Shown piece after piece: positions 1 through 59,359 of a stretch of DNA of 59,359 bases. A program made the position numbers and the translations under genes. Location: positions 1 through 59,359 of the IMG/VR virus record IMGVR_UViG_3300020171_000031; one strand, 5' to 3'. Each line of letters starts with the position of its first letter. Positions within the stretch are counted from its first letter, which is position 1. The stretch is from a virus (Duplodnaviria; Caudoviricetes). The notes under the pieces are model-generated. The model was not told the origin of the DNA, made no database searches, and was given only the letters and a program-made list of their open reading frames with translations.

Positions 1-109
1 TCTGCCACTGGTAGTTCTTAACGGCACCCGCTGTTTGCTCAAGCGTGACGCGCACCCCAAACCTATTGGGCTGCATCTCGACGCAGATGGCCTTGACGCC
101 ATCCAGCAG
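1..109. repeat. Terminal overlap identical to 59251-59359 (circular contig)
   Basis: Exact 109-bp match between both ends; an ORF reads through the join. Confidence 0.97.
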
Positions 110-952
110 GCCGCCGTCTATTCCGCTATAAGCTTCATAATCCATGAGCCACCACGCGACGCCTGGCGTCAGGCGCTCGTAGTATCTAATAACCGTAGTA
201 TCGCCACCCACCATGAGGTCCAGGTCTATCTTCACCACGCGAGGCTCGAACTCCCCCGCAGGGCCCGCATTGATGTACACGTTGTCCTCGGTGCCCAGGC
301 CGGTGGCTGTGACCACACCATTGTCCTCGTCCAGTGTCAACTCGGCGCTCACCAGCGCCAGTATGGCGGCGATGCTCACGCCCGACGTGATGGCGGCAGC
401 TATGGAGGGGTGCAGCAGCAGTATCTCGTCCCCGATACCCACGGCAGCCGTGAACGCAGCAGCCAGGAGGTCCCCGGTCGCTGTATCGTAGGTGACGATG
501 GGCTGGGACTCCCCTTGGGGCGCAGCAGCCAGGCCCCCGGCGTCCCGCAACACGTAGGCCGAGTAGGCTGTGGCACCGGGCTCGAACTTGCTGGCCCCCA
601 ACCCGGCGAGGGTGGGGATGGTGAACCCATCGGCGAAGGGGACGGCGGTGACGACCCCATAGTAGGAGAGCCCGGCCGTCCCCTGGTCCGGGCCGCTAGC
701 TAAAGGGATTATGGCATACGTCTCCCCCAGAGCGATTCCGACGGTCCAGTTGGTGCCGACTGTCAGGGTGTTGGCAGTGTTGGTGGTGATGAGCCGCACC
801 TGGCCGTGACAGAGCACAATGTATCGCGCTCCAGCCAGGAGGTTTACGGGCCAGTCGCGCAGGGTTACACCGTCTCCGCATTGGAGTGTGTTGGTCCCTG
901 CTCCCGCTGCAGCCGCAACCCGCCCCTCGTCAAAGACTGCTAAGCTGATCAT
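1..952 (-). CDS. Putative virion structural protein, 322 aa, spanning the origin (952->1, then 59250->59234)
   Basis: Manual translation MISLAVFDEG...GVRVTLEQTAGAVKNYQWQRLAEE*; missed by the ORF track because it wraps; beta-rich, lies in the structural operon. Confidence 0.8.
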   Translation of the reverse strand, partial: MISLAVFDEGRVAAAAGAGTNTLQCGDGVTLRDWPVNLLAGARYIVLCHGQVRLITTNTANTLTVGTNWTVGIALGETYAIIPLASGPDQGTAGLSYYGVVTAVPFADGFTIPTLAGLGASKFEPGATAYSAYVLRDAGGLAAAPQGESQPIVTYDTATGDLLAAAFTAAVGIGDEILLLHPSIAAAITSGVSIAAILALVSAELTLDEDNGVVTATGLGTEDNVYINAGPAGEFEPRVVKIDLDLMVGGDTTVIRYYERLTPGVAWWLMDYEAYSGIDGGLLDGVKAICVEMQPNRFGVRVTLEQTAGAVKNYQWQ

Positions 953-965
953 CGTTAGCTCCTAC

Positions 966-1085
966 CTATCCAGCCCTGGGCTGGACAAAGTACACAGTAT
1001 CCTTCCCGCACTTGGGGCAGGTCACGACACGCTGCTCCACCTCTTTCAGGCTCAGGTTCCCACAGTGCTTGCACTTGACCGTCAT
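966..1085 (-). CDS. Small zinc-ribbon protein (39 aa)
   Basis: MTVKCKHCG...TCPKCGK; TGATG coupling to the upstream gene; below the ORF track cut-off. Confidence 0.7.
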   Translation of the reverse strand: MTVKCKHCGNLSLKEVEQRVVTCPKCGKDTVYFVQPRAG

Positions 1086-1627
1086 CACACCCATATGTAA
1101 CTCCCTAATTTCCTGTATCCGATGACCCACACCTTCCCCTCGGCGGCGTTGAGCGGGCTGAGGTTGGTTATGTCGATCCGGAGCACGCTGGCGACGGTGA
1201 GGTCCTCCAGTAGACTACGTGTCCACCCTACCTGAAACACATTCGTGGGCTTCGCGTTGGCTTCGCTGTACCCGATGCAGCTAACGTCGTTGTACGTGCC
1301 TCCCTGGAAGAAGTCGTAGCGCACAGGCTGGTTGAAAGAGACCCAGAACTCCTTGAGGAGGTAGTCCCACCCTGGCAGAATGGCAATCTGCGGGAGCCCC
1401 GTGAAAGCATCTATGGCCTGGGCCGTTGCTCCGGGCGCAATCGGGGGCGCCGTTATCGCAGAGGGTCCGGGAACCAGGCTGAACAGGGTGGTGAGCCACA
1501 GGTACTCCTCGCCCACCTCGCGCTCATACCCATAAATCTGCTTCGCGCGCCATGTCTCGCCAGTGTAATCCGGCTTGCCCTTCCCGACCGCGACAATACC
1601 GGGTATGGGAGTAGCTGTCTGTCCCAT
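1085..1627 (-). CDS. Putative structural protein (beta-rich)
   Basis: GAGGAG RBS, tight packing, alternating beta-strand pattern. Confidence 0.65.
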   Translation of the reverse strand: MGQTATPIPGIVAVGKGKPDYTGETWRAKQIYGYEREVGEEYLWLTTLFSLVPGPSAITAPPIAPGATAQAIDAFTGLPQIAILPGWDYLLKEFWVSFNQPVRYDFFQGGTYNDVSCIGYSEANAKPTNVFQVGWTRSLLEDLTVASVLRIDITNLSPLNAAEGKVWVIGYRKLGSYIWV

Positions 1628-1628
1628 T

Positions 1629-1967
1629 CTACTCCTCCTCTACTACTTTCACTAGGGCGCTGATGGTGTGCGGGTTGATGGCATCCGTGTTGCGAACCTC
1701 AAACCACAGCTGCTCGCTCGGCGTGATGGGCTCGTTGAACTCGATGGTCTCGGTGACAGCATCGAGGGCCAGGAAAGTGCCGCTGCCATCGGGGCAGAAC
1801 TGCGTCCGCCCTTTCCCCAAGGCCACGAGGACGAGCGAGTTGCAGCCCGGGGGCCAGTGGATTTTCACCATCGTGATGGTGCCCTTGATCTGGCGGTCAT
1901 CCTGTACGCGCACTCCCGTGGCCGCGGCCACGATCGCCCTGAACGGCACTTGGATTATCCTGCCCAT
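1629..1967 (-). CDS. Putative minor capsid/penton-like small beta-sandwich protein
   Basis: AGGAGG RBS; 112 aa all-beta pattern; function inferred from context. Confidence 0.55.
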   Translation of the reverse strand: MGRIIQVPFRAIVAAATGVRVQDDRQIKGTITMVKIHWPPGCNSLVLVALGKGRTQFCPDGSGTFLALDAVTETIEFNEPITPSEQLWFEVRNTDAINPHTISALVKVVEEE

Positions 1968-1979
1968 ACTAGGCCCTCC

Positions 1980-2288
1980 TCACTTGTCGAGGCTCCGCGA
2001 GAGCAGCACAGACAGCCGCTCGTTCTGCACCGCTATCGAAGTGCTCAAGATGTGGACCGAATCGCTCTGCCGGTCCATCTTGGCGGCCAGCGTGGTAACG
2101 GCCTCCGCCATCTTGCCTGTTGCCTGCGCCATCTCGCCCACCTGATGCGCCATCTCGCCCACCTCGTGTGCGAGGGTCGGATTCTCCCTCGGCGTCATCC
2201 GCTGCTGAATCAACCCCCGCACAGCCGTCCCCAGCACCCCCGCGAGGGCGCCAGCGAGTCCTATCACCGCGGCCAATACAGGGTCCAT
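1980..2288 (-). CDS. Membrane-anchored coiled-coil protein
   Basis: AGGAGG RBS; N-terminal TM (VLAAVIGLAGALAGVLG); 21-bp/heptad repeat HEVGEMA-HQVGEMA. Confidence 0.75.
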   Translation of the reverse strand: MDPVLAAVIGLAGALAGVLGTAVRGLIQQRMTPRENPTLAHEVGEMAHQVGEMAQATGKMAEAVTTLAAKMDRQSDSVHILSTSIAVQNERLSVLLSRSLDK

Positions 2289-2365
2289 TCGGCATCCTCC
2301 TAAATCAATGAGGGGAAGGAAGGCCGCCGGCCCTCCTTCCCCTCTCCACTGTCCTGCTGACAAGC

Positions 2366-2566
2366 CTATGGTTGCCGGCGCTTGGGCGCTACCTTGGGCT
2401 TGTCTGGAGCTGCGGCCTTCGCCTCTGGCGCCGTGGACGTTGGCTCCGCTCGTCGTCGCGGCTTGTAGTCCGGGTCACAATGCCTCTCGGCGAATGTCAC
2501 CAACTCCGCGCGAGCGATGGGCTTTCGCGGCACGTAGTCTGGGTCATAATGTCTGGCCACTGTCAC
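2366..2566 (-). CDS. Small basic protein with a duplicated RHxDPDY motif
   Basis: GAGGAGG RBS; RHYDPDYVPR / RHCDPDYKPR. Confidence 0.65.
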   Translation of the reverse strand: MTVARHYDPDYVPRKPIARAELVTFAERHCDPDYKPRRRAEPTSTAPEAKAAAPDKPKVAPKRRQP

Positions 2567-2585
2567 CTCCTCGCGTCCTCCTGCG

Positions 2586-3518
2586 CTACGGATCGCACTC
2601 GATGTTGATGTACATCATGCCCTGTGGGCCAGCGGGAACACCCACGGCCGGGAGGGCCAGCGCGCTCTGCGTGATGGGTATGAGGGCACCGGCGTACTGG
2701 AAGGACCGCACGCCTGCGTAGAACGGGCCGACCAGCTGCACGCTGCCGTCCTGGTTGTCCCAGACGAGCTGCCGCTCCTCGATGTTCTGGCCCTCTGTGC
2801 CGCCACCGGAGACGACGAACCCGGGGCCCCAGGTCTGAATCCATTGGAACTGTCCGGCCAGGCCCTCAACCAGCGGTATCCCCAGGATGGTGAGGTACTG
2901 AAGGTTCGGGTTGTTGATCGCCTCGGCGGTGGCCTGGTTCGGCGAGTACACATCGGCGTACTTGCTGCGGAAGAGCGCACACGCGCTGCCTGCCGCTACC
3001 GCCATGGGGAGCGGGTCCTCCAGGACCAGCGTGATGGTGACGCCGCCTCCAGCCGCGACCGGCTGGGTGAGAATCCGGCAGGTCACGCCGTAGGCCAGAC
3101 CGCCACCGATGTTGATGTACCCGCCGTTGAACCGGCCGGCCGGGATGGCTGCGGCGGAGACGTATTGGAGGGTTGTGCCTCCCGCGATACCCGCCACCGC
3201 GCCCGTGACGCTGGTTTCGTCCGACCCGGCCCACACGCCGGAAGCGACGCCGAAGCCCAGGTCCAGCCGGGTGGGGAACGCGGTCATGCCGTAGCTGCCG
3301 TCCTTGACCCGGGCATAGCGGAATACCCGCTCGCCCATGTGCATGCGGGTCCCGATGCTGTATCGCTGGATCGCGGAGGCCTCCGTGGGCCACTGGTCCA
3401 CCCCGGTCAGCTTGGCGCCGGACGTGATGTTGAAGGATGCGCGCCCGGAAGGCATGAGACCCTGGAGTATGTCCCCGACGACCCTCAGACCCTGTATGTA
3501 ACCGAATCTCTTAGCCAT
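2586..3518 (-). CDS. Putative virion decoration/spike protein
   Basis: GTRMHMGERVFRYAR and FQWIQTWGP motifs resemble capsid decoration proteins; Gly/Ala-rich. Confidence 0.55.
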   Translation of the reverse strand: MAKRFGYIQGLRVVGDILQGLMPSGRASFNITSGAKLTGVDQWPTEASAIQRYSIGTRMHMGERVFRYARVKDGSYGMTAFPTRLDLGFGVASGVWAGSDETSVTGAVAGIAGGTTLQYVSAAAIPAGRFNGGYINIGGGLAYGVTCRILTQPVAAGGGVTITLVLEDPLPMAVAAGSACALFRSKYADVYSPNQATAEAINNPNLQYLTILGIPLVEGLAGQFQWIQTWGPGFVVSGGGTEGQNIEERQLVWDNQDGSVQLVGPFYAGVRSFQYAGALIPITQSALALPAVGVPAGPQGMMYINIECDP

Positions 3519-3614
3519 GTTCCTCTTCCTCTTTCTGGGCCGCTTCTCCCACGGGGGAGCATATCATCCGAGGCGACCCGCCGTATAGTCCAGCTTCAAG
3601 GCGCGGACTGCCTA

Positions 3615-3953
3615 TCACGCGTACTCATCCTCGTACCAGATGTCCACGTCGCAGTTGCCCACGTCGGTCTGCAAGTTCACCTGCGCCCCACCCTGCGCGA
3701 CGTACAGGGCCAGCGCGTTGTCCAGCATAACGTTTGGAGCTTCGAAGCGGTCTCCCGCGAGGACATGGAAGAACGTGTCCACGACCACTCCAGCCAGCGC
3801 CACGCGGAGGCTCAGCGTGTTGGCGGCCGCCGCGCTCTGCGTGGCGATGGCGTAGATGTACCGCTTCATGCCCGCCGGGACTACCGTACCGATGTTGACG
3901 ACGGCCAGGCCAGCCGTTGCCCGTGCTCTTGTGAGTCCTTGACGAGTTGGCAT
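3615..3953 (-). CDS. Putative small structural beta-sandwich protein
   Basis: Abuts the upstream gene; beta-strand pattern. Confidence 0.55.
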   Translation of the reverse strand: MPTRQGLTRARATAGLAVVNIGTVVPAGMKRYIYAIATQSAAAANTLSLRVALAGVVVDTFFHVLAGDRFEAPNVMLDNALALYVAQGGAQVNLQTDVGNCDVDIWYEDEYA

Positions 3954-4655
3954 CTACGCCCTCCCCTCCATCACGTCTCGGCCCCACTTGAGCGCCTCGG
4001 GACCGCCTGCGAGGTCCTTCAACCAGCTGGGGATAGTCTCGGGTTCGGGGTCAATCCCGCCCACTGTGTAGAGACGGCGGCGTCTCTCCCCCAGCAGGAC
4101 CGGCTTGGCCTCTTCCCGCCTCGTGATGATCTGATAGCTGTACCGCATGACCTCGAAGTGCATGTTGATGTTCGTCATGGCGTCAGCCAGCGGGTTGAGC
4201 GCGTTGTACGCCGGATACTTGCCACGCGGGATAAAGAGCTCCGTCTTGCAGGAGAAGGGCCCCTCAAACGGCGACTGTTCTCCCGGCACGTACCCGATGT
4301 TGCCCGTGATGGGGCGCGTGGCGGAGCCCAGTGAGTTGCGGTCTCGCCGCGACTGGTACTGGGTGAAGATGCGCACCTTGGGGTGGTTGACGCCCCAGAA
4401 CACGTGGTTGAGCCACTTGTTGTCCGCCGGCTCCAGCATCCTGACGTTAGCGGCGGTGGGGTCCAGCACTTCGTTCCACGCGACCAGGTTGGCGCCCGTG
4501 GCCAGGGCGGCGACGAGCAGGAACGGCTCGATGTTCGAGTGCTCGCGGCCCGTGATTCTGAAGGTGACCCACCCCTCCTGGAACTGCATACAGAGCAGGT
4601 AGCCCTCTTGCAGCCAGAAGTCCTCGTGGCTCTGCTTTATCAGAGCGGTCTGCAT
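3954..4655 (-). CDS. Putative capsid-associated protein (candidate second jelly-roll capsid protein)
   Basis: GAGGAGG RBS; follows the candidate MCP; fold is inference only. Confidence 0.45.
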   Translation of the reverse strand: MQTALIKQSHEDFWLQEGYLLCMQFQEGWVTFRITGREHSNIEPFLLVAALATGANLVAWNEVLDPTAANVRMLEPADNKWLNHVFWGVNHPKVRIFTQYQSRRDRNSLGSATRPITGNIGYVPGEQSPFEGPFSCKTELFIPRGKYPAYNALNPLADAMTNINMHFEVMRYSYQIITRREEAKPVLLGERRRRLYTVGGIDPEPETIPSWLKDLAGGPEALKWGRDVMEGRA

Positions 4656-4700
4656 AAACCCTCCTCCCCAACCTTCTCTTGCGAGAAGGAAGGTTTTACC

Positions 4701-4736
4701 AGGAGGGGCTGGGGCCAGCCCAGCCCCAGCCCCTCC
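4701..4736 (-). terminator. GC-rich hairpin after the candidate MCP
   Basis: ggaggggctgggg ... ccccagcccctcc inverted repeat; no clear U-tract. Confidence 0.5.
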
Positions 4737-4745
4737 AACTTGGTT

Positions 4746-5456
4746 CTACACCCAGACCGGAATGAGCTCGTTCAGGACGCGCCCATAGCCTACGACCAGG
4801 CCACCCCACTCCAGCTCGGCGTTGCCGTTCACATCCGCCTTGATGGCGCTGAACAGCTGGACGCGCGGCTCCGCGTAGACCGTCGGGATGGGCAGGATGC
4901 TCACCTGGTTCTCGTTGTCACCCACCCGTAGGGACCGGCACGGCTGCGGGATCAGGACCGTGCGCCCGATGGAAAAGCGGTACTCGCTCTCCAGCGGGGT
5001 GGGGGTGACCAGCGCGGTCAGGTGCGTGATGATGAGGCCGAAGTCCTGCCCCACCTGGTATCCCACGCCCGCCGCGTTGCTGGCGAAGTTGGTCCACGCG
5101 TTGGCCACCAGGGCGAGCTGGAGCCAGTTGGTGCGGTAGGCGCCCGCTATCTGGACGAACTGCGGGCGGATGAGCTGGAAGCCCAGCTCGGTGTCTCCCG
5201 GGTTGAGGCCACGGAACGGCGGGCCGTTCAGCTTCTCCTTGACCGCCCGGATGCCCGCCACGTAGGCGTCGATGCGCTGCATCTGGAGTATGCGCTGAAT
5301 GCTGGTGGGCGGGGCCAGCAGCGTGGGTAGCTGCGCATTGATATACTCCAGCTCCTGCGCGTCCAGCGAGGCCAGGTTGTACGACTGGTTGTACAGCCGC
5401 AGAGGCCCCGGGGTGTTGACTTCCGCCAGTGAGAGATTTCTCCACTGCACGTCCAT
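4746..5456 (-). CDS. Candidate single jelly-roll major capsid protein (236 aa)
   Basis: AGGAGG RBS before MDVQW; second gene after a sigma70-type promoter; followed by a strong hairpin; helical N-half plus beta C-half ending ELEWGGLVVGYG. Confidence 0.5.
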   Translation of the reverse strand: MDVQWRNLSLAEVNTPGPLRLYNQSYNLASLDAQELEYINAQLPTLLAPPTSIQRILQMQRIDAYVAGIRAVKEKLNGPPFRGLNPGDTELGFQLIRPQFVQIAGAYRTNWLQLALVANAWTNFASNAAGVGYQVGQDFGLIITHLTALVTPTPLESEYRFSIGRTVLIPQPCRSLRVGDNENQVSILPIPTVYAEPRVQLFSAIKADVNGNAELEWGGLVVGYGRVLNELIPVWV

Positions 5457-5511
5457 GTGGTCCTCCTGATTCATTCCGTTTGGGTCAGGTTGGGGTCAGC
5501 TCGGGGAAGGC

Positions 5512-5892
5512 TTACACCTTCAGTTCGTTCACGTTCTGCACGTTCCGGAACGTCTCCGTGTTCTGGAGGCCACCGACTCGGCGGCCCGCCGTTAGGGCTG
5601 GACGCTGTACAGCGCCACCCACCACCCTGGTGGTTATGGCGGCAGGCCACAGCTTCTGGATGGCGAAGTGCCCGATGCTGCCTGCGCTGCTCGACGCGAC
5701 GCCGAGGCCGATGTCGGACAGCAACCCGCGCTGTGAGAGCGCCAGAAAGAGTCCGCCCACGGCGCCGCCGAACGTCACGATGGTCCCGAGGCTCTGGTTG
5801 AACCGGTAGGACGCCGCCTCGGCGAAGCCGGCCACGAACGCCGAGCCCACTATGGTCACCTTGGTCTGCTGGTCCGCGGTCATGAGCGCCAT
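5512..5892 (-). CDS. Gly/Ala-rich membrane protein, first gene of the capsid operon
   Basis: AGGAGG RBS; 2-3 hydrophobic GxxxG helices; basic tail. Confidence 0.75.
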   Translation of the reverse strand: MALMTADQQTKVTIVGSAFVAGFAEAASYRFNQSLGTIVTFGGAVGGLFLALSQRGLLSDIGLGVASSSAGSIGHFAIQKLWPAAITTRVVGGAVQRPALTAGRRVGGLQNTETFRNVQNVNELKV

Positions 5893-5985
5893 CGTCTATC
5901 CTCCTAGCGTTTTGGAGTCTGGAATCACAAAACAATACCCGGAGAGCCTGTTCTGCGACTCCAGGCTCCCCGGGTACGACAAGGA

Positions 5986-6014
5986 AACTCTAACGGTCGG
6001 TAAGGCACTTGTCA
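5986..6014 (-). promoter_or_regulatory. sigma70-type promoter of the capsid operon
   Basis: TTGACA-17-TAGAGT on the minus strand. Confidence 0.65.
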
Positions 6015-6653
6015 AGCCCCTATTCGCGCTCTGGTTTGGAAATTGTCCTCCACCAGGCCCGGGCGCAAGACCTCCAGCTCCACATCGTTGAACCGGAGCC
6101 ACTCCTCATACGGAGGGCCATCGGGCACTATGGACGCCACACTGACGGGCTTCTGTGTCGTCTCCAGCCTCCACCGGCTTCCATCCCCGGCCACCACTTG
6201 GACCCACGCGTGGGCGATGGGCCACCCCTTGCCTCTCCACAGCCCCATCAGGACATACACCTGTTGCGGGCTGAGCCAGTGGCGCAGGATGGAGCAGACG
6301 GTGAACGAGGTGCCCTCACAGTCGTCAACACCCATCGCGAGGCTCTCGGCTGGAAAGTTCCAATAGTCGTTGGTCGCATCCTGTCGCAGCATCGGCACCT
6401 TCTCCCACACCTTGATGCCGCCACCACCACGTCCCGCCAGGGCGGCGGCGAAGTGGTAGTCGTAGGGCTGCGCGGACGGATACGTGATGCGGTCCGTCAC
6501 CGCCTTCCAGGTGGAGTAGAGCATCTCCCACGGGTCCCCTTCCGGGATGGTCGCCGCCACCATCTGCACGGCGGCGCTGTCCGGCTGGATGAACTCGCGG
6601 ATGTCGCGTACCTCGCCAAAGAGGCGACGACGCACCAGGAGCTGATTCGCCAA
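6012..6653 (-). CDS. Transglutaminase-like (papain-fold) cysteine protease
   Basis: DDCEG ... HAWV ... LETT catalytic triad pattern; TTG start inferred. Confidence 0.8.
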   Translation of the reverse strand: MANQLLVRRRLFGEVRDIREFIQPDSAAVQMVAATIPEGDPWEMLYSTWKAVTDRITYPSAQPYDYHFAAALAGRGGGGIKVWEKVPMLRQDATNDYWNFPAESLAMGVDDCEGTSFTVCSILRHWLSPQQVYVLMGLWRGKGWPIAHAWVQVVAGDGSRWRLETTQKPVSVASIVPDGPPYEEWLRFNDVELEVLRPGLVEDNFQTRARIGA

Positions 6654-6661
6654 TCGCTTCC

Positions 6662-7429
6662 CTATACGGTGACGTACGGGAGGGCGAACCCGATGAGGTG
6701 CCCCATGACGGCCAATGCCACCTGCTTGGTGTCCGTCGGCGTCTGGGCGAGGATCTTGAGCTGAGGCGCTATCGCCCACAGCTCCACCCACGCGTCCACC
6801 CAGTAGCCCCCGGGCAGGGCCGGGGTGATGCGCTGGAGCTGTATGACTGCTGACGTTGCGGCTTTGGCCAGCACCACGTCGGCGAAGTCGTCGTAGGGGG
6901 CGCCCTGTCGCACGTCGTTCTCGTCGGATATCTGCGTGTACAGATGCACCCGGAATGTGGTCTGCAGATTGCCGTCGTTCACTACCTGTCCCTGGGTTGC
7001 GATGGTGGCCATGTCGTTTCCTCCTGGTGGTGTTACTACCTCGACTGGGAACTGCGTTATGGTGCCCATGATGTACTGCTGAATCAGCGTCACGTCGGCC
7101 TGCGTGACAACGCCGTCGCCGTCAACATCCGCTCGCAGCAGCACATCCACCGTCATACCCATCTGGTCCAGAACTTGCTGCTCGGTGAAGGGGCCGTACT
7201 GGATGTCACCCGTCTCATCGAACCTTATCCAGTAAATGAAACAGGCGTTCTCTACCCAGTAGCTATAGCCGGTGATTCTGATACCGTAGCCCGCGAAGTA
7301 GACTTGGTCCCACCTACGTTCGCCAACGGCTACTGGCGGATACAGCACGTTGAAGTCGGCGATGCGCTGCGCTAGCAGCACGTCGCCCATGTCAATCCAG
7401 CCGTCGCTATTTACGTCACCATAGTACAT
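6662..7429 (-). CDS. Dockerin-domain protein with an inserted domain and C-terminal beta domain
   Basis: GDVNSDGWIDMGD and ADVDGDGVVTQAD Ca-binding loops. Confidence 0.75.
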   Translation of the reverse strand: MYYGDVNSDGWIDMGDVLLAQRIADFNVLYPPVAVGERRWDQVYFAGYGIRITGYSYWVENACFIYWIRFDETGDIQYGPFTEQQVLDQMGMTVDVLLRADVDGDGVVTQADVTLIQQYIMGTITQFPVEVVTPPGGNDMATIATQGQVVNDGNLQTTFRVHLYTQISDENDVRQGAPYDDFADVVLAKAATSAVIQLQRITPALPGGYWVDAWVELWAIAPQLKILAQTPTDTKQVALAVMGHLIGFALPYVTV

Positions 7430-7438
7430 GCTGGCCTC

Positions 7439-7612
7439 CTACGGCACCATTATGGAGATTGCCCACCCCTGGAGGGTGCCCTCGACCTGTTCTGGCGGCT
7501 TCGGCTTCATCGCCTGCACCACGACCACGGTGCCCACGGCAGCGGCCACCCCCGCCAGGAGGACCAAGCCAAGATGTGACTTGTCAGCTTTGTCGCGGGG
7601 CTTATCTGTCAC
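7439..7612 (-). CDS. Small single-TM membrane protein (57 aa)
   Basis: AAGGAGG RBS, GTG start; LGLVLLAGVAAAVGTVVVV; manual translation. Confidence 0.7.
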   Translation of the reverse strand: MTDKPRDKADKSHLGLVLLAGVAAAVGTVVVVQAMKPKPPEQVEGTLQGWAISIMVP

Positions 7613-7623
7613 CTCATCCTCCT

Positions 7624-8223
7624 TCAGAGAAGCGCAATAGATAGTTCAGGCTGCGGCACACCCGCATACGTGGCGAGAATCGCAATCCCCGCCGCGACCT
7701 CCTGCCCCAGGGTAAACGCCGGGTCAAAGGTGTAGGCTCCCAGCGCCTTGATAAGCTCAAAGTTGTCCGGGTCCACCTGGAGCGCCTGTACCACCACCTT
7801 GAAGGGCGCTCCGGCATGCCGGTTCCAGAAGTCGCGGGCCTGTTGCGAAACCCGCGTCCCGGCCAAATGGAGGCTCGTGACGCCCTGCACGCTAGAACCC
7901 GCGGGCACCGGCATCAACTCCGCCCCCGGGTACGCCTGGTGCACCCCACCACTCTCGCTTGCCATGATGTCGCGCACCATCCCGGGCCCGCCCTCGCGTA
8001 TCAGGGGGGTGTAGACCCACCACTCCACGTCGCTGCCCCACGCCTTCTTCTCGATGACCCACACCTTCAGCCCGACGTAGCCCAACTGGCTGCCGCTGTT
8101 CGCGACACCCCAGCGGAGGTTTATGCTCATCTGGAAGGCCGGGAGCGGCACCACCCCTAGATCCCCGACGAGGAAGGCACCGACTCGCGGCGCAGACCGC
8201 GTTCCAAACTGTCTCATCGTCAT
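7624..8223 (-). CDS. Hypothetical structural protein (Ig-like pattern)
   Basis: GGAGGGGAG RBS before MTMRQF; the track start overlaps the upstream gene. Confidence 0.6.
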   Translation of the reverse strand: MTMRQFGTRSAPRVGAFLVGDLGVVPLPAFQMSINLRWGVANSGSQLGYVGLKVWVIEKKAWGSDVEWWVYTPLIREGGPGMVRDIMASESGGVHQAYPGAELMPVPAGSSVQGVTSLHLAGTRVSQQARDFWNRHAGAPFKVVVQALQVDPDNFELIKALGAYTFDPAFTLGQEVAAGIAILATYAGVPQPELSIALL

Positions 8224-8231
8224 CTCCCCTC

Positions 8232-8612
8232 CTATCCGTCGGACACGACTGTCAGGATGGGTATGCCGACCGTTGCTAGCCCAGTGCCCTCGCCTACTCT
8301 GATAGGCGCCTGCGCCGCCCCCCAATCTTGCACCAGCGCGCCCTCCTTGCCTCGCAGCACGATTCGCCAGTCCACATCGGCATTTGCCCAGTCGCCCGGT
8401 ATGCGATTCCACAGCTCGATGGTCGTTGCCCCGCCAGGTGGACAGGTTGACGGCGTCCAATCTGGCAAGCCCTGCTCTTGCGGCTCCAAAATGGTGTTGC
8501 GGCCCCGGTTCTTCAGGCTGACCTGGAACTCTTTTACCAACGACACAGGACCCGTGTTGCGCCAAGCGAGCGTAGCCACCACGTATTCTCCGGCGTACAC
8601 TTCAAGGGGCAT
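8232..8612 (-). CDS. Ig/CARDB-like structural protein
   Basis: LAWRNTG...CPPGG pattern, similar to the neighbouring gene (IAWTNMG...VAPG). Confidence 0.6.
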   Translation of the reverse strand: MPLEVYAGEYVVATLAWRNTGPVSLVKEFQVSLKNRGRNTILEPQEQGLPDWTPSTCPPGGATTIELWNRIPGDWANADVDWRIVLRGKEGALVQDWGAAQAPIRVGEGTGLATVGIPILTVVSDG

Positions 8613-9198
8613 AGCTGCCCTCCGCCCTAATCTCTACCCCGAGGACCTCCACAAAGGCCTCAGCCTCGCTTGCGATGGTCAGCACGTCCTCCCGCAGCCA
8701 CCATGCCCCCTCCAGGCCGATGAGCATGAGCTTGAGGTCTATCGTGGTCGTGTTGGGCCAGGACTTCGGGACGGTGATGGAGGTGGCCGATGTCACCACT
8801 GACACTCCAGGCGCTACGCTGGGCGAGCTGGCCTTCGGCCCCTCCTGCCATGTTGCCGTGGCACCCGTTCGCCGTAGGGCGAATTGGAACTGGGGAGCCA
8901 CGGCCTTAGCGCCCATATTCGTCCAGGCGATATCCGCGATAAGCGGGACGCCACCCAAAATAGGGACGTCGGTCATCCCCTCTTCCCAGATAGGCAGGCC
9001 CTCTGGGGTCCGAACCACAACTTCGTCCAGGCGTATATCCGCAGGGTTAGTGCCCTTTCGCCGCGTGAAATACCATACGGCGCCTGCCGCAACACCCCCC
9101 ACCACAACCAACGGCAGCAGCTGGCCCATGATGCCGCCACCTCCCGTTTGCACAATTATCACACGCTCGGGGGGTTGATTCATGGGCTGCTGCGTCAT
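8602..9198 (-). CDS. Membrane-anchored Ig-like protein
   Basis: GAGGAG RBS; TM LLPLVVVGGVAAGAVWYF followed by RRK. Confidence 0.7.
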   Translation of the reverse strand: MTQQPMNQPPERVIIVQTGGGGIMGQLLPLVVVGGVAAGAVWYFTRRKGTNPADIRLDEVVVRTPEGLPIWEEGMTDVPILGGVPLIADIAWTNMGAKAVAPQFQFALRRTGATATWQEGPKASSPSVAPGVSVVTSATSITVPKSWPNTTTIDLKLMLIGLEGAWWLREDVLTIASEAEAFVEVLGVEIRAEGSYAP

Positions 9199-9344
9199 CT
9201 GCTCCTCCCCATCCGGGCACGCGCCGGGAGGCCGCCGGGCAGCAGAACCTGAAGGGCACAACAAGAGGGAAGCCCCCTCAGGGGCTGGATAAAACGCTCC
9301 GCGCGCTCCCCGTTCAGACGCTCCGCCACCGCGCAGGTCAGCAT
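9195..9344 (-). CDS. Possible small protein (49 aa)
   Basis: AGGAGG RBS; ATGA overlap with the next gene. Confidence 0.35.
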   Translation of the reverse strand: MLTCAVAERLNGERAERFIQPLRGLPSCCALQVLLPGGLPARARMGRSR

Positions 9345-9391
9345 GAGCGTCCTCCTGGTGAAGTCAGCCTATTCTACCACAGTCGTTGCGG

Positions 9392-9541
9392 CAAGGCGAC
9401 TGCCTACTTTAGCTGGCAGAGGAATCGCCGCTCGCCTCCTTGTGCTATAATATGTCTATGCAGACCGCCGTGGTCATGGTAACCGTAACCTCGTAAGTTC
9501 CGTGTCGGAAGCCGTCTACTTTAGCTGACGGAGGATGTCAC
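9392..9541 (+). mobile_element. Non-autonomous IS200/IS605-family miniature element (both ends, no ORF)
   Basis: Left hairpin ctgcc-tactttagct-ggcag-agga and right hairpin ccgtc-tactttagct-gacgg-aggatgtcac; resembles tnpB-element ends. Confidence 0.6.
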
Positions 9542-9550
9542 TCTACCACG

Positions 9551-10246
9551 TCAAGCAAAGAATGCCGATGTGCTGGCCAGTTGCAGCACCAGGTCCTCCA
9601 CGTCCACATTGGGCCACAGGTCCCAGCTTCCCATGATGCCGCTATCCGGTAGGTCAGGCGCCAAGAGGACGAGGTGCAGCACCTCGTGGACGAGGGCGCC
9701 GGTCTGCGCATCAGGGGTCACGAAGCCCCATTTGTCCTGCCGCGGAATCTCGGGGAATATGATGTCAATGACCGCGCCGGGGTTCCCCAGTATGGACTCG
9801 ATGGCCACGTCGCCCAGCATCGCAAACCGGTCCTGCGGCATGGAGCCTGCGAAGCCACCACCTCCGCGCGTCAGCACAACCCAAAGCTCGGTGTCCAAAG
9901 GTCGTCGTCCGACGTATTCCACCAGCTGTTGGAGCACGTAGGCGGCAACATCTCCCGTCTCCGCGATGTTGCGCACGTACCCGTAGGAGTCGGGCAGCGT
10001 TAGAAATACCGGCGGGGCTTCGGCGTTCAGGGTACGCCCCGACCCCACCTTGTCCGTAATCCAGTTGACCCCCATCAGCCAGCGAGCAATGAGGAGCTGC
10101 GTCTCATCTGCGGTGAACGGCCTGTCCACCGGTGCCAGCACGTACGCTCTGACAACAGCACTGCTGGCATACGCCCGCTTGGTGAGTACCCTGACCGCGG
10201 CTATTGCCCCGAGACCGGCGAGAGCCCATGCCCAACCCGTTTCCAT
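9551..10246 (-). CDS. Membrane-anchored zincin metallopeptidase
   Basis: N-terminal TM; HEVLH motif and downstream GIMG Met-turn. Confidence 0.75.
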   Translation of the reverse strand: METGWAWALAGLGAIAAVRVLTKRAYASSAVVRAYVLAPVDRPFTADETQLLIARWLMGVNWITDKVGSGRTLNAEAPPVFLTLPDSYGYVRNIAETGDVAAYVLQQLVEYVGRRPLDTELWVVLTRGGGGFAGSMPQDRFAMLGDVAIESILGNPGAVIDIIFPEIPRQDKWGFVTPDAQTGALVHEVLHLVLLAPDLPDSGIMGSWDLWPNVDVEDLVLQLASTSAFFA

Positions 10247-10363
10247 CAGCCGCTAGGCCTCCGCTTCGAGCTCGTCCACAGCAGGGCGCCGCAGAACAGG
10301 ACCATCATGGCGGCCACGCCGAGCCAGGTCATCGGTATTTGGCCCCGCTACTGGCGAGGTGGT

Positions 10364-10819
10364 TTACGTGACCTTGCCGTGGAGAACGTCCAGCATCACC
10401 CGGGTGGCCCGCCGCTTCTCCGGTTCCAACCACGGGCGATTCCGCTCTGCCCGGATAACCAGAACTTGCGCTGGGTGGCGCGTTGCCACGTGGTCCAACA
10501 CCTTCTCCCAGTCCAATGCCGTGACAATCGGCTCCAGGTTGTCTACTCCTAGCTGCAACAGGTCCTTTATGCCGCCCACACGCAGCTCCGGTGGAATACC
10601 CCGCGCCCATGCCTCGATGAGGGATTGGCGGGCGTCTATGAACTTCTGCAACCCGTCCGGCGTGAACTGGCCGATGAGGTCCGCCAGTCCGGGCATGTGG
10701 AAACGCTTGCCCGTGCTCCTGACATCATGGTCCATGCCCAGCGCCACTTTGCGCTGCACCTTCAGCCGTATGAAGACGGGACCCACATCGGAGGCCACGT
10801 TCAGGAAGTGCTTCATCAT
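10364..10819 (-). CDS. Hypothetical protein
   Basis: ATGA overlap with the upstream gene. Confidence 0.6.
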   Translation of the reverse strand: MMKHFLNVASDVGPVFIRLKVQRKVALGMDHDVRSTGKRFHMPGLADLIGQFTPDGLQKFIDARQSLIEAWARGIPPELRVGGIKDLLQLGVDNLEPIVTALDWEKVLDHVATRHPAQVLVIRAERNRPWLEPEKRRATRVMLDVLHGKVT

Positions 10820-11979
10820 GCTAGGGCGCCCTCGGGCGCCGGAGCCTCCGCGGACGCCGCAGCCTCCGTGGGCGCAGGTTGCGCCTCCGGCGCTTGAGGC
10901 GTCAGCGCGACCTGGACGCCACAGTGCGGACAGAACATCTGCGGCTTGAGCTGCGCCCGGAGGACCATGAACTGGCCCTTGCAACCCGCACAGGCCAGAA
11001 CGAGAGTCTCCTGCGCCTCGGCGGCGGCGGCGGGCTCCGGCTTGGCCCCATTGGGAGCAGCCTCTTCTAGCGGCTTGTTGCCCACCGGGACGCCGCTCCC
11101 CTGGGCGTTATAGGTGCGCGCCGTCTCTCTAAACGCCCCGATGAAGTCGCCGAGGTTCTCGGTCACCAGATTCTTCGCCTCCTCCAGCATCCGGAGGCGC
11201 CGCTTCTCATTCTCGTCCGTCAGGGTGATCTTCCGTTGCTCCCGCGCATCCTCCAGGTCCATCTTGCGCCACTCGATGGCGAACGAGGGGGGGACGTTCC
11301 CCAGGTCCTTGATGGCGAGTAAGCCCTGCGCCGGGGTGGCGGCCACCACCTGGTCTCGCGGCACGAAGCCCATCATCAAGGCCATCTTGCCCATCCCGTC
11401 CCGTATAGAATCCATGCTGGTGAAGAAGCTGCCCAGAACGTCGAGCGCGGTCGGAGCGGCAGCCGGCTTCTCCGCGACGGGCTCCGTCCCGTCCCGTATG
11501 CCGAACATCCGCATCTGCAACTTCGTCTTGACCTCCGGCGTGAGTTGCCCGACGCCCATCGCCTCGCCCAGGTCGGGGGCGGGTTTGCTTGCCGTCTCTT
11601 TGGCCTTTGCCTCAATGCGTTCCAACTGCGCGGTGAGGTGGGCTTCCCGCTCCTCATGGAGCGTCTGCTCCGCCTGAGTGGCGGCCTGGCCGGCGGCCGT
11701 AGCGCCCTCGCGCAGCTCCTTCATGATTTCGGAGTAGTTGAGACCCAGCGCCTTGCCCGCCTCTATCATGTCGCTGAATGGGCTGGCCGGCTTCTGCCCG
11801 TTCGTGTCCGTCTTGACCGCATCGCCCATCGCCTTGTTAATCTGGATGGCAGACAAGACTTCGGCCGTCTTGGTCATCCGACCTATGAGCTTGTCATACA
11901 CCGTGTCGGACTCCACTACCGGCGCCTTGCCTTCGGGAGTACGCAGTGGTATTGGGAGAGTCTTGCCTTCAAGCGCCAA
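10816..11979 (-). CDS. Coiled-coil protein with C-terminal zinc ribbon
   Basis: AGGAGGT RBS; CAGC...CPHC. Confidence 0.75.
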   Translation of the reverse strand: MALEGKTLPIPLRTPEGKAPVVESDTVYDKLIGRMTKTAEVLSAIQINKAMGDAVKTDTNGQKPASPFSDMIEAGKALGLNYSEIMKELREGATAAGQAATQAEQTLHEEREAHLTAQLERIEAKAKETASKPAPDLGEAMGVGQLTPEVKTKLQMRMFGIRDGTEPVAEKPAAAPTALDVLGSFFTSMDSIRDGMGKMALMMGFVPRDQVVAATPAQGLLAIKDLGNVPPSFAIEWRKMDLEDAREQRKITLTDENEKRRLRMLEEAKNLVTENLGDFIGAFRETARTYNAQGSGVPVGNKPLEEAAPNGAKPEPAAAAEAQETLVLACAGCKGQFMVLRAQLKPQMFCPHCGVQVALTPQAPEAQPAPTEAAASAEAPAPEGALA

Positions 11980-12571
11980 CTCGCACCTCCTGTTTCTGTT
12001 GTTTCTGTCCGTCAGGGGAGAGCAGCTGCGGGAATAGCCTCCCCAACTGCAACTCGTCGGCGTGCTCGTAAAAGTAGCGCGTCACTATCTCGAAGATGAA
12101 CTCCCCCACGCTGGGTTGGTACGCCGGAAACTGAGTGCAGGCCAGGTCGTACAGGACGAGTATGCGGGAGTCCAGCTCGACCTCCTGCGTAACGAAGCGA
12201 CCGCGCAGCGACGCCGTCGTCTCGGGCGCGCTAACGCCGGCGGGCCCCTCCACGGGCTTACCAGACGAACTCTTGTTCAGTAACCCCTTGGACGAGGCTG
12301 TAGAGGAGCTCTTTTCGTCGAAGCCCATCTTGGAGGCGATCATACGGTTCGGCGCTACTACCTCGCCCGTGTCCTCCTTGACCAGGCCCCGGAGGTGATG
12401 CGTCTCCTTCTTCTTGCGCCCATGGGCGATGTGTGTGGTCAGGTCGAAAGTATATCTGTCGAAAGCCGCGCCACAATCGCAGTACCAACGATAGCCCGGA
12501 TGGGGATTGGGGCGGGCGGGCGGGCGCTCGGACGCGGTTGGGGCGTCGGGTCTCTCATCGGGGGTTGGCAC
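11969..12571 (-). CDS. C2H2-like zinc-finger protein
   Basis: CDCG...HIAH; GGAGG RBS before GTG; TTGACA-17-TATCCT upstream. Confidence 0.65.
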   Translation of the reverse strand: MPTPDERPDAPTASERPPARPNPHPGYRWYCDCGAAFDRYTFDLTTHIAHGRKKKETHHLRGLVKEDTGEVVAPNRMIASKMGFDEKSSSTASSKGLLNKSSSGKPVEGPAGVSAPETTASLRGRFVTQEVELDSRILVLYDLACTQFPAYQPSVGEFIFEIVTRYFYEHADELQLGRLFPQLLSPDGQKQQKQEVRVGA

Positions 12572-12647
12572 GCAGCACCTCCACGTGTTAGGATAAGCCA
12601 ATGGACTCTAACTGTCAATCGCCTAGCGATTTCCCAAGGAGGACAGC

Positions 12648-13334
12648 ATGACCACCAACGGGGCCCTCGGTCCCCTGGCCAACCACGTCGGAGTCCGGCT
12701 GGTCGATTGGGCGCTCTCCTGGCTCAGTAAACCACGGAGCGACCCGCAGCAGAGCGCCGACGCCATCTACGAGCGAGAGATGGCACGCCTGACGCAGCTG
12801 GAGCGCATCGCCGCCAGCCCGCAGGCTGCTCACGTGACCCTCCTGGCGCCGATGTCCGAAGAGGCCACCCTGGACCTTCCGACCACCGCCGAGACCATCG
12901 AGGTCTTGAAGAAGAGGCTGGCCAGTGAACTGTACCAACTCCAGCATGACCTCCTGGACGGCGGACGTATCGCGGGAAAGCCATGCGACTGCCTGGTGAA
13001 GCATACCGAGCTGGGCCTCCTGCCGATGGCGAAGGAGTTGGCCGGCATGACCAACGAACCGGTGGGCCACGACATCATCGCGTGGGCCCACCAGAACCTG
13101 CCCCGCATGACGCCCCAGGTAATCGCCGGGGGCGAGTGGGACGAATGGTACCGGAAAGAGGCGGTGTTGCAGGTAAGGGAGTTCCGCAAGCGCCTTCTCG
13201 GAACCGAGTCGGCCTCGGAGGTTGTGCCCACCGGGGTGTGGAGGAAGGCGAATGACCTCGCCGCACGAATCCAGACCGGCGAGATGACACGCGAACAGGC
13301 GGTGGCGGCCCTGAAGGAAGAGCTTAAAGCATAG
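12648..13334 (+). CDS. Hypothetical protein (CDC..H motif)
   Basis: AAGGAGG RBS; divergent from the previous gene. Confidence 0.75.
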   Translation: MTTNGALGPLANHVGVRLVDWALSWLSKPRSDPQQSADAIYEREMARLTQLERIAASPQAAHVTLLAPMSEEATLDLPTTAETIEVLKKRLASELYQLQHDLLDGGRIAGKPCDCLVKHTELGLLPMAKELAGMTNEPVGHDIIAWAHQNLPRMTPQVIAGGEWDEWYRKEAVLQVREFRKRLLGTESASEVVPTGVWRKANDLAARIQTGEMTREQAVAALKEELKA

Positions 13335-13434
13335 GAGCTCCTAGGAGATCCAGACGCAAATCAGGCCGGGCCCCGGTCACCATCCCGCCTCTCCCAATGA
13401 CGGCACACATCCGTAAAACTCGCCCCTAGAGCTA

Positions 13435-13464
13435 TTGACAAACCCCGTAGGGGCATTATAGACT
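13435..13464 (+). promoter_or_regulatory. sigma70-type promoter of the replication/recombination operon
   Basis: TTGACA-18-TAGACT. Confidence 0.55.
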
Positions 13465-13495
13465 TTGGCTCGCGGCACATTTTCAGCTAGAGGCG

Positions 13496-14113
13496 ATGGT
13501 GGGGTATAGCTGTGCCCAATGCGGCGAGCCCATCCTGGTGCCGGACCAGCGCGAGGCCCGGTTGGAGTTCATCGCGAGCTGTCCGCTGGACTGCCGCTAC
13601 CGGGAGCTGTGCCAGTACCGCACGCTCCGACGGCTCTGCCCTTCCTGTCGCGTGGCCCCGTATCGCTATGACTGGCTGAAGGAGGAGTTCCAATCCATGC
13701 CTATTCGTAAACAGCCCTCCCGGTGGCGCAAGATGCGCAAAGACGTGCGGCGTGACGTGCTGGACCTCGGGCCCGAGGCCACCTTCGCCAAATGGCAGGT
13801 GCAGGGTATGACGCGCCGAGTGTTCGGCCAGTTGGCGCGCGGGATGCTGAAGACGGTCCCGGCGACCGAGGGACGGGTGGTGTTCTGCCCGCGGTGCCGA
13901 AAGGTCCTGATTTCCACTGGCGTGATGTTCAGCCACTGTCGCCGGCAGTTCATCAGCCAGGACCATCTGCTCTTGACCATCCCCATTGCGGTTCAGCTGG
14001 ACCAAGTGGTGACCCGGTTCTCAAACTTGGTAGAGGAGATGCGAGATGGAAGAAGCCACGACGACGGAGCAGGAGCAGTACGACGACGCGCAGGAGACGT
14101 GCAAGCGGTATAG
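13496..14113 (+). CDS. Cys-rich zinc-binding protein
   Basis: Several CxxC pairs. Confidence 0.6.
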   Translation: MVGYSCAQCGEPILVPDQREARLEFIASCPLDCRYRELCQYRTLRRLCPSCRVAPYRYDWLKEEFQSMPIRKQPSRWRKMRKDVRRDVLDLGPEATFAKWQVQGMTRRVFGQLARGMLKTVPATEGRVVFCPRCRKVLISTGVMFSHCRRQFISQDHLLLTIPIAVQLDQVVTRFSNLVEEMRDGRSHDDGAGAVRRRAGDVQAV

Positions 14114-15176
14114 GTGCGTCTGCGGCGCCGACCTGGTAACGGCCTGGGTAGCCAACCGCTGGACCATCCGATGCCGCCGGACGCTTGCCCACAGGGAGTG
14201 GCAACCCGTCCCGTCGGAGAGGCAGGCGGCCAGGGTAGCCGGGGCGTCCCTGGCCGTATCGGACCAACCCCTCGCCTTGGTCGGGCTGCCCCCGGTGGAG
14301 ACCGCCGTTGCGCTGGTGCAATCAAAGTTCGACAAACTCGACCTGCCATCGGCTCGCCTGTTCGTCCGCCAGTGCTTTGAGACGGGGCTAAACCCCCTGT
14401 ATGGCGAGGCCGTCCCGCTGGTGTTCACTTCCACGAAGACGGGAAAGAAGATGGTCACCTTCTTCCCGACGCGCGACGGGTGGGCCATACTGGCCGCCCG
14501 GGAGGAGCAGGCACGCTACGCAGGTCCGCCTGCTCTGCGCCGCGTGATGAAGACCGAGGAGCGCACAGAGCTGGGCTTTGAGGAGCGGGACTTCGTCGTG
14601 CAGGCGCGAGGGCGGACTGCCGACGGCACCGAGTTCTCATTCACCTCCGCGCTGCTCTGGACAGAGCACGAAGCGGCGCTGAGCGGTAACGAGTTCGAGA
14701 GAAAGCTGCCGAAGGCCAAGGACCCGTGGCGGATGGCTGAGGCGCGAGCCGAACGCCTCTGGTACAAGCACGTCTTCCCATTCGCGGTTGCCAAGGCGCG
14801 GGGCAAGCAGCTTATGAGCGACGCCCTTCAGGTCGAGGTCCAGGAGCTCGATGCGGTCATCGAGGCGGAATACTCCGTGGACGGCGTGAGCGGCGCGAGG
14901 CAACCGAAGGGGAAGCCTAACCCCCCCCAGTCTGAAGCGCCCCCGACCGGCCAAGAGGCCCCGCCCGGCACGAAGGCTACCACTCCCCTTCTCCAGCCCG
15001 CGACGGAAGAGGAGAAGGCGGACCTCACCAAGCGCGCTTTGGCGAAGCTCCAATGGGACCTGGCAAAGTGCATTGACATGGCGGCGGAAAGGAAGATCGT
15101 GTGGGCGAGAATGACGGTCGGGCAGCTAAAGGCGCTCTCCATGTCGTGGGGCCTGGCCGACAGTACCTCCACCTAG
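14046..15176 (+). CDS. Zn-ribbon plus RecT/Bet-like single-strand annealing protein
   Basis: CFETGLNPLYGE and PWRMAEARAER motifs resemble Bet/RecT; next to rusA. Confidence 0.6.
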   Translation: MEEATTTEQEQYDDAQETCKRYRCVCGADLVTAWVANRWTIRCRRTLAHREWQPVPSERQAARVAGASLAVSDQPLALVGLPPVETAVALVQSKFDKLDLPSARLFVRQCFETGLNPLYGEAVPLVFTSTKTGKKMVTFFPTRDGWAILAAREEQARYAGPPALRRVMKTEERTELGFEERDFVVQARGRTADGTEFSFTSALLWTEHEAALSGNEFERKLPKAKDPWRMAEARAERLWYKHVFPFAVAKARGKQLMSDALQVEVQELDAVIEAEYSVDGVSGARQPKGKPNPPQSEAPPTGQEAPPGTKATTPLLQPATEEEKADLTKRALAKLQWDLAKCIDMAAERKIVWARMTVGQLKALSMSWGLADSTST

Positions 15177-15640
15177 AGCTGCGGCCCAAGGCGAAGGAGC
15201 GGCCCCGCGTCACGCGTTCCGGCAGCCACACCTACACGCCGAAGGCAACGCTAGCGGCCCAGGCCCTCATCCAGGGGGCGTGGCTGGAGTGGCACGGGCG
15301 CCACCTGCGCACCGGCCCTCTCGCCTTGGGCTGCATTTTCCAGTATGGGAAGCCCCCCGCCATCGACATCTGGCTCGACGACTCCAGCTTTAACCTCGGC
15401 CCCCTCTTGGCCGACATGCTGCGGCATCTCACCGCTCTGGGGCTACACGGCTCTGTGGACTTCGTCGAGGGCCTGGCCGATATGGACAACCTGGACAAGT
15501 TGGTCAAGGACGCCCTCCAGGGCGTGGCGTTCGAGAACGACGGCCAGGTCACGGCCGAGATTCTACTGAAAGTGAGGGTGACACCATGGAGCCAGAAGAG
15601 GTCGCCGCGGCGCTCACGCACACCTACATCCTCGCCATAG
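15101..15640 (+). CDS. rusA: RusA-family Holliday junction resolvase (start uncertain)
   Basis: PKAKERPR..YTP and DMDNLDKLVKDALQGVAFENDGQV. Confidence 0.85.
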   Translation: MGENDGRAAKGALHVVGPGRQYLHLELRPKAKERPRVTRSGSHTYTPKATLAAQALIQGAWLEWHGRHLRTGPLALGCIFQYGKPPAIDIWLDDSSFNLGPLLADMLRHLTALGLHGSVDFVEGLADMDNLDKLVKDALQGVAFENDGQVTAEILLKVRVTPWSQKRSPRRSRTPTSSP

Positions 15641-15897
15641 CGCATCGCACTGTAGACCCCGCCGACGTGACGTGCGCCAGGGTGCTGGAGGTGTACCGGG
15701 AGTACATGCAGAAGCTCGTCCGCCGCTCATCGGACAATTTCCCTGGTCCAATGCCCAGATGCGTCCTCAAGTGGGCTGATGCCGGCTTCGTGCTAGAGTG
15801 CGACACCCCCGAAGATAGGGATAGGGCTGCGAAGGCGCTTTTGGAGGGCGAGGTGCTGGTCCGGGTCGCCTCTTGGGCCAAGCCCGACATCACGTAA
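15586..15897 (+). CDS. Hypothetical protein
   Basis: ORF in operon. Confidence 0.55.
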   Translation: MEPEEVAAALTHTYILAIAHRTVDPADVTCARVLEVYREYMQKLVRRSSDNFPGPMPRCVLKWADAGFVLECDTPEDRDRAAKALLEGEVLVRVASWAKPDIT

Positions 15898-15927
15898 CGG
15901 TGACGTACCCGTGACGTTACCGTTACT
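15894..15927. repeat. Iteron-like 9-bp repeats upstream of the initiator
   Basis: gtgacgtacccgtgacgttaccgttac; inverted near-copy at 16345-16371. Confidence 0.7.
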
Positions 15928-15957
15928 GTCACAAACGTGTCACACAGGGAGATGTTG

Positions 15958-16791
15958 ATGGCGTGGATTCAAGTGCATCAGAGCCTGCCAACCCACCGCA
16001 AAACCCTGGCGGCGGCGGCCATTTTAGGGGTGTCGGGCGTGCAGATGGTCGGGCATCTGGTCACTTTCTGGCTCTGGTGTTTGGATAACGCACCTATGGG
16101 CCAGCTAGGCGAAACGCCCAATGCGGTGATTGCCAGCGCGGCCCTCTGGCCCGGGGAGCCAGACGTTTTCGTATCTACTCTTTGCAGCACGCGACTCCTG
16201 GACGGAGCGCCGGGCAACTTGGCAATCCATAACTGGCCGCAATATGGCGGCAAGCTGGTCGAGAGCCGGACCCGGGACGCCGCCCGGCAGCGGGCCTTTC
16301 GCGAGCGCGCACGGCCACCTGTATCTGATGGAGCGTTACCGTTACGTAACGGGTACGTCACGGGTACGTCACGCGCTAGAGTAGAAGAGAGTAGACTTAG
16401 TACTCCTAAGGAGAGTATAGATAAACAACAGTCTGAGGGAGAAGATACTCCGCGCGCGCGGAGTCACGCGCGCATAACGTCGGCAGCGGCATTGTTGGCC
16501 CTCTTCTCACCCACTGAGATGATGAACATAAAGACGCGGTTCAACGGCACCGACTTGGAGTGGGAGGCTGCGAAGTGCGTTGAGTGGCACAGCGCGAAGA
16601 CGAAGGGTGGCCTCCGTAACGGTAAGCTGGGCTTTCGCAATTGGTTGGACCACTGTAAGCAGCGGGAGGTGCGAGATCGAGGAGTCGGAGGAGTCGGAAA
16701 ACCCTATCAGTTCACGAACGCGGGGGACGCGGGGCCTGACGAGTCTCACGAGACTCCTGCCTCGGATGACGCGGGAGGTAGCGCAGTGTAG
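15958..16791 (+). CDS. Phage replication initiator (replisome organiser)
   Basis: MAWIQVHQSLPTHRKT...GHLVTFWLWCLD...IHNWPQYGG; internal iterons; precedes dnaC and dnaB. Confidence 0.85.
   Translation: MAWIQVHQSLPTHRKTLAAAAILGVSGVQMVGHLVTFWLWCLDNAPMGQLGETPNAVIASAALWPGEPDVFVSTLCSTRLLDGAPGNLAIHNWPQYGGKLVESRTRDAARQRAFRERARPPVSDGALPLRNGYVTGTSRARVEESRLSTPKESIDKQQSEGEDTPRARSHARITSAAALLALFSPTEMMNIKTRFNGTDLEWEAAKCVEWHSAKTKGGLRNGKLGFRNWLDHCKQREVRDRGVGGVGKPYQFTNAGDAGPDESHETPASDDAGGSAV
16334..16372. repeat. Iterons inside the initiator gene (putative origin)
   Basis: cgttaccgttacgtaacgggtacgtcacgggtacgtcac followed by an A-rich tract. Confidence 0.65.
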
Positions 16792-17536
16792 CTGCGGTAG
16801 CTCTTTCGCGCGCTATCGCGGGTTGCCTGTGCTACGGGAGGTCTGCGAGAAGTGCATCGCTGCGCAGATGCGGCAAAGCAGGCTCGACGCTCTTGCGCGA
16901 GTGCGGGAGGGCTTCAGACCGAAGAGCGGGATGCCGTACTTGCTGTGGGGCAAGACGTTCGCCACGTGGAAAGGCAAGTCCGCAGCGGTGACCACCGTGA
17001 GGGCGTGGGTTGACGCGTTTCCCCGGACTGCGCGTGGCTATCCATCGCTCTATCTCTTTGGACAGAACGGCGTCGGTAAGACCCACCTGGCCGCCGCGTG
17101 CTGCAACGCGCTCATTGACCGGTGGGACGGCGATACCAGCTCGGAGCGGCTGAGTCCCGTTCGGTACATCACGGCGCCGGCACTCTTGGCCCGGGTGCGC
17201 GCAACCTACAGGCCGGACTCCGCAGAGACGGAGGACGCCGTATACGAGGATCTCAGCCATGCGCCTCTCCTGGTGGTGGACGACGTGTTCAAGGAGACGG
17301 CGGCGGCTGGCCAGGACGACGCGCTCGTCTCCTCCCACACGCAGAGAGTGTACTTCCGCCTGATTGACGAGCGTTATGGGCAGGTCCTGCCCGTCTTACT
17401 GGTCAGCAACACGCCATTGGCGAAGCTGGAGACCCTCCTGGGCCGGGCGACCGCGTCCCGCATAGCCGAAATGACGCAGCACCGGTTTGTCCAGGTGGCG
17501 GGGCCTGACCACCGGCGGGGGCGTGATGTACACTGA
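16766..17536 (+). CDS. dnaC: DnaC/IstB-like helicase loader ATPase (start uncertain)
   Basis: Walker A GQNGVGKTHLA, Walker B LLVVDD, LIDERY, SN, SRI motifs. Confidence 0.9.
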   Translation: MTREVAQCSCGSSFARYRGLPVLREVCEKCIAAQMRQSRLDALARVREGFRPKSGMPYLLWGKTFATWKGKSAAVTTVRAWVDAFPRTARGYPSLYLFGQNGVGKTHLAAACCNALIDRWDGDTSSERLSPVRYITAPALLARVRATYRPDSAETEDAVYEDLSHAPLLVVDDVFKETAAAGQDDALVSSHTQRVYFRLIDERYGQVLPVLLVSNTPLAKLETLLGRATASRIAEMTQHRFVQVAGPDHRRGRDVH

Positions 17537-18965
17537 CCGTCTACCACCGCACTCTATCGACGCCGAGGAGGCCGTCCTCGGCTCGCTCCTCATAGACAGC
17601 GACGCCATCCTCAAGGTGGCCCCTTTCCTGAAGCCGGACGACTTCTACCGCGACAGGAACCGCTACTGCTACGAGGCGTGCATCTCCCTCGCGAATCGCA
17701 ACGAGGCCCTCAATCAGGTGACTGTGGCCCACGAGCTGGACCTGAAGGGACGACTGGACGAGCTGGGCGGCCCCGCCTACCTGAGCCACCTGGTATCCAT
17801 CATTCCGACCCCTCTCCACGCGGAGCACTATGGCCGGATCGTCGCGAAGTGCGCCGGCCTGCGCCGGCTTATCCAGGCGGCTGGCGAGATAGTCGGTATA
17901 GGCTACGAGGGGGCGCCTACTCTGGACGAGGCGTTCACCAAGGCGGAGGATGTGCTGTTCGCCGTCCGGCCGCCGCGGACCCGGCACGATTTCCGCCCGC
18001 TGCGCCAACTGCTGGATGAGTGGCTGGAAGAGCGCGATACGACCGAGGCGTTCTCGAAATCCGTCCCGCTGGCGACGGGCTATGAATCGCTGGACATGCT
18101 GCTCGGAGGCCTCCACGCTTCAGACCTGTTCATACTGGCTGGCCGTCCCGGCTTCGGCAAGTCCGCGCTGAGCCTGAACATCGGGAGGTACGTGGCGGGG
18201 GCGCAGCGGCCGGTCGCCCTGTTCAGCCTGGAGATGGGGGCGGACCAGTTGACCGTGCGCCTGCTGGCGTCCGAAGCGCGGGTGGACTCGCACAGGCTTC
18301 GGCTGGGCTTGCTGACCGAGAAGGAGGAACGGCGGATATTGGACGCCGTGGGGGCCCTCTCGGAGTTGCCCATCTGGATAGACGACTCCCCGCTCCTCAC
18401 CATCGCGGAGATGCGGAGCAAGGCACGGCGGCTGCACCAGGAGCACCCGCTGGGCCTCATCGTGGTGGACTACCTGCAACTGGTGGACGCGGGCGGCCGC
18501 TCTCACGGAGACCGCGTGGGGGAGATGAGCGAGGTGAGCAAGGCGCTCAAGGCGCTGGCCCGCGAGCTGGAGGTGGTGCTAATCGGCGTGTCCCAGTTGT
18601 CCAGAGCGGTGGAGGGGCGGCCTGGTCACCGCCCCCAGCTCTCCGACCTGCGGGAGAGCGGCTCGATAGAGCAGGATGCCGATGTGGTCGGCATGCTCTT
18701 CATGGAGGACCGCTATTGGACGCAAGAGGAGTGGGACTCGCACTTCCCCGCGAAGCCATACCCGCGAAATATCGCCGAGCTGATAGTGGCCAAGCATCGC
18801 CACGGCCCCACCGGGGCGGTGCACCTGTACTTCAACCGGGAGTACACCACTTTCGAGAACCTGCCGGACCAGGAAACTGCGGGCGGCGAGGCGGTCAACA
18901 GCGCTACCGGTGAGATAGGACAACCACGCTTGCCGATGCCGGACGCCACGGCAGGCAATGAGTGA
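17526..18965 (+). CDS. dnaB: Replicative DNA helicase
   Basis: PPHSIDAEEAVLGSLL, GRPGFGKS, VVDYLQL, SQLSR, DLRESGSIEQDAD, KHRHGPTG. Confidence 0.98.
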   Translation: MYTDRLPPHSIDAEEAVLGSLLIDSDAILKVAPFLKPDDFYRDRNRYCYEACISLANRNEALNQVTVAHELDLKGRLDELGGPAYLSHLVSIIPTPLHAEHYGRIVAKCAGLRRLIQAAGEIVGIGYEGAPTLDEAFTKAEDVLFAVRPPRTRHDFRPLRQLLDEWLEERDTTEAFSKSVPLATGYESLDMLLGGLHASDLFILAGRPGFGKSALSLNIGRYVAGAQRPVALFSLEMGADQLTVRLLASEARVDSHRLRLGLLTEKEERRILDAVGALSELPIWIDDSPLLTIAEMRSKARRLHQEHPLGLIVVDYLQLVDAGGRSHGDRVGEMSEVSKALKALARELEVVLIGVSQLSRAVEGRPGHRPQLSDLRESGSIEQDADVVGMLFMEDRYWTQEEWDSHFPAKPYPRNIAELIVAKHRHGPTGAVHLYFNREYTTFENLPDQETAGGEAVNSATGEIGQPRLPMPDATAGNE

Positions 18966-19189
18966 TAACCGCGCCGGCCGGGAGAGGCTGCTGGCATTGC
19001 GAGGGCGTCCCGGTCGAGTGGGTTCAAGCGCCGGCCGGAAGGGTGGGGCTCTGCCTGGAGTGCGTGCTGCGCTGGTTCCCCCAGTGGACCGTCCACGAGT
19101 GGGAGATTCGGCACGCGCCGGAGGCGGACCACCTGGGAGTTCGTTTGGCAAGGCATGCGCGTCCAAATGGCGCAAGGAAGGTAGTATGA
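18962..19189 (+). CDS. Small zinc-finger protein
   Basis: CWHC...CLEC; GTGA/ATGA coupling on both sides. Confidence 0.6.
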   Translation: MITAPAGRGCWHCEGVPVEWVQAPAGRVGLCLECVLRWFPQWTVHEWEIRHAPEADHLGVRLARHARPNGARKVV

Positions 19190-20292
19190 GAGTAGCTATC
19201 GTCAATTCCAGCCGCGTTTACAACCTGGCCGTGGAGAAGATAGCGCAGTACCATCGGCTGTGTGGAGACGAGGTCGCGGTCTCGCGGGGCATCGTAGGGA
19301 AGACGGGCGAGCCGCGGCAGCGCAAACACGGCCATCGCCACCCGGGTAGCTATGACCTGTTCGGCCTGGACGCCGAGCGGGCCTACTTCTCCGCCATCTT
19401 TACCTGGGACCTGCCCTCCCTGGTGGAGCAGGCCAGTCTGGCGAACGAAAGGGGAGTGGAGGTGGAGGTGGGAGGCCCCGCCGTCACGATTATGCGCGAG
19501 TGGGTGATGGACCGCCTCCCGTGGGCCAAGCTGCGCATCGGCCTGGACGACCGCTTTGAGTCGGTCCCGGGGCCGTACAAGTTGACCTTCACGAGTAGGG
19601 GCTGTCCGCACACGTGCCCCTGGTGCGTCGTGCCCGAGTTGGAGGGGCAGCCTAACTTGCCGCCGTGGTTCGTGCCGGCGCCCATTGTGGGAGACAACAA
19701 CATTCTCGCCACTCCTTGGGAACACCAGGTCCGGGCGGTCGAGACACTTTCCCAAGGGGCGACCATCGCGGGCGTTTCCTACCCGCCACCTAGGCGCGTG
19801 GATATCAACAGCGGCTTCGACGCGCGGTTCTTTGCGGCCCGTCCCAACGAGGTGTATCAGCTCTACTCGCAGCTACCCCTGCTGTTCTGGCGCTTGGCGT
19901 TCGACTCCATGCCGGTGGAGCGGGAAGTGGAGGAGAGCATCCGGTTTCTCCGCGCTGCCTCGCCCCAGATTACCCACCGGCAGGTCATCGTGTACGTCCT
20001 GTACGGGTTCAACGATATGCCCGAAGAGGCGCTGTACCGGGCGCAGAAGGTGATTGAGTGGGGCGCTAGCCCGTACCTGATGCGATTTTTGCCCCTTAAC
20101 AGGCCCGACCGGACGTTCGTGAACGTGGCGCGGGGGTGGACCGCGGAGCTGCTGCTGCGGTTCCAACTCTATTTTAATTCTCCGCATGTGTGGCGGAGCA
20201 CCAGGTGGGAGGAGTTCAGCGTAGCAAAGCACGCAGAGATGAAAAGGGAGGTGCAATCCTTTGCCTCCACTCCGCTCATGGAATCTGATTAG
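19186..20292 (+). CDS. Radical SAM protein
   Basis: TSRGCPHTCPWC (CxxxCxxC), GGP, DNN motifs. Confidence 0.9.
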   Translation: MRVAIVNSSRVYNLAVEKIAQYHRLCGDEVAVSRGIVGKTGEPRQRKHGHRHPGSYDLFGLDAERAYFSAIFTWDLPSLVEQASLANERGVEVEVGGPAVTIMREWVMDRLPWAKLRIGLDDRFESVPGPYKLTFTSRGCPHTCPWCVVPELEGQPNLPPWFVPAPIVGDNNILATPWEHQVRAVETLSQGATIAGVSYPPPRRVDINSGFDARFFAARPNEVYQLYSQLPLLFWRLAFDSMPVEREVEESIRFLRAASPQITHRQVIVYVLYGFNDMPEEALYRAQKVIEWGASPYLMRFLPLNRPDRTFVNVARGWTAELLLRFQLYFNSPHVWRSTRWEEFSVAKHAEMKREVQSFASTPLMESD

Positions 20293-20578
20293 ATGGCGCG
20301 AGATAGCGCGGGTTCAGTGGAGCGCGGTGCGAGCCGACGCGGAGGCGCAACTCGCCTCCCTGCCTGAGATGGACTGGCGCCACCATGCGCAACAGGTGCG
20401 GCTGGACTACGCCCTGGCCCTGCTGGCCGAGCTGGCGCCGTGTCCACATGGTTGGAAGAACGTGGCGGATATAGGTGACGTAGTGCTCCAGGAGTGTCTT
20501 TTCTGCGGCGAAGCCCGCGCGGTCAACCCGCAGACGGGAGAGGTGGCAGCCGTCGAGAGGGAAGGAGGTGTTGCATAG
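20261..20578 (+). CDS. Hypothetical protein
   Basis: ORF in operon; CPH...CLFC. Confidence 0.5.
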   Translation: MPPLRSWNLIRWREIARVQWSAVRADAEAQLASLPEMDWRHHAQQVRLDYALALLAELAPCPHGWKNVADIGDVVLQECLFCGEARAVNPQTGEVAAVEREGGVA

Positions 20579-21261
20579 CTAAGTACGCGGAGGGTACAGA
20601 AGTCCCCATTGGGCGCTCGCGCGACGAGATAGAACGCACCCTGACCCGTTTCGGCGCGACCGCGCAGGCGTGGATGCGGGACGACGAGAAGGGGGTGGTG
20701 ACGGTGGCGTTCAAGCGAGGCGGCCGTACCTACCGCTTCACCATCCCACCCCCCCCGCCTCTGTCCGAGTTCATGGAGACTCCAACCAAGCGCTGGACCC
20801 GCACAGAGGCACAGGCCGCGGCAGCCCGGGATGCGGAGGTGCGCCGCCGATTCAGGAGCCTGGCCAACTACGTCAAGGCGGTGCTGGACGCAGTCGAGAC
20901 CGGCATCATCAAGGCCGACGAGGCGCTGTTGCCGTACCTCCTCCTGCCCGAGGGGGACACGGTGTACCAGAGGGCGAGCCGCCAGCTCGAGAAAGGCGTA
21001 GAGGTGAGCCTGGCGCGGGCCCTCATGGCAGGGGAGAGGTGGATACCCGAGTTCCCGAACGAGGTCAACTCCAACCCCGTGGTGGCCATCGACCTGCACA
21101 TGCGGGACGGCGTAGTTCTCCGGTTCCTGATGCCCGACGTCCAGCAGTCGCGGGTGATGGTGGCCATCGGCAAGCTCCTGGCCGACCTGGACGTGCCCCT
21201 GGACATCGACCTGCCCACCCTCCCACCCTCTCTCCGTCCCGTGTCGCCGGACGTATCGTGA
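20575..21261 (+). CDS. Conserved phage protein (YAEGTEV..RSRDEIERTL type)
   Basis: Motif recognised from phage proteins; strong AAGGAGG RBS points to an ATA start. Confidence 0.65.
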   Translation: MAKYAEGTEVPIGRSRDEIERTLTRFGATAQAWMRDDEKGVVTVAFKRGGRTYRFTIPPPPPLSEFMETPTKRWTRTEAQAAAARDAEVRRRFRSLANYVKAVLDAVETGIIKADEALLPYLLLPEGDTVYQRASRQLEKGVEVSLARALMAGERWIPEFPNEVNSNPVVAIDLHMRDGVVLRFLMPDVQQSRVMVAIGKLLADLDVPLDIDLPTLPPSLRPVSPDVS

Positions 21262-21704
21262 CGCAGGTTAGAACCGAGGCTGATAGGGCGCGCGAGTACG
21301 CCGGCTTCAGCCCTGGGGTATGGGTCCGGCAGCCCGAGGCCATCAGGCAGGAGTGCATCCGGCGCTACCGGGCGCACCAGGCGGAGGTGGCCCGGAGGGC
21401 CGCGTTGACGCCAGACCAGAGGGCGCGGGAGGACGCGGGCGCCATGGAGCGAGTGGAGGTGTTGTATGGCAACGGAGCGAAAGGGAGGTGCATGGTGAGC
21501 ATCAAGCAGGGTGATACGGTGCGACTCAACAAGGGCACCCTACCCATCCAGCTATCTGATATCTTCGGGGAGCAGACCTTCACGCTCGTCGGCACGGTTC
21601 GGACGGTGGTGGACAACATAGTGGCCGTGGAGTGGCCGCGCCCCTTCGACCAGGCGACGTACCTGGAGGCCGAACACCTGACGCTGGCAGAGAAGTGCCG
21701 GTAA
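21258..21704 (+). CDS. Hypothetical protein, C-terminal SH3/KOW-like
   Basis: GTGA overlap; IKQGDTVRL...GTV..V. Confidence 0.5.
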   Translation: MTQVRTEADRAREYAGFSPGVWVRQPEAIRQECIRRYRAHQAEVARRAALTPDQRAREDAGAMERVEVLYGNGAKGRCMVSIKQGDTVRLNKGTLPIQLSDIFGEQTFTLVGTVRTVVDNIVAVEWPRPFDQATYLEAEHLTLAEKCR

Positions 21705-22066
21705 TCTGTCAGGGACCCGACTGGAAGCCGCGTCGCTCTAGCAAGGAGCCGGGGACGTGTGGGGCGTGCGGCAAGCCGCTAGAGGGGCGCAACCTGTGGT
21801 TCTGCCCGTCTGCGCCCGGGACCTACTACGACGTGGGGAAGAGTTGCAGGGCCAACTACGCTGCCAACCACTTCTGGAGCGAATCAACCGCGCGAGGGGG
21901 ATTCATGCCAAGCATTGACGCGTCCGGCTGGCCGAGCTTCAAGGTGAAATTCGTCTGTAGGATTAAGGGCTGCAAAAATAAGAAGCGTAACGGACGTTGC
22001 GGCCTCTCCGCTCATCACATAGTCGATGGTCGGTGTCAGGAGTTCGCGGAGAAGGCCAAGCACTGA
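21695..22066 (+). CDS. Cys-rich hypothetical protein
   Basis: CGACGKPL...FC...C. Confidence 0.5.
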   Translation: MPVICQGPDWKPRRSSKEPGTCGACGKPLEGRNLWFCPSAPGTYYDVGKSCRANYAANHFWSESTARGGFMPSIDASGWPSFKVKFVCRIKGCKNKKRNGRCGLSAHHIVDGRCQEFAEKAKH

Positions 22067-22114
22067 CCTTGCGTTATCTTGACCTTTAAGTATAATTAAA
22101 GCCAGGAGGGACTG

Positions 22115-22321
22115 ATGGCTCTTGATATACGGGCTGAACACATAGAGCGCCTAGCGAAAGCAGAGGCCGCCTATCAGTTAGCGCATAGCGCGTGGCGGGC
22201 GGCGGACTGGGACCTGGGGGAGACAGGGGAGACATTCGAGGCGATGAATAAGGCGTGCGAGGCCCGCGATGACGCTCAATTGAACTTGGACAAGCTAGAG
22301 AATCCAGAGTTATTTGCATGA
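22115..22321 (+). CDS. Small helical protein upstream of the recombinase
   Basis: AGGAGG RBS; TATAAT at 22091; ATGA overlap. Confidence 0.65.
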   Translation: MALDIRAEHIERLAKAEAAYQLAHSAWRAADWDLGETGETFEAMNKACEARDDAQLNLDKLENPELFA

Positions 22322-23232
22322 AGCCCGACCTGGCCCGGTTTACCCAGTGGATGCGCTTCCCACCCGACGTGGACATGCTCGGGAGGACGGTTCGTGCCAA
22401 GGGCGAGGGGACGATCAAGCAGTACCTCTACACCGCCGGGCGCTATGCGGAGTTTCTCGCAGGCCGAGACATGAGCACGGAAACGACCCGCGAGTGGATA
22501 GACGGGCTTACTGGAAATAGCGCCAGGAGCAAGGCGCACCACATCGAGGCGCTGAAGGCCCTCTTCTTCGCCCATGACATGCGGCTCGGTCTGGGCAAGC
22601 CCAAGTTTACCGAGAGCCTGCCGCGGGTGCTGAGTGAGGACGAGCTGACGCGGCTCATCGCGGATGCCAGGGAGCGGACCCGCAGCACGGACATAGGCGC
22701 CTACGGGCTGGAGCGAGCCGCCTGGCGCTACGTCCTCGTGATGGTCTTCTTCGGCTCTGGGGTGCGGAAGGACGAGGGGCGCAAACTCCGGGTGGAGGAT
22801 GTGGTCCGAGATGGCAACGAGGGGACGATTCACGTGCGTGAGGGCAAGGGTGGCGATGACAGGTACATCGCGGTCGAGGGGGAAGTGGTTGATGCGGTAG
22901 ATGACTGGCTGGCGATCCGCCGCATCAAGTCCCCCTGGATATTCGCCGGCCGCGATGCCTCCAAGCCCGCGAGCCGTCATCCCATCGAGGTGGGCCTCAC
23001 CCAGGCGTGCCGGTACGTGGGTATCCGGGACTTCCACGTCCACATGGCGCGCCACTCGTATGCGACCGCCCTGGCGAGGGGCGACGCCGACGCCGAGGCC
23101 ATCCGGGTCCAGCTAGGCCACAAGTCCGTGACCACGACGCAGAAGTACCTGCACCTAACGCTGTCGGAGCGTCGGGGGCACCTCCCGTCGGTAGTGGGGA
23201 CCACGCGCCCGAAGCAGCTTAAGGAGAAGTAA
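22318..23232 (+). CDS. Tyrosine recombinase (XerC/D-like)
   Basis: SGVRKDE, GKG, HMARHSYAT, LGH, TTQKY catalytic set. Confidence 0.95.
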   Translation: MKPDLARFTQWMRFPPDVDMLGRTVRAKGEGTIKQYLYTAGRYAEFLAGRDMSTETTREWIDGLTGNSARSKAHHIEALKALFFAHDMRLGLGKPKFTESLPRVLSEDELTRLIADARERTRSTDIGAYGLERAAWRYVLVMVFFGSGVRKDEGRKLRVEDVVRDGNEGTIHVREGKGGDDRYIAVEGEVVDAVDDWLAIRRIKSPWIFAGRDASKPASRHPIEVGLTQACRYVGIRDFHVHMARHSYATALARGDADAEAIRVQLGHKSVTTTQKYLHLTLSERRGHLPSVVGTTRPKQLKEK

Positions 23233-23386
23233 ATGACCCACTTGGTGACCGTCTATTATCGCAACCGCTGTGGCGCTTGTGACGCTCTGTGCCACCTTGG
23301 GGAGCTTCAAGGGGCTTGGGGATGAGGACCTGATTACCGATGCCGCAGAGCGCAAAGCCCTCGGTTTGCCCAGGAAGGCGGACTAG

Positions 23387-23704
23387 ATGGAAAAGCTGCC
23401 GAGCGAACAACAGGCCCTTCGGGACGCTGGGTTCAGGCCAGTCGTGCGGGATGGAGTGCGGGGCTTGGAGCACGAGAAGCAGGCCGTGTTCATTCCTGCG
23501 CGCCAACCGGAAGCCCACGAGCAAGCTACTCTCGTCTGCACTCGCACCAGCTCACCGGCCTACGTTGCGGGCATGCAGGTGGTGGGGGTATGTGGGCGCT
23601 GCGGGGAGAGCGTCAAGGCGGCCCCGTCGGGCCAGGCGCAGTTGGCCCAGACCCCGTTGCTGCTGCTATGCCTGGAATGCTGGCTGAACGAGGTGAAAGT
23701 ATGA
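23387..23704 (+). CDS. Zinc-finger protein
   Basis: CGRC...CLEC. Confidence 0.55.
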   Translation: MEKLPSEQQALRDAGFRPVVRDGVRGLEHEKQAVFIPARQPEAHEQATLVCTRTSSPAYVAGMQVVGVCGRCGESVKAAPSGQAQLAQTPLLLLCLECWLNEVKV

Positions 23705-24114
23705 GCGGCGTCTTCGTGTCCGATGGCCACGGCCTCCTGACGGTGCGTTGCACCTCGCAGGCTCCTATTGGGGAGGAGAAGGACCAGAACGGCATCTGCG
23801 AGACGTGCCCATGGCACCATGACGAGAGGCGCGCGCGGATGCCTCTCTACTGTGACATGCCCGGCAATCAACCGATCCCTGAGAGGAGAGATGTGGAGGA
23901 GCCAACAGAACCTACCTGCCCAGCCGCCAAAGAGTATACTTTGACCATCGCACCGGCCTTTGAGAAGTGGATACAGCACTTGGCAGGGTGCTGGGCATGC
24001 AAGCAGTGGATGATGTCTAACCTCCCCGCATTTCGCGCGAGCCTGGACGTTCCCGCAGAGGTCATCGAACGCGCGCTGGATGAGCTTGCCGATTCCGAAG
24101 GCCAGAGCCCGTAG
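23701..24114 (+). CDS. Cys-rich hypothetical protein
   Basis: GAGGTG RBS, ATGA overlap; HLAGCWAC. Confidence 0.55.
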   Translation: MSGVFVSDGHGLLTVRCTSQAPIGEEKDQNGICETCPWHHDERRARMPLYCDMPGNQPIPERRDVEEPTEPTCPAAKEYTLTIAPAFEKWIQHLAGCWACKQWMMSNLPAFRASLDVPAEVIERALDELADSEGQSP

Positions 24115-24117
24115 GCG

Positions 24118-25572
24118 ATGCCAGTTCGCGTCAACGCCAAGGGCCCGGCAGAGTTCGTCCGCGACCACCTGGGCGCGGGGACGGACTACGTGGGGTCATG
24201 CTTCAAGGCGTACAAGCTCTACCTGCGCCAGCATGGCTACCGCCGTAACATGCCGGGCCGTGAGAGCTTCTCCCGCCTCTTCTGGCAACTGCGGCTGCTG
24301 GGCGCCATCCAACTCGTCCGCGAAGAGCCCATCGGGACCAGCCCCTCCGCGCTGGCGTGGGCTGGCGGCGGCCTCCTGGGCGTGGATGGGCTGAACAAGC
24401 CCTCGCCCCGCCGCTTCTATCGAGTGGCCAACGCACAGCACGCGGCGTGGCGCTCGCCGGAGAAGGCCTATCGGGAGGCCCGTGGCCTGGGCCTCATCAT
24501 CAGGCGGAAGGAGCCGAAGCCCCCGAAGCCTCCAAAGAGAGAGAGGGTAATCAAGCCGTTGGAGGAGGGACTGCGAGAGCTGCGGGAGAAGCGCGATGCG
24601 GAGCGCAAGGCGGCTGCACCAGCTCCTATCGCGCCAGAGGAACCAGTACCCCCCCCGAAAGTGGTAGCACCCCCCAAGCGGAGGGGTAGGCCCCCCAAGG
24701 CCAAGCCCATCGAGGTCAAGGCTGAGGAACAGGTGCCGAAGGCGAAGCGCGGGAGGCCTGCTCTCCGTCCCGTTACGACTTACGCACCCGGTAGCCCCGA
24801 GGCCCTCAAGATGGAGGAGCAGCGCAAGGCGGCAGCCGCGGCCAAGGCTGTGCCGGCTGCACCTGGCAGGATGACGTTTGAGCCGATGAGTCCCCTTGCC
24901 GCCCAGCCTGGCCCCAAGAGCGTCTCGGTACTCATTAGCCATCTGACCGGGCTGCGCACCCTCCCGCCCAACACCCCGGGACTGGCAGACGAGGTGGCAA
25001 AGGTCGCCCTGGGAATGAGGGCCTGGGTGGACCGCCTGGACACCATATCGGAGTACCTGAAGAAAGAGGCTGACCCCGAGAAAGCTGACCAGCTGCCCAA
25101 GCTCCAGTACATGAGCGACATCTCCCTGAAAGCCGCGGACGCGCTCGAAGGACGCGACCTGGCTGCGGCGATTTACGCGCTGGACGAGATGTACCCGACG
25201 CCGGACATCCTGGAGCGGCAGGCGAACGAGTTCCTGCCGGAGATTCTCCTGTTCATGGCCACGCCCGACAGCGTGGTCCGAGACGTCCGCCGGCGCGGGG
25301 CCGAAGAAGAACCGCTTCGCCAGGTGGGTCGCGGCGAGGTGCTGCGTAAGCTGGAGGACCTTGAGGAGCGTCTGCGCTTGCACTATGACCGCGTGCTGGA
25401 CGCGATAGGCATGCGCAGCAATGCGCCCAACCTGCGCCGCCTGGAGAAGTTGGCGAAGGCGCTGGAAGACACGGAGGCGGCCCTGCCGGAGGTCGTGAAC
25501 GCGCTTCAGGCGGGCGACCCCGAGCGGTATCGCCGGGCCCTCCAGGCCCTAAGCCAATGTTGCAGGTGGTGA
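24118..25572 (+). CDS. DNA-binding protein: winged-helix-like N-terminus, AT-hooks, helical C-terminus
   Basis: SFSRLFWQLRLLGAIQLV..PRRFYR; KRRGRPPK and KRGRP. Confidence 0.65.
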   Translation: MPVRVNAKGPAEFVRDHLGAGTDYVGSCFKAYKLYLRQHGYRRNMPGRESFSRLFWQLRLLGAIQLVREEPIGTSPSALAWAGGGLLGVDGLNKPSPRRFYRVANAQHAAWRSPEKAYREARGLGLIIRRKEPKPPKPPKRERVIKPLEEGLRELREKRDAERKAAAPAPIAPEEPVPPPKVVAPPKRRGRPPKAKPIEVKAEEQVPKAKRGRPALRPVTTYAPGSPEALKMEEQRKAAAAAKAVPAAPGRMTFEPMSPLAAQPGPKSVSVLISHLTGLRTLPPNTPGLADEVAKVALGMRAWVDRLDTISEYLKKEADPEKADQLPKLQYMSDISLKAADALEGRDLAAAIYALDEMYPTPDILERQANEFLPEILLFMATPDSVVRDVRRRGAEEEPLRQVGRGEVLRKLEDLEERLRLHYDRVLDAIGMRSNAPNLRRLEKLAKALEDTEAALPEVVNALQAGDPERYRRALQALSQCCRW

Positions 25573-25580
25573 GGAGTGAA

Positions 25581-25817
25581 ATGATAGAGTTAAGCGTGGA
25601 AGCTGTGGACCGATCATTCAAGCGGCTGGAGGCCCGCAACAAGCGGCTGGAGGCCTGCAACGCCTCCCTGCTGGCCGCGCTGGAGGAGGCTGTCTATCGC
25701 ATGTCGTTTGACTCTGATGCGCTCGGTAGGACGAGCACACGCGAATTGACTCAGGCCCGCGCCGCGATAGCCAAGGCCAAGGGCCAGGTGGTGGCGAGGA
25801 GAGCAGAAGATGGCTAG
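25581..25817 (+). CDS. Small coiled-coil phage protein
   Basis: GAGGAG RBS; LLAALE...ARAAIAKAKG. Confidence 0.6.
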   Translation: MIELSVEAVDRSFKRLEARNKRLEACNASLLAALEEAVYRMSFDSDALGRTSTRELTQARAAIAKAKGQVVARRAEDG

Positions 25818-25971
25818 GAAGCGCAAGACCCTGGAGGAGGCGGCCCAAGAGCGCCTGGAGGCCGAGAGGGAGCTGGCCGAGCGGAATGAGCGGTGGGACC
25901 GGTTGATGGAGGACCAGCGGCGCGCAAAGGCGTTGAGAGACGGCCCTGCCCCCGACGCTAATCGCAACTAG
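25810..25971 (+). CDS. Small charged protein (53 aa)
   Basis: GAGGAG RBS; MARKRKTLEEAAQ. Confidence 0.5.
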   Translation: MARKRKTLEEAAQERLEAERELAERNERWDRLMEDQRRAKALRDGPAPDANRN

Positions 25972-25984
25972 CGCATCTGGTATA

Positions 25985-26194
25985 ATGGCCCCAGGAGGCG
26001 CCGTGACGAAGCACATCGAAGTAGGCGGAACAACTTTCGTAGGTGGGGACCTTACGAGTCAAGAGAAAGCCCTCGTGCTTGGGCAAGTGGACAGCATCTT
26101 TGAAAGGGCATCGCCAGACCTAAAGGTAGCTATTGAAGCGAGCAAGCAGTCCATCCTTGACGCGGTTGCCGTAGTGAAACACCTCCATGCCTAG
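25985..26194 (+). CDS. Hypothetical protein (start may be GTG 26003)
   Basis: AGGAGG RBS; TATAAT upstream. Confidence 0.55.
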   Translation: MAPGGAVTKHIEVGGTTFVGGDLTSQEKALVLGQVDSIFERASPDLKVAIEASKQSILDAVAVVKHLHA

Positions 26195-26486
26195 CATCAC
26201 GTGTCTGGCCCCACTCGTTCGGGACATCCTCCTGGAAGCCCTCGAGGAGAATGACGCGCCCTCCCGCGTGCTGACGAAGCTGCGCACCGTCCCCGATTGC
26301 CCTAGTGAGGAGCTGGTGGGCTTTGGCCGGGCCAAAGGGGTGAAAGGCGTCGCCAGGAAGCCGAACGCGCGGGCCCAGTGGATAGGGGCGTGCATCAAAA
26401 CGGAGTACGCGCGGCAGAAGCAGCCGGTGCCCCAGCTGATGCGCGAGTGCTCCGCCCGGTGGCGGCAGCAGAAAGCACCCTCATGA
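26187..26486 (+). CDS. Small basic protein with HMG-box-like C-terminus
   Basis: RKPNARAQWIGACIK...MRECSARWRQQK. Confidence 0.6.
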   Translation: MPSITCLAPLVRDILLEALEENDAPSRVLTKLRTVPDCPSEELVGFGRAKGVKGVARKPNARAQWIGACIKTEYARQKQPVPQLMRECSARWRQQKAPS

Positions 26487-26511
26487 AGGAAACTAGAGTG
26501 AGAGGAGTTCC

Positions 26512-26904
26512 ATGGACATCTCGATAGCTGTCAACAATCTAATCCAGAGCTACCCGTTCGTGGCCCTGACCGTTCTCCTCTTGGCCAACGTGGTCCTGGG
26601 TGCCCTGAACGCCCTCCGACCCGATCCGGACGGCGTGCGTAGGTTCACAGCCCTGGAGCTCACGGACATCTGCAAGAAGGTGGTGCCATTCATCGGCACC
26701 TACTTCGCCCTGGGCACCGGTGGGGAGGTATTGCAGAATGGCTATGGCGAGCTGTTGAAGGCCGTGGGAGCTGTTCTACCTGGTATCGCCTTCGCTCTAG
26801 GCACCCTGAAGAACGCTCTGGGTCTGGTAAACATCCAGGTTCCGTCTTGGCTTGTGTGGCTCTACCCACAGAAAGTCGCAGTGCGCGGCCCGAATATGGG
26901 GTAG
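26512..26904 (+). CDS. Holin-like multi-TM membrane protein
   Basis: GAGGAG RBS; three hydrophobic segments. Confidence 0.6.
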   Translation: MDISIAVNNLIQSYPFVALTVLLLANVVLGALNALRPDPDGVRRFTALELTDICKKVVPFIGTYFALGTGGEVLQNGYGELLKAVGAVLPGIAFALGTLKNALGLVNIQVPSWLVWLYPQKVAVRGPNMG

Positions 26905-26919
26905 GTAGCCGCACCCCTC

Positions 26920-26948
26920 TTGACAAGCCCCTGGCCTGCGAGTATGCT
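26920..26948 (+). promoter_or_regulatory. sigma70-type promoter of a small RNA
   Basis: TTGACA-17-TATGCT. Confidence 0.7.
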
Positions 26949-26952
26949 TGAC

Positions 26953-27029
26953 CTTGCCTGGTTAGTCTGCCTTGCCAGGCCACATCTCCTTGTACCGCTC
27001 CTCTTGCCACGGGGGGGCGGTACTGTTTT
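26953..27029 (+). ncRNA. Candidate trans-acting antisense sRNA (~75 nt)
   Basis: Own promoter, 5' hairpin, unpaired cacatctcctt, intrinsic terminator; 18/19 complementary to 29424-29442. Confidence 0.65.
26992..27029 (+). terminator. Intrinsic terminator
   Basis: gtaccgctcctc...ggggggcggtac followed by tgttttt. Confidence 0.75.
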
Positions 27030-27066
27030 TAGTCACCAGCGACAGGCTTTATGAACAGTTAAAGGC

Positions 27067-27096
27067 TTGACAAAGCCCTCTCATCTAATGTAGAGT
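27067..27096 (+). promoter_or_regulatory. sigma70-type promoter upstream of the tRNA and array 1
   Basis: TTGACA-18-TAGAGT. Confidence 0.6.
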
Positions 27097-27130
27097 GGGG
27101 CTGAGGCCAGACGTGGGGCTGAGGCCTGAC
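27095..27130 (+). repeat. 18-bp tandem repeat
   Basis: gtggggctgaggccagac / gtggggctgaggcctgac. Confidence 0.9.
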
Positions 27131-27134
27131 GCGA

Positions 27135-27202
27135 TGCGGGGGCATGGTGCACTGGGGTCTCATAAGCCTCTGGGCTTGGTTCGATTCCAGGCCCCGCTAC
27201 CA
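27135..27202 (+). tRNA. tRNA-Met(CAT)-like gene with truncated D-arm
   Basis: Acceptor tgcgggg/ccccgct-A-CCA, anticodon loop ctCATaa, T-arm cttgg-ttcgatt-ccagg; only 12 nt in the D region. Confidence 0.7.
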
Positions 27203-27350
27203 AGTGAGCTGCCGAACAGTCGCCGTCCAAGACGGCGTTCGGAGAAGGAGATGGAGATATGCGTAGGGCACTCTCATGGGTCTGGGAAGCGCTGGTACGT
27301 GGCGAACAGTTGAAAGGGCTTTCCTGGGGGCCTTGGTTCCTGGTGCAGCC

Positions 27351-27692
27351 ATGACGGACCCGAAGGATGCAGCCTGTCCCCGCTGTGGAGCGGAAGCAGG
27401 TCAACCCTGTAAGACCAAGACGGGGGCGGTGGTCAACTCGCGAGGGAACGTGCATCCGGCGCGGCTCCCTTTGCCGAGCACCATTCTCACCCTCCTGAAC
27501 ACCAAGCTGGTGGACGTGTTGGAGTTCCGGCCGGCCGCCCGGGCTGGCCGGAAGGACATCCCGTGGTTGCTCCGTCGGGCCGCAGACGTGCTGGAGAGCG
27601 ACGACCGGCCCATCGAGGGGATAGAGCTCACCCTGGAGGCGGCGCCGGACGGCACCTGGGTGCTCGTGGCCCAGGTGGTGCATCCGCAGTAG
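27351..27692 (+). CDS. Zinc-finger protein directly upstream of array 1
   Basis: CPRCGA..GQPC...HPAR. Confidence 0.7.
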   Translation: MTDPKDAACPRCGAEAGQPCKTKTGAVVNSRGNVHPARLPLPSTILTLLNTKLVDVLEFRPAARAGRKDIPWLLRRAADVLESDDRPIEGIELTLEAAPDGTWVLVAQVVHPQ

Positions 27693-27694
27693 AG

Positions 27695-28020
27695 GGCGAA
27701 GGGGGAGGAAGGGCCAGGTCGGGGCAGGCTGGCGAACGGCTGGGAACGGAGAGGCTGGCGGTAGGAAAGGGGACGTGCGGCTTGGGGAGGTAGGCGGACG
27801 GAAAGGCGCGGCTCGGCTCTGGTAGGCGATAGGGTGGGGGCTAGAACAGGACAGGCTGGCGGAAGGTCAGGGAAGGGCGGAACCGGGTCGGCTAGGCTGG
27901 CGGTAGGAATGGGCCGGAATGGGGAGGCTGGCGGGAGGGCAGAACCGGACTGGGTTGGCCAGGCTGGCGGTAGGTTTGGGGAGGGCGGGCCAGGAGGCGA
28001 ACGGGCGAAGACAGGCACGG
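27695..28020 (+). repeat. GG-pentamer array 1 (9 full GGCG-delimited units plus a degenerate tenth); candidate guide RNA array
   Basis: GGCG at 27695, 27731, 27757, 27793, 27825, 27858, 27899, 27930, 27966, 27996; GG every 5 nt inside units. Confidence 0.9.
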
Positions 28021-28051
28021 ATGTGGTAAACTATCGGTGAAAGGAGGAGCC

Positions 28052-28477
28052 ATGCTGCTACGGTTACTCATGTTCCTGGTGTCCTTCCTGGTCCTGGTGG
28101 TGGCCCTGGTGGTCCAGCTGGTGGGGAGCATCGTCGCCACCTTCCTGACCGCCTCGCGGCCGGCTGTCCGCATTCTCACGATGCCCCTGCGGGTGCTCAA
28201 ACATCCACCCGCGATGTCCCTGGTGGCCTTCAGTTGGTTGATGAGAAGCGCCGCCCTGGTCCTGGTTACAACCACCAGGGCCACTTCCGGCGCATGCACA
28301 CGACTGGTTAACATCCTCGTTGGACGACCTGCTGCGAGCGCCAACCATATTGACGTGAAGGGTCTAGCCCGGCATCACCTGGCGCTGCGGGAGACCGGCC
28401 TACGTGGACGACAGCTGCGCGTTCTGCTCACACGGCTGTGGGACTTGCCCAGCGTGGGCGTGACCTCCGCGGGCTAA
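28052..28477 (+). CDS. Membrane protein
   Basis: AAGGAGG RBS; long N-terminal hydrophobic helix. Confidence 0.55.
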   Translation: MLLRLLMFLVSFLVLVVALVVQLVGSIVATFLTASRPAVRILTMPLRVLKHPPAMSLVAFSWLMRSAALVLVTTTRATSGACTRLVNILVGRPAASANHIDVKGLARHHLALRETGLRGRQLRVLLTRLWDLPSVGVTSAG

Positions 28478-28837
28478 TCAGCCGCCTAAACCGGCTTACG
28501 CCCCTGACTTCCAAGGCCAGGGCGTCTGCCGTTCCGCCACAGCGTGCATTCATCACAGGCTGGATAACCAGTACCGAGCAATGCACGGGACAGAGGGCGA
28601 CCCACCAGGGCCGCCCTCTTGTGTTGCCTCTAGGGAAACGTAGCTGCGCGGAGGAGGGCTCGCCACTGGAGACCACGCCGCACCCGCCGGTGGTGCGCAT
28701 CGCCTGATCACACCGCCACCACTCGCCAGATACAGGCCAGATATAACAGCCGCCCGAAGCGCCAGCCCCACGTAGCCCTATCTACTAGCATATAAATCAA
28801 CGTTGAGTATGCGAGTGACCTAACTCTAGTTAAAGCC

Positions 28838-28866
28838 TTGACATAGAGCCTGGACTAGGGTATATT
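28838..28866 (+). promoter_or_regulatory. Near-consensus sigma70-type early promoter
   Basis: TTGACA-17-TATATT. Confidence 0.75.
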
Positions 28867-29053
28867 GTATCTGCGCAAGGCAAATCTAAGCGCCAGGTGA
28901 ATCGAATCCGAAACCGACCACAACCGAATAGGCAACGGTCTACCCTGAGGTACTGGCCGCAAGGCCAAAAGACTCACCGTAGGCCAGAAAGCCAAATGGC
29001 TTCACTCTCTCTAGGCGTGGCATAAGCAAGCCATAGCCTACAGGGGGTGAAAC

Positions 29054-29329
29054 ATGACAGAGTTTGCCGGGGTTAGAGTCCAGGGCACAAAGGGCTTAGG
29101 ACTAGCGCCGTTTTCCGGAATATTCGCCGACGAAGCAGCGGGCCCGACGAAGAGCTTGGTGCAAGCACGGTCCGAGCTCCAGTACATCGTGGCAGAGTTG
29201 CAGGGCATCCTGGACGGCGAGTTCGATGGCACAGACGCCGAGTGGGCGAAGTACGACGCTGAGGGCGGCGACGATGCCGTCTTGCAGGTGCTCGTACATC
29301 GCCTGGACGCCATCACCTGTCGTATTTAG
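29054..29329 (+). CDS. Small acidic protein
   Basis: GGGGGTG RBS; D/E-rich. Confidence 0.65.
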   Translation: MTEFAGVRVQGTKGLGLAPFSGIFADEAAGPTKSLVQARSELQYIVAELQGILDGEFDGTDAEWAKYDAEGGDDAVLQVLVHRLDAITCRI

Positions 29330-29436
29330 GTGCGGGGCTTCCGCCCCGCCTAGAGAGAGTGAAGCCAAAGGTTCCCGCTACTGGGCGGCGCCCTCTCCCT
29401 CTTCAAGAATCTGAACGGAAGAGAAGGAGATGTGGC

Positions 29437-30081
29437 ATGGCAGAGACAATCCAGGCGACCCCAGTAGTGACAACCCCCGTAGACCCCCTGGCCGACGAGG
29501 AGGCCAAGTTGCTGGCCAAGCTGGCCGCACTCCGGGCGGAGCGCGTGGTCAACACGGCCAGGGACATCTTGACGGCGGGCCTCAAGGCCAAGCTCCCGGA
29601 CGTGGTCAAGGCCGTCACGGACGAGGCCAAGTTCGACCTCCACAAGGCGGGAGTGGGCGTGTGGCTGTACTACGCCAAGGAGACGGGCAGCCCGATGATA
29701 TGCCTGCTCTCCGTCGGCGACGACGGCCTCCACCCCAAGGCCATGAAAGTCCACAAGGCGACCAACGGCAACGGGACGCCCAAGGCGGCCTCCAACGGCA
29801 ACGGCAACGGCAACGGCAACGGGAAGCCCGCCGGCGTCGAGTACGACGCCTTCCTGTACGACGGGCGGGGCCCGTTTCCCGTCGGGGCGGACTACAAGAC
29901 GGCGTACGACGCCGTCTTCGACGCCCTGGCCGTCCCGAAGGCGGAGCGCCCCAACCACAACAGGCCGGAGAGGTGGGCGGGCAAGTGGCAGGCCCGCGTC
30001 CTCATCGTGGAGCGCGGGAAGCGCCCCACAGACCAGCAGTTCGCGGAGGCCAAGGCGAAGGTGGCCTCCATCAAGTCCTAG
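29437..30081 (+). CDS. Hypothetical protein with RPxHxR domain
   Basis: AAGGAG RBS; very high GC3; NG linker. Confidence 0.8.
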   Translation: MAETIQATPVVTTPVDPLADEEAKLLAKLAALRAERVVNTARDILTAGLKAKLPDVVKAVTDEAKFDLHKAGVGVWLYYAKETGSPMICLLSVGDDGLHPKAMKVHKATNGNGTPKAASNGNGNGNGNGKPAGVEYDAFLYDGRGPFPVGADYKTAYDAVFDALAVPKAERPNHNRPERWAGKWQARVLIVERGKRPTDQQFAEAKAKVASIKS

Positions 30082-30163
30082 AACCCAGGCGGGAGGGGCG
30101 CCGCCCAGTAGCGGGAACCGACTCACTTCCTCCAGGCGCAGCAGAAGCGCAGGAGGAGGAGAC

Positions 30164-30424
30164 ATGAACCAGTGCATCCGGGGGAAGGTGGTGCCGTTCT
30201 GGAAGCAGCCCATCATCTACAAGGTGGTGGACTGGGCTGCCGACCACTACTACGGCTGGTTCCGGGATGTGGACCGTGCGGAGGCACGGGCCCGGGAAGT
30301 CCACGGCCTGGTGGTGTCCCAGACTGTTGGTGCCGGGACGCGCTTCCTGGCGAGCATCCGCCAAGCGGGTGAGTTCGCCAAGGCAGCGGCCAAGATGGAT
30401 GCCAACGGTGGGAGGTTGGAGTAG
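30164..30424 (+). CDS. Hypothetical protein
   Basis: AGGAGG RBS. Confidence 0.7.
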   Translation: MNQCIRGKVVPFWKQPIIYKVVDWAADHYYGWFRDVDRAEARAREVHGLVVSQTVGAGTRFLASIRQAGEFAKAAAKMDANGGRLE

Positions 30425-30500
30425 GTCGGGGCTTCTGCCCCGCCTGGAGGAAGTGAGGCTCGTCTCACCCGACGGCGGGATAACGCCGAGGAGGTGTGAC

Positions 30501-30707
30501 GTGACCATCGAAGAGACGATGGCCAAGATGGACGCCGCGGGCGCGGAGGCCGGGAAGGAGCTGGCCGAGACGTTCGAGCCGGCGGAGATCCGCAAGGTGG
30601 GGGCCTGGCTGGACCGCCACTGGCGGAAGGCGGGGTACAAGCGGCTCGTCGGAGAGCTGCTGGTCCAGGGCGGGTTCCAGTGGAACCCGCGGCCTCCGAA
30701 GGGCTAG
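30501..30707 (+). CDS. Hypothetical protein (68 aa)
   Basis: GAGGAGGT RBS, GTG start; W..HW..AGYKRL. Confidence 0.7.
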   Translation: MTIEETMAKMDAAGAEAGKELAETFEPAEIRKVGAWLDRHWRKAGYKRLVGELLVQGGFQWNPRPPKG

Positions 30708-30883
30708 GTACGGGGGTTCTCCCCCCGTCGGGTGAGACGAGAGTTCGCTCCCTCCGGGTGCGGCAGAAGCCGTAGCCCGATGTGCCTCCCGGGCTGGACG
30801 AGATGGTGCCAGGTACTCGGGGCGGCGCGGCGAATGGCCGGCTTCTGCCGCACCCGGAGTGAGCGAAGAAAGGAGATGTGGCA

Positions 30884-31061
30884 ATGGCGAGGTTCTGGCA
30901 GGCGCCAGAGCCGCCGGACGTGGCCGCCCAACGTGCGAAGCTGGGGCAGGCGTTGGGGCTGCACAGTACGGTATGCGGATGCTCACCCTGGGGTCACGGT
31001 ATACGCATGGCGCGACATCCGCCACGGGTTGTTCTTCGGGATGAAGACGATAGTGGAGTAG
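30884..31061 (+). pseudogene. Small gene with a probable 1-nt insertion in a G run near 30955
   Basis: RBS and GC3 favour frame MARFWQ... in the first half and ...CTVRYADAH...KTIVE* in the second. Confidence 0.45.
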
Positions 31062-31137
31062 GCGCGGTTGCGCCTCCCCCAGGAGGGCCGAGACGGCTCC
31101 GCCATCTTGGGGGAGATGCAAACGAAAGGAGATGTGC

Positions 31138-32178
31138 ATGACAGCAGGCAAACCCTGTCCCGTGGCAGGCTGCGGGTACGCGGCGCTGTCGCAGGGCGAC
31201 CTGGACGGGCACACCGCCTACGCTCACCGTGAGCGGAAGCCGACCCCCTCCGGCAACCCTGTGGCCGCGCCTCCAGCTCCGCAGCGGGCCGACAAGCCGG
31301 AGTGGCATCCGGCGCTGTACGTCCCGCAACGCGACCCGCACTTTTGGGTTGCGGACGAAACCACCCGCTTGTTCTTCGTCCTGCAAATGCGGACGGAGGC
31401 GGGCCATCAGGAGAACGTGCTTCTCCGTGGCCCCAAGGGGACGGGCAAGACGACGCTGCCGCGGATATACGCGGCGGCGTGCAAGCGCCCGTTCTTCTCC
31501 ATGGACTGCGGAGCCGTCTCGGAGCTCTCCGACTGGTGGGGTGACAAGGAGCTGGAGGGCGGGCGCACCTTCACTGTGAGAGCAGCCCTGGTGGACGCCC
31601 TGGAGACAGAGAACTGTGTCGTCCTGCTGGACGAGGCCAACAGGACGCATCCCGAGAACCTGAACGCCCTATTCGGCCTCCTGGACCACAGGCGAGCCGC
31701 GTGGGTCCCGCTGCTCCGGCGGGAGGTACGCGTGGCGCGGGGCGTGACGTTCTTCACGACGCTCAACGAGGGGACGGAGTACGCGGGCACCAACCCCGTG
31801 GACTCGGCCCTGCGGGACAGGTTCTCCTACACCATCGTGACCACCTGGCCGCCGGAGCTTGAGGAGGCGGCCATCCTGGTGGGCCGAACGGGGGTGGACC
31901 AGGATATGGCGGCGAAGTTGGTACGGTTCGCCAACACCGTCCGCCGCACCCCCGCCATCCACTACGCCCTGTCCACCAGGGCCCTCTTGGCCACGTGCCA
32001 GTGTCTCCAGGAGGGCATGGCGTTGCAGGAGGCGGCGCTGTTCACTGTCGTCAACGCGGCGCCCGAGGATGTGGACCGAAAACTCCTTCTGCAAGCGCTT
32101 CAGATGCACGTCGGGAAGATTGACGAGGCGTGGGTAGTCTCCGTGACGGGCGAAGCCGTCCAGGGGGCGACGCCATGA
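31138..32178 (+). CDS. MoxR/CbbQ-type AAA+ ATPase with N-terminal C2H2 finger
   Basis: CPVAGC...HTAYAH; GPKGTGKT; LLDEANR; ALRDRF; STR. Confidence 0.92.
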   Translation: MTAGKPCPVAGCGYAALSQGDLDGHTAYAHRERKPTPSGNPVAAPPAPQRADKPEWHPALYVPQRDPHFWVADETTRLFFVLQMRTEAGHQENVLLRGPKGTGKTTLPRIYAAACKRPFFSMDCGAVSELSDWWGDKELEGGRTFTVRAALVDALETENCVVLLDEANRTHPENLNALFGLLDHRRAAWVPLLRREVRVARGVTFFTTLNEGTEYAGTNPVDSALRDRFSYTIVTTWPPELEEAAILVGRTGVDQDMAAKLVRFANTVRRTPAIHYALSTRALLATCQCLQEGMALQEAALFTVVNAAPEDVDRKLLLQALQMHVGKIDEAWVVSVTGEAVQGATP

Positions 32179-34487
32179 CGCAGCGAAACCTCTCGGACTT
32201 CTGGCGCTTTGACAAGTCGGACGACCTGGTGATGGAGATGGTGAGCGTTCTCCAGGGGGCCGACAACCTCATCGGGCTGATGTCGGGCGACATGCAGCGG
32301 GAGAAGCTCATGGAGAAGCGGATGCGCGTCCGCTGGTGCCCAGGGGATGTGAGCGCGGTCTCTCCGGAGCGGGAGGTCGTGTTCCTCAACTACCGCCACC
32401 TGCGGGGCGTGCCGACGCCCTTCCCGGGCGAGGCGGTGGACAAGGTGATAGGCGACGCGGCCCATGAGGGGGGCCACGTCCTGTGGACGGGCAACACGCC
32501 CGACTGGGCGGCGGAGTTGCACCGCCGCTACATGATGCGGGGGAAGAACGGAGGCCGTGGAAAGTTCGCCATCTGGTACGGGCGCAACCGTCAGGGGATG
32601 GTGGCGTGGTTCAAGGACTGCGCCAACATCCTGGAGGACGCCTACGTGGACAAGAAGGTGAGCAACCGATGGCCCGTCCTGGGCGCCTATATCCAGCAGG
32701 CGAAGGCGAATAACCCCGCGGACCTTCGGGTAGATTGGGATGCCATCGCGGCGAAACCGAAGCCGTCCATGCTGGAGATGCGGAATCTCTGGTGTCACCT
32801 GGCGCTGTACGGCGGCGATGTCCCGGCGCAACTCTCCAGGAGTGTGCGGGATGGGCTCGACTTCCTGCTCGACTCCACGCTGCGCGTTCTCAAGCTGGAA
32901 AGTGTCGGGCTTCGCCTGGACGTGGCGTTCGAGTGCCTAGTGTACATGGTCAAGGCGTACACGGAGGACGAGCGGGCGCTTCCGAAGAAGCCGCCCGCGC
33001 CCCAGGCTCCAGCAGCTGAGTTGGCCGAAGGCGAGGGGGAGGGAGGGCAAGGCGACCCCACTCCTGGTGAGACGGGCCTGCCCGACCTGGAGAAGAAGCC
33101 CAAGGCCACCCCAAAGGGTGAGAAGGAGGACGAGGGTGAAAAGCAAGACGGCGAGGACGCCGATGGAGATTCGGACGCTGACGCAGCGGACGGTGCAGGC
33201 GATAAGGAGGCTGGACAGGCTCCTGCCACCGATGCCGAGCCCGACGAAGAGGACGAGAACGCCGACCCGGAAGCCGGCCAGGATGGCGAGGGCAAAGGCG
33301 GAGACGCAGACGGCGCTGGCGAAAATGGAGAGGATAGTGCGGAGGCTGGCAGCGGCTCCGCCGACGCCGACGGAGAGGGCAAGGCTGGAAAGAAAGACAC
33401 GGGCGGCGAAGCGGGAGAAGGCGGCGGCAAGGGCGGCGAGGAGGGTGACGGGGAAGATGGGGGTGAGGAAGCCGACGTCACGCCGTCCTTAAAGCTGGCG
33501 CCCAAGCAGCCCGACGAGGACAAGGACGAGTACACTCCGGGCGGCACCAACGCGGCCAGCGATACGCTGGAGCACCAGCGGGATATGCAGTCCCAGGTCA
33601 TCACGGTGGACGACCCGCACCTCCTGGAACTGGTGGAGAAGGCGATGGCCGAGCAGCTGGAACTGCTCACCAAGGAGGTCGCCGACATCCTGGCGCAGAA
33701 GCCGGAGGAGGTGGCTACCAGAGCGCGCCGCGCCTCCTATGACGCCCAGGCTCTGGCGGAGATTCGCCTGCGCATCGGACAGCAGGCGGCGAATCTCCGC
33801 AGGGTGTTCGAGCAGGAGATGCGGGCTAACTCGCGCTTCCTGCGCGGGCAGCTCAGAGGGCGGCTGGACACCCGCCGCCTGGCCAGGGTGGGAGCGGGCG
33901 ACTACAACGTGCGGATGCGGCGTGAGGTTATCGGGAAGCCCGACCTGGCCCTGGGCCTCCTGATGGATGTGAGTGGGTCCATGATGGGCTACATGCCCGT
34001 AGTGTGGGAGACGGCGGGCCTGTTCGCGGAGGCGCTGGTGGGGCGGCCTGGGATTAACTTCCTGGGTTGCACCTACACCACCGAGTATTCCAATGGGCAA
34101 AACGGGACTTGCCTGACGCGCATCGCCGACAGGGGTCTGGGGCGGCTGTGCGTCGGGGATGTGGTGCAGGGTGGTGGCACTCCCTCCGGGCAGGCTATCG
34201 CCGCCATGCGGGTGCTGGTGGGGCGGATGCCCGAGCGGGAGAAGGTGATAATCCACTTCACGGATGGCCAGCCCGACCGGGAGGAGCCAGTCCGGCGGGC
34301 GGTGGAGGCGTGTCGCCAGGCGGGCATTGGGGTGGTGTGCATCACGGTGCTGGATGGGGGCTGGCGCGGCGCCACCTGGCAGCAGCAGCACCTGGACTTG
34401 CAGTACGGGCGCGGAAACTGGGGACTAATCGGCAAGGTGGAGGACCTGCCCAAGGCGGTGGCGGCCCTCCTCAAGAGTCTAGCGTAG
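32175..34487 (+). CDS. CobT-like vWA protein (HExxH N-domain, acidic linker, MIDAS)
   Basis: HEGGH, NILED, DVSGSM, GGTP, TDG. Confidence 0.9.
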   Translation: MTQRNLSDFWRFDKSDDLVMEMVSVLQGADNLIGLMSGDMQREKLMEKRMRVRWCPGDVSAVSPEREVVFLNYRHLRGVPTPFPGEAVDKVIGDAAHEGGHVLWTGNTPDWAAELHRRYMMRGKNGGRGKFAIWYGRNRQGMVAWFKDCANILEDAYVDKKVSNRWPVLGAYIQQAKANNPADLRVDWDAIAAKPKPSMLEMRNLWCHLALYGGDVPAQLSRSVRDGLDFLLDSTLRVLKLESVGLRLDVAFECLVYMVKAYTEDERALPKKPPAPQAPAAELAEGEGEGGQGDPTPGETGLPDLEKKPKATPKGEKEDEGEKQDGEDADGDSDADAADGAGDKEAGQAPATDAEPDEEDENADPEAGQDGEGKGGDADGAGENGEDSAEAGSGSADADGEGKAGKKDTGGEAGEGGGKGGEEGDGEDGGEEADVTPSLKLAPKQPDEDKDEYTPGGTNAASDTLEHQRDMQSQVITVDDPHLLELVEKAMAEQLELLTKEVADILAQKPEEVATRARRASYDAQALAEIRLRIGQQAANLRRVFEQEMRANSRFLRGQLRGRLDTRRLARVGAGDYNVRMRREVIGKPDLALGLLMDVSGSMMGYMPVVWETAGLFAEALVGRPGINFLGCTYTTEYSNGQNGTCLTRIADRGLGRLCVGDVVQGGGTPSGQAIAAMRVLVGRMPEREKVIIHFTDGQPDREEPVRRAVEACRQAGIGVVCITVLDGGWRGATWQQQHLDLQYGRGNWGLIGKVEDLPKAVAALLKSLA

Positions 34488-34497
34488 GAGGTGTGCG

Positions 34498-34665
34498 ATG
34501 GAACAGCAAGCGGAGGACCGTGAAAAGGAGGAGGCTTTCGAGAGGGCTTTACGGCTCCTGCTTGAGGACCCGCAGTCACTCGGGATGACACTGGGGGAGT
34601 GGACAGCGGAGATGGCGAAGGACGAGACGCCGAAGGAAGGCAGGAGACAGCGAAAGGAGGTGTGA
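34498..34665 (+). CDS. Small charged protein (55 aa)
   Basis: AGGAGGT RBS; manual translation. Confidence 0.55.
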   Translation: MEQQAEDREKEEAFERALRLLLEDPQSLGMTLGEWTAEMAKDETPKEGRRQRKEV

Positions 34666-34666
34666 G

Positions 34667-34939
34667 ATGGTACGGCAGGAAACGGTAGAGAGGGAAGCGG
34701 AGCAGCGGGGCCTGATGGCTCCCGCCGAGGCGGTCGAGACGCTCTCGACGTGGCGGCAGTCCGTGGGGCGGTGGGACCTGCCCAAGGCGGTGGAGGAGGC
34801 GGTGGAAGTGCTGACCGCCTTCAACGTCCACCAGTGCGGCGAGACGTGCCCGTGCTGGCGGGAGGGCTTCGAGGCGGGCAAAGAGCACGCGCGGGACACG
34901 GTGGGCGACTGGTACGAGCCAAGGCCGTTCGGAAGATAG
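34667..34939 (+). CDS. Hypothetical protein
   Basis: AAGGAGGT RBS. Confidence 0.6.
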   Translation: MVRQETVEREAEQRGLMAPAEAVETLSTWRQSVGRWDLPKAVEEAVEVLTAFNVHQCGETCPCWREGFEAGKEHARDTVGDWYEPRPFGR

Positions 34940-34963
34940 AACCGACGAAAGAAGGAGAGTGAC

Positions 34964-35761
34964 ATGAGCAGACCATTGTGGAAAGGCACGGTCAGTTTTG
35001 GCCTTGTCAACATCCCCGTGGCGCTCTATGGAGCGACGGACGAGCTGAAGGTCAGCTTCCGCACGCTCCACAAGGGGTGCGCTGCGCCCATCGCGCAGCA
35101 GCACACCTGCACCGCCTGTAAGCAGGTGGTGGAGAGGGCGGATGAGGTCAAGGGGTATGAGGTCGAGGAAGGCCGCTTCGTCGTCATGGAAGAGGCGGAC
35201 TTCGCGGGCCTCCCCGTAGCGTCCCAGACGAGCATCAAGGTGGTGGGCTTCGTGGACTCATTCCAGGTGGACCCGCGCCAGCTCGATGAGCCGTACTTCA
35301 TGGGCATCGGGCAGACCAAGCGGGGGAAGGTGAACGTCGTGGACCAGGGAGCGGCCAAGGGGTTTGCCCTCCTGCACGCCGCGATGCAGAAGCTGGACAA
35401 GCTGGCGGTGGCCAAGGTGACGATGCGCCAGCGGGAGAAGCTGGTGGTGTTCCGTCCCTATGGCGACGTGATGCTTCTCCAGACGTTGCGATGGCCCGAC
35501 GAGCTTCGGTCGGCGGAGGCGCCTGCTCTGCCGGAGGTCTCGGACAAGGAGTTGGCGCTGGCCGAGTCGCTGGTGAACGCCATCGGCGGGTGTGACCTGA
35601 CTAAGTTCAGCGACGAGTACCGGGAGGCGCTGGAGAAGGTCATCCAGGCAAAGGCGGCGGGCCAGCCCGTCGTGAGCGCGGTGCCGACGGAGGCCGAGGC
35701 CACGGTGGACGTGATGGGCGGCCTGGAGGCCAGCCTGGCGGCGCTGCGAGGAGCGGTATGA
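34964..35761 (+). CDS. ku: Ku DNA end-binding protein (NHEJ)
   Basis: RPLWKGTVSFGLVNIPVALY, VKGYE, LRWPDELR, DEYREAL, LEASL. Confidence 0.95.
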   Translation: MSRPLWKGTVSFGLVNIPVALYGATDELKVSFRTLHKGCAAPIAQQHTCTACKQVVERADEVKGYEVEEGRFVVMEEADFAGLPVASQTSIKVVGFVDSFQVDPRQLDEPYFMGIGQTKRGKVNVVDQGAAKGFALLHAAMQKLDKLAVAKVTMRQREKLVVFRPYGDVMLLQTLRWPDELRSAEAPALPEVSDKELALAESLVNAIGGCDLTKFSDEYREALEKVIQAKAAGQPVVSAVPTEAEATVDVMGGLEASLAALRGAV

Positions 35762-36048
35762 AAACAATCTGGAAGTACGCATTGTTGGTCGCGGACCGCC
35801 AAGAGCTTCAGATGCCCACTGGCGCTAACTTCCTGGCTGTCCAGGTTCAACGGGAGGAGATATGCCTGTGGGCCCTCGTTGACACTGACAACCCATTGGT
35901 AGGGCGCCGCATTCACACTTATGGGACAGGGCAGGGGCTGGGTGAGCTTGGCACCTACATCGGCACCTATCAGCTACGGGGTGGGGGGCTGGTGTTCCAT
36001 GTCTTTGAGGAACGACGCAGCGGTCTTGGCGGAGATCCGGCTGCATGA
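35758..36048 (+). CDS. Conserved phage protein (MKTIWKY...VFHVFE)
   Basis: Motif recognised from phage proteins; ATGA overlap. Confidence 0.7.
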   Translation: MKTIWKYALLVADRQELQMPTGANFLAVQVQREEICLWALVDTDNPLVGRRIHTYGTGQGLGELGTYIGTYQLRGGGLVFHVFEERRSGLGGDPAA

Positions 36049-36263
36049 GCGAGGAGCGGCGCATCGGGATGAGAAAGGTGGGCCCGTGGGTCTATTGTGG
36101 CCACGGGCCGGAGGGTCTCTTGTGGGCGGCGCCCTCGGACATCGGGAACCTCGTCATCCTCCGATGGGTAAAACTGGGCTGGTGGCCGCTCATCCGGGTT
36201 CACGAGACTTGGGTGGAGCGGGACAGGCTCCTGAATGCCATTGAGAAGGGGGTGCTCAAGTGA
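36045..36263 (+). CDS. Hypothetical protein
   Basis: ATGA/GTGA coupling. Confidence 0.55.
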   Translation: MSEERRIGMRKVGPWVYCGHGPEGLLWAAPSDIGNLVILRWVKLGWWPLIRVHETWVERDRLLNAIEKGVLK

Positions 36264-37207
36264 AGCTGGAACCGATGCTGGCAGAGCCTGGGGTCAAGCC
36301 CCGTGTGGACCCGTCGCTCCTGCACGAGGTCAAGTACGACGGCGTGCGCACGCTCTTCGTCGTGGAGGACGGGCACGTCACCTTCTGGTCCAGGGGAGGG
36401 CACGACATCACCGCAGCGTTCCCCGAGCTGGCGGAGGTGCCGTCCCACCTCAAGATGCAGAACGGCGTTGGGGATGGGGAGATAGTAGTGGGCAACGGGA
36501 CGATGGCCGACTTCAACGCCATCTCGCGTCGCGTCCACGTGCAGGACCCCTTGAAGATTCGACTGCGCTCGCGGGAGACGCCGACTAACCTCCGGGTGTT
36601 CGACCTGCCCGTGTATGAGCGGGATGACCTCACGGTGAATGGCGTGCGGCTGTCGCTAATGCAGCGCCGCGAGTTGCTTGCGGCAACCATCCGGGGTGGT
36701 CTGCCGAATGGCGTGGTGTGCATGGGCGACGCTGGGGAGTTCGGCGACGGCGCGGCGTTCTTCCGCTCCTGCCTGGAGCAGGGCTACGAGGGCATGATGG
36801 TGAAGAGCAAGGCGGGCCTCTACTACCCCGGGAAGCGACACCCTGACTGGGGCAAGAGCAAGCTGGAGCAGACAGCCGACTTCCAGGTGGTGGGCTACAC
36901 CTGGGGTGAGGGATGGAGGGGAGAGCGCCAACTCTTCGGTGCGCTGGTGCTGTCCACAGGCACACCAGGCAATCTCCAGTATTGCGGCGAGGTGGGTGGC
37001 GGCTTTACCAATGAGGAGCTGGAGACCATCGGGGCCCACCTGCGCACGATTGCCGTCTCGCAATGCCCGATGGTCAAGCTGGAAAAGGTAGAGGGGCTGT
37101 GCTCGTGGGTCGCGCCAGGGCTGGTGGTCGAGGTTAAGTTCATGGACTGGACGAGTGACCGGAAGCTCCGCTTTCCAAGATTCAAGGCAGTCCGGAGGAT
37201 GCGATGA
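36260..37207 (+). CDS. ATP-dependent DNA ligase (LigD/LigC ligase domain only)
   Basis: EVKYDGVR, DGEIV, VFD, EGMMVK, YYPGKR, LRFPRF. Confidence 0.95.
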   Translation: MKLEPMLAEPGVKPRVDPSLLHEVKYDGVRTLFVVEDGHVTFWSRGGHDITAAFPELAEVPSHLKMQNGVGDGEIVVGNGTMADFNAISRRVHVQDPLKIRLRSRETPTNLRVFDLPVYERDDLTVNGVRLSLMQRRELLAATIRGGLPNGVVCMGDAGEFGDGAAFFRSCLEQGYEGMMVKSKAGLYYPGKRHPDWGKSKLEQTADFQVVGYTWGEGWRGERQLFGALVLSTGTPGNLQYCGEVGGGFTNEELETIGAHLRTIAVSQCPMVKLEKVEGLCSWVAPGLVVEVKFMDWTSDRKLRFPRFKAVRRMR

Positions 37208-37372
37208 GGAGCTATATGTCGGGGTCCCAGGCGATTAAAGAGGGACTCATCACGGAGGCACAGTGGCAGGAGGCCATAGCCCATCCCTGGACGTGGGTTG
37301 TGCTGGAGAACGGCACCCGCGTGCGGGAGAGGCCCTGGCAGGGGCTGGAGATAGAGACCCCGGAGGTGCAGC

Positions 37373-37726
37373 GTGGCTAAAATCTACACCACGGTGGGCA
37401 CGGCGCTCTCCGAGTCCCGGGCGGGCGTCGTGTACAGCATCAAGCGGGACGAGCGCGGAGACCTGTCATGCGATTGCCGGAGCTGGATAAATAACCAGCG
37501 CAAGACGGAGGAGGGGAAGCGGACCTGCAAGCACATCGAGCGGTTCCTCGCTTCCCAGGTGGCCCGCCCGGCCGCCCAAATTGGCGCCGCCATACTTGGC
37601 GGGCGCTCCGCGGCCCAGGTGTGGCGAGACGCAGAGGTTGTCGCACCCGCCCGTGAGGAGAAGCCCTCCGGCGGCACGTTCGACCTGGAAGCGGCGCTGG
37701 CAAAGCTGCGCCAAGAGAGGGGGTAG
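37373..37726 (+). CDS. SWIM zinc-finger protein
   Basis: SCDC..W...CKHI. Confidence 0.8.
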   Translation: MAKIYTTVGTALSESRAGVVYSIKRDERGDLSCDCRSWINNQRKTEEGKRTCKHIERFLASQVARPAAQIGAAILGGRSAAQVWRDAEVVAPAREEKPSGGTFDLEAALAKLRQERG

Positions 37727-37729
37727 AGC

Positions 37730-37990
37730 ATGGAGAAGGTCGTGGTTAAGGGGCAGGGGCTGGTGCCCCTGGTGAAGCGCCTGCGGGTCAAGGCCGTCCC
37801 CTATACGGTGGGGGTTGAGGAGTACGACACGTCCGGACTCCATGACACCTACGACGTGGTGGCCCTGGGGATGTACCGCTGGCAAGACGGCAGCTCCGTG
37901 GCCGTGGCGTGGCTGGCGATACCCGGCGAGCCTATGCGAATGGTCGCCCTGGATAGGCTCATCGTGGTGGAGATGGAAAGTGGCCTTTAG
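37730..37990 (+). CDS. Hypothetical protein
   Basis: ORF in operon. Confidence 0.55.
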   Translation: MEKVVVKGQGLVPLVKRLRVKAVPYTVGVEEYDTSGLHDTYDVVALGMYRWQDGSSVAVAWLAIPGEPMRMVALDRLIVVEMESGL

Positions 37991-38423
37991 ACGCCCTCCG
38001 CAGGACAGTCCAGAGGCGATGGCCGCGACGGTCATGGACCCGCTGGTCCTGCCGTCGCCCCAGTGGGCCGACACGCTCCCCGACTGGATGCCGGCGGCAG
38101 TGGTGGAGGCGCGGGCGCGCTCGCTGGAGAAGCCCACGTTCTCCGTGGGCGGTGTGTGGGAGCCAGACCTGGCCACGGAAGAGGAGGTGATGGCGTACCT
38201 CTACTGTCTCTCGCTGGAGATGCCCTTGAGAAGTGAGTGGACTCGCGTGTATCTCTACGTGGCGGGGCGCGTGATAGGACGCCAGTACCAGGAGGCGAAA
38301 CTGCCGGACGACATTCGGGTGGACTCGCTGGGGCCTGACGAAGCGAGGCTGCTCGATGACCTCCGGCGCAAGATTTGGCACACCCGCGAGAAGCGGAGAC
38401 CGAAGAAGGGTAGGAACATATGA
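37980..38423 (+). CDS. Conserved hypothetical protein (start uncertain)
   Basis: DPLV.PSP.W.DTLPDW...AT..E..AYLY..SL..P...W..YLY. Confidence 0.65.
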   Translation: MAFRRPPQDSPEAMAATVMDPLVLPSPQWADTLPDWMPAAVVEARARSLEKPTFSVGGVWEPDLATEEEVMAYLYCLSLEMPLRSEWTRVYLYVAGRVIGRQYQEAKLPDDIRVDSLGPDEARLLDDLRRKIWHTREKRRPKKGRNI

Positions 38424-38695
38424 ACTATGATATGAACTATGAGCAACTGCCGGAGCACATCCGGCACGGCTTCCAGGCGTACATCGAGGAGCACCGCGAG
38501 CCCGGAGACTTCGTAATGGCCTGCCTGGAGAACAATCTATGCGAAGCCTGCGGGCGCGCCGATGAGACCAACAGGGAGCGCATGTTTGACATCGTGAGTT
38601 TCCTATACAACGAGGCGCCTGCTGAGTGTTGGGGTTCGTCCGCAAAGGTTGAAGCCTGGCTGGCGGAAAGAGTGCGCGATGAAACTCCAAGCTAA
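38420..38695 (+). CDS. Conserved phage protein
   Basis: YIE....PGDF..A.LENNL..A..RAD..N...P..CWGS. Confidence 0.7.
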   Translation: MNYDMNYEQLPEHIRHGFQAYIEEHREPGDFVMACLENNLCEACGRADETNRERMFDIVSFLYNEAPAECWGSSAKVEAWLAERVRDETPS

Positions 38696-38981
38696 GTTCA
38701 CGTCCCGGCGGGCGGCTGCCGCCACGGTGCGGAAGCTCCTGGCTGACCTGAACGGCGAGGTGGACGTGGCGGTATATGCGGACAGTGTCCGCGTCGTGTA
38801 CCAGGACGTACAGGTAGGCTGGCGAGAGTATGCCTGGGCCATCTGCCTTGAGGAGGCGAAGGTGTATCCCGGCAAGGTGGTGCGGGTGGAGGGTGTGGTA
38901 TCGCCCGACTGGGTGGAGGTCTATCGCGGCCGGGAGGGCGCGAAGCGGTTCCGCGGCTACTCCTTCCGCAGAGGAGGTTGA
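38679..38981 (+). CDS. Hypothetical protein
   Basis: ORF in operon. Confidence 0.55.
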   Translation: MKLQAKFTSRRAAAATVRKLLADLNGEVDVAVYADSVRVVYQDVQVGWREYAWAICLEEAKVYPGKVVRVEGVVSPDWVEVYRGREGAKRFRGYSFRRGG

Positions 38982-38983
38982 AG

Positions 38984-39268
38984 ATGGCTGAATTGAAGCC
39001 GACCGTCATGGCGCTTCAGTGTCCAGTCTGCGAGCACAAGTGGCCTGTGACAATTGAGTTGCCCATGGTGGTGGACGCCTTCGTCATGCACTTGAGGGGC
39101 GCCTGCATCTGCCCCCAGTGTGGTAACGCCTCCAGAAGCTACTCGAAGTCTATCAAGCTGCTCACCGGAAAGCTATTCCACCAAGCCTTGGTGGAATTCA
39201 GGGCAGCAGGGCGAGTACCCCAGGATGCCAATGGTGGGGGAATGTCCGAGGGGGAAGACACATGCTGA
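38984..39268 (+). CDS. Zinc-ribbon protein
   Basis: CPVC...CPQC; GAGGAGG RBS. Confidence 0.6.
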   Translation: MAELKPTVMALQCPVCEHKWPVTIELPMVVDAFVMHLRGACICPQCGNASRSYSKSIKLLTGKLFHQALVEFRAAGRVPQDANGGGMSEGEDTC

Positions 39269-39425
39269 CCTGCGAGTCGTGCGGGGGTAAGACGGCGATG
39301 TCGGAAGTGCCGAAGGATTTGGGATAGGCAGCGGAGATCAGTTTCTGAAGGAGGTGAGGCTGGACATTAGCTTGCGGGTCCCCATGCAATGGATGAAGAA
39401 TGCCTGAAAGAAGGAGATGGGAGAG

Positions 39426-39845
39426 ATGTCAGACACCAAACGGTTGTTCGTAATCAGCGGCAAGGAGTACCCGGACCCCGATGCGGCACTGACCGTCGAG
39501 GACGTGAAGAGCCATTACGCCGCCTTCTTCCCGGAGCTCGCGACGGCGACGGCCAAGGAGGAGGTGCGGCCCGACGGCGTCACGGTCGTGACGTTTGCGA
39601 GACAGGTAGGCACCAAGGGCGCGCTGGCGCCAGTGGTGCCGGCCACGTATCTGCCAGGCCGGCACGTATCTGCGGACCTCTCGGACTACAACCCCGGCGA
39701 CGAAGGCACGCGGAGGTGCTTGAAGTGCCTGGCCACGCAGGACTTCCGGGTCGGGCCCTATGGAGGCTTGCACCTCGGCCTTTGGAAGAGGGAGGGCAAG
39801 CCCGCTCCCAGGTGCCCGAAGGCGGCGAAGGGCGGCAGGTCCTGA
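39426..39845 (+). CDS. Prokaryotic ubiquitin-like protein (PRTRC protein C type) with C-terminal extension
   Basis: R.F....YPDPD..LTVEDVK.HYA.FFPELATA...VTF...VGTKG, then 74 extra aa. Confidence 0.85.
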   Translation: MSDTKRLFVISGKEYPDPDAALTVEDVKSHYAAFFPELATATAKEEVRPDGVTVVTFARQVGTKGALAPVVPATYLPGRHVSADLSDYNPGDEGTRRCLKCLATQDFRVGPYGGLHLGLWKREGKPAPRCPKAAKGGRS

Positions 39846-39873
39846 TGCCGATGTTCGTCCAGTGGGGCACTTG

Positions 39874-40086
39874 ATGGAGATGCGTGGTCTTGTAGAGCGG
39901 CTCGCCACCGTGCCGGAGGTGCGGCTGCGTATCATCCTGCTGGCCCATGCAGTCTGGCATGATGGCGAGCTGGACGAGAAGGCGCTGGACAAGATGCAAG
40001 CCGACTTCAACCTGGCCGTCGCGGAGCTGGAGGAGTACACACGCGGCACCGCGGTCACGGTCGCCCATCTGCGAGACCTCCTGTGA
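39874..40086 (+). CDS. Small PRTRC-locus protein
   Basis: Between the ubiquitin-like gene and the F-like gene. Confidence 0.6.
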   Translation: MEMRGLVERLATVPEVRLRIILLAHAVWHDGELDEKALDKMQADFNLAVAELEEYTRGTAVTVAHLRDLL

Positions 40087-40874
40087 GGCTGGCGGAACTG
40101 GCCGGCAAGCTGCGGATGGGGCCGCAGTCGCTACACGGTCTGCGTCGCGCACTGGAGAATGCGGAGGTCGTGTCGGACTTCCGCCGGCTGGTGCACGACT
40201 TCACGCCCCAGGCGGAGGCCCGCATACTGGCGGGAGACGAGCAGGAGCAGGTGCAGGCGTTCCTGCGGGAGTTTGGCCGGCAGACGGGCATCCCACTGAA
40301 CGACGACATCGAGGAGATTGAGCAGCTGCTCTTCTGTATGCCCATCATAGTGCGCGGCTGGTCCTGGGATGACTACATGGAGTGGTCCCACCACGACGTG
40401 CCGGACCAGGTGCTGCTCGCGCTGGTCCAGAGCCCCTTTATGGACGAGGACAATGCCGCGCTGGTAGAGAACCTGGCCCGGCTGGTGCGGGGTGAGGCGT
40501 ATGAGGCGTGGCGTCTGGCAACCCCAACCGGGTGGGAGCCGGCGGAGTTGCATGAGCGGCTGGATGGCACCAGGTGGGAAGGGGTGGCGCGCTTCGCCGA
40601 TTGGCTCTGGAGGGAGACGCAGACGGTCTATCTGGACATGAACTACGAGGAGATGAATAACGACCTGGAGTGGAGTCAGGCGAACGTGCGGTGGCTGCGG
40701 GAGCAGGCCGTGACGGCGGGCCAGATAGAGGACCGGATTGCCGAGGTGTACCACCTCATCGAGCAGAACCCGACGGAGGCGGTGCTGGATATGGTGCGGC
40801 TGATGGGTCCGCGACCCGGTCCGCAACTGCCGCTACCGTTGCTGGAGGTGTTCCGTGACGAACAAGAGAGCTAA
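40083..40874 (+). CDS. PRTRC-locus helical protein (protein F-like)
   Basis: Position in operon; acidic, Trp-rich. Confidence 0.5.
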   Translation: MRLAELAGKLRMGPQSLHGLRRALENAEVVSDFRRLVHDFTPQAEARILAGDEQEQVQAFLREFGRQTGIPLNDDIEEIEQLLFCMPIIVRGWSWDDYMEWSHHDVPDQVLLALVQSPFMDEDNAALVENLARLVRGEAYEAWRLATPTGWEPAELHERLDGTRWEGVARFADWLWRETQTVYLDMNYEEMNNDLEWSQANVRWLREQAVTAGQIEDRIAEVYHLIEQNPTEAVLDMVRLMGPRPGPQLPLPLLEVFRDEQES

Positions 40875-41718
40875 AGGCGTCTGCCCCACTTGTGGACGTG
40901 ATGTGGCTTTGCGGTTGGATGGCACTCTGATGGTGCACCAGCGGTTCTTGGGGACCTCCCTGCCTGATGAGCGAGGTTTCGCGACGCAGACATCACCTGA
41001 TTGCAATGGAGTAGGTCAGTTACCGGTAACGGACCCACCCGCAAAGGCTGGGTTTCACTGGGCGCTGCCACGGGGGCTGGACGTGGAGCCGGATGTGCTC
41101 CAGCTGCGGTTGGACTTCTACCTTGACACCATCCTGCTGACCGACATGCGCGGAGGGGTCAGCACCGTGAAGCCGGTCAGCGCCCGCGACATCGTGCAGG
41201 CGCTGACGCGGGACGTGGCGGTCCAGACGGGCGTGTTGCCGCCCGACGCTCTCTGGTGGCGCAACGGGCCCACCGGAGCCACGGTGGCCTTCTGGCAGCC
41301 GCCCCAGGTGCGCATCCTGGCGTTGCTAGAGCACGCGGGACAGGAGCCGCTGCGGTGCGAGGTGCCGCTGCCCGGCATGGTGTTCGCCTGCCAGCCGGCC
41401 CGTGCCCCGTGGGTCTGGGCCGCAAAGCACCGCCCGACAGGGCCAGAGGCCCTGCTGTACCACGCCCCCCTGTTCAACGTGTTCCGCGATGGCCGTACCT
41501 GCCCAGGCACACAGAGGTATTCGCCAGCGGTGGAGCAAATCCCGTTTGAGTTCTGGGTATCGTTTTTCACGGGTGAGGCGGACCACACGGAGCGGAGCCG
41601 GGCATACCCCAAGAGTCTGAAGGCGCTCTGGCAGAGCCTGGAGGGGGCGAAGCGTTACCCGCCGGATGACCTGGTGCAGTGGGGGGCTGTAAAATCGGCA
41701 ATGGAGGTGGCGCGATGA
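40855..41718 (+). CDS. Prokaryotic E2-like protein (PRTRC protein B type) with N-terminal Zn finger
   Basis: PLPGMVF, RP....LYHAPLFNV..DG..C.G, FW.S.FT. Confidence 0.8.
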   Translation: MTNKRAKGVCPTCGRDVALRLDGTLMVHQRFLGTSLPDERGFATQTSPDCNGVGQLPVTDPPAKAGFHWALPRGLDVEPDVLQLRLDFYLDTILLTDMRGGVSTVKPVSARDIVQALTRDVAVQTGVLPPDALWWRNGPTGATVAFWQPPQVRILALLEHAGQEPLRCEVPLPGMVFACQPARAPWVWAAKHRPTGPEALLYHAPLFNVFRDGRTCPGTQRYSPAVEQIPFEFWVSFFTGEADHTERSRAYPKSLKALWQSLEGAKRYPPDDLVQWGAVKSAMEVAR

Positions 41719-42341
41719 TGGAGGCAAGACCGGACTTCCACTATGAGACGCACGAGGAGTTTTGGAAACGTACTCATCCAGACCCAAAGGTTCGGCGCCC
41801 GGTCGCCTACATGGTGGAGGGCCGGCGCACGGCGCCCGGGCTTGGCTACAGCTACGTGTTGGCTGGCAACGGCCTGTGGATTGAGGCGACGGGCCCCCAC
41901 CTGGCCGTTCGGTTGGAGGTGGCCGAGGCGGAGGTCAGAGGTCTATCGAGCCTAACCCAAGAGGTACGGCTCCTTCACGGGCCAATTCCGAAGGCGCTAC
42001 ACGACCTCCTGGTAGACGTGCTTCTGGCTAATCCGCGAGAGGAGCACTACGTCGCCATCCTGTGGCGCGACGGGCGCTACCAGCTCACCGTCCCAGACCA
42101 GCTTGCGCAGGTCGCCTCCATGACGTACCAGAGGCCAGACCCAGCGGAGCTGGTGTTGGAGGCGCACTCACACCCTCCCGGTGTGGTGGCGCGGTTCTCG
42201 CTGGTGGATGACCGCGATGAGCAGGGGTTGGGCCTGTACGGGGTGTTGGGCATGGATGAGGCAGGCTGGACACTCGCGCTCCGCGCGGGGGTGTACGGCT
42301 ACTACGGTGACGTGGACGTGGCGGAGATCTTCGACGGGTAG
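41715..42341 (+). CDS. JAB/MPN metallo-isopeptidase (PRTRC protein A type)
   Basis: YVLAGNG, E, HSH.....FS..DD.DE, R.GVYGY. Confidence 0.88.
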   Translation: MMEARPDFHYETHEEFWKRTHPDPKVRRPVAYMVEGRRTAPGLGYSYVLAGNGLWIEATGPHLAVRLEVAEAEVRGLSSLTQEVRLLHGPIPKALHDLLVDVLLANPREEHYVAILWRDGRYQLTVPDQLAQVASMTYQRPDPAELVLEAHSHPPGVVARFSLVDDRDEQGLGLYGVLGMDEAGWTLALRAGVYGYYGDVDVAEIFDG

Positions 42342-42610
42342 GCGAAGGGGTGGTTTGGGCCGGGTACGCTGGCGGATGGCTCGGTACGGGCAGGGAAGGC
42401 TAGGAGGGCGAAGGGTAAGAGCTGGAGAGGGGCGGATAGGCTGGCGAAGCGACAGGGGTGGAGCGGCCATGAAGGCGGAGGGTTCGGGATGGGTGGGCTG
42501 CGGGCGGCAAGGGCGGCGATAGGCCAAGAAAGGCGCGGTAGGGCGCGGCGAGGACGGGCTGGCGTAAGGAGAGGGGAAGGGTGGGACGGTTGGCGAAGGG
42601 TGGGGAGGAA
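42341..42610 (+). repeat. GG-pentamer array 2 (7 full GGCG-delimited units plus a degenerate eighth); candidate guide RNA array
   Basis: GGCG at 42341, 42371, 42407, 42443, 42474, 42515, 42561, 42592; GG every 5 nt. Confidence 0.9.
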
Positions 42611-42641
42611 CCGACAGAATAAACAGAAGAAGGAGAAAGAA

Positions 42642-43388
42642 GTGGCAGACGCGAAGGAAGTCAAGGACCTCAAGTTCACGAGGTATCCGGTGACCCTCAC
42701 GATGCACGGGCCCCTGCACGCCACGACGGCGAGCAACCCGGAGAGCATCGCGTACCAGCTACGGAATCAGCCCAGCGAACCCGACCTGGCGGCGCGGCTG
42801 GCGGCAGGGGAGCCGCTCAAGCCGATGGATGCGCTCCAGAAGCAGGTCGAGCAGGAGGCGGGCGCTGCCGAACCACCCCCGGAGCCGATGGCGGTGTTCC
42901 GCCGCGACGACCTGAAGCGGCCGTTTATCCACGACAACTTCATTCGGGGCCACCTGCGGGACGCAGGTGAGGCCCTGTCACGGGCCCTGGGCGTGTGGGG
43001 GCTCCAGCAGCTCATCACCCGGACGGTGTTCGTCCGGCCCGAGCGCATCTACCTCCCGGTGGGCTGCACGGTAGAGGTGGAGACGTGGCCGGCGCACTCC
43101 GACGTGTACCGCATGGGGAGAATCTCCAGCATCCGGCGCGCCGAGTTTGCGCTGGGCGTCACGCTCGAGTTCCGCCTCTACGTGGTGAACGACCCCCGGT
43201 GGGCAGGCGCGAACGGCCGGAAGATTCTGACGTCCGTTCTCCAGTACGGCGCCATCCACGGCATTGGAGGTGGCCGTGGTCGCGGCATGGGGCGCTACAC
43301 GTTCATGCTCGGGGAGGCCATGGAGGTGGAACCCGCCCAGGTGTGGAGCGATATGCAGATTGGCGAGGGTCCATGCCATACCGCATAG
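42642..43388 (+). CDS. Stand-alone Cas7/RAMP-like protein (248 aa)
   Basis: N-terminal strand VTLTMHGPLH, PFIHDNFIRGHLR helix, LEFRL strand, Gly-rich loop YGAIHGIGGGRGRGMGRY; AAGGAG RBS before GTG. Confidence 0.8.
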   Translation: MADAKEVKDLKFTRYPVTLTMHGPLHATTASNPESIAYQLRNQPSEPDLAARLAAGEPLKPMDALQKQVEQEAGAAEPPPEPMAVFRRDDLKRPFIHDNFIRGHLRDAGEALSRALGVWGLQQLITRTVFVRPERIYLPVGCTVEVETWPAHSDVYRMGRISSIRRAEFALGVTLEFRLYVVNDPRWAGANGRKILTSVLQYGAIHGIGGGRGRGMGRYTFMLGEAMEVEPAQVWSDMQIGEGPCHTA

Positions 43389-44164
43389 TCCCGCCTCTTA
43401 CGGCACGTAAACCCCTACTCCTCATCGCGGGCTGTGGCGGCACTGGGAATTGGGTGGCGGAGGGCATCGCCAGGTGGCTGCCCGCTGACTGGCGCCTCGT
43501 CCTGGTGGACCCCGACGTGGTGGAGGAGCACAACCTGCGGCGCCAAGGGTTCCTAAAGAAGGAGGTGGGGAGTTACAAAGCCGAGGTGCTGGCCAGGCGG
43601 CTGGCGGACGGGACCGGCCGGGCGGTGGGATTCGCCGTCGTGCCCATCCGCACCGTGGTGCAGCAGGACCATGAGTTACGCCTCGTTGTGGGTTGCGTGG
43701 ACAACGCGGCGGCCAGGCGGGAGGTCCACGAGGGTCTCCCGCTCGGGGCCTGGTGGCTGGACGCTGGCAACGGCCGCAACTCGGGCCAGGTCCTGCTGGG
43801 GAACGTCCGCGATGCCAGGTCGCTGGAAGGAGGGTTCGCACCCACCGGGACCTGTGACAGGGTGCCCCTGCCCACTCTCCAGATGCCCGAACTGCTGGTG
43901 CCATCTCAGGAGGAGCTGGAACCACTGCCGCCGGACTGCGCGGAGGCGGTGCGAGACGAGCGGCAGAGCCCCGTGGTGAACCAGGCGGTCGCAGGGCTGG
44001 CGCTCAATATGGTATGGCGGTTCCTGCGGGGCGAGTTGGACTGGATGGCGGCGTATCTGGACCTTGATATGGGGACGCTGCGCCACGTCCCGTGTGAACC
44101 CGCCACGGTGGCCAGGCTGTGCGGCGTCAAGACGCGGACCCTACTAGCTAGGGGCGTCCGGTGA
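43373..44164 (+). CDS. ThiF/E1-like activating enzyme (PRTRC type)
   Basis: GCGGTG, DPDVVEEHNLRRQ, GCVDN, WLDAGNG, DCAEA, N. Confidence 0.92.
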   Translation: MPYRIVPPLTARKPLLLIAGCGGTGNWVAEGIARWLPADWRLVLVDPDVVEEHNLRRQGFLKKEVGSYKAEVLARRLADGTGRAVGFAVVPIRTVVQQDHELRLVVGCVDNAAARREVHEGLPLGAWWLDAGNGRNSGQVLLGNVRDARSLEGGFAPTGTCDRVPLPTLQMPELLVPSQEELEPLPPDCAEAVRDERQSPVVNQAVAGLALNMVWRFLRGELDWMAAYLDLDMGTLRHVPCEPATVARLCGVKTRTLLARGVR

Positions 44165-44281
44165 AGCCGGAGAACAAGCATAAGCGGCGACGTGGCGGAG
44201 CGCCCACCACGCACTTTACAGGCAAGAGGCGCGGGAAACCCATTCGGCGTAAGAGTCACTTGAAAGATAGGAGAGAACGGC

Positions 44282-45133
44282 ATGACGGAACAACAGGACC
44301 TCAAGGGAATCAGGGCGGCGTTACTATTCACTCCGGACGGCGCTCTGGTGAGCGTCGGCAAGACCGATAACAGCGTAGACCCCGTGACGCAGAAGTTGGT
44401 GGGCAGCCCTGCGGACGTGCTTTTGGGCACGCTGCGCCTCATCTACGAAGCGCAGACCAAGTGGGTTAGCGAGCCACGCGCCCCTGCGTACAAGGCGCCG
44501 AGGGCGCGACCCGCTGAAAAGGCCACGCCACGGGCCTCCAGCGCCTCACCCAGCGCCTCACCCAGCCCCGCTGGCGCCCCGCTAGCCCCGGTGAGCGCAG
44601 AGGGCCAGCGGCACCCCCGCAGCGCGATAGAGGCCGAGGGGATGCCGCTCAAGGCGGAGCCGGCCCCAGAGATGGTGATGGAAGGGCCATCTCCCCTGGA
44701 CAGGGGCAACACCGAGTCCCCGCTCGGCGCCGACGAGGCGCCAGTGGGCAGCGGACCCGTGCCCGCAGCCTCCCCGGAGCTGTCGCCAGCAGCATCACTC
44801 CTGGCGGGCCTCACACTGGAAGAGATACGGGCCATCACGGAGGCCGAGGAGCCGGAGCCAGAGGGGGTGGTGGTGACCGACATCGTCACAACGAACGTGG
44901 AGCAAGAGACGGTGGTTGACACCCCAGCTCTCACCTTGGCACCGCTGTTTGTGCTCAAGCCGAAAGGCTTCCGTGTCAAGGGGGGCGACGGGACGGAGAG
45001 CGCCACCATCTACGCCGACGTGCAGAGCGCGCTGGACGCGGCGGGAGTGCCCAAGGAGGGCAGGCCCACACACAATCGCTACGACCGGCTGGCGAGCAAA
45101 TACCAGGCCATGCTGGTGCCCGTCTATCCGTAG
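44282..45133 (+). CDS. PRTRC protein E-like N-terminus, Pro/Ala linker, RPxHxR C-domain
   Basis: AGGAG RBS; C-terminal motif shared with genes 29437 and 45446. Confidence 0.55.
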   Translation: MTEQQDLKGIRAALLFTPDGALVSVGKTDNSVDPVTQKLVGSPADVLLGTLRLIYEAQTKWVSEPRAPAYKAPRARPAEKATPRASSASPSASPSPAGAPLAPVSAEGQRHPRSAIEAEGMPLKAEPAPEMVMEGPSPLDRGNTESPLGADEAPVGSGPVPAASPELSPAASLLAGLTLEEIRAITEAEEPEPEGVVVTDIVTTNVEQETVVDTPALTLAPLFVLKPKGFRVKGGDGTESATIYADVQSALDAAGVPKEGRPTHNRYDRLASKYQAMLVPVYP

Positions 45134-45153
45134 CGTAGTATACTGGCGAGGAG

Positions 45154-45492
45154 GTGACGCGAGTGAAATTGCCCGAAGTGACCCTGGTGCCTGACGGACT
45201 GCACATCCGGCTCGAGGAGGAAGACCTCCGGCTGGCGCGGCGTTTCCTGCCCTTTGTACGGCGACAGCTTGCCACCCAGTTAAAGGTGTCCATCCGCTTG
45301 GCGATGGTGCTTGCAACCAAGGGCCCCGAGGTGCTCAACGCATCAGCCGAGGAAATGCTCCTGATGCTGGGTGGGGAGGAGTTTTTCAAGGAGATGGTGA
45401 AGGCCACACCCGAGGAGTTCGACAGCACGTTCCGCAAGGAGGGCCATGACGACACGAACGAAGGAAACGTGGGACCCACAGGCGATAGCTGA
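45154..45492 (+). CDS. Hypothetical protein
   Basis: GAGGAGG RBS (start may be GTG 45163). Confidence 0.55.
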   Translation: MTRVKLPEVTLVPDGLHIRLEEEDLRLARRFLPFVRRQLATQLKVSIRLAMVLATKGPEVLNASAEEMLLMLGGEEFFKEMVKATPEEFDSTFRKEGHDDTNEGNVGPTGDS

Positions 45493-46117
45493 CGCGTTCG
45501 CCGAGGCGTTCGGCCTGGCGACCAAGGCACGGCAGGCGCTGGCGGACGCGCCCACCCAGGGGGCGCCCCAGTACGTGACGCAGATGCAGGAGAAGCTGAC
45601 ATTCCAGATGCGGGAGGCGCTGACCGACATCGAGCGCATGGGGCGCGAGCTGGAGGCGAGGGCGCGCGGGGAGGTTGCGCCCAACGAGGACTGGTACCTT
45701 CAGCGCACCTCGGACACATCCGCGTTGTATCACATCGTGACGCGGGAGACCGGGACTGCACGGTGTGGCGCGGAGGTGTCGGGCCCGTCGGTGCCGGCCG
45801 GGCTGGCCAGCAGCTTCACGGTGTGTCCAAAGTGTCAAGCGGGGAAGAGAATGAAGAAGGCGAAAGCGGTCGAAGCGGTCCCAACGGCCAGCGCCGCGCA
45901 ACCAGAGGACACCTCCTTGCCCCTTGGCTACGGGCCGTTCAGGCTCCGGAAGTGGATGGAGGTTAATGGCGTCCGCCACGTGAAGGGCGAGACCACCTAC
46001 GGCACATTGGGCGAGTGTTTCGACGCGCTCCACGTGGACCCGGACAAGCGGCCTCACCACGGCAGGTGGCGCCGCCTGGGCAAGAAGCTGCGGGACCAGA
46101 TAGTGCCTGCGAAGTAA
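45446..46117 (+). CDS. Protein with Zn finger and RPxHxR C-domain
   Basis: AAGGAGG RBS; H..C..CPKC; RPHHGRWRRL. Confidence 0.7.
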   Translation: MTTRTKETWDPQAIADAFAEAFGLATKARQALADAPTQGAPQYVTQMQEKLTFQMREALTDIERMGRELEARARGEVAPNEDWYLQRTSDTSALYHIVTRETGTARCGAEVSGPSVPAGLASSFTVCPKCQAGKRMKKAKAVEAVPTASAAQPEDTSLPLGYGPFRLRKWMEVNGVRHVKGETTYGTLGECFDALHVDPDKRPHHGRWRRLGKKLRDQIVPAK

Positions 46118-46127
46118 GGAGGCGCCA

Positions 46128-46460
46128 ATGGATAAGAGCCTGAGAGTTGCCTTCATGGAGGCCATGGTCGGCCTTGACACCACGCTTCGGAAAGACACGG
46201 GCAAGGGCCTGGCGGAGCACGCGGCGGAGGCCTTTGCGGCTTGGCAGGACTCTCGGACGAAGAAGCCAACCCAGCTGGAGCTGGACTTCGCGCTGCTGAA
46301 CCTGCGACAGGATGCGCCCGAGGAGCTGGTCCGAATGGCCTACCACCTCCTGGCGAAGCAGCTCCACCCGGACGCCAACCGGGAGACCTCGGATGCCGCG
46401 GCCTTCGCCAAGGTGCAGGAGGCCTACCAGCGTATCAGGAAAGCAAGGGGGTGGGCGTAA
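46128..46460 (+). CDS. J-domain protein
   Basis: AY..LAKQLHPD...F.KVQEAY. Confidence 0.85.
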   Translation: MDKSLRVAFMEAMVGLDTTLRKDTGKGLAEHAAEAFAAWQDSRTKKPTQLELDFALLNLRQDAPEELVRMAYHLLAKQLHPDANRETSDAAAFAKVQEAYQRIRKARGWA

Positions 46461-47023
46461 TGGGACTACGAGGTCTTCTTACCATCGCCTCGATACTGCA
46501 TACTGCCAGTTGGATCTCCGAATATTGCCAGCGCGAGGAAACGTATCGGGCTGCACAGGAGACGGCCGACCTGCTCAGCAAGCCCCTCCTGGTGGTCGGC
46601 AGCCCCCTGGGGTCAAACCCGCTGCGCCGTTTCCTCGGCTGCGAAACCCACGGATGGGGCGATGCGTGTCTCGACCTTGACCCACGCTCTCTGGAGGGGG
46701 CACCGGAGGGCGTCCTGACGGTCGCGGCCGATGTGCGCGATATCCCCTTCGATGACAGAACCTTCGGAGCCGTGATAGCTTCGCATGTATTGGAACATCT
46801 GGACACGCGAGAGGATGCGGAGCTCGCACTTGCCGAGCTGGACCGCGTGGCGGATGTGGTGTATGTCGCGGGGCCCAACAAGTGGAATATCCGGTCGTGG
46901 CTGGTGCCAGACCATTCTCTGTGGGTATGGCAAGAGCCGGACGGCGAGGTCATCATCGAGGAGCGGCCCGACTGGCAGAGGTGGGTGAATGCCAACGGCA
47001 GAATCCGATTGGGACCGGGCTAA
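46460..47023 (+). CDS. SAM-dependent methyltransferase-like protein
   Basis: LDLD, ADVRDIPFDD.TF..V..SHVLEH. Confidence 0.8.
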   Translation: MGLRGLLTIASILHTASWISEYCQREETYRAAQETADLLSKPLLVVGSPLGSNPLRRFLGCETHGWGDACLDLDPRSLEGAPEGVLTVAADVRDIPFDDRTFGAVIASHVLEHLDTREDAELALAELDRVADVVYVAGPNKWNIRSWLVPDHSLWVWQEPDGEVIIEERPDWQRWVNANGRIRLGPG

Positions 47024-47216
47024 GGGTGTAGAGTGCCCGCGATGCGGAGGGGAGGCGCACCGGCTCCTGCCCATCCTGGTGAAAGGCGTGACGCAGAGCG
47101 TCTGCCGGGCGTGCGCAGCGCGACTGGATGCGGAGCAGGCCCAAGTGCTGGAGGACCGGGCGGCGATTCGGGAACTCAAGGACAGCCTGGGCCTGGGTCC
47201 CCGAAGGAAAAGGTAG
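46989..47216 (+). CDS. Small zinc-finger protein
   Basis: CPRC...CRAC. Confidence 0.6.
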   Translation: MPTAESDWDRAKGVECPRCGGEAHRLLPILVKGVTQSVCRACAARLDAEQAQVLEDRAAIRELKDSLGLGPRRKR

Positions 47217-47492
47217 CGGGGTCCACCTGGGACCGCATTAGGTCACGGGACAATGGGTGCAACATAGCGCCCCGCTGTCTCCAGTGCCCGCTGTCTCCAG
47301 TGCCCGCTGGCACGATGCAAACACGACGACCCACACTCGAAAGAGCGACAGCAGCGTAATCTACGGGATAGCGAGGTGCTGTTGGCACGCGGCCAGGGGC
47401 TGACGGTGCCGCAGATTGCCCGGCGGTTTGCCTTGAGCCAGCGGACGGTGGCCAGGATACTCGCAAGGGAGCTAAATGCAGCGCGGAGATAG
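47213..47492 (+). pseudogene. Cys-cluster plus HTH regulator frameshifted by a 16-bp tandem duplication (start uncertain)
   Basis: Removing one cccgctgtctccagtg copy gives DNGCNIAPRCLQCPLARC...GLTVPQIARRFALSQRTVARIL. Confidence 0.8.
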
Positions 47493-47676
47493 GTGCGCTA
47501 GGTGTGGCCAGGCTCCACTGGTGCTGGACCAGGACGCGCTTGGAAGTCGCCTAGTTTGTCCAATCTGTGCCGCCGAGACGTTGCTAGAGGTCAAAGAGCG
47601 CGCCGCCGGTTCTAGTGGGTCAGGGTCAGCTACGCTTCCCTTTCGGCTCAGGCTAGACGAGCGGCCCCAGGAATAG
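47476..47676 (+). CDS. Small zinc-ribbon protein
   Basis: CARCG..L.LD.D..G..L.CPIC. Confidence 0.65.
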   Translation: MQRGDRCARCGQAPLVLDQDALGSRLVCPICAAETLLEVKERAAGSSGSGSATLPFRLRLDERPQE

Positions 47677-47701
47677 AACCGCCCGGGTTCGCCGGGCGGT
47701 T
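47677..47701. terminator. Hairpin at the convergence of the two genome arms
   Basis: aaccgcccgg-gttcg-ccgggcggtt. Confidence 0.7.
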
Positions 47702-47729
47702 GTCGTCTGTTCGGGGAGCGCGGAGTCGT

Positions 47730-47945
47730 CTACCCGTAGCGGGTGGACCGGATGTGGGCGCCGGCGCTGCGGCAGCAGTCCACAAACTTCCGCATCTTGG
47801 CGACGTTGCCGCGGCCGCCGGGCGTCCCCTTCATGCAGGCCCCCACCTTGCGGTTGAACTCCGACGGGCGGTGGCCCTGCATACCGAACAGGGCGCGGAT
47901 GCTCACCTTGTACCCCTTCCTGATTCCGTTAATGGATACTGGCAC
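47730..47945 (-). CDS. Small very basic protein (possible nucleoprotein)
   Basis: GAGGAGG upstream; R/K-rich, 71 aa. Confidence 0.6.
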   Translation of the reverse strand: MPVSINGIRKGYKVSIRALFGMQGHRPSEFNRKVGACMKGTPGGRGNVAKMRKFVDCCRSAGAHIRSTRYG

Positions 47946-48167
47946 CTACGTCCTCCTCTTTTTGACTTCGCTTGCTACCAACTGGAGCGCCAGGTGGTTC
48001 GGGCGTGTCCCCGCCGCCATCAAGCGGTCCAGGTTTAGCCTCATGGCATCAGTGGGCGCCTCTGCGCCCAGCGCCCCGGCGAGGGCCGTCAGGGCGGCTT
48101 CCCTGTCCCCCTTTCCGTAGGAGATGAGGGCCTCCTGCAACTTCTCTAGCGCTACTACGTCCCGCAT
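47946..48167 (-). CDS. Small helical protein
   Basis: Downstream of TTGACA-17-TAGATT (48276-48248). Confidence 0.6.
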   Translation of the reverse strand: MRDVVALEKLQEALISYGKGDREAALTALAGALGAEAPTDAMRLNLDRLMAAGTRPNHLALQLVASEVKKRRT

Positions 48168-48250
48168 CCCTCAACACAAAAGGCCACGAGGACTCGCCTC
48201 GTGGCCTTATCGACAGCTTTGCCGCTCTTGTCTGGCCTACAGCGTCTAAT

Positions 48251-48410
48251 CTACCCCTCCTGGTGCGAGTTGTCAAGAGAGAAGGAGAAGGTCTTCCACT
48301 CATGGCAGTAATGGCACTTCACGCTGACGCTGCCGACGCCTGCTTGGAAATCTATGTAGACGAGGAGGAAGTGGCGGCAGCTGGGGCAGTACCAGGGATC
48401 CCCTCGGACG
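48251..48410 (-). CDS. Possible Com-like zinc ribbon (start unclear)
   Basis: CPSC..FL...VKCHYC. Confidence 0.4.
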
Positions 48411-48759
48411 GAGTCGGGGACGCCAGCTGGTCTAGGTCGAGCAGGTCCATCAGGTTCTGCGCGTCCTCCCGCGCCTTCGCCATCTCGGCCGTGCAGTCCG
48501 CCTGGGGGGTCAGCTGGCACAGGGCCGCGCTGCTCACGGAGTCCAGCAGGTACGTCGCCTCGTCGTGGCACACTTCGCATGTGGTCTCCTGCAAATCTTT
48601 TCGGAACGCCTCCGCCTTCTTCAGCGCCGCCTCCGTGTCGCCCTCCTCCAGCGCCTTCAGCACGGCGCCAGTAGCACGCCTGTACCGGTCGAACACGGGC
48701 CGCATCTCCGCGATAACGGCGGGGTCCAGTCCGTCTTGCTGTTCAATGGGTTGGTCCAA
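48352..48759 (-). CDS. Hypothetical helical protein
   Basis: GAGGTG RBS, TTG start; CEVC. Confidence 0.6.
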   Translation of the reverse strand: MDQPIEQQDGLDPAVIAEMRPVFDRYRRATGAVLKALEEGDTEAALKKAEAFRKDLQETTCEVCHDEATYLLDSVSSAALCQLTPQADCTAEMAKAREDAQNLMDLLDLDQLASPTPSEGIPGTAPAAATSSSST

Positions 48760-48788
48760 TGGTCACACCTCTCTGTCTCAACCCCATC

Positions 48789-49466
48789 CTAAACCACGCT
48801 ATCCAGCAGCGCAAATGGGACACTCCCCGTAGTGCCAGCCGCGTATGCAGCCGCCGCGACTGCCGGCAAGGTGGCCGGGAAAACACCCGTGCTCACCGCG
48901 AACTGTGCTCTGACTAGAAGTCCCAGATTCCTGGCTCCCAATGGCGCTACATCTGCCCCCCAGAACGTTGTTCCGAGAGGGGCGCCCAAGGAGTTGAACC
49001 CGGCTGTCGTTCCTGTGGATACCACGGTCACGCAAAACCAGTATTTCACTCCTCCAGTCAGCGTGATGGGCAGGCCCGCCGAGATGTTCAGCCACGTGTT
49101 GACGGCGCTTGTGACCGTACCCGAATCCCAGACTTTCGCGGAACCCACCCCAACGCGGTAAATGGCGAACTTGTACAGGTTGGCTGTCGCGCCTATGCCA
49201 AACAGCCTGATTCTCTGTACGGTGATGTCAACGGGCGGCGTGAACTGCACACATCGGGCCAAGCTGACGGTAATTGCCGTAGGGGTAGGCCCGGCTACCG
49301 CACCCTGTACCCACGCTTGCATCTGCTTAATGGGGTCGGAGTCCCCCATCATGCCGTGCAGAACGCCATACCATGCTGGGGGGGATGACCCAGCATGGCC
49401 GTGGAGGGTGGTCTGGGCCCCTCCCACCAGTGGGGCCGCAGCTACCTTCTCAGTCGCCACTGCCAC
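48789..49466 (-). CDS. Putative virion spike/fibre-like beta protein
   Basis: TTLHGH motif; beta-sandwich pattern. Confidence 0.6.
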   Translation of the reverse strand: MAVATEKVAAAPLVGGAQTTLHGHAGSSPPAWYGVLHGMMGDSDPIKQMQAWVQGAVAGPTPTAITVSLARCVQFTPPVDITVQRIRLFGIGATANLYKFAIYRVGVGSAKVWDSGTVTSAVNTWLNISAGLPITLTGGVKYWFCVTVVSTGTTAGFNSLGAPLGTTFWGADVAPLGARNLGLLVRAQFAVSTGVFPATLPAVAAAAYAAGTTGSVPFALLDSVV

Positions 49467-49468
49467 GC

Positions 49469-49786
49469 TTACACCGGCACGTCGTCATAATCCACGCTCA
49501 GCTTACCCGCAGCGTCCCGCTGGATGGCGACAACCTTGAACTCGGTTGCCACTGGGCTCGTCTTGATGTAGCCGCGAGCCGTGTCGACCATCTCGTCCAG
49601 GTTGTCCTTGGCCGCGCCATTGCCAAGCTCCGCGTTGGTGACCTCACCGGACTCGATGGGTCTGGCGGCAGCCGCCACAGAACTCGCTCTGGTAATCTGC
49701 GCCGCAGCTGCGTTCACTTTCCCGACTATCTGGTCGTCGGTGTAGGACTGCGCGGCGGGGTCTAATTGCATGCTCTGTATTGCCAT
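49469..49786 (-). CDS. Putative structural protein
   Basis: GAGGAGG RBS; C-terminus GKLSVDYDD similar to the upstream gene. Confidence 0.65.
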   Translation of the reverse strand: MAIQSMQLDPAAQSYTDDQIVGKVNAAAAQITRASSVAAAARPIESGEVTNAELGNGAAKDNLDEMVDTARGYIKTSPVATEFKVVAIQRDAAGKLSVDYDDVPV

Positions 49787-49798
49787 GTTCCTCCTCCT

Positions 49799-49999
49799 CT
49801 ACGCTGGGGTATCGTCGTATTCCACTACCAGCTTGCCCGTGGCGGGGTCAACATACAGATTCGTCACCCTGCACATTCCACTTGGCGGAGAAGAGGTGAA
49901 GGCGGCACTCCACACCGGGTCAGCGCCTGCTCCTTGTGCGGTCAGGACCTGCCCCTTCGTCCCCGCTACTGTTGGCAGGTGTCCATGGTCTTGTGGCAT
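49799..49999 (-). CDS. Small structural protein
   Basis: GTKGQVLTAQGAGADPVW fibre motif; GKLVVEYDD. Confidence 0.65.
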   Translation of the reverse strand: MPQDHGHLPTVAGTKGQVLTAQGAGADPVWSAAFTSSPPSGMCRVTNLYVDPATGKLVVEYDDTPA

Positions 50000-50021
50000 G
50001 TCACATCCTCACACCCTCCGA

Positions 50022-51086
50022 CTAGCCGTAGATGCGGCCGCCTGGTCGTGACATGCCGGCAGGGCCGCCTGACTGTTGCGGTTGACCGCCAAAGCTCGGA
50101 GCGTCCGGCAATCCGGAGCGCCGTTGCACCAACTCCTCGACCTCCTGCTCGTCAAACGGGCCTGGGGTCTGGACGCTCTCCGGATACTGCACCCAGTAGT
50201 ACCACCCGTCATCGTACTGCACTTTCACGATGACGACGCCCTTGCCCACGAGTTGCCCCTTTGTCCATCGCTGCACCTCGCGGATGAGGCCGGACCGCTT
50301 CAGGCTTGTCAGGAGCTCGGCCGAGATCCTTTCCCCCGGCCAGGAGGTGCGCGACACCATCTGCACGATGGTTTCTCCAGGCGTGTTGGGGCTCCCGCGG
50401 ATGAGCGTCAGGGCAGCTTTTCCGGACTCGGTGAGCAATATCTTCTCCGGCGGGATACCGTGCAAGGCCCACCGGGCCTTGAGCGCGCGCCGTTGGTCCA
50501 GCGGCATCCAACGGGCTTGCTCCTTCGTCACGCGAACCCCCCGGATGGGCACCGGAGCCACACCCGCCCCCACCGGCACCCCCTCCGTCCAGGGCAGTGG
50601 TATCTCGTGTATCCCCCGCTCCACCATGCCACGCACGATGGCCTTGAGTCGGTCCAACTCAAGGTCCACGTCACGACGAGTCAAGCCGGTGTATTTCTTC
50701 ACCAGCTTCCTGCCATTGTGGTCCTGGAGGGTGAGGTAGCCGCTGGAGAATGGCCCCTGCCCCGGCCGGCCGCCCCGCATGTTCACGTGGATGCTGAATT
50801 GCCAGACGTGATGCCACATGTCCAGGGTCGTGACGGCCCTGCCGGCGAAGTGCGGTACGGGCTCTCCGGCCAGCCTGCGCTCCTCCCCGAAGAACTGGTT
50901 GAACTGGTGCGCTACAGCTGGTGCTGGCATGTCAGCCTCCTGCGGGATACAGCTTGTGGCCTGCCCCTCAAGGTTCGCCAGGTCATGGGTCTCGTTTCCG
51001 AACTGTCTGGATTCCGCTGCTTCGTGGAATTGGTCCAGATAGCCCTTAACGTTCTCCACAACGTCCGCCAACCTGACGCGCCCCAC
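50022..51086 (-). CDS. Multi-domain hypothetical protein with C-terminal GPF domain (5' end uncertain)
   Basis: Internal AGGAGG-ATG at 50931; possible frameshift join to the ORF starting at 51190. Confidence 0.55.
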   Translation of the reverse strand: MGRVRLADVVENVKGYLDQFHEAAESRQFGNETHDLANLEGQATSCIPQEADMPAPAVAHQFNQFFGEERRLAGEPVPHFAGRAVTTLDMWHHVWQFSIHVNMRGGRPGQGPFSSGYLTLQDHNGRKLVKKYTGLTRRDVDLELDRLKAIVRGMVERGIHEIPLPWTEGVPVGAGVAPVPIRGVRVTKEQARWMPLDQRRALKARWALHGIPPEKILLTESGKAALTLIRGSPNTPGETIVQMVSRTSWPGERISAELLTSLKRSGLIREVQRWTKGQLVGKGVVIVKVQYDDGWYYWVQYPESVQTPGPFDEQEVEELVQRRSGLPDAPSFGGQPQQSGGPAGMSRPGGRIYG

Positions 51087-51192
51087 TCCTCATCAGAGGA
51101 GTCCAGCATCCCCTTGGAGGCCTTCCGCTCAACTTCCTGTAGAAGTTGAAGCGCCCCTGCCCAGTCTTTTGCGGCTCTCTCACAATTCATGG

Positions 51193-52260
51193 CTATTCTC
51201 CTCCTAGCGTCGCCTTCTCGCCGGGCGCCAAGCGGCTCCAGCCGTCTCCCATTGGCCTGTCATACAGCTCCAGCTGCTTGAGCGCGCTCATGCGCCACCA
51301 GATGGGATGGCCGCCGCTGTTGCTTACCCTCACAGGGCCATGAATGGGGATGACCTCCGTAGCGCCCTTGGCTACTGCAACGCCCACGGCTACTGTGGAG
51401 GGGCCGACGCCCTGCGCCATATGCGTGACCGTGATATGCGTCAGCTTCCCATAATTGACGATGGTGAGGCTTGGGGAGAGCTTAGGTGCTCCGAAGCGGC
51501 GGGTAAACTCCGCCTCACTGAGGGGCGGCCCCTGGTACTCGACGTAGTTGGCCGGGACGCGCAGCGTCTCGCCGGTGTGCTTGCCCTCCAACACCAGCAC
51601 CTCATAGCCTGGATGGCCAGCGCCGGTGATGTAGCCGCCGACGGCTGGTGTCACGTCATAATATGACACGACCCGCGCCTTCACCCAGCCCTGCGAACCG
51701 GACCGCATCCTGACGATACTGCCGTTTGCTATCACACTCGCCTCCTTCGGCTGCACCCTGGCCAGAAGTGCCGGCGCGGCCCTGGGCGCCGGGCGAATGT
51801 ACTCCCGGACCGTCTTGAGGCCACGCTGCGCCTCCAGCTTCCTGGAACGTTCGCCATCCTCAAAGCCGTCTGTGGCCAGCCGCCTGTAGTCTTCCGCATG
51901 GACGAACACCAGAACCCGCGACCAGTAGCCACCCCACTGGCCATCGTAGGTGACCACCCACACGCGGGTGCCCTTGGCTACTTCCACCGTGCGCTCGTAG
52001 GGGCTCCGCACGACGTTCATAGTGGTGTCATAGGAATAGGCCGGACCTTTGCTGAGCTGCCTCCCATCCCAGGAGAACGAGTGGGTGAACGCGAAGTCAC
52101 CTTGCGCGCTTGGGTTGAACGTGTCTGGGCACTGGACCACCTCGACCGCCTGGGCAAACTTGATGGGCAGACGTCCACCAGCCTCCGCCAGGACCTGCGG
52201 GGCCTCCGGCAGAATCCGCTGGAGCTTCGCCATCGGAAGCTTCGGTGTCCAGCGCGCCAT
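51193..52260 (-). CDS. Multi-domain hypothetical protein (SH3-like segments)
   Basis: Long ORF tightly packed in operon. Confidence 0.65.
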   Translation of the reverse strand: MARWTPKLPMAKLQRILPEAPQVLAEAGGRLPIKFAQAVEVVQCPDTFNPSAQGDFAFTHSFSWDGRQLSKGPAYSYDTTMNVVRSPYERTVEVAKGTRVWVVTYDGQWGGYWSRVLVFVHAEDYRRLATDGFEDGERSRKLEAQRGLKTVREYIRPAPRAAPALLARVQPKEASVIANGSIVRMRSGSQGWVKARVVSYYDVTPAVGGYITGAGHPGYEVLVLEGKHTGETLRVPANYVEYQGPPLSEAEFTRRFGAPKLSPSLTIVNYGKLTHITVTHMAQGVGPSTVAVGVAVAKGATEVIPIHGPVRVSNSGGHPIWWRMSALKQLELYDRPMGDGWSRLAPGEKATLGGE

Positions 52261-52767
52261 CTACTTCTCCTGCTGGCCCCGCAGCGGGCGGTTCGGGTCA
52301 CAGGCGCAGGTGAGCAGATGGTCGAATGCCGCGTCAACCAACTCGTCCACGAGGGCGTCCTGTACACCGTGTCGGGCGGTGACCAGGTCAACGAGCGCCA
52401 CGTCCCGCGCCTCGTCCCTCTGCACACGCGCCATCCCCTCGCTGTAGCGCGCCGTCGCCTGATCATACCTCTGCCGAACCTCATCATGCAGCATGGCTCG
52501 GGTCTCGTCGAGCGATTTATCGGAGATATGCCCGCCCATCTCGCCATAAAAAACACTGATATAGTCTGCTGCCGCAAGCAGACTTCTAACTTCCCCGATG
52601 CACTCCGCCCGCTGGGGTGCCTCCCGCTCAGGCGGCGGCGCCTCGCGAAAGTACCGGCCGTCGGTGGTGGAGACATACAGGCGGCCATCCGGACCGCGCA
52701 ACGTCTCGTCCCCATCGTCATGCCGCTTCACCAGGGTGAAGCCGAGCATCTCCAGCGAGCTGTCCAT
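52261..52767 (-). CDS. Hypothetical protein
   Basis: ORF in operon. Confidence 0.6.
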   Translation of the reverse strand: MDSSLEMLGFTLVKRHDDGDETLRGPDGRLYVSTTDGRYFREAPPPEREAPQRAECIGEVRSLLAAADYISVFYGEMGGHISDKSLDETRAMLHDEVRQRYDQATARYSEGMARVQRDEARDVALVDLVTARHGVQDALVDELVDAAFDHLLTCACDPNRPLRGQQEK

Positions 52768-52771
52768 ACGC

Positions 52772-53080
52772 TTACCCCTTTCTCGTGACCACGACGATGC
52801 CGACCGCTGCGGCCCCCACTCCGAGGAGCGGCCCCCACCGGCGCCAGAACGAGGGGGCGGGCAGGATCAACTCCACCGGGAACTGCGTGATGGCACCCAG
52901 GACGTACTGCTCAATAAGCTGCACGTCAGCCATGGTGACCAGGCCGTCGCCATCCACGTCGGCCCGCTTGCGCTGGTCAGCCGTCGGGACAGAAAGCCCC
53001 AGGGCGAACCTCTCGGCGAGGATCGCGTCCCCCATGTCCACCACACCATCAGCGTTCGGGTCTCCATAGTAAACAGCCAT
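52772..53080 (-). CDS. Dockerin-domain protein with C-terminal membrane anchor
   Basis: GDPNADGVVDMGD, ADVDGDGLVTMAD; TM LLGVGAAAVGIVVV followed by RK. Confidence 0.8.
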   Translation of the reverse strand: MAVYYGDPNADGVVDMGDAILAERFALGLSVPTADQRKRADVDGDGLVTMADVQLIEQYVLGAITQFPVELILPAPSFWRRWGPLLGVGAAAVGIVVVTRKG

Positions 53081-53089
53081 GGTGTCCTC

Positions 53090-53884
53090 CTAATACTCCA
53101 ACTGGCGCCCGCCCTCGCGGACACCCCGCACGTTCCACGCCACCGCCCGGGGCGTGTAGCCGAACACCTTCTCCCGCCGGACCGATGTGGCCAGCATGGC
53201 ATCCCTGTCCAGCACTATCGCGTCCGGCCCGTACATCTCCAGCACCCTCCGGCCCAGGTCCAAGTCCTCCCGCCCCCCCACTGTCGGGTCTATGCTTTCA
53301 TCATAACCCCCCACAGCCAGGAAAGCAGCCCGCCACAGCGCCACGCCGCGGCCCGTCGTGTGGCTCCGCGGCTTTATCAGCTGCCACGGGTTCCACAGCA
53401 TGGCGTTCGCAAATGAGTCGTACACCGTCTCGGCACCATGCGCCATCACGGCCGTGGGGTGCTGCTCCAGCAGCAGGACCATGCGCTCCGCATACTCCGG
53501 TGACAGAATGCAGTCGGCGTCGCAGAAGATGAGGGCCTCTCCGGTGGCTGCCTCCGCGCCGGCGTTGCGCGCCGGTGAGATGCCGAGCTTCGGGAAGTCC
53601 ACCATCAGGGCGCCGTACTGCTGCGCTAGCTCTCGCGTTCTCTCCTTCGCCTCCGGCGGCGAGCTGTCCAGTATGACCACCTCGATGGGCGTGTAGCTCT
53701 GGCGCTCAATGCTCTGGAGAAGCCGCTCCAGGTACGCGTCCTCCTCCAGGGTGGGGATGATGATGCTCACCAGGGGGCCGGTGCTCATGTGATCTGCGCT
53801 CTTCTCCTGGGCGCGCCCTATCGCCACGGCCGCGCTGGCCGCGTTGACCGCCAGGCCCACGAGGAGCAGTCCCAGGAACATCAT
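53090..53884 (-). CDS. GT2-family glycosyltransferase with N-terminal membrane anchor
   Basis: VSIIIP, ARNAGA, DAD, GGYDE, ED, TSVRR. Confidence 0.92.
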   Translation of the reverse strand: MMFLGLLLVGLAVNAASAAVAIGRAQEKSADHMSTGPLVSIIIPTLEEDAYLERLLQSIERQSYTPIEVVILDSSPPEAKERTRELAQQYGALMVDFPKLGISPARNAGAEAATGEALIFCDADCILSPEYAERMVLLLEQHPTAVMAHGAETVYDSFANAMLWNPWQLIKPRSHTTGRGVALWRAAFLAVGGYDESIDPTVGGREDLDLGRRVLEMYGPDAIVLDRDAMLATSVRREKVFGYTPRAVAWNVRGVREGGRQLEY

Positions 53885-53890
53885 GCGCTC

Positions 53891-54127
53891 CTACAGCTGT
53901 GCCAGGACTTCCGCCTTGGTGAAGGGACCGTACTCGGTCCCGGGCACCTCATCGAACATGATGTAGTACGCCCACTGGCCGCCGCTGTACCCCACCCGCG
54001 ACACCGTGACGCGGGAGCCGAGCCGCTGGCCCTCCTGCCAGGCGGGACCCTTCTGCTTCTCCATCCACCAGGCGGCACCGAATCCCGCGGCCAGCAGGCC
54101 GAGGCCCCAGGTGAGTGCGTTGTTCAT
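53891..54127 (-). CDS. Membrane-anchored small GPF-domain protein
   Basis: GGAGGAG RBS; TM; YYIMFDE...YGPFT. Confidence 0.7.
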   Translation of the reverse strand: MNNALTWGLGLLAAGFGAAWWMEKQKGPAWQEGQRLGSRVTVSRVGYSGGQWAYYIMFDEVPGTEYGPFTKAEVLAQL

Positions 54128-54138
54128 GTGCTCCTCCC

Positions 54139-54651
54139 TCACGTGATGTCCGGCTTGTTGGCCGTCAGGACTGGGCCGTTCAGCTCAAATATCCACGACA
54201 GCAGCTTCCTCGCGTACAGGACGCCGCAGACAGCGACTGCTGCTACTATCCCAATCAGAGCGCCGTAGTCTATCCAGATGCCGAGCCCGTCGAACCAGGC
54301 GTAGATGAAGTATCCCACTGTGAGCATCCCGAATATGGCGCAGGTGTCGAGCTCCCACTTGGAGTATTTGGACTGCCAGGCCGATGCAGCCCACAAGATG
54401 CCGAATAGGAGTGCTTGGGCCAAACCACCTGAGATGCGCGTCCAGAAGCCCGCCCACTCGGACATCTCGAAGCCGTAGTACATGCCGCCCGTCCAGTCAA
54501 ATATCACGTAGCCTTGCGTACCTGAAAGCACGTTGCCCACAAGCTGGTGGGCGGCCTCATGGAACGGGACTGCCAAGATGGCCAGTACGACCAGCATGAC
54601 CAGCATGGGGATGACCTTGGCCAGGAACCGCGCACCTGATGGTTTATTCAT
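54139..54651 (-). CDS. M50-like intramembrane metallopeptidase
   Basis: HEAAH at the end of TM1; four TM segments. Confidence 0.6.
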   Translation of the reverse strand: MNKPSGARFLAKVIPMLVMLVVLAILAVPFHEAAHQLVGNVLSGTQGYVIFDWTGGMYYGFEMSEWAGFWTRISGGLAQALLFGILWAASAWQSKYSKWELDTCAIFGMLTVGYFIYAWFDGLGIWIDYGALIGIVAAVAVCGVLYARKLLSWIFELNGPVLTANKPDIT

Positions 54652-54845
54652 GCTTGCTCCCCAAAGATGCGTCCCCAAGCCTCACCAAGGCCCTGGAACT
54701 GGTGCTTCCCCACACTAGCAATAGCTTCATTTATCTCTCCATCATCGGCTCGGCCATCGCAGCGCAGATAGCGGCGATTCTTGGCTTTCTCTCGGTGCAG
54801 CTCGGCACCGTCCAGGTCGCTCGAAATCACGTTAATCTGGCCCAC
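54648..54845 (-). CDS. Small protein resembling the N-terminal cap of the upstream beta-helix protein
   Basis: CDGRADDGEINEAI vs ADGTTDNVEIQAAI; ATGA coupling. Confidence 0.5.
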   Translation of the reverse strand: MGQINVISSDLDGAELHREKAKNRRYLRCDGRADDGEINEAIASVGKHQFQGLGEAWGRIFGEQA

Positions 54846-54847
54846 GG

Positions 54848-56779
54848 CTACACCCCTGTTGCCTGGATATAATAGCTGCCCACAATAGCACCCGCTGCAC
54901 CGCCTGTTGCTACCATCACCAGCACGTCGTTGGTGCCATTCTTGGCATCCATGTAAATCGGCTTGCCCAGACCCGCGCCAGCGTCCGCAACGTTCATTGA
55001 GTCGTAGACCACAGGAGCAGTATTCAAGTTGACCGCGGCGCCCGCGAACATCGTGGCTCCTATCGTGACGGCCCTCACATCATCTATCAAGATTGTGCAG
55101 ACAGCGGGGTTGGCATGGTACTGCAAGCCGATGCTGACAATGGCATCCCGGGTGGCTCCGGCGTTGACAAAGGGGACCACCACGAGAGTCCATTGACCAG
55201 CTATCAGGGCGGGCACAGCAAGGGTTTCGGCGGGAGCAACACAGTTAGCGTTTTCGCTTATCAGCATCCGAAGGTCTGCCGCTACCGTAGCAACGCTGGA
55301 TTTTATCTTGAACAACAGGTGGGTATAGCCAGATAGGTCTTGAGCCGCCCGCGCCTCAGTGGCAAGGATTTCGTCAGCTACCACGCCCGCAGCAACCGCT
55401 AGTTGGGCGCTACCCGTGCCTCTTTCAAAGTCCGTGGTGTTGAGTGTACTGGTCACTTCTGGCAGCACCGACTCGTTCCAGGCATCTTCACAGTCCTCGA
55501 CCACTACGCTAGTGGTCAAACCCATCGGCCCTGTGGCGGCAGCACCACCTGCTGTAGTGATTCTAACGGTGGCGCTGACAAGAGCCGCCTGATGCTCTGG
55601 GTTCTGCCACGCTATCACGGCACCGTTCTGTACGACCTGGGCCAAGGCGCCACCATCGGTGCGTGCTTCTGCCTGTGCAAGGTAGCCAGAGTTATCTCTA
55701 ACTGTAGTGTGTTTTCCAGCCAGAGGAGAGTATATTCCAGCAGTGCCATTGCCGCTGACATCATTCCAAGCAATCCGATTGTAGTCACTTATGCCGTCTT
55801 CAAGCATTCCGTATTGCTGAGTCTTTGGAGTTTGGGTATCGTGAAATCTGCCGCCCAGAACAACATTTCTCAAAGACCCGAGAAGTCTGAGGCCCGCTCC
55901 GAATTGCCAGACTCCACCAGTAGACCTTCCATTGTTGAAAACACGTAATCCTGAGAAGACGCTGTCAGTGTGTTCGGATAGCAAAAGTCCATTATGGTTG
56001 TTGTGGTCTGCCACACAAGCAACTAGACTTACATTGCTACCACCATATATAAAGAATCCACATTTTGTATTCCAATCCGCTCGGCATCCCTTCAAGATAA
56101 GGTCGCCAGGCTGTCTCACCCAGATACCTGCTTCTCCCGCACAATTACTAGCTACAACATTGTCAAGCCAACTATCAACTATCCCCCATAGATAAGCACC
56201 TTCAGCACCAACTGTTCTCGCATAGATGTCCTGCAGCCACCATCCTGCGCCTCTGCCCCCAGAATATTCACCATAAATCGCTTCCCCTACAATACCATTT
56301 AGGGAAAGTTGTCGAATCGTTAGCCAATCCGTTCCGACGGCTTGAATCGCTCTCCCGAGAGCGTAAGTGCCGTGACCGCCACGAATCTTGAAATTATGCA
56401 AAACTACCCCGTCTGTATTATCCAAGTTCAGAATGGGCGTGAAGTTCGCTACCTGCACCAAGACAGTGCCTCCCGCAGTATCAGGAGGTTCGCTTGACCG
56501 TCCTTTATCTACCCCTTCCACAGTGAGATAGTTTGCGCCAACAATGGTGGCAGCAAGGTTGAATTCCCCTACCGATAATTGAAGCTTACCACCTGCAGGC
56601 AGTGCAGCAATCGCCGCCTGTATCTCCACGTTGTCGGTGGTGCCGTCAGCAACTCCCAGTAGGGGGCCATAGCGAGCACGGAGAATCCGTCCCTGTCGTA
56701 TAGCAGCAGCGGGGGCGCCCACTGACAGCACATGTGCTGTCCCCGGCAGAAGTCCTGTCCGTCTCCAGAAGTCGCCCAT
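54848..56779 (-). CDS. Right-handed beta-helix (pectate-lyase-like) receptor-binding/spike protein with C-terminal carbohydrate-binding-like domain
   Basis: EIQAAIAAL..GG...L..G.F, repeated N/G ladder; lower GC. Confidence 0.8.
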   Translation of the reverse strand: MGDFWRRTGLLPGTAHVLSVGAPAAAIRQGRILRARYGPLLGVADGTTDNVEIQAAIAALPAGGKLQLSVGEFNLAATIVGANYLTVEGVDKGRSSEPPDTAGGTVLVQVANFTPILNLDNTDGVVLHNFKIRGGHGTYALGRAIQAVGTDWLTIRQLSLNGIVGEAIYGEYSGGRGAGWWLQDIYARTVGAEGAYLWGIVDSWLDNVVASNCAGEAGIWVRQPGDLILKGCRADWNTKCGFFIYGGSNVSLVACVADHNNHNGLLLSEHTDSVFSGLRVFNNGRSTGGVWQFGAGLRLLGSLRNVVLGGRFHDTQTPKTQQYGMLEDGISDYNRIAWNDVSGNGTAGIYSPLAGKHTTVRDNSGYLAQAEARTDGGALAQVVQNGAVIAWQNPEHQAALVSATVRITTAGGAAATGPMGLTTSVVVEDCEDAWNESVLPEVTSTLNTTDFERGTGSAQLAVAAGVVADEILATEARAAQDLSGYTHLLFKIKSSVATVAADLRMLISENANCVAPAETLAVPALIAGQWTLVVVPFVNAGATRDAIVSIGLQYHANPAVCTILIDDVRAVTIGATMFAGAAVNLNTAPVVYDSMNVADAGAGLGKPIYMDAKNGTNDVLVMVATGGAAGAIVGSYYIQATGV

Positions 56780-56781
56780 CG

Positions 56782-57411
56782 CTATGCCTTCCTGTAACTG
56801 AGCCTGATAAAGCTGTTGGCGCGCACCTGAGCCTCGGAAGTGCTCACGCCTCCACCATCGTCAGTCCAGTGTACCAACCTGAGCGCGAGCTGGTTAGCAC
56901 CTGCAACAATGGTGCCTACCCAACGCCCAACTCCCTCCCTGTTTCGAGCAGTCATAACGGCCAGTGCATTGTTGAAATTGTCGGTCACGTCAACCCAAGT
57001 GGCTCCACCATCACGGCTTATCTGAACCTTGGAGCTAGACTGTGTACCAGCGCCCGCGCCCACCAGGAATCGCGTCTGCCACTCAAGCTCGACGTAGATA
57101 GAAATGACGGTGATGGTGCCCTGCTGCTCGAAGTCAACATCCTCAGTCCAGGCCACTCCGGGTGCGCCTTCTGCATTGGCTGCCGTGCTGTGCGCTGCTG
57201 CTGGGTAGAAGGCGGGGCTGGAGCCGTCGTCAACAATCTCGGTTGTGGCAGCATCCTCGGCTACGGGGTAGATGACCACATCGTGGACAAGGTCCAGGCT
57301 GGTCAGCAGCCCCTTGAGGTACGCCAGCGCGGAGGCCACAACTCCAACTGCCGTTACAGCAGCATCATCCCTGGTGCCAAGTGCGTCCTGCCCTGATTTC
57401 TGGGTGGTCAT
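56782..57411 (-). CDS. Putative structural beta protein
   Basis: QISRDGGATWVD motif; operon context. Confidence 0.65.
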   Translation of the reverse strand: MTTQKSGQDALGTRDDAAVTAVGVVASALAYLKGLLTSLDLVHDVVIYPVAEDAATTEIVDDGSSPAFYPAAAHSTAANAEGAPGVAWTEDVDFEQQGTITVISIYVELEWQTRFLVGAGAGTQSSSKVQISRDGGATWVDVTDNFNNALAVMTARNREGVGRWVGTIVAGANQLALRLVHWTDDGGGVSTSEAQVRANSFIRLSYRKA

Positions 57412-57421
57412 ATCATTTCCC

Positions 57422-58531
57422 CTACACCAAGAACTTTGAGGCCACGCCAGTGCCGCGCCAGTGGACTATCACGTCGCAGATGCGGGCCACGCCGGCAGCA
57501 CCGCCGTTTATGGTGAGCTGGATTTTGGCGGTAGTGCCCCCGTCCAGCATACAGGCCCCGACCCAGGTAAGCTGCTCCTCGTTGGTCAAGTTGGCTACCG
57601 CGCCCTGGGCCGCCGAAACAAACACCTGCGGCGTGGCGTCGTCTGTCTGGATGCTGATGCTGGTCAGAGCACCACCGATTGCGCCACCGGACATCCTGAT
57701 TATCAGCTTCTCTACCGTGGCATCCTGGTAGGCTTTCCACAGGTCATAGCTTCCGGCTATCTGGTTCAGGTCTATCGTGGTGCGGTAGACGTGTACCTGC
57801 GAAGTGTAATCGCGTATTAGTAGAGCGGGGGGAACAGCAAGACTTAGATTCTCTACACGCACATCGCCATAGAGGTTAAATTCACCACTGGTGACGTCGC
57901 CCTGTATCTCTAGCCTGAGTGCTTGCCCGTAAATGTATAGTGTCTCACCACCAGCCATGTTCATGATAGTGAGGTCGCCACTGACATCTGTCCAATAATG
58001 GTTGACGCCAATACCGTTGGTAAAATCCGCGAAGGTGAGAGGCCCTTGAGCAAACCGCACATTGGTGAACCACGTTCTAGCATAAATGGTGAGCGTGCCC
58101 CATAGAGTGCTGTCTTGGATAACGGTATCCCCTCGCAAGGTTGTGTTGCCCAGAGAACAGCCCTGTATTGCGATGATACCAAATGCCACGCCCTGAAGCC
58201 TGACGTTCTCGAACTGGCTATCGTTGAAGTTGAAGCCCCCGAAGTTGAACCCGGAGGCCATGTTGGCGTCCGTTTTACCCCAGCCAATAATCCGGTAGCC
58301 TTGCATGTCTGCTGGGGCTACGAAGTTGTCTGCTGGGTTGACCAACAGAATCGTGCGTATGCCCCTAGCTACACAGATGGCTATAGCGTCTGTTAGGTTG
58401 GACACGGGACGGCCTGGTGTCCCGATGGGATACACGGTCCCCGCAACGCCGTTTACGGAGTCAACGTACACGCCGTCGTTGAGGAGCCGGAGCTGTCGTA
58501 TTCTGTTGAGTTCGTCTATGCCTTTAGCCAT
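57422..58531 (-). CDS. Putative virion beta-solenoid protein
   Basis: VYVD..NG.AGT..PIGTP..PV.NL.DA motif; AAGGAG RBS. Confidence 0.7.
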   Translation of the reverse strand: MAKGIDELNRIRQLRLLNDGVYVDSVNGVAGTVYPIGTPGRPVSNLTDAIAICVARGIRTILLVNPADNFVAPADMQGYRIIGWGKTDANMASGFNFGGFNFNDSQFENVRLQGVAFGIIAIQGCSLGNTTLRGDTVIQDSTLWGTLTIYARTWFTNVRFAQGPLTFADFTNGIGVNHYWTDVSGDLTIMNMAGGETLYIYGQALRLEIQGDVTSGEFNLYGDVRVENLSLAVPPALLIRDYTSQVHVYRTTIDLNQIAGSYDLWKAYQDATVEKLIIRMSGGAIGGALTSISIQTDDATPQVFVSAAQGAVANLTNEEQLTWVGACMLDGGTTAKIQLTINGGAAGVARICDVIVHWRGTGVASKFLV

Positions 58532-58539
58532 ACTACTCC

Positions 58540-59226
58540 TTAGACTCCAAACCTGCTGCGCTCAACGGCGAAGATTTGCGCCATCTCAACAGCACTCAGG
58601 GCACGGGGCCAGATGCGCGGAATTGCCAGGTTTCCTGTGAAGAAGTTGGCGATGGCTTCCTGACAGCCAACCAAGAGCAATCTGCCGCCTGCGACGCTCA
58701 CGGGGTCAGCCAGCCCACCGTTTAGCAGCGTGGGTATTGTTGCTCCGTTGCGGTAGAACTGCCCTACTATGCCAACCCGCGTGACGCCGATGAGCTGCCA
58801 GACGGAGGGCAGGAGGCCGTCAACAGCAGCTATCTCGTCATGTGAGCCTGCCTGATTGGTTCGTAGTGCTATGTTGGTGCCGAACAGGAACCACTGCCAA
58901 CCGTCAACGTCCACTCGGCCCTGGTCGAGGAGTAGCTGTGCTCCGCCTGCTCCGTTATTCCACACCCAGGCCAGCATCGTCCAGTCCTCAAAGGTGAAGT
59001 TGAGGTCTATGCTATCGGCGGCTGGGCACTGGAGATACTGGCCAGCGCCGTTGAACTGTAGGTAGGGCTGCCCGCTGCCCATCGCCAGCCAAGTGGGAGG
59101 CCCCGTCAGCGCCATCCTGTGCGGCGCTTTGCTCGTGTCGTAGGTGACAACGCCTGTATACTCGGTGAAAGGCAGGCGGAGAAGGCACTCCGAGTTGTAG
59201 CCTATCTTGTCGGTGCTAATCGTCAT
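58540..59226 (-). CDS. LamG/concanavalin-A-like domain protein
   Basis: FNG..QY, T..AWV, WQLIGVT, FYRNG, F.G.L...RIW.RALS..E. Confidence 0.85.
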   Translation of the reverse strand: MTISTDKIGYNSECLLRLPFTEYTGVVTYDTSKAPHRMALTGPPTWLAMGSGQPYLQFNGAGQYLQCPAADSIDLNFTFEDWTMLAWVWNNGAGGAQLLLDQGRVDVDGWQWFLFGTNIALRTNQAGSHDEIAAVDGLLPSVWQLIGVTRVGIVGQFYRNGATIPTLLNGGLADPVSVAGGRLLLVGCQEAIANFFTGNLAIPRIWPRALSAVEMAQIFAVERSRFGV

Positions 59227-59250
59227 TGCGCACCTATTCCTCCGCCAATC

Positions 59251-59359
59251 TCTGCCACTGGTAGTTCTTAACGGCACCCGCTGTTTGCTCAAGCGTGACG
59301 CGCACCCCAAACCTATTGGGCTGCATCTCGACGCAGATGGCCTTGACGCCATCCAGCAG
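59251..59359. repeat. Terminal overlap identical to 1-109
   Basis: Exact match. Confidence 0.97.

Follow-up and report, generated by a model that had tools for sequence, protein, structure and literature searches.

The 59,359-bp stretch of DNA analysed here (the window), a virus genome from groundwater, couples a phage-type replication arm to a conserved morphogenetic arm in which no head, portal, motor or tail gene is detectable. We therefore suggest, with a probability of about one half, that it represents an undescribed lineage of tailless viruses without a packaging motor of its own. Spanning the whole assembly, the window consists of a 59,250-bp unit followed by a terminal repeat of 109 bp, and the exact match between its first and last 109 bases, its IMG/VR class ("direct terminal repeats") and a CheckV completeness of 100 bear out the closed genome reported in an earlier note on this DNA. 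Consistent with this size, a 40.3-kb relative (G002) rated 68% complete implies a genome of ~59 kb, as in the window. Genome-wide GC content is ~0.64, with 0.56–0.57 in the β-helix gene stretch (Table 1).

The lineage comprises 42 metagenome loci, one IMG/VR locus and six loci from metagenome-assembled genomes (MAGs), five of the latter from Chloroflexota or Dehalococcoidia bins. Together with the DnaB, DnaC-like and Ku genes, this binning signals a bacterial host, probably Chloroflexota (Dehalococcoidia-like). A co-directional operon of ~20 small genes is conserved, and its order is kept among kin: a membrane protein, F0, F1, F2, a slot protein, F3 and F9, with F0, F1 and F2 as a conserved core flanked by membrane proteins and spikes.

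Searches for the hallmark genes of tailed phages came back empty at every level. No terminase, portal, HK97 capsid, tape-measure or tail family was found with Pfam in 60 window ORFs (including every coding-frame ORF of ≥200 aa), with PHROGs in 20 ORFs or with NCBIfam in ten ORFs. Six-frame searches of the window with the TerL_ATPase, Terminase_6N, Phage_portal, Phage_capsid, FtsK_SpoIIIE and Pox_A32 profiles gave no match at E ≤ 1, while every family was recovered in 3 to 14 of 14 control genomes. In hhalign comparisons of 14 window families with nine tailed-phage head-module clusters, the best probability was 9%, and it was at most 0.4% against the verified portal cluster (C2). Apart from the β-helix protein, the minus arm holds no ORF longer than 400 aa, and none is portal- or TerL-sized. 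The absence of such genes, as well as of FtsK/A32 ATPases, thus stands as the earlier note had it.

A six-frame scan for [AG]xxxxGK[ST] yielded eight matches, three of them within real ATPases (DnaC/IstB-like, DnaB and MoxR), in agreement with the previous listing of these as the only P-loop proteins; the other five lie in non-coding frames or non-ATPase contexts, and no ORF of the morphogenetic operon carries the motif. By these searches, the window has neither a recognisable terminase large subunit of the Caudoviricetes type (P-loop ATPase plus nuclease), a deviant Walker A motif being a small residual possibility, nor an FtsK/HerA-type (A32-like) ATPase adjoining capsid genes, as in Helvetiavirae. 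Within ±10 kb of the kin loci, no shared cluster contains a Walker-A protein, and the only clustered ORF of more than 500 aa encodes a protein of 693 aa with a single occurrence (L030 and L064 being the same contig); farther out, kin may carry a packaging gene.

By Pfam, the replication arm contains RecT, RusA, a DnaC-like protein, DnaB, a tyrosine integrase and a phage zinc-binding domain, confirming a caudovirus-like replication module. Ku and an ATP-dependent ligase, separated by small ORFs, suggest that linear virion DNA may be recircularised on entry.

Table 1. Features of the window (coordinates as window positions; loci, number of loci with the gene).
Feature	Coordinates	Strand	Evidence or remarks
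Terminal direct repeat	1..109, identical to 59251-59359		Exact 109-base overlap
F9, 317-322 aa, fibre- or vertex-like, stop across repeat	2..952	-	9 loci; no Pfam or PHROG match
F17, 180-aa β-rich protein	1085..1627	-	4 loci; no Pfam or PHROG match
F3, 112 aa here (~196 aa in kin), conserved virion-module protein	1629..1967	-	17 loci; no Pfam family
310-aa surface (cement/decoration) protein	2586..3518	-	Lineage-specific N-terminal anchor, β-tulip domain, inserted β-barrel (residues 96-185)
F2, 112 aa, small conserved protein after F1	3615..3953	-	22 loci; no Pfam family
F1, 233 aa, second shell-protein candidate, directly downstream of F0	3954..4655	-	34 loci
F0, 242 aa (236 aa from ATG at 5456), top shell-protein candidate	4746..5474	-	43 loci; β-sandwich-like weak model
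F7, membrane protein of 126 aa, immediately upstream of F0	5512..5892	-	Hydrophobic residues 34-52; gene maps
F5, ~210 aa conserved, upstream of shell genes	6012..6791	-	10 loci; no Pfam family
Dockerin-domain protein, C-terminal membrane anchor	6662..7429	-	Pfam Dockerin_1, E 5.4e-9; hydrophobic residues 237-255
231-aa HExxH protein, hydrophobic N-terminus	9551..10246	-	Sequence read; no Pfam or NCBIfam family
F20, 387-aa coiled-coil protein, C-terminal CxxC...CxxC zinc ribbon	10816..11979	-	Sequence; 4 loci
DnaC/IstB-like loader (16580-17536) and DnaB helicase (17487-18965)	16580..18965	+	Pfam, Walker A motifs
MoxR AAA+ ATPase (31132-32178) and 785-aa VWA partner	31132..34487	+	Pfam AAA_5, CbbQ_C, VWA_CoxE
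Ku (34964-35761) and ATP-dependent DNA ligase (36260-37207)	34964..37207	+	Ku, E 3.1e-39; DNA_ligase_A_M, DNA_ligase_A_C
643-aa right-handed β-helix protein, spike/depolymerase-like	54848..56779	-	Pfam Beta_helix, E 6.8e-14; lower-GC stretch
369-aa spike-like protein	57422..58531	-	BLASTP segments, 31-47% identity, to 1,100-aa kin proteins (L042, L066)
F37, 270-aa ConA-like lectin-domain protein	58540..59352	-	Pfam Laminin_G_3, E 4.2e-9; PHROG 8510 "virion structural protein", E 5.5e-8

The earlier note had singled out four β-rich ORFs as capsid candidates (F0, F1, F2 and F3). All four exist, the first reaching 5474 in its longest form rather than 5456, which is an ATG (residue 7) and the start of the ESM Atlas record. 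The two that it ranked highest, F0 and F1, turned out to be conserved more widely than any other gene of the lineage, present at 43 and 34 loci, respectively, among the 43 kin loci and the window. F0 has five homologues in 5.8 billion proteins; no Pfam family is consistent among its members (any one being common to at most 3 of 89) and it matches no PHROG, while F1 matches neither Pfam nor PHROGs. Neither protein has a PDB-profile match better than E 1.1, and the two share no profile similarity with each other. The Atlas model of F0 is of low confidence (pTM 0.60, pLDDT 0.59); outside its own family, its structural neighbours are β-sandwich domains only (TM ≤ 0.38), with no HK97 fold among them. 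By eye, a stretch of ~27 residues near the F0 N-terminus is predicted to be helical and could recall the HK97 spine helix. F0, F1 and F2 probably adopt β-sandwich (jelly-roll-like) folds, the structural evidence, a predicted model, covering F0 only. Most likely, F0 and F1 would form the shell together with F2, for which a penton-like role is a guess.

The gene that follows this trio encodes a β-tulip capsid cement protein with homologues in tailed phages. Its fold matches those of solved cement proteins (XM1 gp53, FCWL1, Pam3, TW1 gp56 and HFTV1, all of tailed viruses); all its cement matches come from tailed viruses and no double jelly-roll (DJR) protein is among the matches listed. It differs from XM1 gp53 and the others in its inserted β-barrel, its lineage-specific anchor and the lack of an adjoining HK97 capsid gene. 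The earlier picture of a morphogenetic arm without a Duplodnaviria hallmark or packaging ATPase thus holds, but not as a cleanly non-caudoviral one, because this neighbour of the candidates, which it had not listed, is a tailed-phage homologue. In 14 of 21 IMG/VR loci with distant cement relatives, a verified HK97 capsid gene lies directly upstream (18 loci were examined, and the other four of these have an unverified capsid-sized ORF), and such cement genes also occur near a portal. As the window copy comes after F0-F1-F2 instead, these genes fill the place of the capsid gene by position. The slot that holds the 310-aa gene is swappable and recognisable by a lineage-specific N-terminal anchor: 20 of the 21 slot genes share an N-terminal motif, while their distal domains are unrelated. 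The cement domain therefore appears as a cassette on a lineage-specific anchor, and it is no proof of an HK97 shell.

Among the remaining genes of the arm, the position immediately upstream of F0 is taken, in kin, by F7, F8 or F10. F5 resembles, by eye, a Cys/His peptidase, and the HExxH motif recurs, with membrane spans, in the kin family F12. F20 sits at the head of the operon, where other kin have F14. Spike-like proteins had been noted before, and Pfam supports two of them, the β-helix protein and the Laminin_G_3 protein; β-helix and lectin proteins are found in tailed and tailless viruses alike. For the membrane proteins, also claimed to be many, a Kyte-Doolittle window flagged hydrophobic segments in 13 of 37 listed minus-arm ORFs; by eye, about seven are convincing membrane spans and the others are Ala/Gly-rich. 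At least two more hydrophobic ends fall below the threshold (ORFs 53891-54142 and 52772-53080).

Three other explanations were weighed against a tailless virus without a motor. The genome could be that of a very divergent phage, tailed or at least with an HK97 capsid, whose capsid, portal and terminase have drifted past recognition and whose cement protein decorates an HK97 shell. To our knowledge, every β-tulip cement protein solved to date sits on an HK97 capsid; with all matches from tailed viruses, the presence of this true homologue, together with the gene neighbourhoods described above, favours such a shell. The closest ESM Atlas clusters to F0 and to the 310-aa protein, which are mostly labelled Uroviricota where the phylum is known, and the tailed-phage-typical replication arm point the same way. 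However, there is no Walker-A protein beyond DnaB, the DnaC-like protein and MoxR, hence no terminase-type motor, and no portal- or TerL-sized ORF is in the operon or conserved across the 43 kin loci. The empty six-frame searches, the low hhalign probabilities, the F0 model and the use of the cement domain as one of several cassettes also argue against drift, and we consider this reading unlikely.

A non-icosahedral, membrane-based or pleomorphic particle, in which F0 and F1 would serve as matrix proteins, nucleoproteins or spike bases instead of a jelly-roll shell, could account for the missing packaging ATPase, the abundance of small membrane proteins, the tail-anchored dockerin proteins and the membrane-anchored Ig-like proteins (F4) conserved upstream in kin. 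Also in its favour, the MoxR-VWA pair has a counterpart in Acidianus two-tailed virus, where it acts in virion remodelling (PMC4124505). On the other side, the cement-type surface protein and its conserved docking peptide point to a regular protein lattice, the adjacent, equal-sized, highly conserved and β-rich F0 and F1 fit a capsomer pair, and the pleomorphic bacterial viruses known to us have far smaller genomes. Overall, we give a pleomorphic particle a small chance. Least probable is a non-autonomous element, plasmid-like, integrative or a satellite, that would bring its own genes for surface proteins and borrow a helper's capsid or packaging functions. The integrase, the lack of hallmark virion genes, relatives on MAG-binned contigs and, in one kin, a 242-aa generic AAA protein adjoining ParB would fit, but the conserved ~20-gene operon with a cement homologue, spikes and lectin proteins would not; a borrowed HK97 capsid would leave the conservation of F0, F1 and F2 unexplained. 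In addition, CheckV and IMG/VR treat the genome as a complete virus (an automatic call), and satellites known to us are far smaller than 59 kb.

Among established groups, the window shares with Caudoviricetes its RecT, RusA, DnaB, DnaC-like and integrase genes, β-helix and lectin spikes, cement homologue and genome size, but none of their hallmark genes was detected by the searches used. Of the Bamfordvirae features (Tectiviridae, Corticoviridae), an A32-like ATPase is absent and no DJR candidate was identified in the window. There is a likeness in layout to Halopanivirales/Helvetiavirae (P23-77, SH1, HCIV-1): P23-77 VP15, VP16, VP17 and ORF18 are arranged like F7, F0, F1 and F2, namely a small membrane-type gene, two adjacent capsid-sized genes and a gene of ~115 aa. 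Small membrane proteins are numerous in both, the gene content of both is that of tailless viruses, and of the two bacterial-virus families in the Halopanivirales group, one has a bacterial host too. Set against the two vertical single jelly-roll (SJR) major capsid proteins of Helvetiavirae, the window has two adjacent conserved proteins of ~240 aa, with a β-sandwich lead for F0 only, from a weak model. However, hhalign to VP16 and VP17 gave probabilities of at most 0.3%, without sequence or profile similarity; P23-77 has a packaging ATPase (ORF13) two genes upstream where the window has none; Halopanivirales genomes span 16–31 kb, compared with 59 kb; and a tailed-phage-type cement protein is unlike this group.

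Based on these results, which support the reading of the earlier note in part, we suggest that the tailless particle would be built, without a tailed-phage hallmark or a virus-encoded ATPase, from a minus-strand operon running from 12601 through the repeat to ~54800. A lineage-specific N-terminal peptide of ~15 residues may dock the slot surface protein on the shell, the outward part here being a β-tulip cement domain of putative tailed-phage origin, and small membrane proteins, β-helix spikes and lectin-domain proteins would complete the particle. The hydrophobic segments of minus-arm proteins are the sole pointer to a possible internal membrane. DNA might enter by co-assembly or condensation rather than through a P-loop motor. 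SPV1 has an archaeal host and a genome of ~20 kb and FLiP a 9-kb ssDNA genome, whereas the window is 59-kb dsDNA whose replication genes are of bacterial type and whose relatives fall into Chloroflexota bins, and no homology to either was detected. Nevertheless, Portogloboviridae (SPV1) and Finnlakeviridae (FLiP) are icosahedral, membrane-containing and, according to PMC8812541, without packaging ATPases, an absence common to the window; the earlier remark on portogloboviruses is stated there for SPV1. SPV1 and FLiP thus provide a functional precedent for motor-less genome encapsidation.

The window comprises an entire assembly of 59,359 bases, the first 109 of which are identical to the last 109. 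The source database lists a viral record of the direct-terminal-repeat class, with a CheckV completeness of 100, bearing out the closed genome described in the earlier note. A gene map drawn from codon-position GC shows a plus-strand arm running from 12648 to ~47300 and a minus-strand arm that descends from 12601 and continues across the repeat to ~47700. The window has no tRNA genes and probably stems from a groundwater habitat.

Terminase, portal, HK97 capsid, tape-measure and tail families were absent from the window ORFs scanned with Pfam (60, including all coding-frame ORFs of ≥200 aa), PHROGs (20) and NCBIfam (10). In a six-frame search of the window reading through stops, TerL_ATPase, Terminase_6N, Phage_portal, Phage_capsid, FtsK_SpoIIIE and Pox_A32 gave 0 matches at E ≤ 1; the same searches recovered each family from between 3 and 14 of the 14 control genomes. 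Of the eight matches of a six-frame Walker-A scan, only three lie in genuine ATPases, namely the DnaC-like protein, DnaB and MoxR; MoxR is the sole non-replicative P-loop protein of the genome. The earlier note had described, from the sequence alone, a genome devoid of terminase, portal, HK97 capsid, tape-measure and tail genes, with DnaC, DnaB and MoxR as its only obvious P-loop proteins; both statements are confirmed, and the HMM check for FtsK/A32 ATPases and terminases that it proposed found nothing in the window at E ≤ 1. In addition, neither half of the minus arm had a megablast match among 50,697 phage records. The element is not detectable as a member of Caudoviricetes.

The plus arm carries replication, recombination and accessory genes, while family matches in the minus arm (Pfam, PHROGs and NCBIfam scans) are limited to Beta_helix, Laminin_G_3, a GT2 glycosyltransferase and two dockerin domains. 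The single unexplained large plus-arm gene, a 484-aa ORF, was considered as a hidden terminase or portal and rejected: its product is of low complexity and coiled-coil, lacks a P-loop and matches no family. The ubiquitin-like conjugation cassette is complete, with Prok_Ub, a 263-aa ORF, Prok-E2_D, Prok-JAB (weak, below cut-off) and a ThiF-type E1; a Dehalococcoidia MAG contig carries the same cassette minus Prok_Ub, at 25–42% identity, together with the module of the candidate shell proteins F0 and F1. The presence of Ku and an ATP-dependent DNA ligase suggests that linear virion DNA is end-joined or recircularised upon entry, or that its ends are protected; mycobacteriophages offer a precedent for such a role of Ku and ligase at entry. 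The MoxR protein is paired with a VWA partner, as in Acidianus two-tailed virus, where such a pair acts in virion remodelling and was proposed as an assembly chaperone (PMC4124505); by analogy, and speculatively, the pair in the window could be an assembly chaperone as well. Both dockerin proteins end in a hydrophobic anchor at the C-terminus and lack a signal peptide, and such tail-anchored dockerin proteins are unusual in a virus. Genome GC is ~0.64 and falls to 0.56–0.57 at 54–58 kb; this low-GC stretch (54000–58000) covers the beta-helix and spike genes, and the dip suggests recent exchange of a receptor-binding module.

Features of the window and of kin loci (loci carrying F0 relatives), with positions on the sequence named
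Feature	Sequence	Position	Strand	Remark
F0, candidate shell protein	window	4746-5474	-	242 aa
F1, candidate shell protein	window	3954-4655	-	233 aa
F2, candidate shell protein	window	3615-3953	-	112 aa
310-aa slot protein	window	2586-3518	-	gene after F2
Dockerin type I domain proteins (two)	window	6662-7429; 52772-53080	-	
Beta_helix protein	window	54848-56779	-	643 aa; Pfam
Laminin_G_3 protein	window	58540-59352	-	Pfam; also PHROG 'virion structural protein'
GT2 glycosyltransferase	window, minus arm			
RecT, two RusA-like proteins, DnaC/IstB-like loader, DnaB	window, plus arm			
Tyrosine integrase; phage zinc-binding protein	window, plus arm			
DnaJ-domain protein	window, plus arm			
444-aa protein	window	18958-20292	+	phage radical-SAM family PHROG 9298, E 9.5e-22; directly 3' of DnaB
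484-aa ORF	window	24118-25572	+	
MoxR AAA+ ATPase overlapping VWA partner	window	31132-34487	+	partner 785 aa, CoxE/CobT-like
Ku and ATP-dependent DNA ligase	window	34964-37207	+	small ORFs between
Prok_Ub / E2 / JAB / E1 cassette	window	39417-44164	+	
Cassette minus Prok_Ub	L074	6392-9569		
ParB-like protein and generic AAA ATPase	L073 (G002)	4158-8014		
F35 paralogues	L053	6547-8119		
Additional F1 paralogue	L035	5776-6381		

F0 has five homologues of 43–50% identity, and a profile search with F0 identified 42 loci in metagenomes, one in IMG/VR and six in species-representative genomes (two from one Chloroflexota MAG, three from Dehalococcoidia/Dehalococcoidales MAGs and one from an Aenigmatarchaeota-binned 2.5-kb contig). 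Clustering of every ORF of 43 kin loci and the window revealed the gene order Ig-like membrane protein F4, Cys/His protein F5, a ~145-aa membrane protein (F7/F8/F10), F0, F1, F2, a variable slot protein, F3, F17, F9 and then large variable spike proteins; F0 was present at 43 loci, F1 at 34, F2 at 22, F3 at 17 and F9 at nine. Farther upstream of F4/F5, the kin have genes for a zinc-ribbon protein with a coiled coil and for a membrane protein with an HExxH motif. Across the ±10 kb around the kin loci, no cluster common to different kin contigs contained a Walker-A protein, and the only clustered ORF of >500 aa encodes a 693-aa protein seen once, as the two loci bearing it (L030 and L064) lie on the same contig. 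One kin genome, G002 (40.3 kb at a rated completeness of 68%, from which a full length of about 59 kb follows), also encodes DnaB, a DnaC-like protein, a 731-aa ParB-like protein and, ~900 bp from the latter with two small ORFs between, a 242-aa generic AAA ATPase that looks more like a partition than a packaging protein. The ParB of G002 and the integrase of the window raise the possibility that members of the lineage alternate between an episomal and an integrated state. One locus holds F35, the ConA-like slot protein, as two adjacent paralogues (three on the gene map), and another has an additional F1 paralogue upstream of the core, so duplication of surface and shell genes occurs in this lineage. 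Literature searches, supplements aside, turned up no account of a lineage of this kind.

The low-confidence ESM Atlas model of F0 (pTM 0.60, pLDDT 0.59) matched the F0 family itself and a viral cluster of 178 aa; its other neighbours were only beta-sandwich domains (GH115_C, CIA30 and GldH; TM ≤ 0.38), and no HK97 neighbour was among them. The F0 and F1 profiles (A4, A5) each had a single chance match in the PDB (E 1.1), hhalign of F0/F1 against P23-77 VP16 and VP17 returned nothing, and F0 and F1 had no profile relation to each other detectable by hhalign. Among 89 members of F0–F3, no Pfam family occurred in more than three members at E ≤ 1. Complex prediction of F0 with F1 gave no answer, the partner's fold being uncertain, and counts neither for nor against binding. 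F0 and F1 lie in the same frame with one stop between them; readthrough or recoding was rejected because F1 has its own ATG and all three stop codons end genes in the window (35 TAG, 23 TGA, 10 TAA).

A search of 5.8 billion proteins recovered just six close homologues of the 310-aa protein encoded after F2, but a profile built from them retrieved 1739 cluster representatives at E ≤ 1e-3. A single-protein locus search of IMG/VR found none, a PDB sequence-profile search (A2) gave 0 matches, and an AF2 model from a 117-sequence alignment (pLDDT 85.4, pTM 0.84) had no Foldseek match in the PDB at E ≤ 0.001 and matched only unnamed small phage proteins in BFVD. In a full VIA-align scan, however, residues ~60–310 of the model aligned to solved capsid cement/decoration proteins, namely those of FCWL1 (9kmg_a; 8.8, 117 / 142), XM1 (7kmx_a; 8.3, 117 / 160), HFTV1 (8qsy_JI; 8.2, 109 / 136), Pam3 (8hdt_G; 7.8, 124 / 166) and TW1 (5wk1_X; 7.2, 119 / 148). 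In the ESM Atlas, the protein falls among viral clusters, the nearest Pfam-bearing one combining XM1_gp53_minor_capsid and Phage_cement at a score of 0.83, which makes it a lead only. Distant homologues were located at 21 IMG/VR loci, at 14 of which a verified HK97-type capsid gene lies directly upstream; the upstream genes of cluster C1 (nine loci) match T7 10A-type capsids and those of cluster C4 (five loci) an HK97-family capsid (E 3.6e-26). At four further loci the upstream ORF is a capsid-sized candidate, and the remaining three fall outside the count. A portal was also found near the tailed-phage homologues (E 2.2e-71). The 310-aa protein is a tailed-phage-type cement protein. The capsid, portal and terminase-sized proteins beside its tailed-phage homologues had no counterpart in the window by BLASTP or by hhalign of 14 window families against nine tailed-phage clusters (best 9%). 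In a tree of 149 cement-like proteins, representatives taken without genomic context, the lineage's 11 rows were scattered rather than forming one clade (nine label changes), a pattern that could reflect repeated exchanges with other viruses.

An N-terminal motif of ~15 residues, roughly MK-R/K-IG-Y/F-I-x-G-x-R, is encoded in 20 of the 21 kin genes that follow F2 (loci L022–L064) and in the window. Beyond the motif, the slot proteins belong to at least six unrelated groups, comprising beta-tulip cement-like F6, F25, ConA-like F35, F46, F63 and unclustered proteins. We read the motif as a peptide that docks these proteins on the shell of the lineage itself and bears exchangeable outward domains. 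F0–F1–F2, which hold the position of the capsid gene in the tailed relatives, would then probably be the lattice docked on.

We favour, with a probability of about 0.5, an icosahedral tailless particle with F0/F1 capsomers, slot-protein cement, an internal membrane and beta-helix/lectin spikes. F0 and F1, probably beta-sandwich proteins, would build the capsomers, with F2 or F3 as possible vertex-closing proteins, and the slot protein would cement or decorate the surface via its N-terminal peptide. The internal membrane is proposed on account of the small membrane proteins, and the beta-helix and lectin proteins would form the spikes. As no virus-encoded packaging ATPase was found, we propose that the genome is enclosed through co-assembly or condensation, the route under discussion for two other viruses that lack such an ATPase, SPV1 and FLiP (PMC8812541). 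Linear virion DNA would be recircularised on entry by Ku and ligase.

The cement protein could instead point to a very divergent HK97 phage. On the docking reading, however, the lineage captured its cement domain as a cassette, which makes the domain weak evidence for an HK97 shell, and we consider such a phage improbable. A pleomorphic or membrane-based particle, which the small membrane proteins might also accommodate, is just as improbable, the docking peptide pointing to a lattice of F0–F1–F2. A helper-dependent or plasmid-like element, for which one might cite ParB in G002 and the integrase, appears slightly more remote, given the virion structural and cement proteins of the window itself. 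Extending the favoured tailless particle, we tentatively consider a group of ~59-kb tailless, motor-less Chloroflexota viruses in which F0/F1/F2 are unrelated to known capsid proteins or form a deep ATPase-less two-jelly-roll branch, and in which a cement domain was captured from tailed phages onto the viruses' own docking peptide. This fuller scenario is less likely than not, yet has a real chance; if true, it would mean gene flow of virion surface proteins between virus realms. The DNA encapsidated would be about six times that of FLiP and three times that of SPV1.

A tailless virus without a packaging motor is a kind already known. Functionally, the element is closest to the ATPase-less membrane viruses SPV1 and FLiP, to which no homology was shown; in layout it is closest to Halopanivirales, again with no homology shown, and lacks the ATPase that is a criterion of that group. 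The P23-77 order VP15, VP16, VP17, ORF18 recalls the gene order of the lineage, but P23-77 has a packaging ATPase two genes upstream, whereas this lineage has none. Tailed phages account for nearly all of the bacterial dsDNA viruses known with genomes above 20 kb. Genomes of prokaryotic double jelly-roll viruses are given as <20 kbp (PMC8812541), and those of two-jelly-roll families are listed at 16–31 kb. A recurrent 59-kb groundwater lineage without tailed hallmarks or a packaging ATPase would widen the architecture space of bacterial viruses and make motor-less encapsidation of a large genome testable. Chloroflexota, Dehalococcoidia included, are major subsurface bacteria, and the lineage would give them a distinctive virus group. 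For experiments, the slot and the conserved putative docking peptide at its head offer a tangible point of entry, and the swappable domains show that a virion module passes between viruses that are otherwise unrelated.

Follow-up and report, generated by a model that had tools for sequence, protein, structure and literature searches.

A candidate small RNA antisense to three start regions of one downstream operon in an uncultured 59-kb groundwater virus-like element

The window analysed here is a complete IMG/VR virus entry of 59,359 bp (64% G+C). It is an uncultured 59-kb groundwater virus-like element, and the 109-bp identical ends of the record are classified as direct terminal repeats. We examined a short unit, at positions 26920-27029, that lies between two blocks of + strand genes. 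The upstream block includes genes for a RecT-family protein (14046), a DnaC-like loader (16580), a DnaB-like helicase (17487), a radical-SAM protein (18958) and a tyrosine integrase (22318). The downstream block includes the gene for a zinc-finger DNA-binding protein (27351-27692; Pfam PF24623), several small orphan genes, a MoxR/CbbQ-type AAA ATPase gene (31138-32178; Pfam AAA_5 and CbbQ_C) and, further along, genes for a VWA protein (32238), Ku (34964) and an ATP-dependent DNA ligase (36260), followed by a Prok_Ub/E2/JAB/ThiF set at 39426-44164. The accessory cargo between 31138 and 44164, with its MoxR-VWA genes, Ku and ATP-dependent ligase, and ubiquitin-like set, is odd for a virus record. 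A structural PHROG match was found for none of the 10 large minus-strand proteins scanned, and therefore the tailed-phage nature of the element is not shown by this analysis.

The unit consists of a promoter (P1), a predicted non-coding transcript of ~75 nt and an intrinsic terminator (T1; Table 1). P1 begins 15 nt past the stop codon of gene 26512-26904. Only seven sites in the whole record match the promoter consensus at ≥10 of 12 positions, compared with a mean of 0.59 and a maximum of 3 in 100 dinucleotide shuffles; all seven have a perfect TTGACA and, on our reading of the gene map, all seven are intergenic and face genes. The predicted transcript has no ATG or GTG, and its only two reading frames, both TTG-started, are without a Shine-Dalgarno sequence. 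The fold of 26955-27033 has a minimum free energy (MFE) of -36.3 kcal/mol (z = -3.29), with 1 of 200 shuffles folding equally well. In this fold, the 5' hairpin is followed by a single-stranded stretch (26982-26991) that ends in CACAUCUCCUU, and then by the terminator stem (26992-27023), which has 13 pairs, eight of them G-C, and leads into TGTTTTT. Both the MFE and the centroid fold leave the seed single-stranded. Terminator-like sites between 20 and 40 kb are not above chance in number (10 found, 10.8 expected), and the longest stem among these 10 is that of T1. A second 10/12 promoter, P2 (TTGACA-18-TAGAGT), starts 40 nt beyond the T1 stem; the unit therefore stands alone, insulated from downstream sequence. 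Judged by consensus signals alone, the locus has the promoter of its own and the Rho-independent terminator, around a short non-coding stretch, that are expected of a trans-encoded small RNA, and we infer that such an RNA is produced. An earlier, sequence-only reading of this DNA had described the promoter, an ORF-free stretch of about 75 nt, the intrinsic terminator and a seed unpaired between two hairpins, and all four descriptions were confirmed, the ORF-free stretch with the qualification of the two TTG-started frames. Contigs of one DNA run, possibly from the source sample, show no variant letters, indels or inversion joints over 26400-31300; one 73-nt skip among them comes from a low-depth contig with five differences.

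Table 1. Positions of the candidate small RNA unit, its predicted targets and neighbouring features in the window.
Feature	Positions	Strand	Remarks
Promoter P1	26920-26948	+	TTGACA-17-TATGCT; 10/12 consensus positions
Predicted ~75-nt non-coding transcript	26955-27029	+	Start inferred from -10 box, end from U tract
5' hairpin	26956-26981	+	From fold; 3' arm and loop antisense to +1 to +20 of gene 29437
Unpaired 11-nt seed, CACATCTCCTT	26981-26991	+	From fold; opening energy 0.1 kcal/mol
Intrinsic terminator T1	26992-27033	+	13-bp stem, 6-nt loop, U tract; from fold and terminator-like signal
Weak 9-nt match, start region of putative leader ORF 27259-27354	27245-27253	+	-11.1 kcal/mol, rank 5
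Promoter P3	28838-28866	+	TTGACA-17-TATATT, 11/12; best promoter match in the record; its operon holds all three strong predicted targets
Bracket pair 1	28997-29027/29337-29367		
Bracket pair 2	29370-29393/30096-30119		
Predicted target A: Shine-Dalgarno sequence, start codon and first codons of gene 29437-30081 (214 aa, orphan)	29424-29456	+	18/19; 30/36 columns; -13.3 kcal/mol, rank 3 of 76
Bracket pair 3	30122-30148/30431-30457		
Bracket pair 4	30459-30487/30713-30741		
Bracket pair 5	30744-30772/30839-30867		
Predicted target B: start region of ORF 30884-31141	30870-30892	+	13/13; 20/23 columns; -14.2 kcal/mol, rank 2 of 76
Predicted target C: Shine-Dalgarno sequence and spacer of MoxR-type gene 31138-32178	31126-31136	+	11/11; -14.6 kcal/mol, rank 1 of 76
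Weak 9-nt match, start region of Prok_Ub gene 39426-39845	39411-39419	+	-10.3 kcal/mol, rank 8

The operon behind P3 comprises small orphan genes, then MoxR-VWA, Ku, the ATP-dependent ligase and the ubiquitin-like system. For the 29437 protein, we found no homologue except itself among 1463 candidates scored, and no usable match in the structure Atlas (TM at most 0.31). ORF 30884-31141 (85 aa) has a weak coding bias, with a GC3 of 0.57 compared to 0.73-0.96 in its neighbours, and its stop codon overlaps the MoxR start as ATGA. The stop codon of the 31-codon ORF 27259-27354 likewise overlaps the start of the zinc-finger gene as ATGA; these two ORFs may be coupling leaders. A separate observation concerns the region from 28997 to 30867, which has five inverted-repeat pairs of 24-31 nt (90-100% complementary), each bracketing one gene or segment. 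All five stems form in the MFE fold of 28873-31260, and although the right arms are alike, the best partner of each is its own left arm. The layout looks like that of rRNA-type processing stems, placed here around single cistrons.

We compared the unit with the start regions of the window. The 11-mer AAGGAGATGTG has exactly three copies on the + strand (29424, 30870 and 31126), and the only copy of its complement is the one in the unit. With up to one mismatch allowed there are six sites, compared with 0.71 expected, and none of 100 shuffles reaches six. The three + strand copies lie 6-8 nt ahead of the start codons of 29437, 30884 and 31138. As the sequence-only reading had stated, the matches downstream of 29437 are exact, 13/13 at 30870-30882 and 11/11 at 31126-31136; together with the exact 13-mer at 29424-29436, all are in + strand gene start regions within 1.7 kb, and by our arithmetic the expectation for an exact 13-mer with a 75-nt query is ~0.1. 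The 18/19 (95%) complementarity of 26973-26991 to 29424-29442, also claimed earlier, was reproduced as the 19-nt inverted-repeat pair I11, with 2432 nt between the arms, and its sole mismatch is at the A of the 29437 ATG. We were able to lengthen this match: with three gap columns, 26956-26991 and 29424-29456 match in 30 of 36 columns, across the whole 5' hairpin, a similarity that makes the 5' half of the predicted RNA look like an antisense copy of the 29437 start region from -13 to +20. Of 2000 shuffles and 2000 random genome windows, 26 and 10, respectively, score at least as high as the extension beyond the 19-mer (11/13).

In all three start regions AAGGAG is followed by the same spacer, ATGTG, and the proteins encoded there are unrelated at the N-terminus. 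The shorter AAGGAGATG has seven exact sites, compared with 0.35 expected, and five of its six + strand copies are at start regions; selection for a strong ribosome-binding site would account for this excess equally well. The specific signal comes from the spacer ATGTG(GC), common to the three sites, and from the extension into the coding region. The seed differs at one position from the 16S anti-Shine-Dalgarno tail, and because of this resemblance it would pair with any strong, extended Shine-Dalgarno sequence. For the same reason, the 9-nt matches that the sequence-only reading had listed at 27246 and 39411 constitute weak evidence; both are present, the first starting at 27245. An accessible seed whose complementarity to the target start regions exceeds chance, as is characteristic of trans-encoded small RNAs, is thus a property of the unit.

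We next scored pairing with 76 start regions, using a simple IntaRNA-like measure that combines the duplex energy with the opening energies of both partners. In line with the sequence-only reading, for which an IntaRNA-type search had been named as a check, the start regions of 31138, 30884 and 29437 took the first three ranks, in that order (Table 1). Ranks 4-8 (34667, 27259, 34964, 34498 and 39426) are generic strong Shine-Dalgarno sites. Among 70 random intragenic windows the mean score was -1.0 kcal/mol (sd 3.8) and the best was -10.7 kcal/mol; six of the 76 start regions score below this best random window. When the whole 64% G+C genome is scanned for plain duplex formation, the top two sites exceed the background by just 2-4 kcal/mol. 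Extension of the duplex into the 5' hairpin costs 10.8 kcal/mol, with no net gain relative to seed-only pairing.

The most likely reading of these data, which we put forward tentatively, is that the unit encodes a trans-acting antisense small RNA that would block translation initiation at the start regions of 29437, 30884 and MoxR. A non-coding RNA of ~75 nt would be transcribed from P1 and ended at its own terminator, and transcripts reading in from the upstream gene block would carry the same sequence at their 3' end. The single-stranded 11-nt seed would nucleate pairing with the Shine-Dalgarno sequence and the spacer at three P3-operon start regions, namely those of 29437, of the leader ORF 30884 coupled to MoxR, and of MoxR itself; on 29437, the duplex could extend into the 5' hairpin, thereby covering -13 to +20. 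We infer both the pairing and the sign of its effect: duplex formation would block 30S binding and so lower translation, and the ~19-bp duplex might be exposed to a double-strand RNase. What this retains of the earlier proposal, an RNA-based repressor of the early operon set beside the immunity RNAs of P1 and P4, is a promoter-seed-terminator unit antisense, beyond chance, to several start regions of one downstream operon. The label "early" is not supported, the replication and recombination genes (RecT, DnaC-like, DnaB-like, integrase) being in another block, upstream, and an immunity role like that of P1 c4 or P4 CI is not supported. The accompanying statement that no CI-like repressor is evident in the genome cannot be concluded: there were no hits to CI/Cro-type families among the ~54 of ~75 predicted ORFs scanned, each with one or two libraries, and the zinc-finger protein and the unscanned small ORFs remain.

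An unlikely alternative is that the unit is a functionless remnant, a short inverted duplicate of the 29437 start region that came to lie between an upstream terminator and a promoter, with T1 merely ending upstream transcription and with P1 idle or its RNA inert. Read on the minus strand, the copy is indeed a start region in which ATG has turned into CTG, the lone mismatch falling on the A of the start codon; a ~36-nt similarity with indels resembles shared ancestry, and conservation of the unit was not seen in the VWA-homologue loci searched. However, it would be a large coincidence for a 36-nt duplicate to have landed precisely where a 10/12 promoter lies on one side and a strong terminator on the other, its Shine-Dalgarno complement left unpaired between hairpins. 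Moreover, the exact seed also matches two more start regions, and there is no minus-strand gene after the copy. The same complementarity could instead act within one long transcript, such that, upon read-through of T1, 26956-26991 pairs with 29424-29456 and masks the 29437 start region or makes a processing site. We regard this as improbable: P2, P3 and at least one strong terminator separate the arms, a single stem leaves the exact matches at 30870 and 31126 unexplained, and the arm is shorter and less perfect than those of the bracket pairs, even though five gene-enclosing inverted-repeat pairs, all present in the MFE fold, lie nearby and I11 has the same orientation.

Two further explanations set aside antisense pairing. 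In the one, T1 is a promoter-proximal terminator for antitermination control in the style of lambda PR'-tR'/6S RNA, the short RNA being a by-product and read-through into the downstream genes the regulated step. A strong promoter followed by a strong terminator at ~40-75 nt would be consistent with this, as would a second promoter-hairpin unit on the minus strand ahead of gene 48167-47946. Nonetheless, we consider it very improbable, since the downstream genes own a 10/12 promoter, P2, 40 nt past T1, and so lack the dependence on read-through of the lambda 6S type; in addition, the 18/19 and 13/13 antisense matches to start regions go unexplained, and no antiterminator gene was recognised among the ORFs scanned. 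In the other, AAGGAGATGTGGC is a binding site in DNA for a protein such as that of the zinc-finger gene 27351-27692, with three direct copies and one inverted. The four copies are within 4.2 kb and a gene for a zinc-finger DNA-binding protein (PF24623) adjoins, but the motif has no dyad, each direct copy is at Shine-Dalgarno-to-start distance from a start codon and none is at a promoter, and the inverted copy is framed by RNA-level signals, leaving this the least probable of the explanations. A much broader version of the preferred reading, that of a trans-acting antisense RNA, can also be envisaged, in which an RNA-only layer would control the accessory operon. Each cistron would be looped out by its own long-range stem for processing by a double-strand RNase, and one RNA directed against start regions, expressed constitutively and also present at the 3' end of the replication/integrase transcripts, would gate translation of the released cistrons (29437, the MoxR leader and MoxR); without any protein repressor, it would be the main factor silencing the MoxR-VWA, Ku-ligase and ubiquitin-like module while the element is carried. 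We consider this scheme highly doubtful.

The phage RNA c4 blocks the upstream ORF icd, which is translationally coupled to ant, and is processed by RNase P from the leader of its operon. The situation here is similar to that of c4 and icd-ant in that two of the matched start regions belong to putative leader ORFs coupled by ATGA to the next gene. Unlike c4, the unit has a promoter and terminator of its own, with P2, another terminator-like hairpin and P3 between it and the target operon; it has one linear seed between hairpins, whereas c4 has loop-borne segments; and it has three predicted targets and no immunity or antirepressor link. Thus, the analogy to P1 and P4 drawn in the sequence-only reading holds in the sense that the RNA may work like theirs, but membership in the c4 family does not, given the lack of a match to an Rfam covariance model and of any sign that the RNA is cut from the leader it would regulate. 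In PMC12197685, c4 of P1/P7, to which the CI RNA of P4 is related, is described as a phage RNA that acts trans-like on complementary ribosome-binding-site sequences of the phage's own mRNA and blocks translation. VpdS of phage VP882 acts on phage and host mRNAs, according to PMC12197685 (see also PMC5069750), and small RNAs most often sequester the ribosome-binding site, according to the abstract of PMC7534054.

DicF of the Qin prophage and VpdS resemble our candidate in being free-standing small-RNA genes on mobile elements with seed pairing at or near ribosome-binding sites. DicF and VpdS are experimentally shown and Hfq-dependent, whereas the RNA proposed here is predicted from sequence; its predicted targets are only the element's own genes, and one pairing is far longer (30/36 columns). 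Small RNAs with C/U-rich seeds are found in Gram-positive bacteria, as in RsaE/RoxS and the loops of RNAIII. Like these, the seed mimics the anti-Shine-Dalgarno sequence and can reach many start regions, a likeness by description that implies no relation in sequence or structure; unlike them, it reaches into the spacer, which gives specificity for three sites. Among cis-encoded RNAs, P22 sar covers the ant ribosome-binding site. Our candidate shares with sar and with lambda OOP a long near-perfect antisense match to a phage message, but it is not a cis-antisense RNA, being encoded not opposite its target but on the same strand, 2.4 kb upstream. We also considered an RNA antitoxin of a type I toxin-antitoxin pair and rejected it: the targets lie 2.4-4.2 kb from the unit and are not small hydrophobic toxins, being a MoxR ATPase, an 85-aa ORF and an orphan of 214 aa whose translation is not hydrophobic.

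If real, the unit would be a clean natural case in which a single small RNA, in form an antisense copy of one start region, has had its seed re-used on two more start regions of that operon; the element itself represents an uncultured lineage. It would join the small group of phage RNAs that are known to act on translation of the phage's own messages. With three targets and one seed, the system would be compact and open to compensatory-mutation testing in a surrogate host. Blocking of ribosome-binding regions by a small RNA is a known regulatory principle, and the case opens no new principle by itself.

We looked for relatives of the unit and of the genes around it. Rfam gave no matches at the gathering score in the whole window, and at E ≤ 10 there were six matches in 26800-27400, C4 not among them. 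No relatives were found by blastn against a phage collection, nor by protein-anchored scans of viral contigs with 26512-26904, 24118-25572, 29437-30081 and the VWA alignment, and an exact 26-nt pattern was not found in viral contigs. Homologues of the VWA protein are present in 80 metagenome loci and five genome loci, with ≤54% identity in the best segment; four of the five genome loci are from Chloroflexota. The unit was not found by blastn in the 80 VWA-homologue loci or in the genome loci, and the bracketing repeats are absent from the six longest related VWA loci. A search for analogous units in 29 related loci of ≥7 kb, with a crude definition of start regions and a noisy positive control (30 hits in the window), gave a few scattered 13-mers with antisense matches to candidate start regions and nothing resembling the unit.

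P2 drives a tRNA-Met-like element together with the zinc-finger gene. The tRNA-Met-like element, within 27067-27205, has a CAU anticodon loop, a shortened D arm and an encoded CCA, and a direct repeat of ~18 nt lies just before it (27097-27133). It scores 19.1 bits with the Rfam tRNA model, compared with a gathering score of 29, and ARAGORN called no tRNA. Over 42-47 nt, its 3' half shares 80-88% identity with tRNA-Met-like genes from various bacteria. Possible interpretations of the element are a degenerate phage tRNA, a processing signal and an attachment-site remnant. A host search by tRNA match returned no exact hit to the 25-nt 3' end; a 20-nt part matched tRNA-Met-like genes in 25 genomes with low to middle G+C, most of them from Patescibacteria, and we discounted these matches as generic similarity and not host evidence.

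Several other arrangements of sites were observed in the window. On the minus strand, at 48276-48172, the promoter-like sequence TTGACA-17-TAGATT is followed after ~35 nt by a 12-bp hairpin with a U-rich tail that runs straight into the start of gene 48167-47946, and this may be a leader, an attenuator or a 5' stabiliser. Back-to-back promoter-like sites at 12565-12618, TTGACA-17-TATCCT (minus) and TTGGCA-18-TAGGAT (plus), sit between the divergent genes 11969-12601 and 12648-13334 in a switch-like layout; the proteins of both genes matched no Pfam family. Inverted repeats of GTAACGG/GTGACGT units at 15892-15926 and 16335-16372, ~410 nt apart and just upstream of the DnaC-like and DnaB-like genes, are a possible replication origin. 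Finally, arrays of degenerate repeats, each ~32-45 nt long and built around GGCTGGCGGTAGG, occupy two G-rich, apparently non-coding stretches at 27748-27988 and 42413-42583.

Follow-up and report, generated by a model that had tools for sequence, protein, structure and literature searches.

The 59,359-bp record of an uncultured phage from groundwater, the whole of which we call the window, carries a chain of five inverted-repeat pairs at 28997-30867 (about 1.9 kb), and on balance, with modest confidence, we favour the reading that these pairs form mRNA helices that close individual cistrons and insulate the genes, with a probable role as RNase III sites and a partial one in unlocking translation. 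A sequence-only reading of the window had described five back-to-back pairs with stems 1-2 nt apart; all five were recovered in place, and the measured gaps between successive stems are 2, 2, 1 and 2 nt:

Pair 1: 28997-29017/29347-29367, 21/21 bp paired
Pair 2: 29370-29393/30096-30119, 24/24 bp paired
Pair 3: 30122-30138/30441-30457, 17/17 bp paired
Pair 4: 30459-30475/30725-30741, 17/17 bp paired
Pair 5: 30744-30772/30839-30867, 28/29 bp paired

The perfect cores of pairs 1-5 measure 21, 24, 17, 17 and 21 bp and lengthen to 31, 33, 27, 29 and 29 nt when mismatches are allowed. The helices are well past chance expectation. A search of the whole record for stems with 17 or more perfect bp and a loop of 40-1500 nt gives six, of which five form the chain and one lies near 16135; the mean in 200 dinucleotide shuffles is 0.02 (4/200 shuffles contained any). 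The earlier reading had proposed folding the region, and the ViennaRNA minimum-energy fold of 28980-30890 includes all five stems. In a bracket test based on an ungapped stem score, the observed score was reached by 0/1000 shuffles for each of units 1-4; this test replaced RNAduplex on 110-nt flanks, which draws long loose duplexes and was non-discriminating. Cognate arms pair at -50 to -71 kcal/mol, and the best non-cognate combination reaches -45. No match to Rfam 15 reached the gathering score anywhere in the window; with E relaxed to 1, the unit 5 hairpin matched a plant miRNA-precursor model (24.5 bits, where the gathering score is 142) and nothing else matched. rRNA and tRNA are absent. 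The arms fill all four intergenic gaps downstream of a single predicted promoter, and the chain and its surroundings are laid out as follows:

28838-28866, + strand: predicted sigma-70-type promoter (TTGACA-17-TATATT), 11/12 consensus matches
28873-28996, + strand: leader of about 120 nt, containing ACAACCGAATAGG at 28920-28932
28997-29027, + strand: unit 1 5' arm (core 28997-29017; 0/1000 shuffles)
29054-29329, + strand: unit 1 cargo, 91-aa ORF, GC by codon position 0.66/0.42/0.73
29329-29351, + strand: unit 1 post-stop hairpin GCGGGGC-UUCC-GCCCCGC, without a U tail, -17 kcal/mol
29337-29367, + strand: unit 1 3' arm (core 29347-29367)
29370-29402, + strand: unit 2 5' arm (core 29370-29393, 24/24)
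29437-30081, + strand: unit 2 cargo, 214-aa protein, the sole cargo conserved in relatives
30087-30119, + strand: unit 2 3' arm (core 30096-30119)
30122-30148, + strand: unit 3 5' arm (17 bp, 2x2 internal loop, 8 bp)
30164-30424, + strand: unit 3 cargo, 86-aa ORF, third-position GC (GC3) 0.85
30422-30457, + strand: unit 3 post-stop hairpin (30422-30446) and 3' arm (30431-30457), overlapping
30459-30487, + strand: unit 4 5' arm (core 30459-30475)
30501-30707, + strand: unit 4 cargo, 68-aa ORF with GTG start, GC3 0.96
30712-30741, + strand: unit 4 weak post-stop hairpin (30712-30725) and 3' arm (core 30725-30741)
30744-30867, + strand: unit 5, gene-less extended hairpin of 124 nt, -93 kcal/mol, z = -9.25
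30870-31141, + strand: ribosome-binding site (RBS) module AAGGAGATGTGGCA and 85-codon ORF (30884-31141)
31065-31124, + strand: hairpin just upstream of the AAA gene, -39.5 kcal/mol, z = -3.75
31138-32178, + strand: MoxR/CobS-like AAA ATPase, the anchor gene for finding relatives
32130-34487: VWA/CobT-like gene, after the AAA gene

Pairs 1-4 surround genes 29054, 29437, 30164 and 30501, i.e., one small ORF with its own strong Shine-Dalgarno (SD) sequence per loop, as had been described, and the RBS lies inside the loop in each of the four units. GC3 of the four cargo ORFs (0.73-0.96) is similar to that of known genes of the phage genome. The 66-nt insert of pair 5, previously taken to be a free loop, proved to be part of one long hairpin that spans the entire unit. 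Downstream of it, the coding status of the ORF at 30884-31141 appears doubtful, with a GC3 of only 0.57; the 14-mer AAGGAGATGTGGCA in front of it, at 30870, also occurs at 29424. The promoter at 28838-28866 is the best of three promoter-like sites in 26500-32500, aligns with a promoter-like region in relatives and, judged by its sequence, should drive the entire chain. The leader motif ACAACCGAATAGG, whose columns are invariant in 5/5 aligned sequences, begins the 5' arm in relatives, and no complement to it at up to 3 mismatches is found elsewhere in the window. The hairpin at 31065-31124 has a 12-nt core which, compared by eye, equals the relatives' second intergenic hairpin at 11/12 positions.

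None of the cargo proteins matched Pfam, PHROG or NCBIfam. The 214-aa protein is laid out as a coiled coil, a Gly-Asn repeat linker and a C-terminal domain; its AlphaFold model (pLDDT 68.5, pTM 0.36) found no match in the PDB at E up to 0.001, and a protein atlas search returned no usable match. An H-NS-like C-terminal domain, an idea formed by eye, found no support in any analysis.

We propose that the sigma-70-type promoter would produce one polycistronic transcript in which the 5' and 3' UTRs of each small gene pair over 17-24 perfect bp (25-33 bp with imperfect extensions), so that each cistron would become its own closed loop, and the gene-less fifth hairpin would end the series. The helices would first insulate the folding of each cistron and hide both RNA ends. 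Host RNase III would then cut the stems, or cleavage would occur at the single-stranded linkers, and monocistronic mRNAs would be released with base-paired, exonuclease-resistant 5' and 3' ends. In units 1, 3 and 4, the 5' arm would at first fold back on its own SD and start region, until transcription had passed the whole gene and produced the 3' arm, whose perfect match would displace this pairing and open the RBS. The GC-rich post-stop hairpins may additionally insulate translation between cistrons.

The stems are kept by compensatory change, both between paralogous units and around the conserved gene in distant relatives. In relatives, 10 metagenomic loci carry a member of the gene 29437 family upstream of the AAA gene, and it invariably adjoins the AAA-VWA gene pair. 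Its bracket is present in 6-7 of the 7 loci with both flanks: the score was reached by 0/1000 shuffles in unit 2 of the window and in L025, L030, L029 and L031, by 6/1000 in L012 and by 14/1000 in L015; L016, L017, L018 and L032, which hold the family gene without its 5' flank, were left out of the test. The 3' arm begins 5-12 nt past the stop codon in all bracketed loci, the brackets in relatives are 12-24 nt long and often imperfect, and the arm sequences vary by lineage, from GC-rich in the window to AT-rich in L025. Within one clade, 63/80 cells pair, vs. 18-34/80 when the arms are slid; the pair table was built from coordinates, because MAFFT failed on the 3' arms of this clade, whose C-termini are of unequal length. 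At 5 positions, both partners of a pair have changed in compensation between L030 and L031, and L029 shows a U.G intermediate. Wobbles in relatives comprise two U.G pairs in L029 and one in the degraded inner end of L015, and there are two C.A mismatches. The covariation across related genomes that had been named as a check is present, in the form of different, co-varying arms around the same gene. When the relatives' loci were scanned for inverted repeats at a low threshold, the noise in GC-rich DNA was too high for further brackets to be detected.

The bracketed genes of the relatives look monocistronic: they have a promoter-like region of their own and are followed by a strong hairpin. Since the conserved gene there directly adjoins the AAA gene, units 3-5 are lineage-specific additions. 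Other searches for relatives gave little: blastn of the region against GenBank phages gave no match, tblastn of the AAA protein gave matches all below 30% identity, and IMG/VR yielded no relatives when scanned with the 214-aa protein, with the AAA protein or with the family alignment. An IMG/VR scan with the AAA alignment found only three loci (39% identity), all without the family gene; the family profile was absent in the 401 genomes searched from the phylum of a MAG with an AAA relative and in the MAG itself, and a scan of genome contigs yielded one useful locus (L033), again without the family gene.

Inside the chain, the arms of units 1, 3 and 5 are homologous and constitute paralogous frames. 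Of 29 pairs, 7 carry changes in both partners and none in just one, and 89.7% of cells are paired, a value reached by 0/500 shuffles (slid controls, 38-47%). Pairs 1 and 3 had been called diverged homologues with compensatory changes, which these double changes bear out, and unit 5 belongs to the same family. Selection for self-pairing would account for the mirrored changes, which recognition by a protein leaves unexplained. Units 2 and 4 have arms unrelated to these, and the cargo proteins of units 1 and 3 are unrelated despite their homologous UTR frames. Tentatively, and aware that this is doubtful, we suggest that the units may be portable gene-in-a-loop RNA cassettes, i.e., a UTR frame that would give any ORF insulation, protected ends and a completion checkpoint, and that would be the unit by which early genes are gained and swapped in this phage lineage. 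Such a frame would consist, in order, of the 5' arm, an RBS masked by it, the ORF, the post-stop hairpin and an unmasking 3' arm; translation would begin only after the 3' end of the cistron had been transcribed, and the frame would have been copied and filled with unrelated ORFs in units 1 and 3, while in unit 5 it would stand empty.

Folding of a single (+) strand, i.e., of mRNA, is supported by several comparisons. The + strand is predicted to fold more stably than the - strand in 10/11 elements (for unit 5, -93.0 vs. -82.8 kcal/mol), although the margin is small for elements other than unit 5 and L029 favours the - strand. The core stems are perfectly Watson-Crick, with no one-sided (G.U) changes among paralogues, and DNA-level repeats would look the same on the wobble count. 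The preference of the sequence-only reading for single-strand folding is upheld by the covariation in relatives, the compensatory changes among paralogues and the strand stabilities, together with the pairing, including G.U pairs, of the 5' arm with its own RBS in units 1, 3 and 4. The arm-RBS duplex reaches -22.9 kcal/mol in unit 1 (7/1000 shuffled arms reach this), -23.4 kcal/mol in unit 3 (1/1000) and -17.3 kcal/mol in unit 4 (89/1000); unit 4 is non-significant, as is unit 2 (201/1000), and the cognate 5' arm is the best partner of the RBS in every row of the comparison. The 5' arm of unit 3 holds CUUCCUCC, complementary to its own SD GGAGGAGG, and in unit 4 pairing is possible between CGUCUCACC of the 5' arm and GGUGUGACG in the SD and start-codon region. 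Each 3' arm finds its partner in the 5' arm upstream, leaving the SD inside the loop, and there is no direct pairing of 3' UTR and SD.

When the 5' UTR plus 40 nt alone was compared with the full unit, the predicted unpaired probability of the RBS rose from 0.28, 0.27 and 0.27 to 0.51, 0.72 and 0.50 in units 1, 3 and 4, these folds being equilibrium predictions without ribosomes or kinetics. The SD of unit 2 remains paired (0.35, and 0.32 in the full unit), and a pyrimidine tract after the 5' arm of that unit pairs with it (hairpin 29394-29430). Among the relatives, L012 shows no predicted release, and L030, L025 and L015 show a weak one; as far as these folds go, release is not general among units and relatives.

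Cleavage is the second part of the mechanism to be weighed. The ideal RNase III substrate is given as 22 bp, and the minimum as about 11 bp (PMC3867540); the predicted helices of the chain have the substrate length of about two turns, and processing into protected monocistronic RNAs, which had been one of the suggestions made for the chain, would fit their predicted lengths (17-24 perfect bp, 25-33 extended). The phage encodes no RNase III gene, so cleavage would need the host enzyme. Because the relatives' brackets, 12-24 nt long and often imperfect, are below the ideal length, cleavage cannot be the conserved core function, and it may be limited to this phage with its long stems. It is possible, though in our view unlikely, that the helices are never cleaved at all and, as RNA structures, close the cistrons as folding domains, insulate the RBSs, block 5'-end-dependent and 3' exonucleases on a transcript that stays whole, and tune translation. 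The short, imperfect brackets of relatives in apparently monocistronic units are in keeping with this, as is hbs, where a 14-bp pairing of 5' and 3' UTR modulates the access of RNase Y without RNase III (PMC5737220), and ORF-wide structural units are reported for operon mRNAs generally (PMC5318159). Permanently intact helices, however, leave three features unexplained: stems of 17-24 perfect bp, which exceed what the relatives need; their spacing of only 1-2 nt; and the gene-less 124-nt hairpin, a member of the same family, at the end of the chain. Cistron-closing helices that are probably cut by RNase III remain our preferred reading.

The elements of this reading are familiar from other systems. 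The RNase III signals of T7 are local stem-loops between genes. The polycistronic early RNA of T7 contains five RNase III signals (PMC3867540), and the present chain likewise has five helices of about two turns, in a phage operon read by the host polymerase with a dsRNA element between successive cistrons; unit 5, a local hairpin, is like the T7 sites, whereas the other four helices are long-range and surround a whole gene, and their cleavage is predicted. Because they enclose the whole gene, cleavage would leave both ends of each mRNA paired together. In bacterial rRNA operons, the sequences flanking 16S and 23S rRNA on the 5' and 3' sides pair with each other, and RNase III cuts the resulting stems; here, too, the flanks of each product would form serial long-range helices in one precursor, but the loops hold protein-coding cistrons of 200-650 nt with the RBS inside. 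In hok, pairing of 5' tac with 3' fbi keeps the mRNA inert until 3' trimming. The chain resembles hok/Sok-type fold-back and type I toxin mRNAs in that a three-way choice between 5'-3' pairing and pairing of the 5' end with the translation region would decide translatability; the 5'-3' pairing is predicted to be the open form here, unlike in hok, and the cargo proteins, unlike type I toxins, are not small and hydrophobic, nor is an antisense RNA evident. The closest single-cistron cases are B. subtilis hbs, where 14 bp of 5'/3'-UTR pairing control ribonuclease access (PMC5737220), and S. aureus icaR, where such pairing controls translation and RNase III cleavage (PMC3868564). As in these, the complementarity lies within the cistron and is conserved in relatives, whose brackets are of similar size. 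In icaR the 3' UTR represses by binding the SD, whereas the 3' arm here, whose partner is an upstream arm that would otherwise cover the SD, is predicted to activate; and unlike in either case, the motif is repeated back-to-back for four genes of one operon. A full-text literature search, in which subscription journals were largely outside the scope, found nothing relevant on a phage operon with inverted repeats or long-range RNase III stems around each gene.

That the repeats act in DNA, as cassettes or as mobile or invertible segments moved by a recombinase or by RecT-type recombination, or with units 1, 3 and 5 as a MITE-like family, is very improbable. In integrons, every cassette ends on its 3' side in a local palindrome, attC, whose core sites are conserved, and IntI and attI lie next to the array; Correia hairpins in mRNAs are RNase III substrates. 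Like integron cassettes and Correia MITEs, the chain has serial small ORFs in the same direction, imperfect palindromes between them and homologous ends with different cargo (units 1 and 3) or none (unit 5); the core arms are perfectly Watson-Crick without wobble, the phage encodes RecT and a tyrosine integrase, and units 3-5 are lineage-specific. The arms, however, flank the gene, and they differ between units, those of units 2 and 4 being unrelated to the others, so that there is no single recombinase site; the sole tyrosine integrase lies 6 kb away (22627-23160), no integron integrase is nearby, and the phage encodes no resolvase or invertase. The adjacent 3' and 5' arms of neighbouring units are not mutually complementary, only unit 5 being a local palindrome. 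Unlike MITEs, the units have no dispersed copies in the phage genome, all arms standing in tandem within 1.9 kb, and no target-site duplications are seen by eye; an IMG/VR scan with the arm motif gave 4 chance matches, none with a partner arm. The conserved cargo gene is oriented as the neighbouring AAA gene in 11/11 loci, a count that leaves out two weak family-profile matches to other window ORFs (E 6.5e-05 and 5.3e-04). The DNA contigs of X1, which may be the source sample, cover 27756-29822 and 29796-33000 colinearly, although contigs cannot show rare rearrangements, and the contig joints 27801->27707 and 30552->30626 (one contig, depth 4.7) are not at any arm. Paralogous arms that diverged by mirrored changes also speak against action in DNA, and complementarity of 5' arm and RBS with G.U pairs would be meaningless at that level. 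The cassette or inversion system that had been offered as one alternative finds no support in orientation, shared site or resolvase and survives in a weaker, evolutionary sense, in the frames of units 1 and 3 with their unrelated ORFs.

Each downstream arm had been said to overlap a local hairpin just after the stop codon, which holds for units 1 and 3, weakly for unit 4 and not for unit 2, i.e., for 2-3 of 4. By shuffling, 10/200 sequences fold as well as the unit 1 hairpin, 2/200 as well as that of unit 3 (-18.5 kcal/mol) and 36/200 as well as that of unit 4; unit 2 has no such hairpin (109/200). Stable structures just past stop codons, termed ribosome termination structures, are proposed to insulate translation from one operon gene to the next (PMC7518266). 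Such structures are local; the present hairpins likewise begin 2-5 nt past the stops of units 1, 3 and 4, but they are combined with, and partly overlap, gene-spanning helices. A terminator/anti-terminator switch, in which these GC-rich hairpins would be terminators and the long-range stems antiterminators (or the reverse) governing read-through to the next gene, had been suggested and draws on the overlap of the hairpins' 3' halves with the inner end of the stems, yet it is hardly tenable: unit 2 lacks a hairpin, the tails (CUAGAGAG, CCUGGAGG and CGGGUGAG) have no U tract, a terminator scan calls no terminator-like site in 28997-30867, only 3-12 nt overlap, so that core stem (17-24 bp) and hairpin can coexist, and the 3' arm is transcribed after the hairpin and therefore too late to prevent its formation.

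Each theme of the chain, 5'/3'-UTR pairing as well as RNase III processing, is known, and the arrangement appears new. The usual picture of a bacterial or phage operon is a linear string of cistrons separated by local hairpins, whereas the natural operon described here appears to be built from closed RNA modules, in which each gene has its own orthogonal helix. If the helices are processing sites, mRNAs would undergo a maturation in the style of rRNA, with both transcript ends hidden; if the 3' arm unmasks the RBS, the unit would be a cis-acting 'finish-before-you-translate' device. The chain offers a compact, testable natural design for the insulation of genes in polycistronic RNAs, and it could perhaps explain how phages gain small early genes without disturbing their neighbours.

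The five inverted-repeat pairs described in the sequence-only reading were recovered at exactly the same positions, each with a 5' arm and a 3' arm that together delimit one unit of a chain:

28838-28866, plus strand: predicted promoter TTGACA-17-TATATT, 11/12 positions matched
28997-29017 / 29347-29367, plus strand: unit 1, perfect core of 21 bp, around the ORF 29054-29329
29370-29393 / 30096-30119, plus strand: unit 2, perfect core of 24 bp, around the ORF 29437-30081 (214 aa)
30122-30138 / 30441-30457, plus strand: unit 3, perfect core of 17 bp, around the ORF 30164-30424
30459-30475 / 30725-30741, plus strand: unit 4, perfect core of 17 bp, around the ORF 30501-30707
30744-30772 / 30839-30867, plus strand: unit 5, perfect core of 21 bp (28/29 overall), no gene inside
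31138-32178, plus strand: AAA gene, downstream of the chain and used as the anchor for finding relatives

Successive stems are separated by only 2, 2, 1 and 2 nt, and five of the six stems in the genome with at least 17 perfect bp and a loop of 40-1500 nt belong to the chain, the mean count in 200 dinucleotide-preserving shuffles being 0.02. All five stems are present in the minimum-energy fold of 28980-30890, and a terminator scan called no U-tailed terminator within the chain. The loops of units 1-4 hold one ORF each with a strong Shine-Dalgarno (SD) sequence, and the third-position GC of these ORFs (0.73-0.96) resembles that of known genes. Cognate arm duplexes range from -50 to -71 kcal/mol and the strongest cross-pair reaches -45 kcal/mol; the five arm pairs are an orthogonal set. 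Of the hairpins proposed just after the stop codon of all four gene units, those of units 1 and 3 are clear and that of unit 4 is weak; unit 2 has none. The 66-nt insert described earlier for pair 5 is itself paired, the unit forming one 124-nt hairpin (-93.0 kcal/mol on the plus strand versus -82.8 on the minus strand). The plus strand is the more stable in 10 of 11 elements, and also in the fold of the whole chain (-988.6 versus -951.3 kcal/mol). AKMDA is encoded twice by a 16-nt direct repeat (15/16; 30388-30403 / 30521-30536), once near the end of unit 3's ORF and once near the beginning of unit 4's; within the latter ORF, nucleotides 30553-30625 are missing from a single low-depth contig of the source run.

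The arms of units 1, 3 and 5 are homologous, the homology covering the arms and reaching a few nucleotides beyond the start codon, then resuming at the stop codon and continuing outward; no similarity was found between the proteins carried by units 1 and 3. Across 29 aligned pairs, 89.7% of cells are paired, a level reached by 0 of 500 shuffles (slid controls, 38-47%). Seven of the 29 pairs differ in both partners and no pair differs in just one, bearing out the compensatory divergence that had been claimed for units 1 and 3 and including unit 5 in it.

The 214-aa protein of unit 2 is the only conserved cargo. With a profile built from it, the gene was detected in 10 related loci, in each of which it shares the strand of the AAA gene and lies directly upstream of it. 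In the relatives this family gene abuts the AAA gene; preceded by a promoter-like region and followed by strong hairpins, it looks like a stand-alone unit. The pairing of the flanks before and after the gene (its bracket) was scored in the seven loci with both flanks, window included, by taking the highest-scoring ungapped stem that joins the 100 nt preceding the start to the 60 nt following the stop, with 1000 shuffles as the control. The score was reached by 0/1000 shuffles in the window and in the related metagenomic loci L025, L030, L029 and L031, by 6/1000 in L012 and by 14/1000 in L015. In all seven, the distance from the stop to the 3' arm is 5-12 nt and that from the 5' arm to the start is 22-48 nt, which keeps the ribosome-binding site (RBS) in the loop. 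The arms vary by lineage: the window has a GC-rich stem of 24 bp, L025 an AT-rich one of 24 nt and L012 one of 12 nt. Among L030, L029, L015 and L031, which belong to one clade, 63 of 80 cells are paired, against 18-34 of 80 when the partner is slid by 1-3 nt, and L030 and L031 show both-side changes at five positions, with a U.G intermediate in L029 at one. Pairing is thus kept while arm sequences differ and co-vary, and therefore complementarity, not sequence, is conserved. The leader motif ACAACCGAATAGG, which in relatives begins the 5' arm, is still present in the window; no pairing partner was found for it there, so a new bracket around the conserved gene has taken the place of the old one. 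Units 1, 3, 4 and 5 are additions in the window's lineage.

Upstream of the family gene, the leader motif, in the form ACAAnnGAATA(G), has its sequence conserved across all six lineages (window 28920-28932, L025 7193-7207, L030, L029, L015 and L031), the rest of the 5' arm co-varying freely around it; it may act as a promoter or start-site element, or serve as a site for a protein or an RNase. Within the gene, an (AACGGC)n repeat at 29757-29829 encodes a Gly-Asn linker, of which the same kind, with differing lengths, occurs in relatives; the contigs from the probable source run are interrupted here, and many unrelated metagenome contigs pile up.

When the 5' UTR plus 40 nt is folded alone, the 5' arms of units 1, 3 and 4 are predicted to land on their own SD and start region, in unit 1 through a 16-bp helix including G.U pairs and in unit 3 through CUUCCUCC paired with GGAGGAGG. 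The mean RBS unpaired probability is 0.28, 0.27 and 0.27 (units 1, 3 and 4) in this partial fold versus 0.51, 0.72 and 0.50 once the full unit is folded and the 5' arm pairs with the 3' arm instead; from these models we infer that the 3' arm would unmask the RBS in the three units. The cognate arm-RBS duplex is the strongest of each row in a 4x4 table, and shuffled arms matched it in 7, 201, 1 and 89 of 1000 cases (units 1-4); the signal is therefore good in two units, weak in one and absent in unit 2, whose SD is predicted to stay paired, in a local hairpin of its own that stacks on the closing stem. In the relatives' clade, the start codon region (CCUAUGGG) pairs with CAUAGG and the 4-5 nt at the inner end of the 5' arm, including G.U pairs in L031. 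An RBS module, AAGGAGATGTG(G)CA(A)TG, is repeated at 29424-29437, 30870-30883 and 31126-31140 (plus strand), before gene 29437, a doubtful ORF at 30884 and the AAA gene, and reversed at 26973-26991 (minus strand) before a leftward gene. At 26919-27030, a promoter-like site (26920-26948) is followed by the region's best U-tailed terminator (26992-27023), and the ~70-nt RNA between them, a candidate small antisense regulator, would be antisense to the leftward gene's module AAGGAGATGTGGC.

With 59,359 bp, a G+C content of ~64% and direct repeats at its termini, the window is a complete viral record, in which neither tRNA genes (ARAGORN) nor Rfam families were found, and it has no close relatives among GenBank phages or IMG/VR. 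It encodes RecT, DnaB, a MoxR/CobS-like AAA ATPase, a VWA/CobT-like protein, Ku, an ATP-dependent DNA ligase and, at 22318-23232, a tyrosine integrase; metagenomic relatives of the AAA protein show 42-60% identity over the best aligned segment, some binned with Chloroflexota. Ku and the ligase lie together at 34964-37207, downstream of the AAA-VWA pair, a phage-borne end-joining pair of a kind known from some actinobacteriophages. Other sites in the genome are:

15892-15926 / 16335-16372: the sole other long inverted repeat (27-35 nt, 83-93%), its repeated words GTTACCGTTAC / GTGACGTACCCGT flanking the start of ORF 15937-16791 between recT and dnaB; perhaps an origin or operator region
27140-27205: resembles, by eye, the 3' part of a tRNA (anticodon-arm-like CUCAUAA loop, T arm with GGTTCGATTCC, acceptor strand ending ACCA), called by neither ARAGORN nor Rfam; possibly the attP core used for integration into a tRNA gene
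27700-27990: at least six copies of (A/C)GGCTGGCGG(T/A/G)AGG, spaced 36-108 nt from start to start, in G-rich non-coding DNA flanked by a small ORF and ORF 28037-28477, portions matched by short metagenome contigs; may be protein-binding sites (iterons or operators)
31088-31102 / 31508-31522: 15-bp perfect complement linking the hairpin that directly precedes the AAA gene to a site 370 nt into that gene; it may be meaningless, because ~0.6 such pairs are expected per genome by chance

The helices are non-random, structurally conserved, orthogonal and placed around each ORF. We read the arms as mRNA helices closing each cistron, because they lie in one predicted transcript, respect gene boundaries, show compensatory change, interact with the RBS and fold better on the sense strand. 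Flank helices of rRNA are cut by RNase III in processing, the enclosing stems there surrounding rRNA and here protein cistrons. According to PMC3867540, the early RNA of phage T7 carries five RNase III signals, as the chain has five helices, and the ideal RNase III helix is about two turns, the length of the helices here. This length, the 1-2 nt spacing and the T7 and rRNA analogies suggest cleavage of the helices by host RNase III, which would release each mRNA with its two ends base-paired. The post-stop hairpins also fit the 'ribosome termination structures' proposed as translation insulators in operons (PMC7518266).

That the helices close the cistrons without any cleavage is a serious alternative, which we consider possible rather than probable. 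Action of the repeats at the DNA level, as the cassette or inversion system envisaged earlier, is improbable: orientation is constant in 11/11 loci, the arms of units 2 and 4 bear no relation to those of the other units, divergence of the paralogous arms is mirrored, no resolvase is encoded in the window, and neither dispersed copies in the genome nor partner-bearing matches elsewhere (IMG/VR arm-motif scan) were found. However, the cores are perfectly Watson-Crick, homologous frames hold unrelated cargo and unit 5 is empty, and for these reasons an evolutionary 'cassette' flavour is still alive. The earlier terminator-antiterminator switch is very unlikely, since U tracts are missing and the timing is wrong.

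RNase III signals between phage cistrons, rRNA-type enclosing stems, 5'/3'-UTR pairing and RBS fold-back control are already known; our literature search, of incomplete coverage, found no described operon with successive protein genes each in its own long, perfect, back-to-back helix. That the chain is a real, selected RNA feature is well supported, and its mechanism is a proposal. The brackets of the relatives are short and imperfect, which suggests an ancestral role in closure and end protection rather than cleavage, in line with the 14-bp 5'/3'-UTR pairing of hbs (PMC5737220); the long perfect stems may have arisen as several units were joined into one transcript.

Follow-up and report, generated by a model that had tools for sequence, protein, structure and literature searches.

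What could a single Cas7-like gene be doing in a phage genome in which no CRISPR array is seen, and why does GG recur every five nucleotides in the G-rich intergenic region that precedes it? The window, i.e. the whole stretch of 59,359 nucleotides that was analysed, is a complete groundwater virus record with direct terminal repeats (CheckV, 100% complete), in which PHROGs recognises genes for replication, an integrase, Ku and a ligase. The gene therefore has the viral location of a VIPR (Viral Interference Programmable Repeat), a system that, according to the accessible portions of the 2026 preprints, consists of a Vipr protein and a vrRNA; the studied example is the type II system of the Escherichia phage SUSP1 (10.64898/2026.04.26.720920; 10.64898/2026.04.26.720927). 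With a probability of about 85%, we consider the locus to be a VIPR system composed of one vipr gene and two same-strand arrays in a complete phage. It is, as such, a further example of this recently described class and not a new kind of system. Every sequence-level prediction that had been offered as a test at the outset was borne out, namely the RAMP fold, arrays beside homologues and homology to a characterised Vipr.

The vipr gene encodes a stand-alone RAMP protein

The vipr gene (42642..43388, + strand) starts with a GTG and encodes a solo Cas7-like RAMP protein of 248 aa. A ribosome-binding site, AAGGAG (42630..42635, + strand), is located 6 nt ahead of this GTG at 42642, with which the N-termini of the homologues align. 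The RAMP-like layout noticed in the original prediction is borne out by profile search, structural modelling and structural alignment alike. Indeed, the Pfam RAMPs family (PF03787) matches the protein at 22.5 bits (cut-off 22.1) over profile positions 2-188 of 189. With the AF2 model, built from 5 sequences only and having a mean pLDDT of 73, Foldseek retrieved 109 PDB matches at E<=0.001 (best E 5.7e-8), and all those listed are CRISPR effector-complex chains of Cas7/Csm3 type. The best match in VIA-align is a type VII Cas7 (Z 12.3, rmsd 2.9 over 137 residues), and two Csm3 subunits reach Z 11.5 and 11.0; the SUSP1 Vipr structure is absent among the Foldseek and VIA matches listed. The protein thus has the RRM core, the thumb and the glycine-rich loop of a stand-alone RAMP. 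Its G-loop reads GIGGGRGRG and ends in GIGGGRGRGMGRY. At the sequence level, a PDB search with the single vipr protein returned nothing relevant, and in 50,697 phage records tblastn found a single weak match (E 0.03).

The likeness to VIPR, pointed out in the original prediction, was substantiated by homology of the whole family to the characterised SUSP1 Vipr. When a profile of 70 family members was aligned by hhalign with one of 32 SUSP1-Vipr relatives, the probability reached 95.4% (E 1.8e-8) over 124 columns, which take in helix 1, the thumb region and the G-loop; alignment with the lone SUSP1 sequence was weaker (61%, E 8e-5). The family HMM, run over the 109 ORFs of the SUSP1 genome (accession confirmed by the record title), gave a single match, which is the vipr gene (E 2.6e-4). 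In addition, a match over ~150 residues (E 0.025) was obtained between the family profile and PDB chain 36pp_D, 'SUSP1 Vipr protein'. The G-loops of the two proteins are divergent, GDWRPRFG in SUSP1 Vipr versus GGGRGRG here. More specifically, D177 and W178 of SUSP1 Vipr, which according to the accessible text contact G1 and G2 (10.64898/2026.04.26.720927), align by hhalign with glycines in this family, so the grip on GG may differ from that of SUSP1.

No other components of CRISPR-Cas were found in the phage genome

Both the fold and the G-loop are similar to those of the Class 1 backbone subunits Cas7, Csm3, Cmr4 and type VII Cas7, and the top structural matches are subunits of types VII and III. 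The locus could accordingly be imagined as a reduced CRISPR-Cas, in which Cas7 alone is left of a type III, IV or VII system, next to a decayed mini-array. The original prediction had reported no other cas genes and no CRISPR repeats, and scans of the complete genome agree. Apart from this RAMP, Pfam, NCBIfam and PHROGs detected no cas gene in 6+58+41 translations of the longer ORFs from our rough gene calls, no CRISPR-like array was found by TRF, and neither Rfam families nor tRNAs were found in the window. Neither repeats of CRISPR length nor an Rfam CRISPR repeat family nor any other cas gene was thus found. Unlike Class 1 CRISPR-Cas, with its repeat-spacer array, Cas5, Cas6, large subunit and adaptation genes, the system has one protein and a 5-nt period with a conserved junction of 9-11 nt; Cas7-type subunits polymerise along guide RNA with a fixed 6-nt step, as stated in the accessible part of the SUSP1 work (10.64898/2026.04.26.720920). 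Moreover, the longest alignment of the family profile is with SUSP1 Vipr. A CRISPR remnant is therefore extremely unlikely. On the other hand, a phage-encoded solo RAMP with a single RRM, a thumb and a G-loop, in the absence of cas genes and of a CRISPR array, is precisely what the SUSP1 VIPR presents.

The genes that flank vipr are regarded as context, outside the system. A JAB/PRTRC_A-like gene (41679..42341, + strand) lies 5' of the array that precedes vipr, and a ThiF/E1-like gene (43373..44164, + strand; Pfam ThiF E 2.4e-13, PRTRC_ThiF E 1.3e-37) overlaps the 3' end of vipr by 16 nt. Both belong to a ubiquitin-like cassette. This PRTRC/ubiquitin-like cassette was considered as a functional partner and dropped, since it is beside vipr in no relative.

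Array B, located directly upstream of vipr, is periodic on the vipr strand

The array that gave rise to the study, hereafter array B (42341..42612, + strand), begins at the final base of the JAB stop codon, ends ~30 nt short of the vipr start and comprises ~8 degenerate units of GG/NNN pentamers. The units start at junction-type GGCG motifs at 42341, 42371, 42407, 42443, 42474, 42515, 42561 and 42592, which gives exactly the sizes announced beforehand (30, 36, 36, 31, 41, 46 and 31 nt); the unit that had been quoted as an example, GGCG gat GG ctc and so on, is located at 42371 and reads as given. Only 1 of the ~8 units is perfectly periodic, or 5 if one broken pentamer is tolerated, and array B contains a single copy of the canonical AGGCTGGCG junction, at 42438.

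The GG periodicity itself was assessed by autocorrelation, as the original prediction had proposed. In the 300 nt upstream of 42642-43388, i.e. in 42341-42641, 34 pairs of GG are found at lag 5 versus 19.8 +/- 3.6 in 1000 dinucleotide shuffles (z 3.9), with further maxima at lags 10 and 15 (z 2.4 each) and troughs at lags 1-3. When all 300-nt windows of both strands were scored genome-wide for the excess of GG at lag 5 over lags 2, 3, 7 and 8, array B came out at the top (z 9.6). The maximum of the minus strand is z 4.9 only, which indicates that the periodicity is strand-specific.

Since array B directly precedes vipr, it could be part of the RAMP coding sequence, adding an N-terminal stretch rich in arginine and glycine. 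Indeed, the vipr frame is stop-free across the whole array, being open from 42342, and an ATG at 42489 is preceded at 6 nt by GGAGGG. Such an open frame is less telling than it seems, because in 42341-42641 the + strand contains 52% G and 10% T, and with so little T, 100 codons without a stop are not unusual (we estimate ~5% per frame). In the closest relative, two in-frame stops lie at most 6 codons upstream of its own ATG, and 12 of 12 aligned relatives start at or near the GTG 42642, which has its own AAGGAG. Furthermore, the units are typically 5n+1 nt long and rarely a multiple of 3, so the conserved junction would be read in shifting frames. Translation of the array thus has a negligible probability.

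Array A and the grammar of the units

The genome-wide score also pointed to a second array, absent from the original prediction: its second-highest value (z 7.9) is at 27676-28000. This array A (27695..28010, + strand) is located on the same strand as vipr, 14.6 kb upstream, and has ~10 units that are better formed than those of array B. Six canonical AGGCTGGCG junctions are present, at 27726, 27752, 27853, 27894, 27925 and 27961, and the unit 27752-27797 has 96% identity to a unit of an array of a related locus, L001. Immediately 5' of array A, a gene (27276..27692, + strand) encodes a putative DNA-binding phage zinc finger (Pfam PF24623, E 2.5e-9), and the scan for promoter and terminator consensus placed a promoter-like site ahead of it, at 27067-27096. 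This gene is a possible accessory gene of the arrays; no homologue of it was seen beside the arrays of relatives.

Comparison of the 68 perfectly formed units, which come from 8 arrays of 6 loci, revealed one common grammar, G(G/A)CG-(NNNGG)k-CT with k = 3-9, in which the final pentamer is R-Y-A-GG. The number of pentamers per unit thus ranges from 3 to 9 with a mode of 5, and the commonest unit has 31 nt. All three N positions are near-uniform in the internal pentamers. For instance, the base N1 that follows GG in the 214 internal pentamers is A, C, G or T with frequencies of 0.29, 0.22, 0.29 and 0.20; pyrimidines make up 42%, and the earlier proposal that any nucleotide may follow GG was correct. 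The GGCG/AGGCT junction between units, described at the outset for array B, likewise holds and is kept in relatives, where the conserved element extends to RYAGGCT|GGCG, 9-11 nt. Across it the GG-to-GG steps are 4 and then 7 nt, off the 5-nt register. Of the 100 units lying between canonical junctions in 10 arrays, 79 are 5n+1 nt long, versus 20% expected, and only 19 have a length that is a multiple of 3; since units of 5n+1 nt abut, the pentamer register moves by one with each unit. Because the junction breaks the 5-nt register, it is probably where one filament or processed RNA ends and the next one starts. As for structure, no 3' tail was detected, the arrays folding no better than their shuffles (z -1.15 and -0.46), no tail was seen between units, and no Rfam ribozyme was found.

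The arrays accompany vipr homologues in relatives

The search for similar arrays beside homologues gave a positive result, with the same grammar present in 7 of the 9 distinct close relatives' loci. In these seven the arrays adjoin the vipr homologue, always on the vipr strand, and the contigs of the remaining two are cut short. In a distant clade TG takes the place of GG as the fixed pair, and 21 of the 29 loci have at least 3 in-phase runs of TG pentamers on the vipr strand, compared with 0-1 on the opposite strand. Some relatives carry their arrays downstream of vipr. A Chloroflexota contig, JAXHUA010000054.1 (L011), is one member of the clade to which the window belongs. The genes next to vipr differ in every relative's locus examined, and no conserved accessory (vap) gene was found in them.

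These observations bear on the possibility that the periodic G-rich DNA acts as an element of structure or regulation unrelated to the RAMP gene, for example through G-quadruplexes or curvature. With 52% G and numerous tracts of GG and GGG, the strand could in principle fold into quadruplexes. However, the grammar and the junction recur beside homologues in otherwise unrelated neighbourhoods, and the distant clade, whose TG pair cannot form G-quadruplexes, retains both the 5-nt period and the association with the gene. We consequently regard such an element as very improbable.

A more serious alternative is that the RAMP binds the arrays, as RNA or as DNA, but that they do not serve as programmable guides; they could, for instance, be a scaffold for autoregulation or assembly on the transcript of the protein's own operon, or a decoy for the Vipr of a competitor. 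Array B is located within the 5' leader of vipr itself, the information per unit is low, and no target was matched under any rule, all of which would suit a non-guide role. Contents and location of the arrays speak for guides. Indeed, the arrays of the window and of L001, whose proteins are 86% identical, have the junctions and two units in common and differ in all else. Such variable bases, almost wholly different between arrays while the junctions are kept, form the pattern expected of guides and not of a fixed scaffold. In addition, arrays also occur far from vipr, as array A does, or downstream of it, as in relatives, and the characterised relatives are guide systems according to the accessible text (10.64898/2026.04.26.720920). 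A non-guide role is therefore improbable compared with a VIPR. The array-plus-vipr module is common to two otherwise unrelated phages of one run, with 86% protein identity, which fits modules moving between competing viruses.

Relation to described VIPR systems

Similar to the SUSP1 VIPR, whose arrays we inspected and found to consist of GGT-NN runs followed by a tail, the present locus has flanking intergenic pentanucleotide arrays on the strand of the gene, with a fixed GG and hypervariable positions. Several features are different from what the accessible preprint texts describe. The repeat is GG/NNN here and GGY/NN in canonical VIPR; the units contain 3-9 pentamers versus 9-16 in type II; they abut via RYAGGCT|GGCG, whereas the type II units each have a structured tail; and an accessory vap gene, typical though not universal in the two-gene VIPR operon, is not conserved here. 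The lack of GGY/NN does not bar wider VIPR membership, since the legend of Fig. S18 and section 20 of the methods of one preprint mention NNNGG, YNNNG and NNNNG as alternative repeats, together with 'staggered vrRNA arrays' (10.64898/2026.04.26.720920). As far as a legend and one methods sentence permit comparison, the abutting units with a register shift per unit resemble these staggered arrays, which in the accessible text are not among the arrays confirmed by small-RNA sequencing (10.64898/2026.04.26.720920). Another report, based on a genomic language model, describes in its accessible part 21 clusters with 5-nt periodic arrays beside Vipr-like folds, whose fixed motifs depart from GGY, e.g. 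WGT/NN and TGH/NN (10.64898/2026.10.21.760802). The TG-type arrays of our distant relatives resemble these clusters; the arrays reported there have ~10 repeats, and junction-delimited short units are not mentioned in that part (10.64898/2026.10.21.760802). Collectively, we found no counterpart in the accessible preprint texts for the short units, the conserved junction of 11 nt or the divergent G-loop, nor for arrays that have neither a tail nor an accessory gene conserved beside them.

By analogy with SUSP1, the arrays would be transcribed together with the flanking genes, and Vipr protomers would bind the RNA, one per pentamer, gripping GG and exposing the variable bases. The exposed bases could then pair discontinuously with the dsDNA of a competing mobile element and thereby silence it. 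A look-up of RNA runs listed none that covers 42200-43400. The junction most likely marks the boundary of a filament or of a processed RNA. We infer from the same analogy that DNA, and not RNA, would be the target, that the protein would bind the RNA and that the latter would be processed at the junction; the reading rule may likewise correspond to the published one, which in the accessible text consists of two bases (NN) read and a 1-nt skip.

Searches for targets and possible reading rules

To search for presumed targets, 71 guides were compared with 214 kb of local sequence under 11 rules, which read N2N3, N1N2 or N1N2N3 and skipped 0-3 bases. Neither the mean number of mismatches nor the perfect matches differed from those of shuffled guides, the units being short and the power low. 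No excess was seen for the guides of the window against a whole co-occurring phage (G001), for those of G001 against the window, or in both self-comparisons. The variable bases were also examined for codon structure with a likelihood test based on the codon usage of this phage, and no signal emerged (z of -0.55, 0.61 and 0.71). In exact scans of IMG/VR, a 9-pentamer unit of another related locus, L004, had 2 matches under the published rule, both being one 41%-GC sequence and at chance level, and 0 matches as contiguous triplets; the window unit 42371 as contiguous triplets had 0 matches, and the window unit 42515 under the published rule had 16 that are scattered and unrelated.

In a 31-nt unit only ~3 pentamers are fully variable, which corresponds to 6-9 variable bases, too few for a unique site. 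The design is very compact: GG is fixed, each pentamer leaves three bases free, a unit spans roughly one helical turn and the junction is short. If the units are guides, they would be the shortest known. It would then have to be explained how specificity arises from so little variable sequence, and whether two or three bases are read per GG/NNN pentamer. It is conceivable, though rather doubtful, that the clade constitutes a distinct VIPR type, whose arrays would yield mini-guides that span roughly one turn of the filament (31 nt with 5-6 GG sites) and are bounded by the 11-nt junction, with neither tail nor accessory protein, and whose G-loop, devoid of the D-W pair of SUSP1, would leave three bases per pentamer exposed. 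If so, either the reading rule would differ from NN plus a 1-nt skip, or several units would jointly name a site. As a class of RNA-guided DNA recognition, VIPR is months old, only type II has been dissected so far according to the accessible preprint texts, and the 100 units between canonical junctions, in 10 arrays, offer a natural series for study. Regarding the junction, its motif was also counted in a Chloroflexota MAG, where it occurs 180 times versus 48 in the control, but in scattered positions.

A degenerate array of GG pentamers precedes vipr

Array B (42341–42612, plus strand) is located directly upstream of vipr (42642–43388, plus strand), which encodes a solo RAMP protein. The stretch 42341–42641 of the plus strand has a G content of 52% and contains 34 GG pairs at lag 5, against 19.8 ± 3.6 in 1000 dinucleotide-preserving shuffles (z 3.9). 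Compared with the shuffles, GG is depleted at lags 1–3 and shows a weaker excess (z 2.4) at both lag 10 and lag 15. When all 300-nt windows of both strands were scored for lag-5 excess over lags 2, 3, 7 and 8, the array B stretch ranked first genome-wide (z 9.6) and 27676–28000 second (z 7.9), while the top minus-strand window reached only z 4.9. Splitting at junction-type GGCG starts reproduced the unit lengths of the original prediction (30, 36, 36, 31, 41, 46 and 31 nt), whose description is therefore accurate. Array B is degenerate: its sole perfectly periodic unit is found at 42371, five units pass when one broken pentamer is permitted, and the canonical AGGCTGGCG junction is present only once.

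A scan of the whole window for in-phase GG runs revealed a second array, array A (27695–28010), on the vipr strand. A zinc-finger gene and a small hydrophobic ORF flank this array, which is 14.6 kb away from vipr and carries six canonical junctions. In a promoter scan, a promoter-like site (27067–27096) was observed ahead of the unit holding array A and none before array B, which is placed within a co-directional gene row. Weaker GG periodicity at 4715–5000 of the minus strand (z 4.9; runs such as GTTGG AGGGG CTGGG GCTGG GCTGG) apparently falls within ORF 4746–5474 of the same strand and is probably a coding repeat.

Vipr is a Cas7-like RAMP protein

Preceded by AAGGAG at a distance of six bases, the vipr ORF starts with GTG at 42642 and codes for 248 residues. 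Its match to the Pfam RAMP family is barely over the curated cut-off (22.5 versus 22.1 bits, E 1.7e-4), yet covers the whole profile (2–188 of 189). Five sequences were used for an AlphaFold2 model, whose mean pLDDT is 73. Foldseek searches of the PDB with this model gave 109 matches at E ≤ 0.001 (best E 5.7e-8), and all of the matches listed are CRISPR effector complex chains of the Cas7/Csm3 kind. With VIA-align against 48,161 representative chains, the best Z, 12.3, was obtained for a type VII Cas7 (rmsd 2.9, 137 residues) and the next two, 11.5 and 11.0, for Csm3, with RAMPs occupying the best 24 rows. Of 1.84 billion representatives searched with a profile, 714 proved to be relatives at E ≤ 0.001. 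The clade to which the window protein belongs is small, since no more than 10 of these reach E ≤ 1e-30.

Related arrays share a grammar of junctions and pentamers

Nine distinct loci with close relatives of the protein came from one IMG/VR record, eight metagenome contigs, of which one is the same record, and one Chloroflexota MAG. At seven of these loci, arrays of this kind directly adjoin the vipr homologue on its upstream or downstream side, always on the strand of the gene; the two remaining contigs stop within the gene or 42 nt before its start. One of these arrays, of 1.3 kb, holds 39 of the 100 units between canonical junctions. A common grammar, G(G/A)CG-(NNNGG)3-9-CT, most often with five pentamers, is present in 68 perfectly formed units from eight arrays. 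In internal pentamers N1, N2 and N3 are all near-uniform (pyrimidines 42% at N1), and the last pentamer of a unit is R-Y-A-GG (A 93%). Among the 100 units between canonical junctions, the 31-nt consensus is GGCG.A.GG...GG...GG...GGg.AGGCT.

Because the vipr frame is open throughout array B, reading frame by itself gives no ground to reject translation of the array as an RG-rich extension of the protein, a very unlikely reading. Against such an extension, the nearest relative has two in-frame stops just ahead of its ATG, and the starts of the relatives are the equivalent of 42642. Moreover, unit length is 5n+1 nt in 79 of the 100 units and a multiple of three in only 19, so that the 5n+1 spacing brings the junction into shifting frames.

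The window arrays and the array of the 86%-identical relative have only the junctions and two units in common. Kept junctions with differing units form a repeat-and-variable pattern, as guides would be expected to show. A non-guide scaffold, a G-quadruplex element and a reduced CRISPR system were each considered and held to be unlikely. Predicted structure in the arrays does not exceed that of shuffles, and the window genome contains no CRISPR-like repeat, Rfam family or tRNA. At L004, the locus of a close relative, several units occur twice in one 1.3-kb array (2600–3975), identical or with single changes (for instance 2995 and 3247, 2814 and 3676, 3335 and 3818), which suggests that units multiply through local duplication.

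In a distant clade, 21 of 29 IMG/VR loci (L036–L064) show at least three in-phase TG pentamer runs on the vipr strand, versus 0–1 on the opposite strand. A junction near ACGCCGAG divides these arrays, too, into short units, and most of the arrays lie a little downstream of the vipr homologue. Since GG arrays occur in the close clade and TG arrays in the distant one, the whole protein family is tied to 5-nt arrays, of which the fixed pair and the junction vary by clade.

The locus is very probably a VIPR system

VIPR systems are the subject of 2026 preprints (10.64898/2026.04.26.720920, 10.64898/2026.04.26.720927, 10.64898/2026.10.15.759431, 10.64898/2026.10.21.760802). As their text describes it, a phage solo RAMP protein (Vipr) acts with vrRNAs of YNNGG repeats; the protein grips GGY, and NN pairs with double-stranded DNA, every third target base being skipped (10.64898/2026.04.26.720920, 10.64898/2026.04.26.720927). 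The locus studied here is very probably a VIPR system and thus of a kind already known. In the genome of Escherichia phage SUSP1, with its characterised type II system, GGT-NN runs flank the two-gene vipr locus, and the family HMM matched one of 109 SUSP1 ORFs, the vipr gene. Profile-profile alignment of the window family (n=70) with SUSP1-Vipr relatives (n=32) gave a probability of 95.4% (E 1.8e-8); the 124 aligned columns extend from helix 1 to the G-loop. About 150 residues of the PDB chain 'SUSP1 Vipr protein' are likewise matched by the family profile (E 0.025), which scores higher to Csm4 and Cas7, but over the G-loop alone. We consider homology to Vipr demonstrated at the profile level, though not strongly. 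SUSP1 R179 aligns to the invariant R212 of the window protein, whereas D177 and W178, which according to the text of 10.64898/2026.04.26.720927 contact the two guanines, align to glycines, a misfit with the studied type.

If the system works as in SUSP1, each array would be part of the transcript of its operon, and every pentamer would be bound by one Vipr protomer that holds GG and leaves the variable bases free to pair with a competitor's DNA. The GG-to-GG step at each junction is 4 nt, then 7 nt; this breaks the register, and we therefore infer that the filament or processed RNA ends there. Because the modal unit has six GG sites and the SUSP1 filament is described as having six subunits per turn when RNA-bound, five once DNA is bound (10.64898/2026.04.26.720927), a modal unit might correspond to about one filament turn. 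A second misfit with the studied type is that only about three pentamers of a 31-nt unit vary freely, which under the NN rule would not suffice to specify a unique site. Three bases may be read per pentamer, units may cooperate, or low specificity may be tolerated. Every target test of the variable bases gave chance-level results.

The text of 10.64898/2026.04.26.720920 already lists NNNGG repeats for VIPR and describes 'staggered arrays', not confirmed by small-RNA sequencing, in which the end of one vrRNA is the start of the next. Compared by text description, this may well be the window's design. The passages of the VIPR preprints used for comparison mention neither a ubiquitin, JAB or ThiF context nor units as short as those of the window. 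That the locus represents a distinct VIPR type with its own reading rule is rather unlikely, at about one chance in five.

The array-vipr module is mobile and interrupts a ubiquitin-like cassette

As a virus record the window is complete, with direct repeats at its termini, and its genes include DnaC-like, DnaB-like, integrase, Ku, ligase and a MoxR/vWA pair. Array B and vipr interrupt a prokaryotic ubiquitin-like cassette (39417–44164, plus strand) composed of Prok_Ub (39417–39845), an unknown ORF (40083–40874), Prok-E2_D/PRTRC_B (40855–41718), JAB/PRTRC_A (41679–42341), the array-vipr module and ThiF/PRTRC_ThiF (43373–44164), all on the plus strand; the NCBIfam PRTRC scores of the cassette genes are all under their cut-offs. 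Across 20 kb, the 86% relative and the window have vipr alone in common, and the neighbours of other vipr relatives are unrelated. Since the neighbourhood is not kept, the array-plus-vipr module moves as a unit. No conserved accessory gene was found beside vipr homologues among the neighbourhoods compared.

Run X1, a possible source of the window, also contains contigs that correspond to window positions 41600–43500 and carry another vipr allele and its array; this allele shows about 100 differences in 600 nt, and two different vipr-bearing phages were therefore present in one groundwater sample. Exact pieces of the window are found in two runs of another groundwater study. A co-occurring phage with a vipr relative, G001, is an 85.8-kb complete record with terminal repeats.

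Elsewhere in the window, 11-nt tandem repeats at 15892–15923 (ACGTAACCGTG x2.9) and 16343–16373 (TACGTCACGGG x2.8), both located upstream of the genes for DnaC-like and DnaB-like proteins (16580–18965), may be origin iterons. The Ku-like gene (34964–35761) and the ATP-dependent DNA ligase gene (36260–37207), near each other on the plus strand, form a phage-borne end-joining pair. At 31132–34487 of the plus strand, the gene for a MoxR/CbbQ-type AAA ATPase comes before one that encodes 785 aa with a vWA domain at the C-terminus, and a perfect hexamer repeat, CAACGG x5, occupies 29793–29822.
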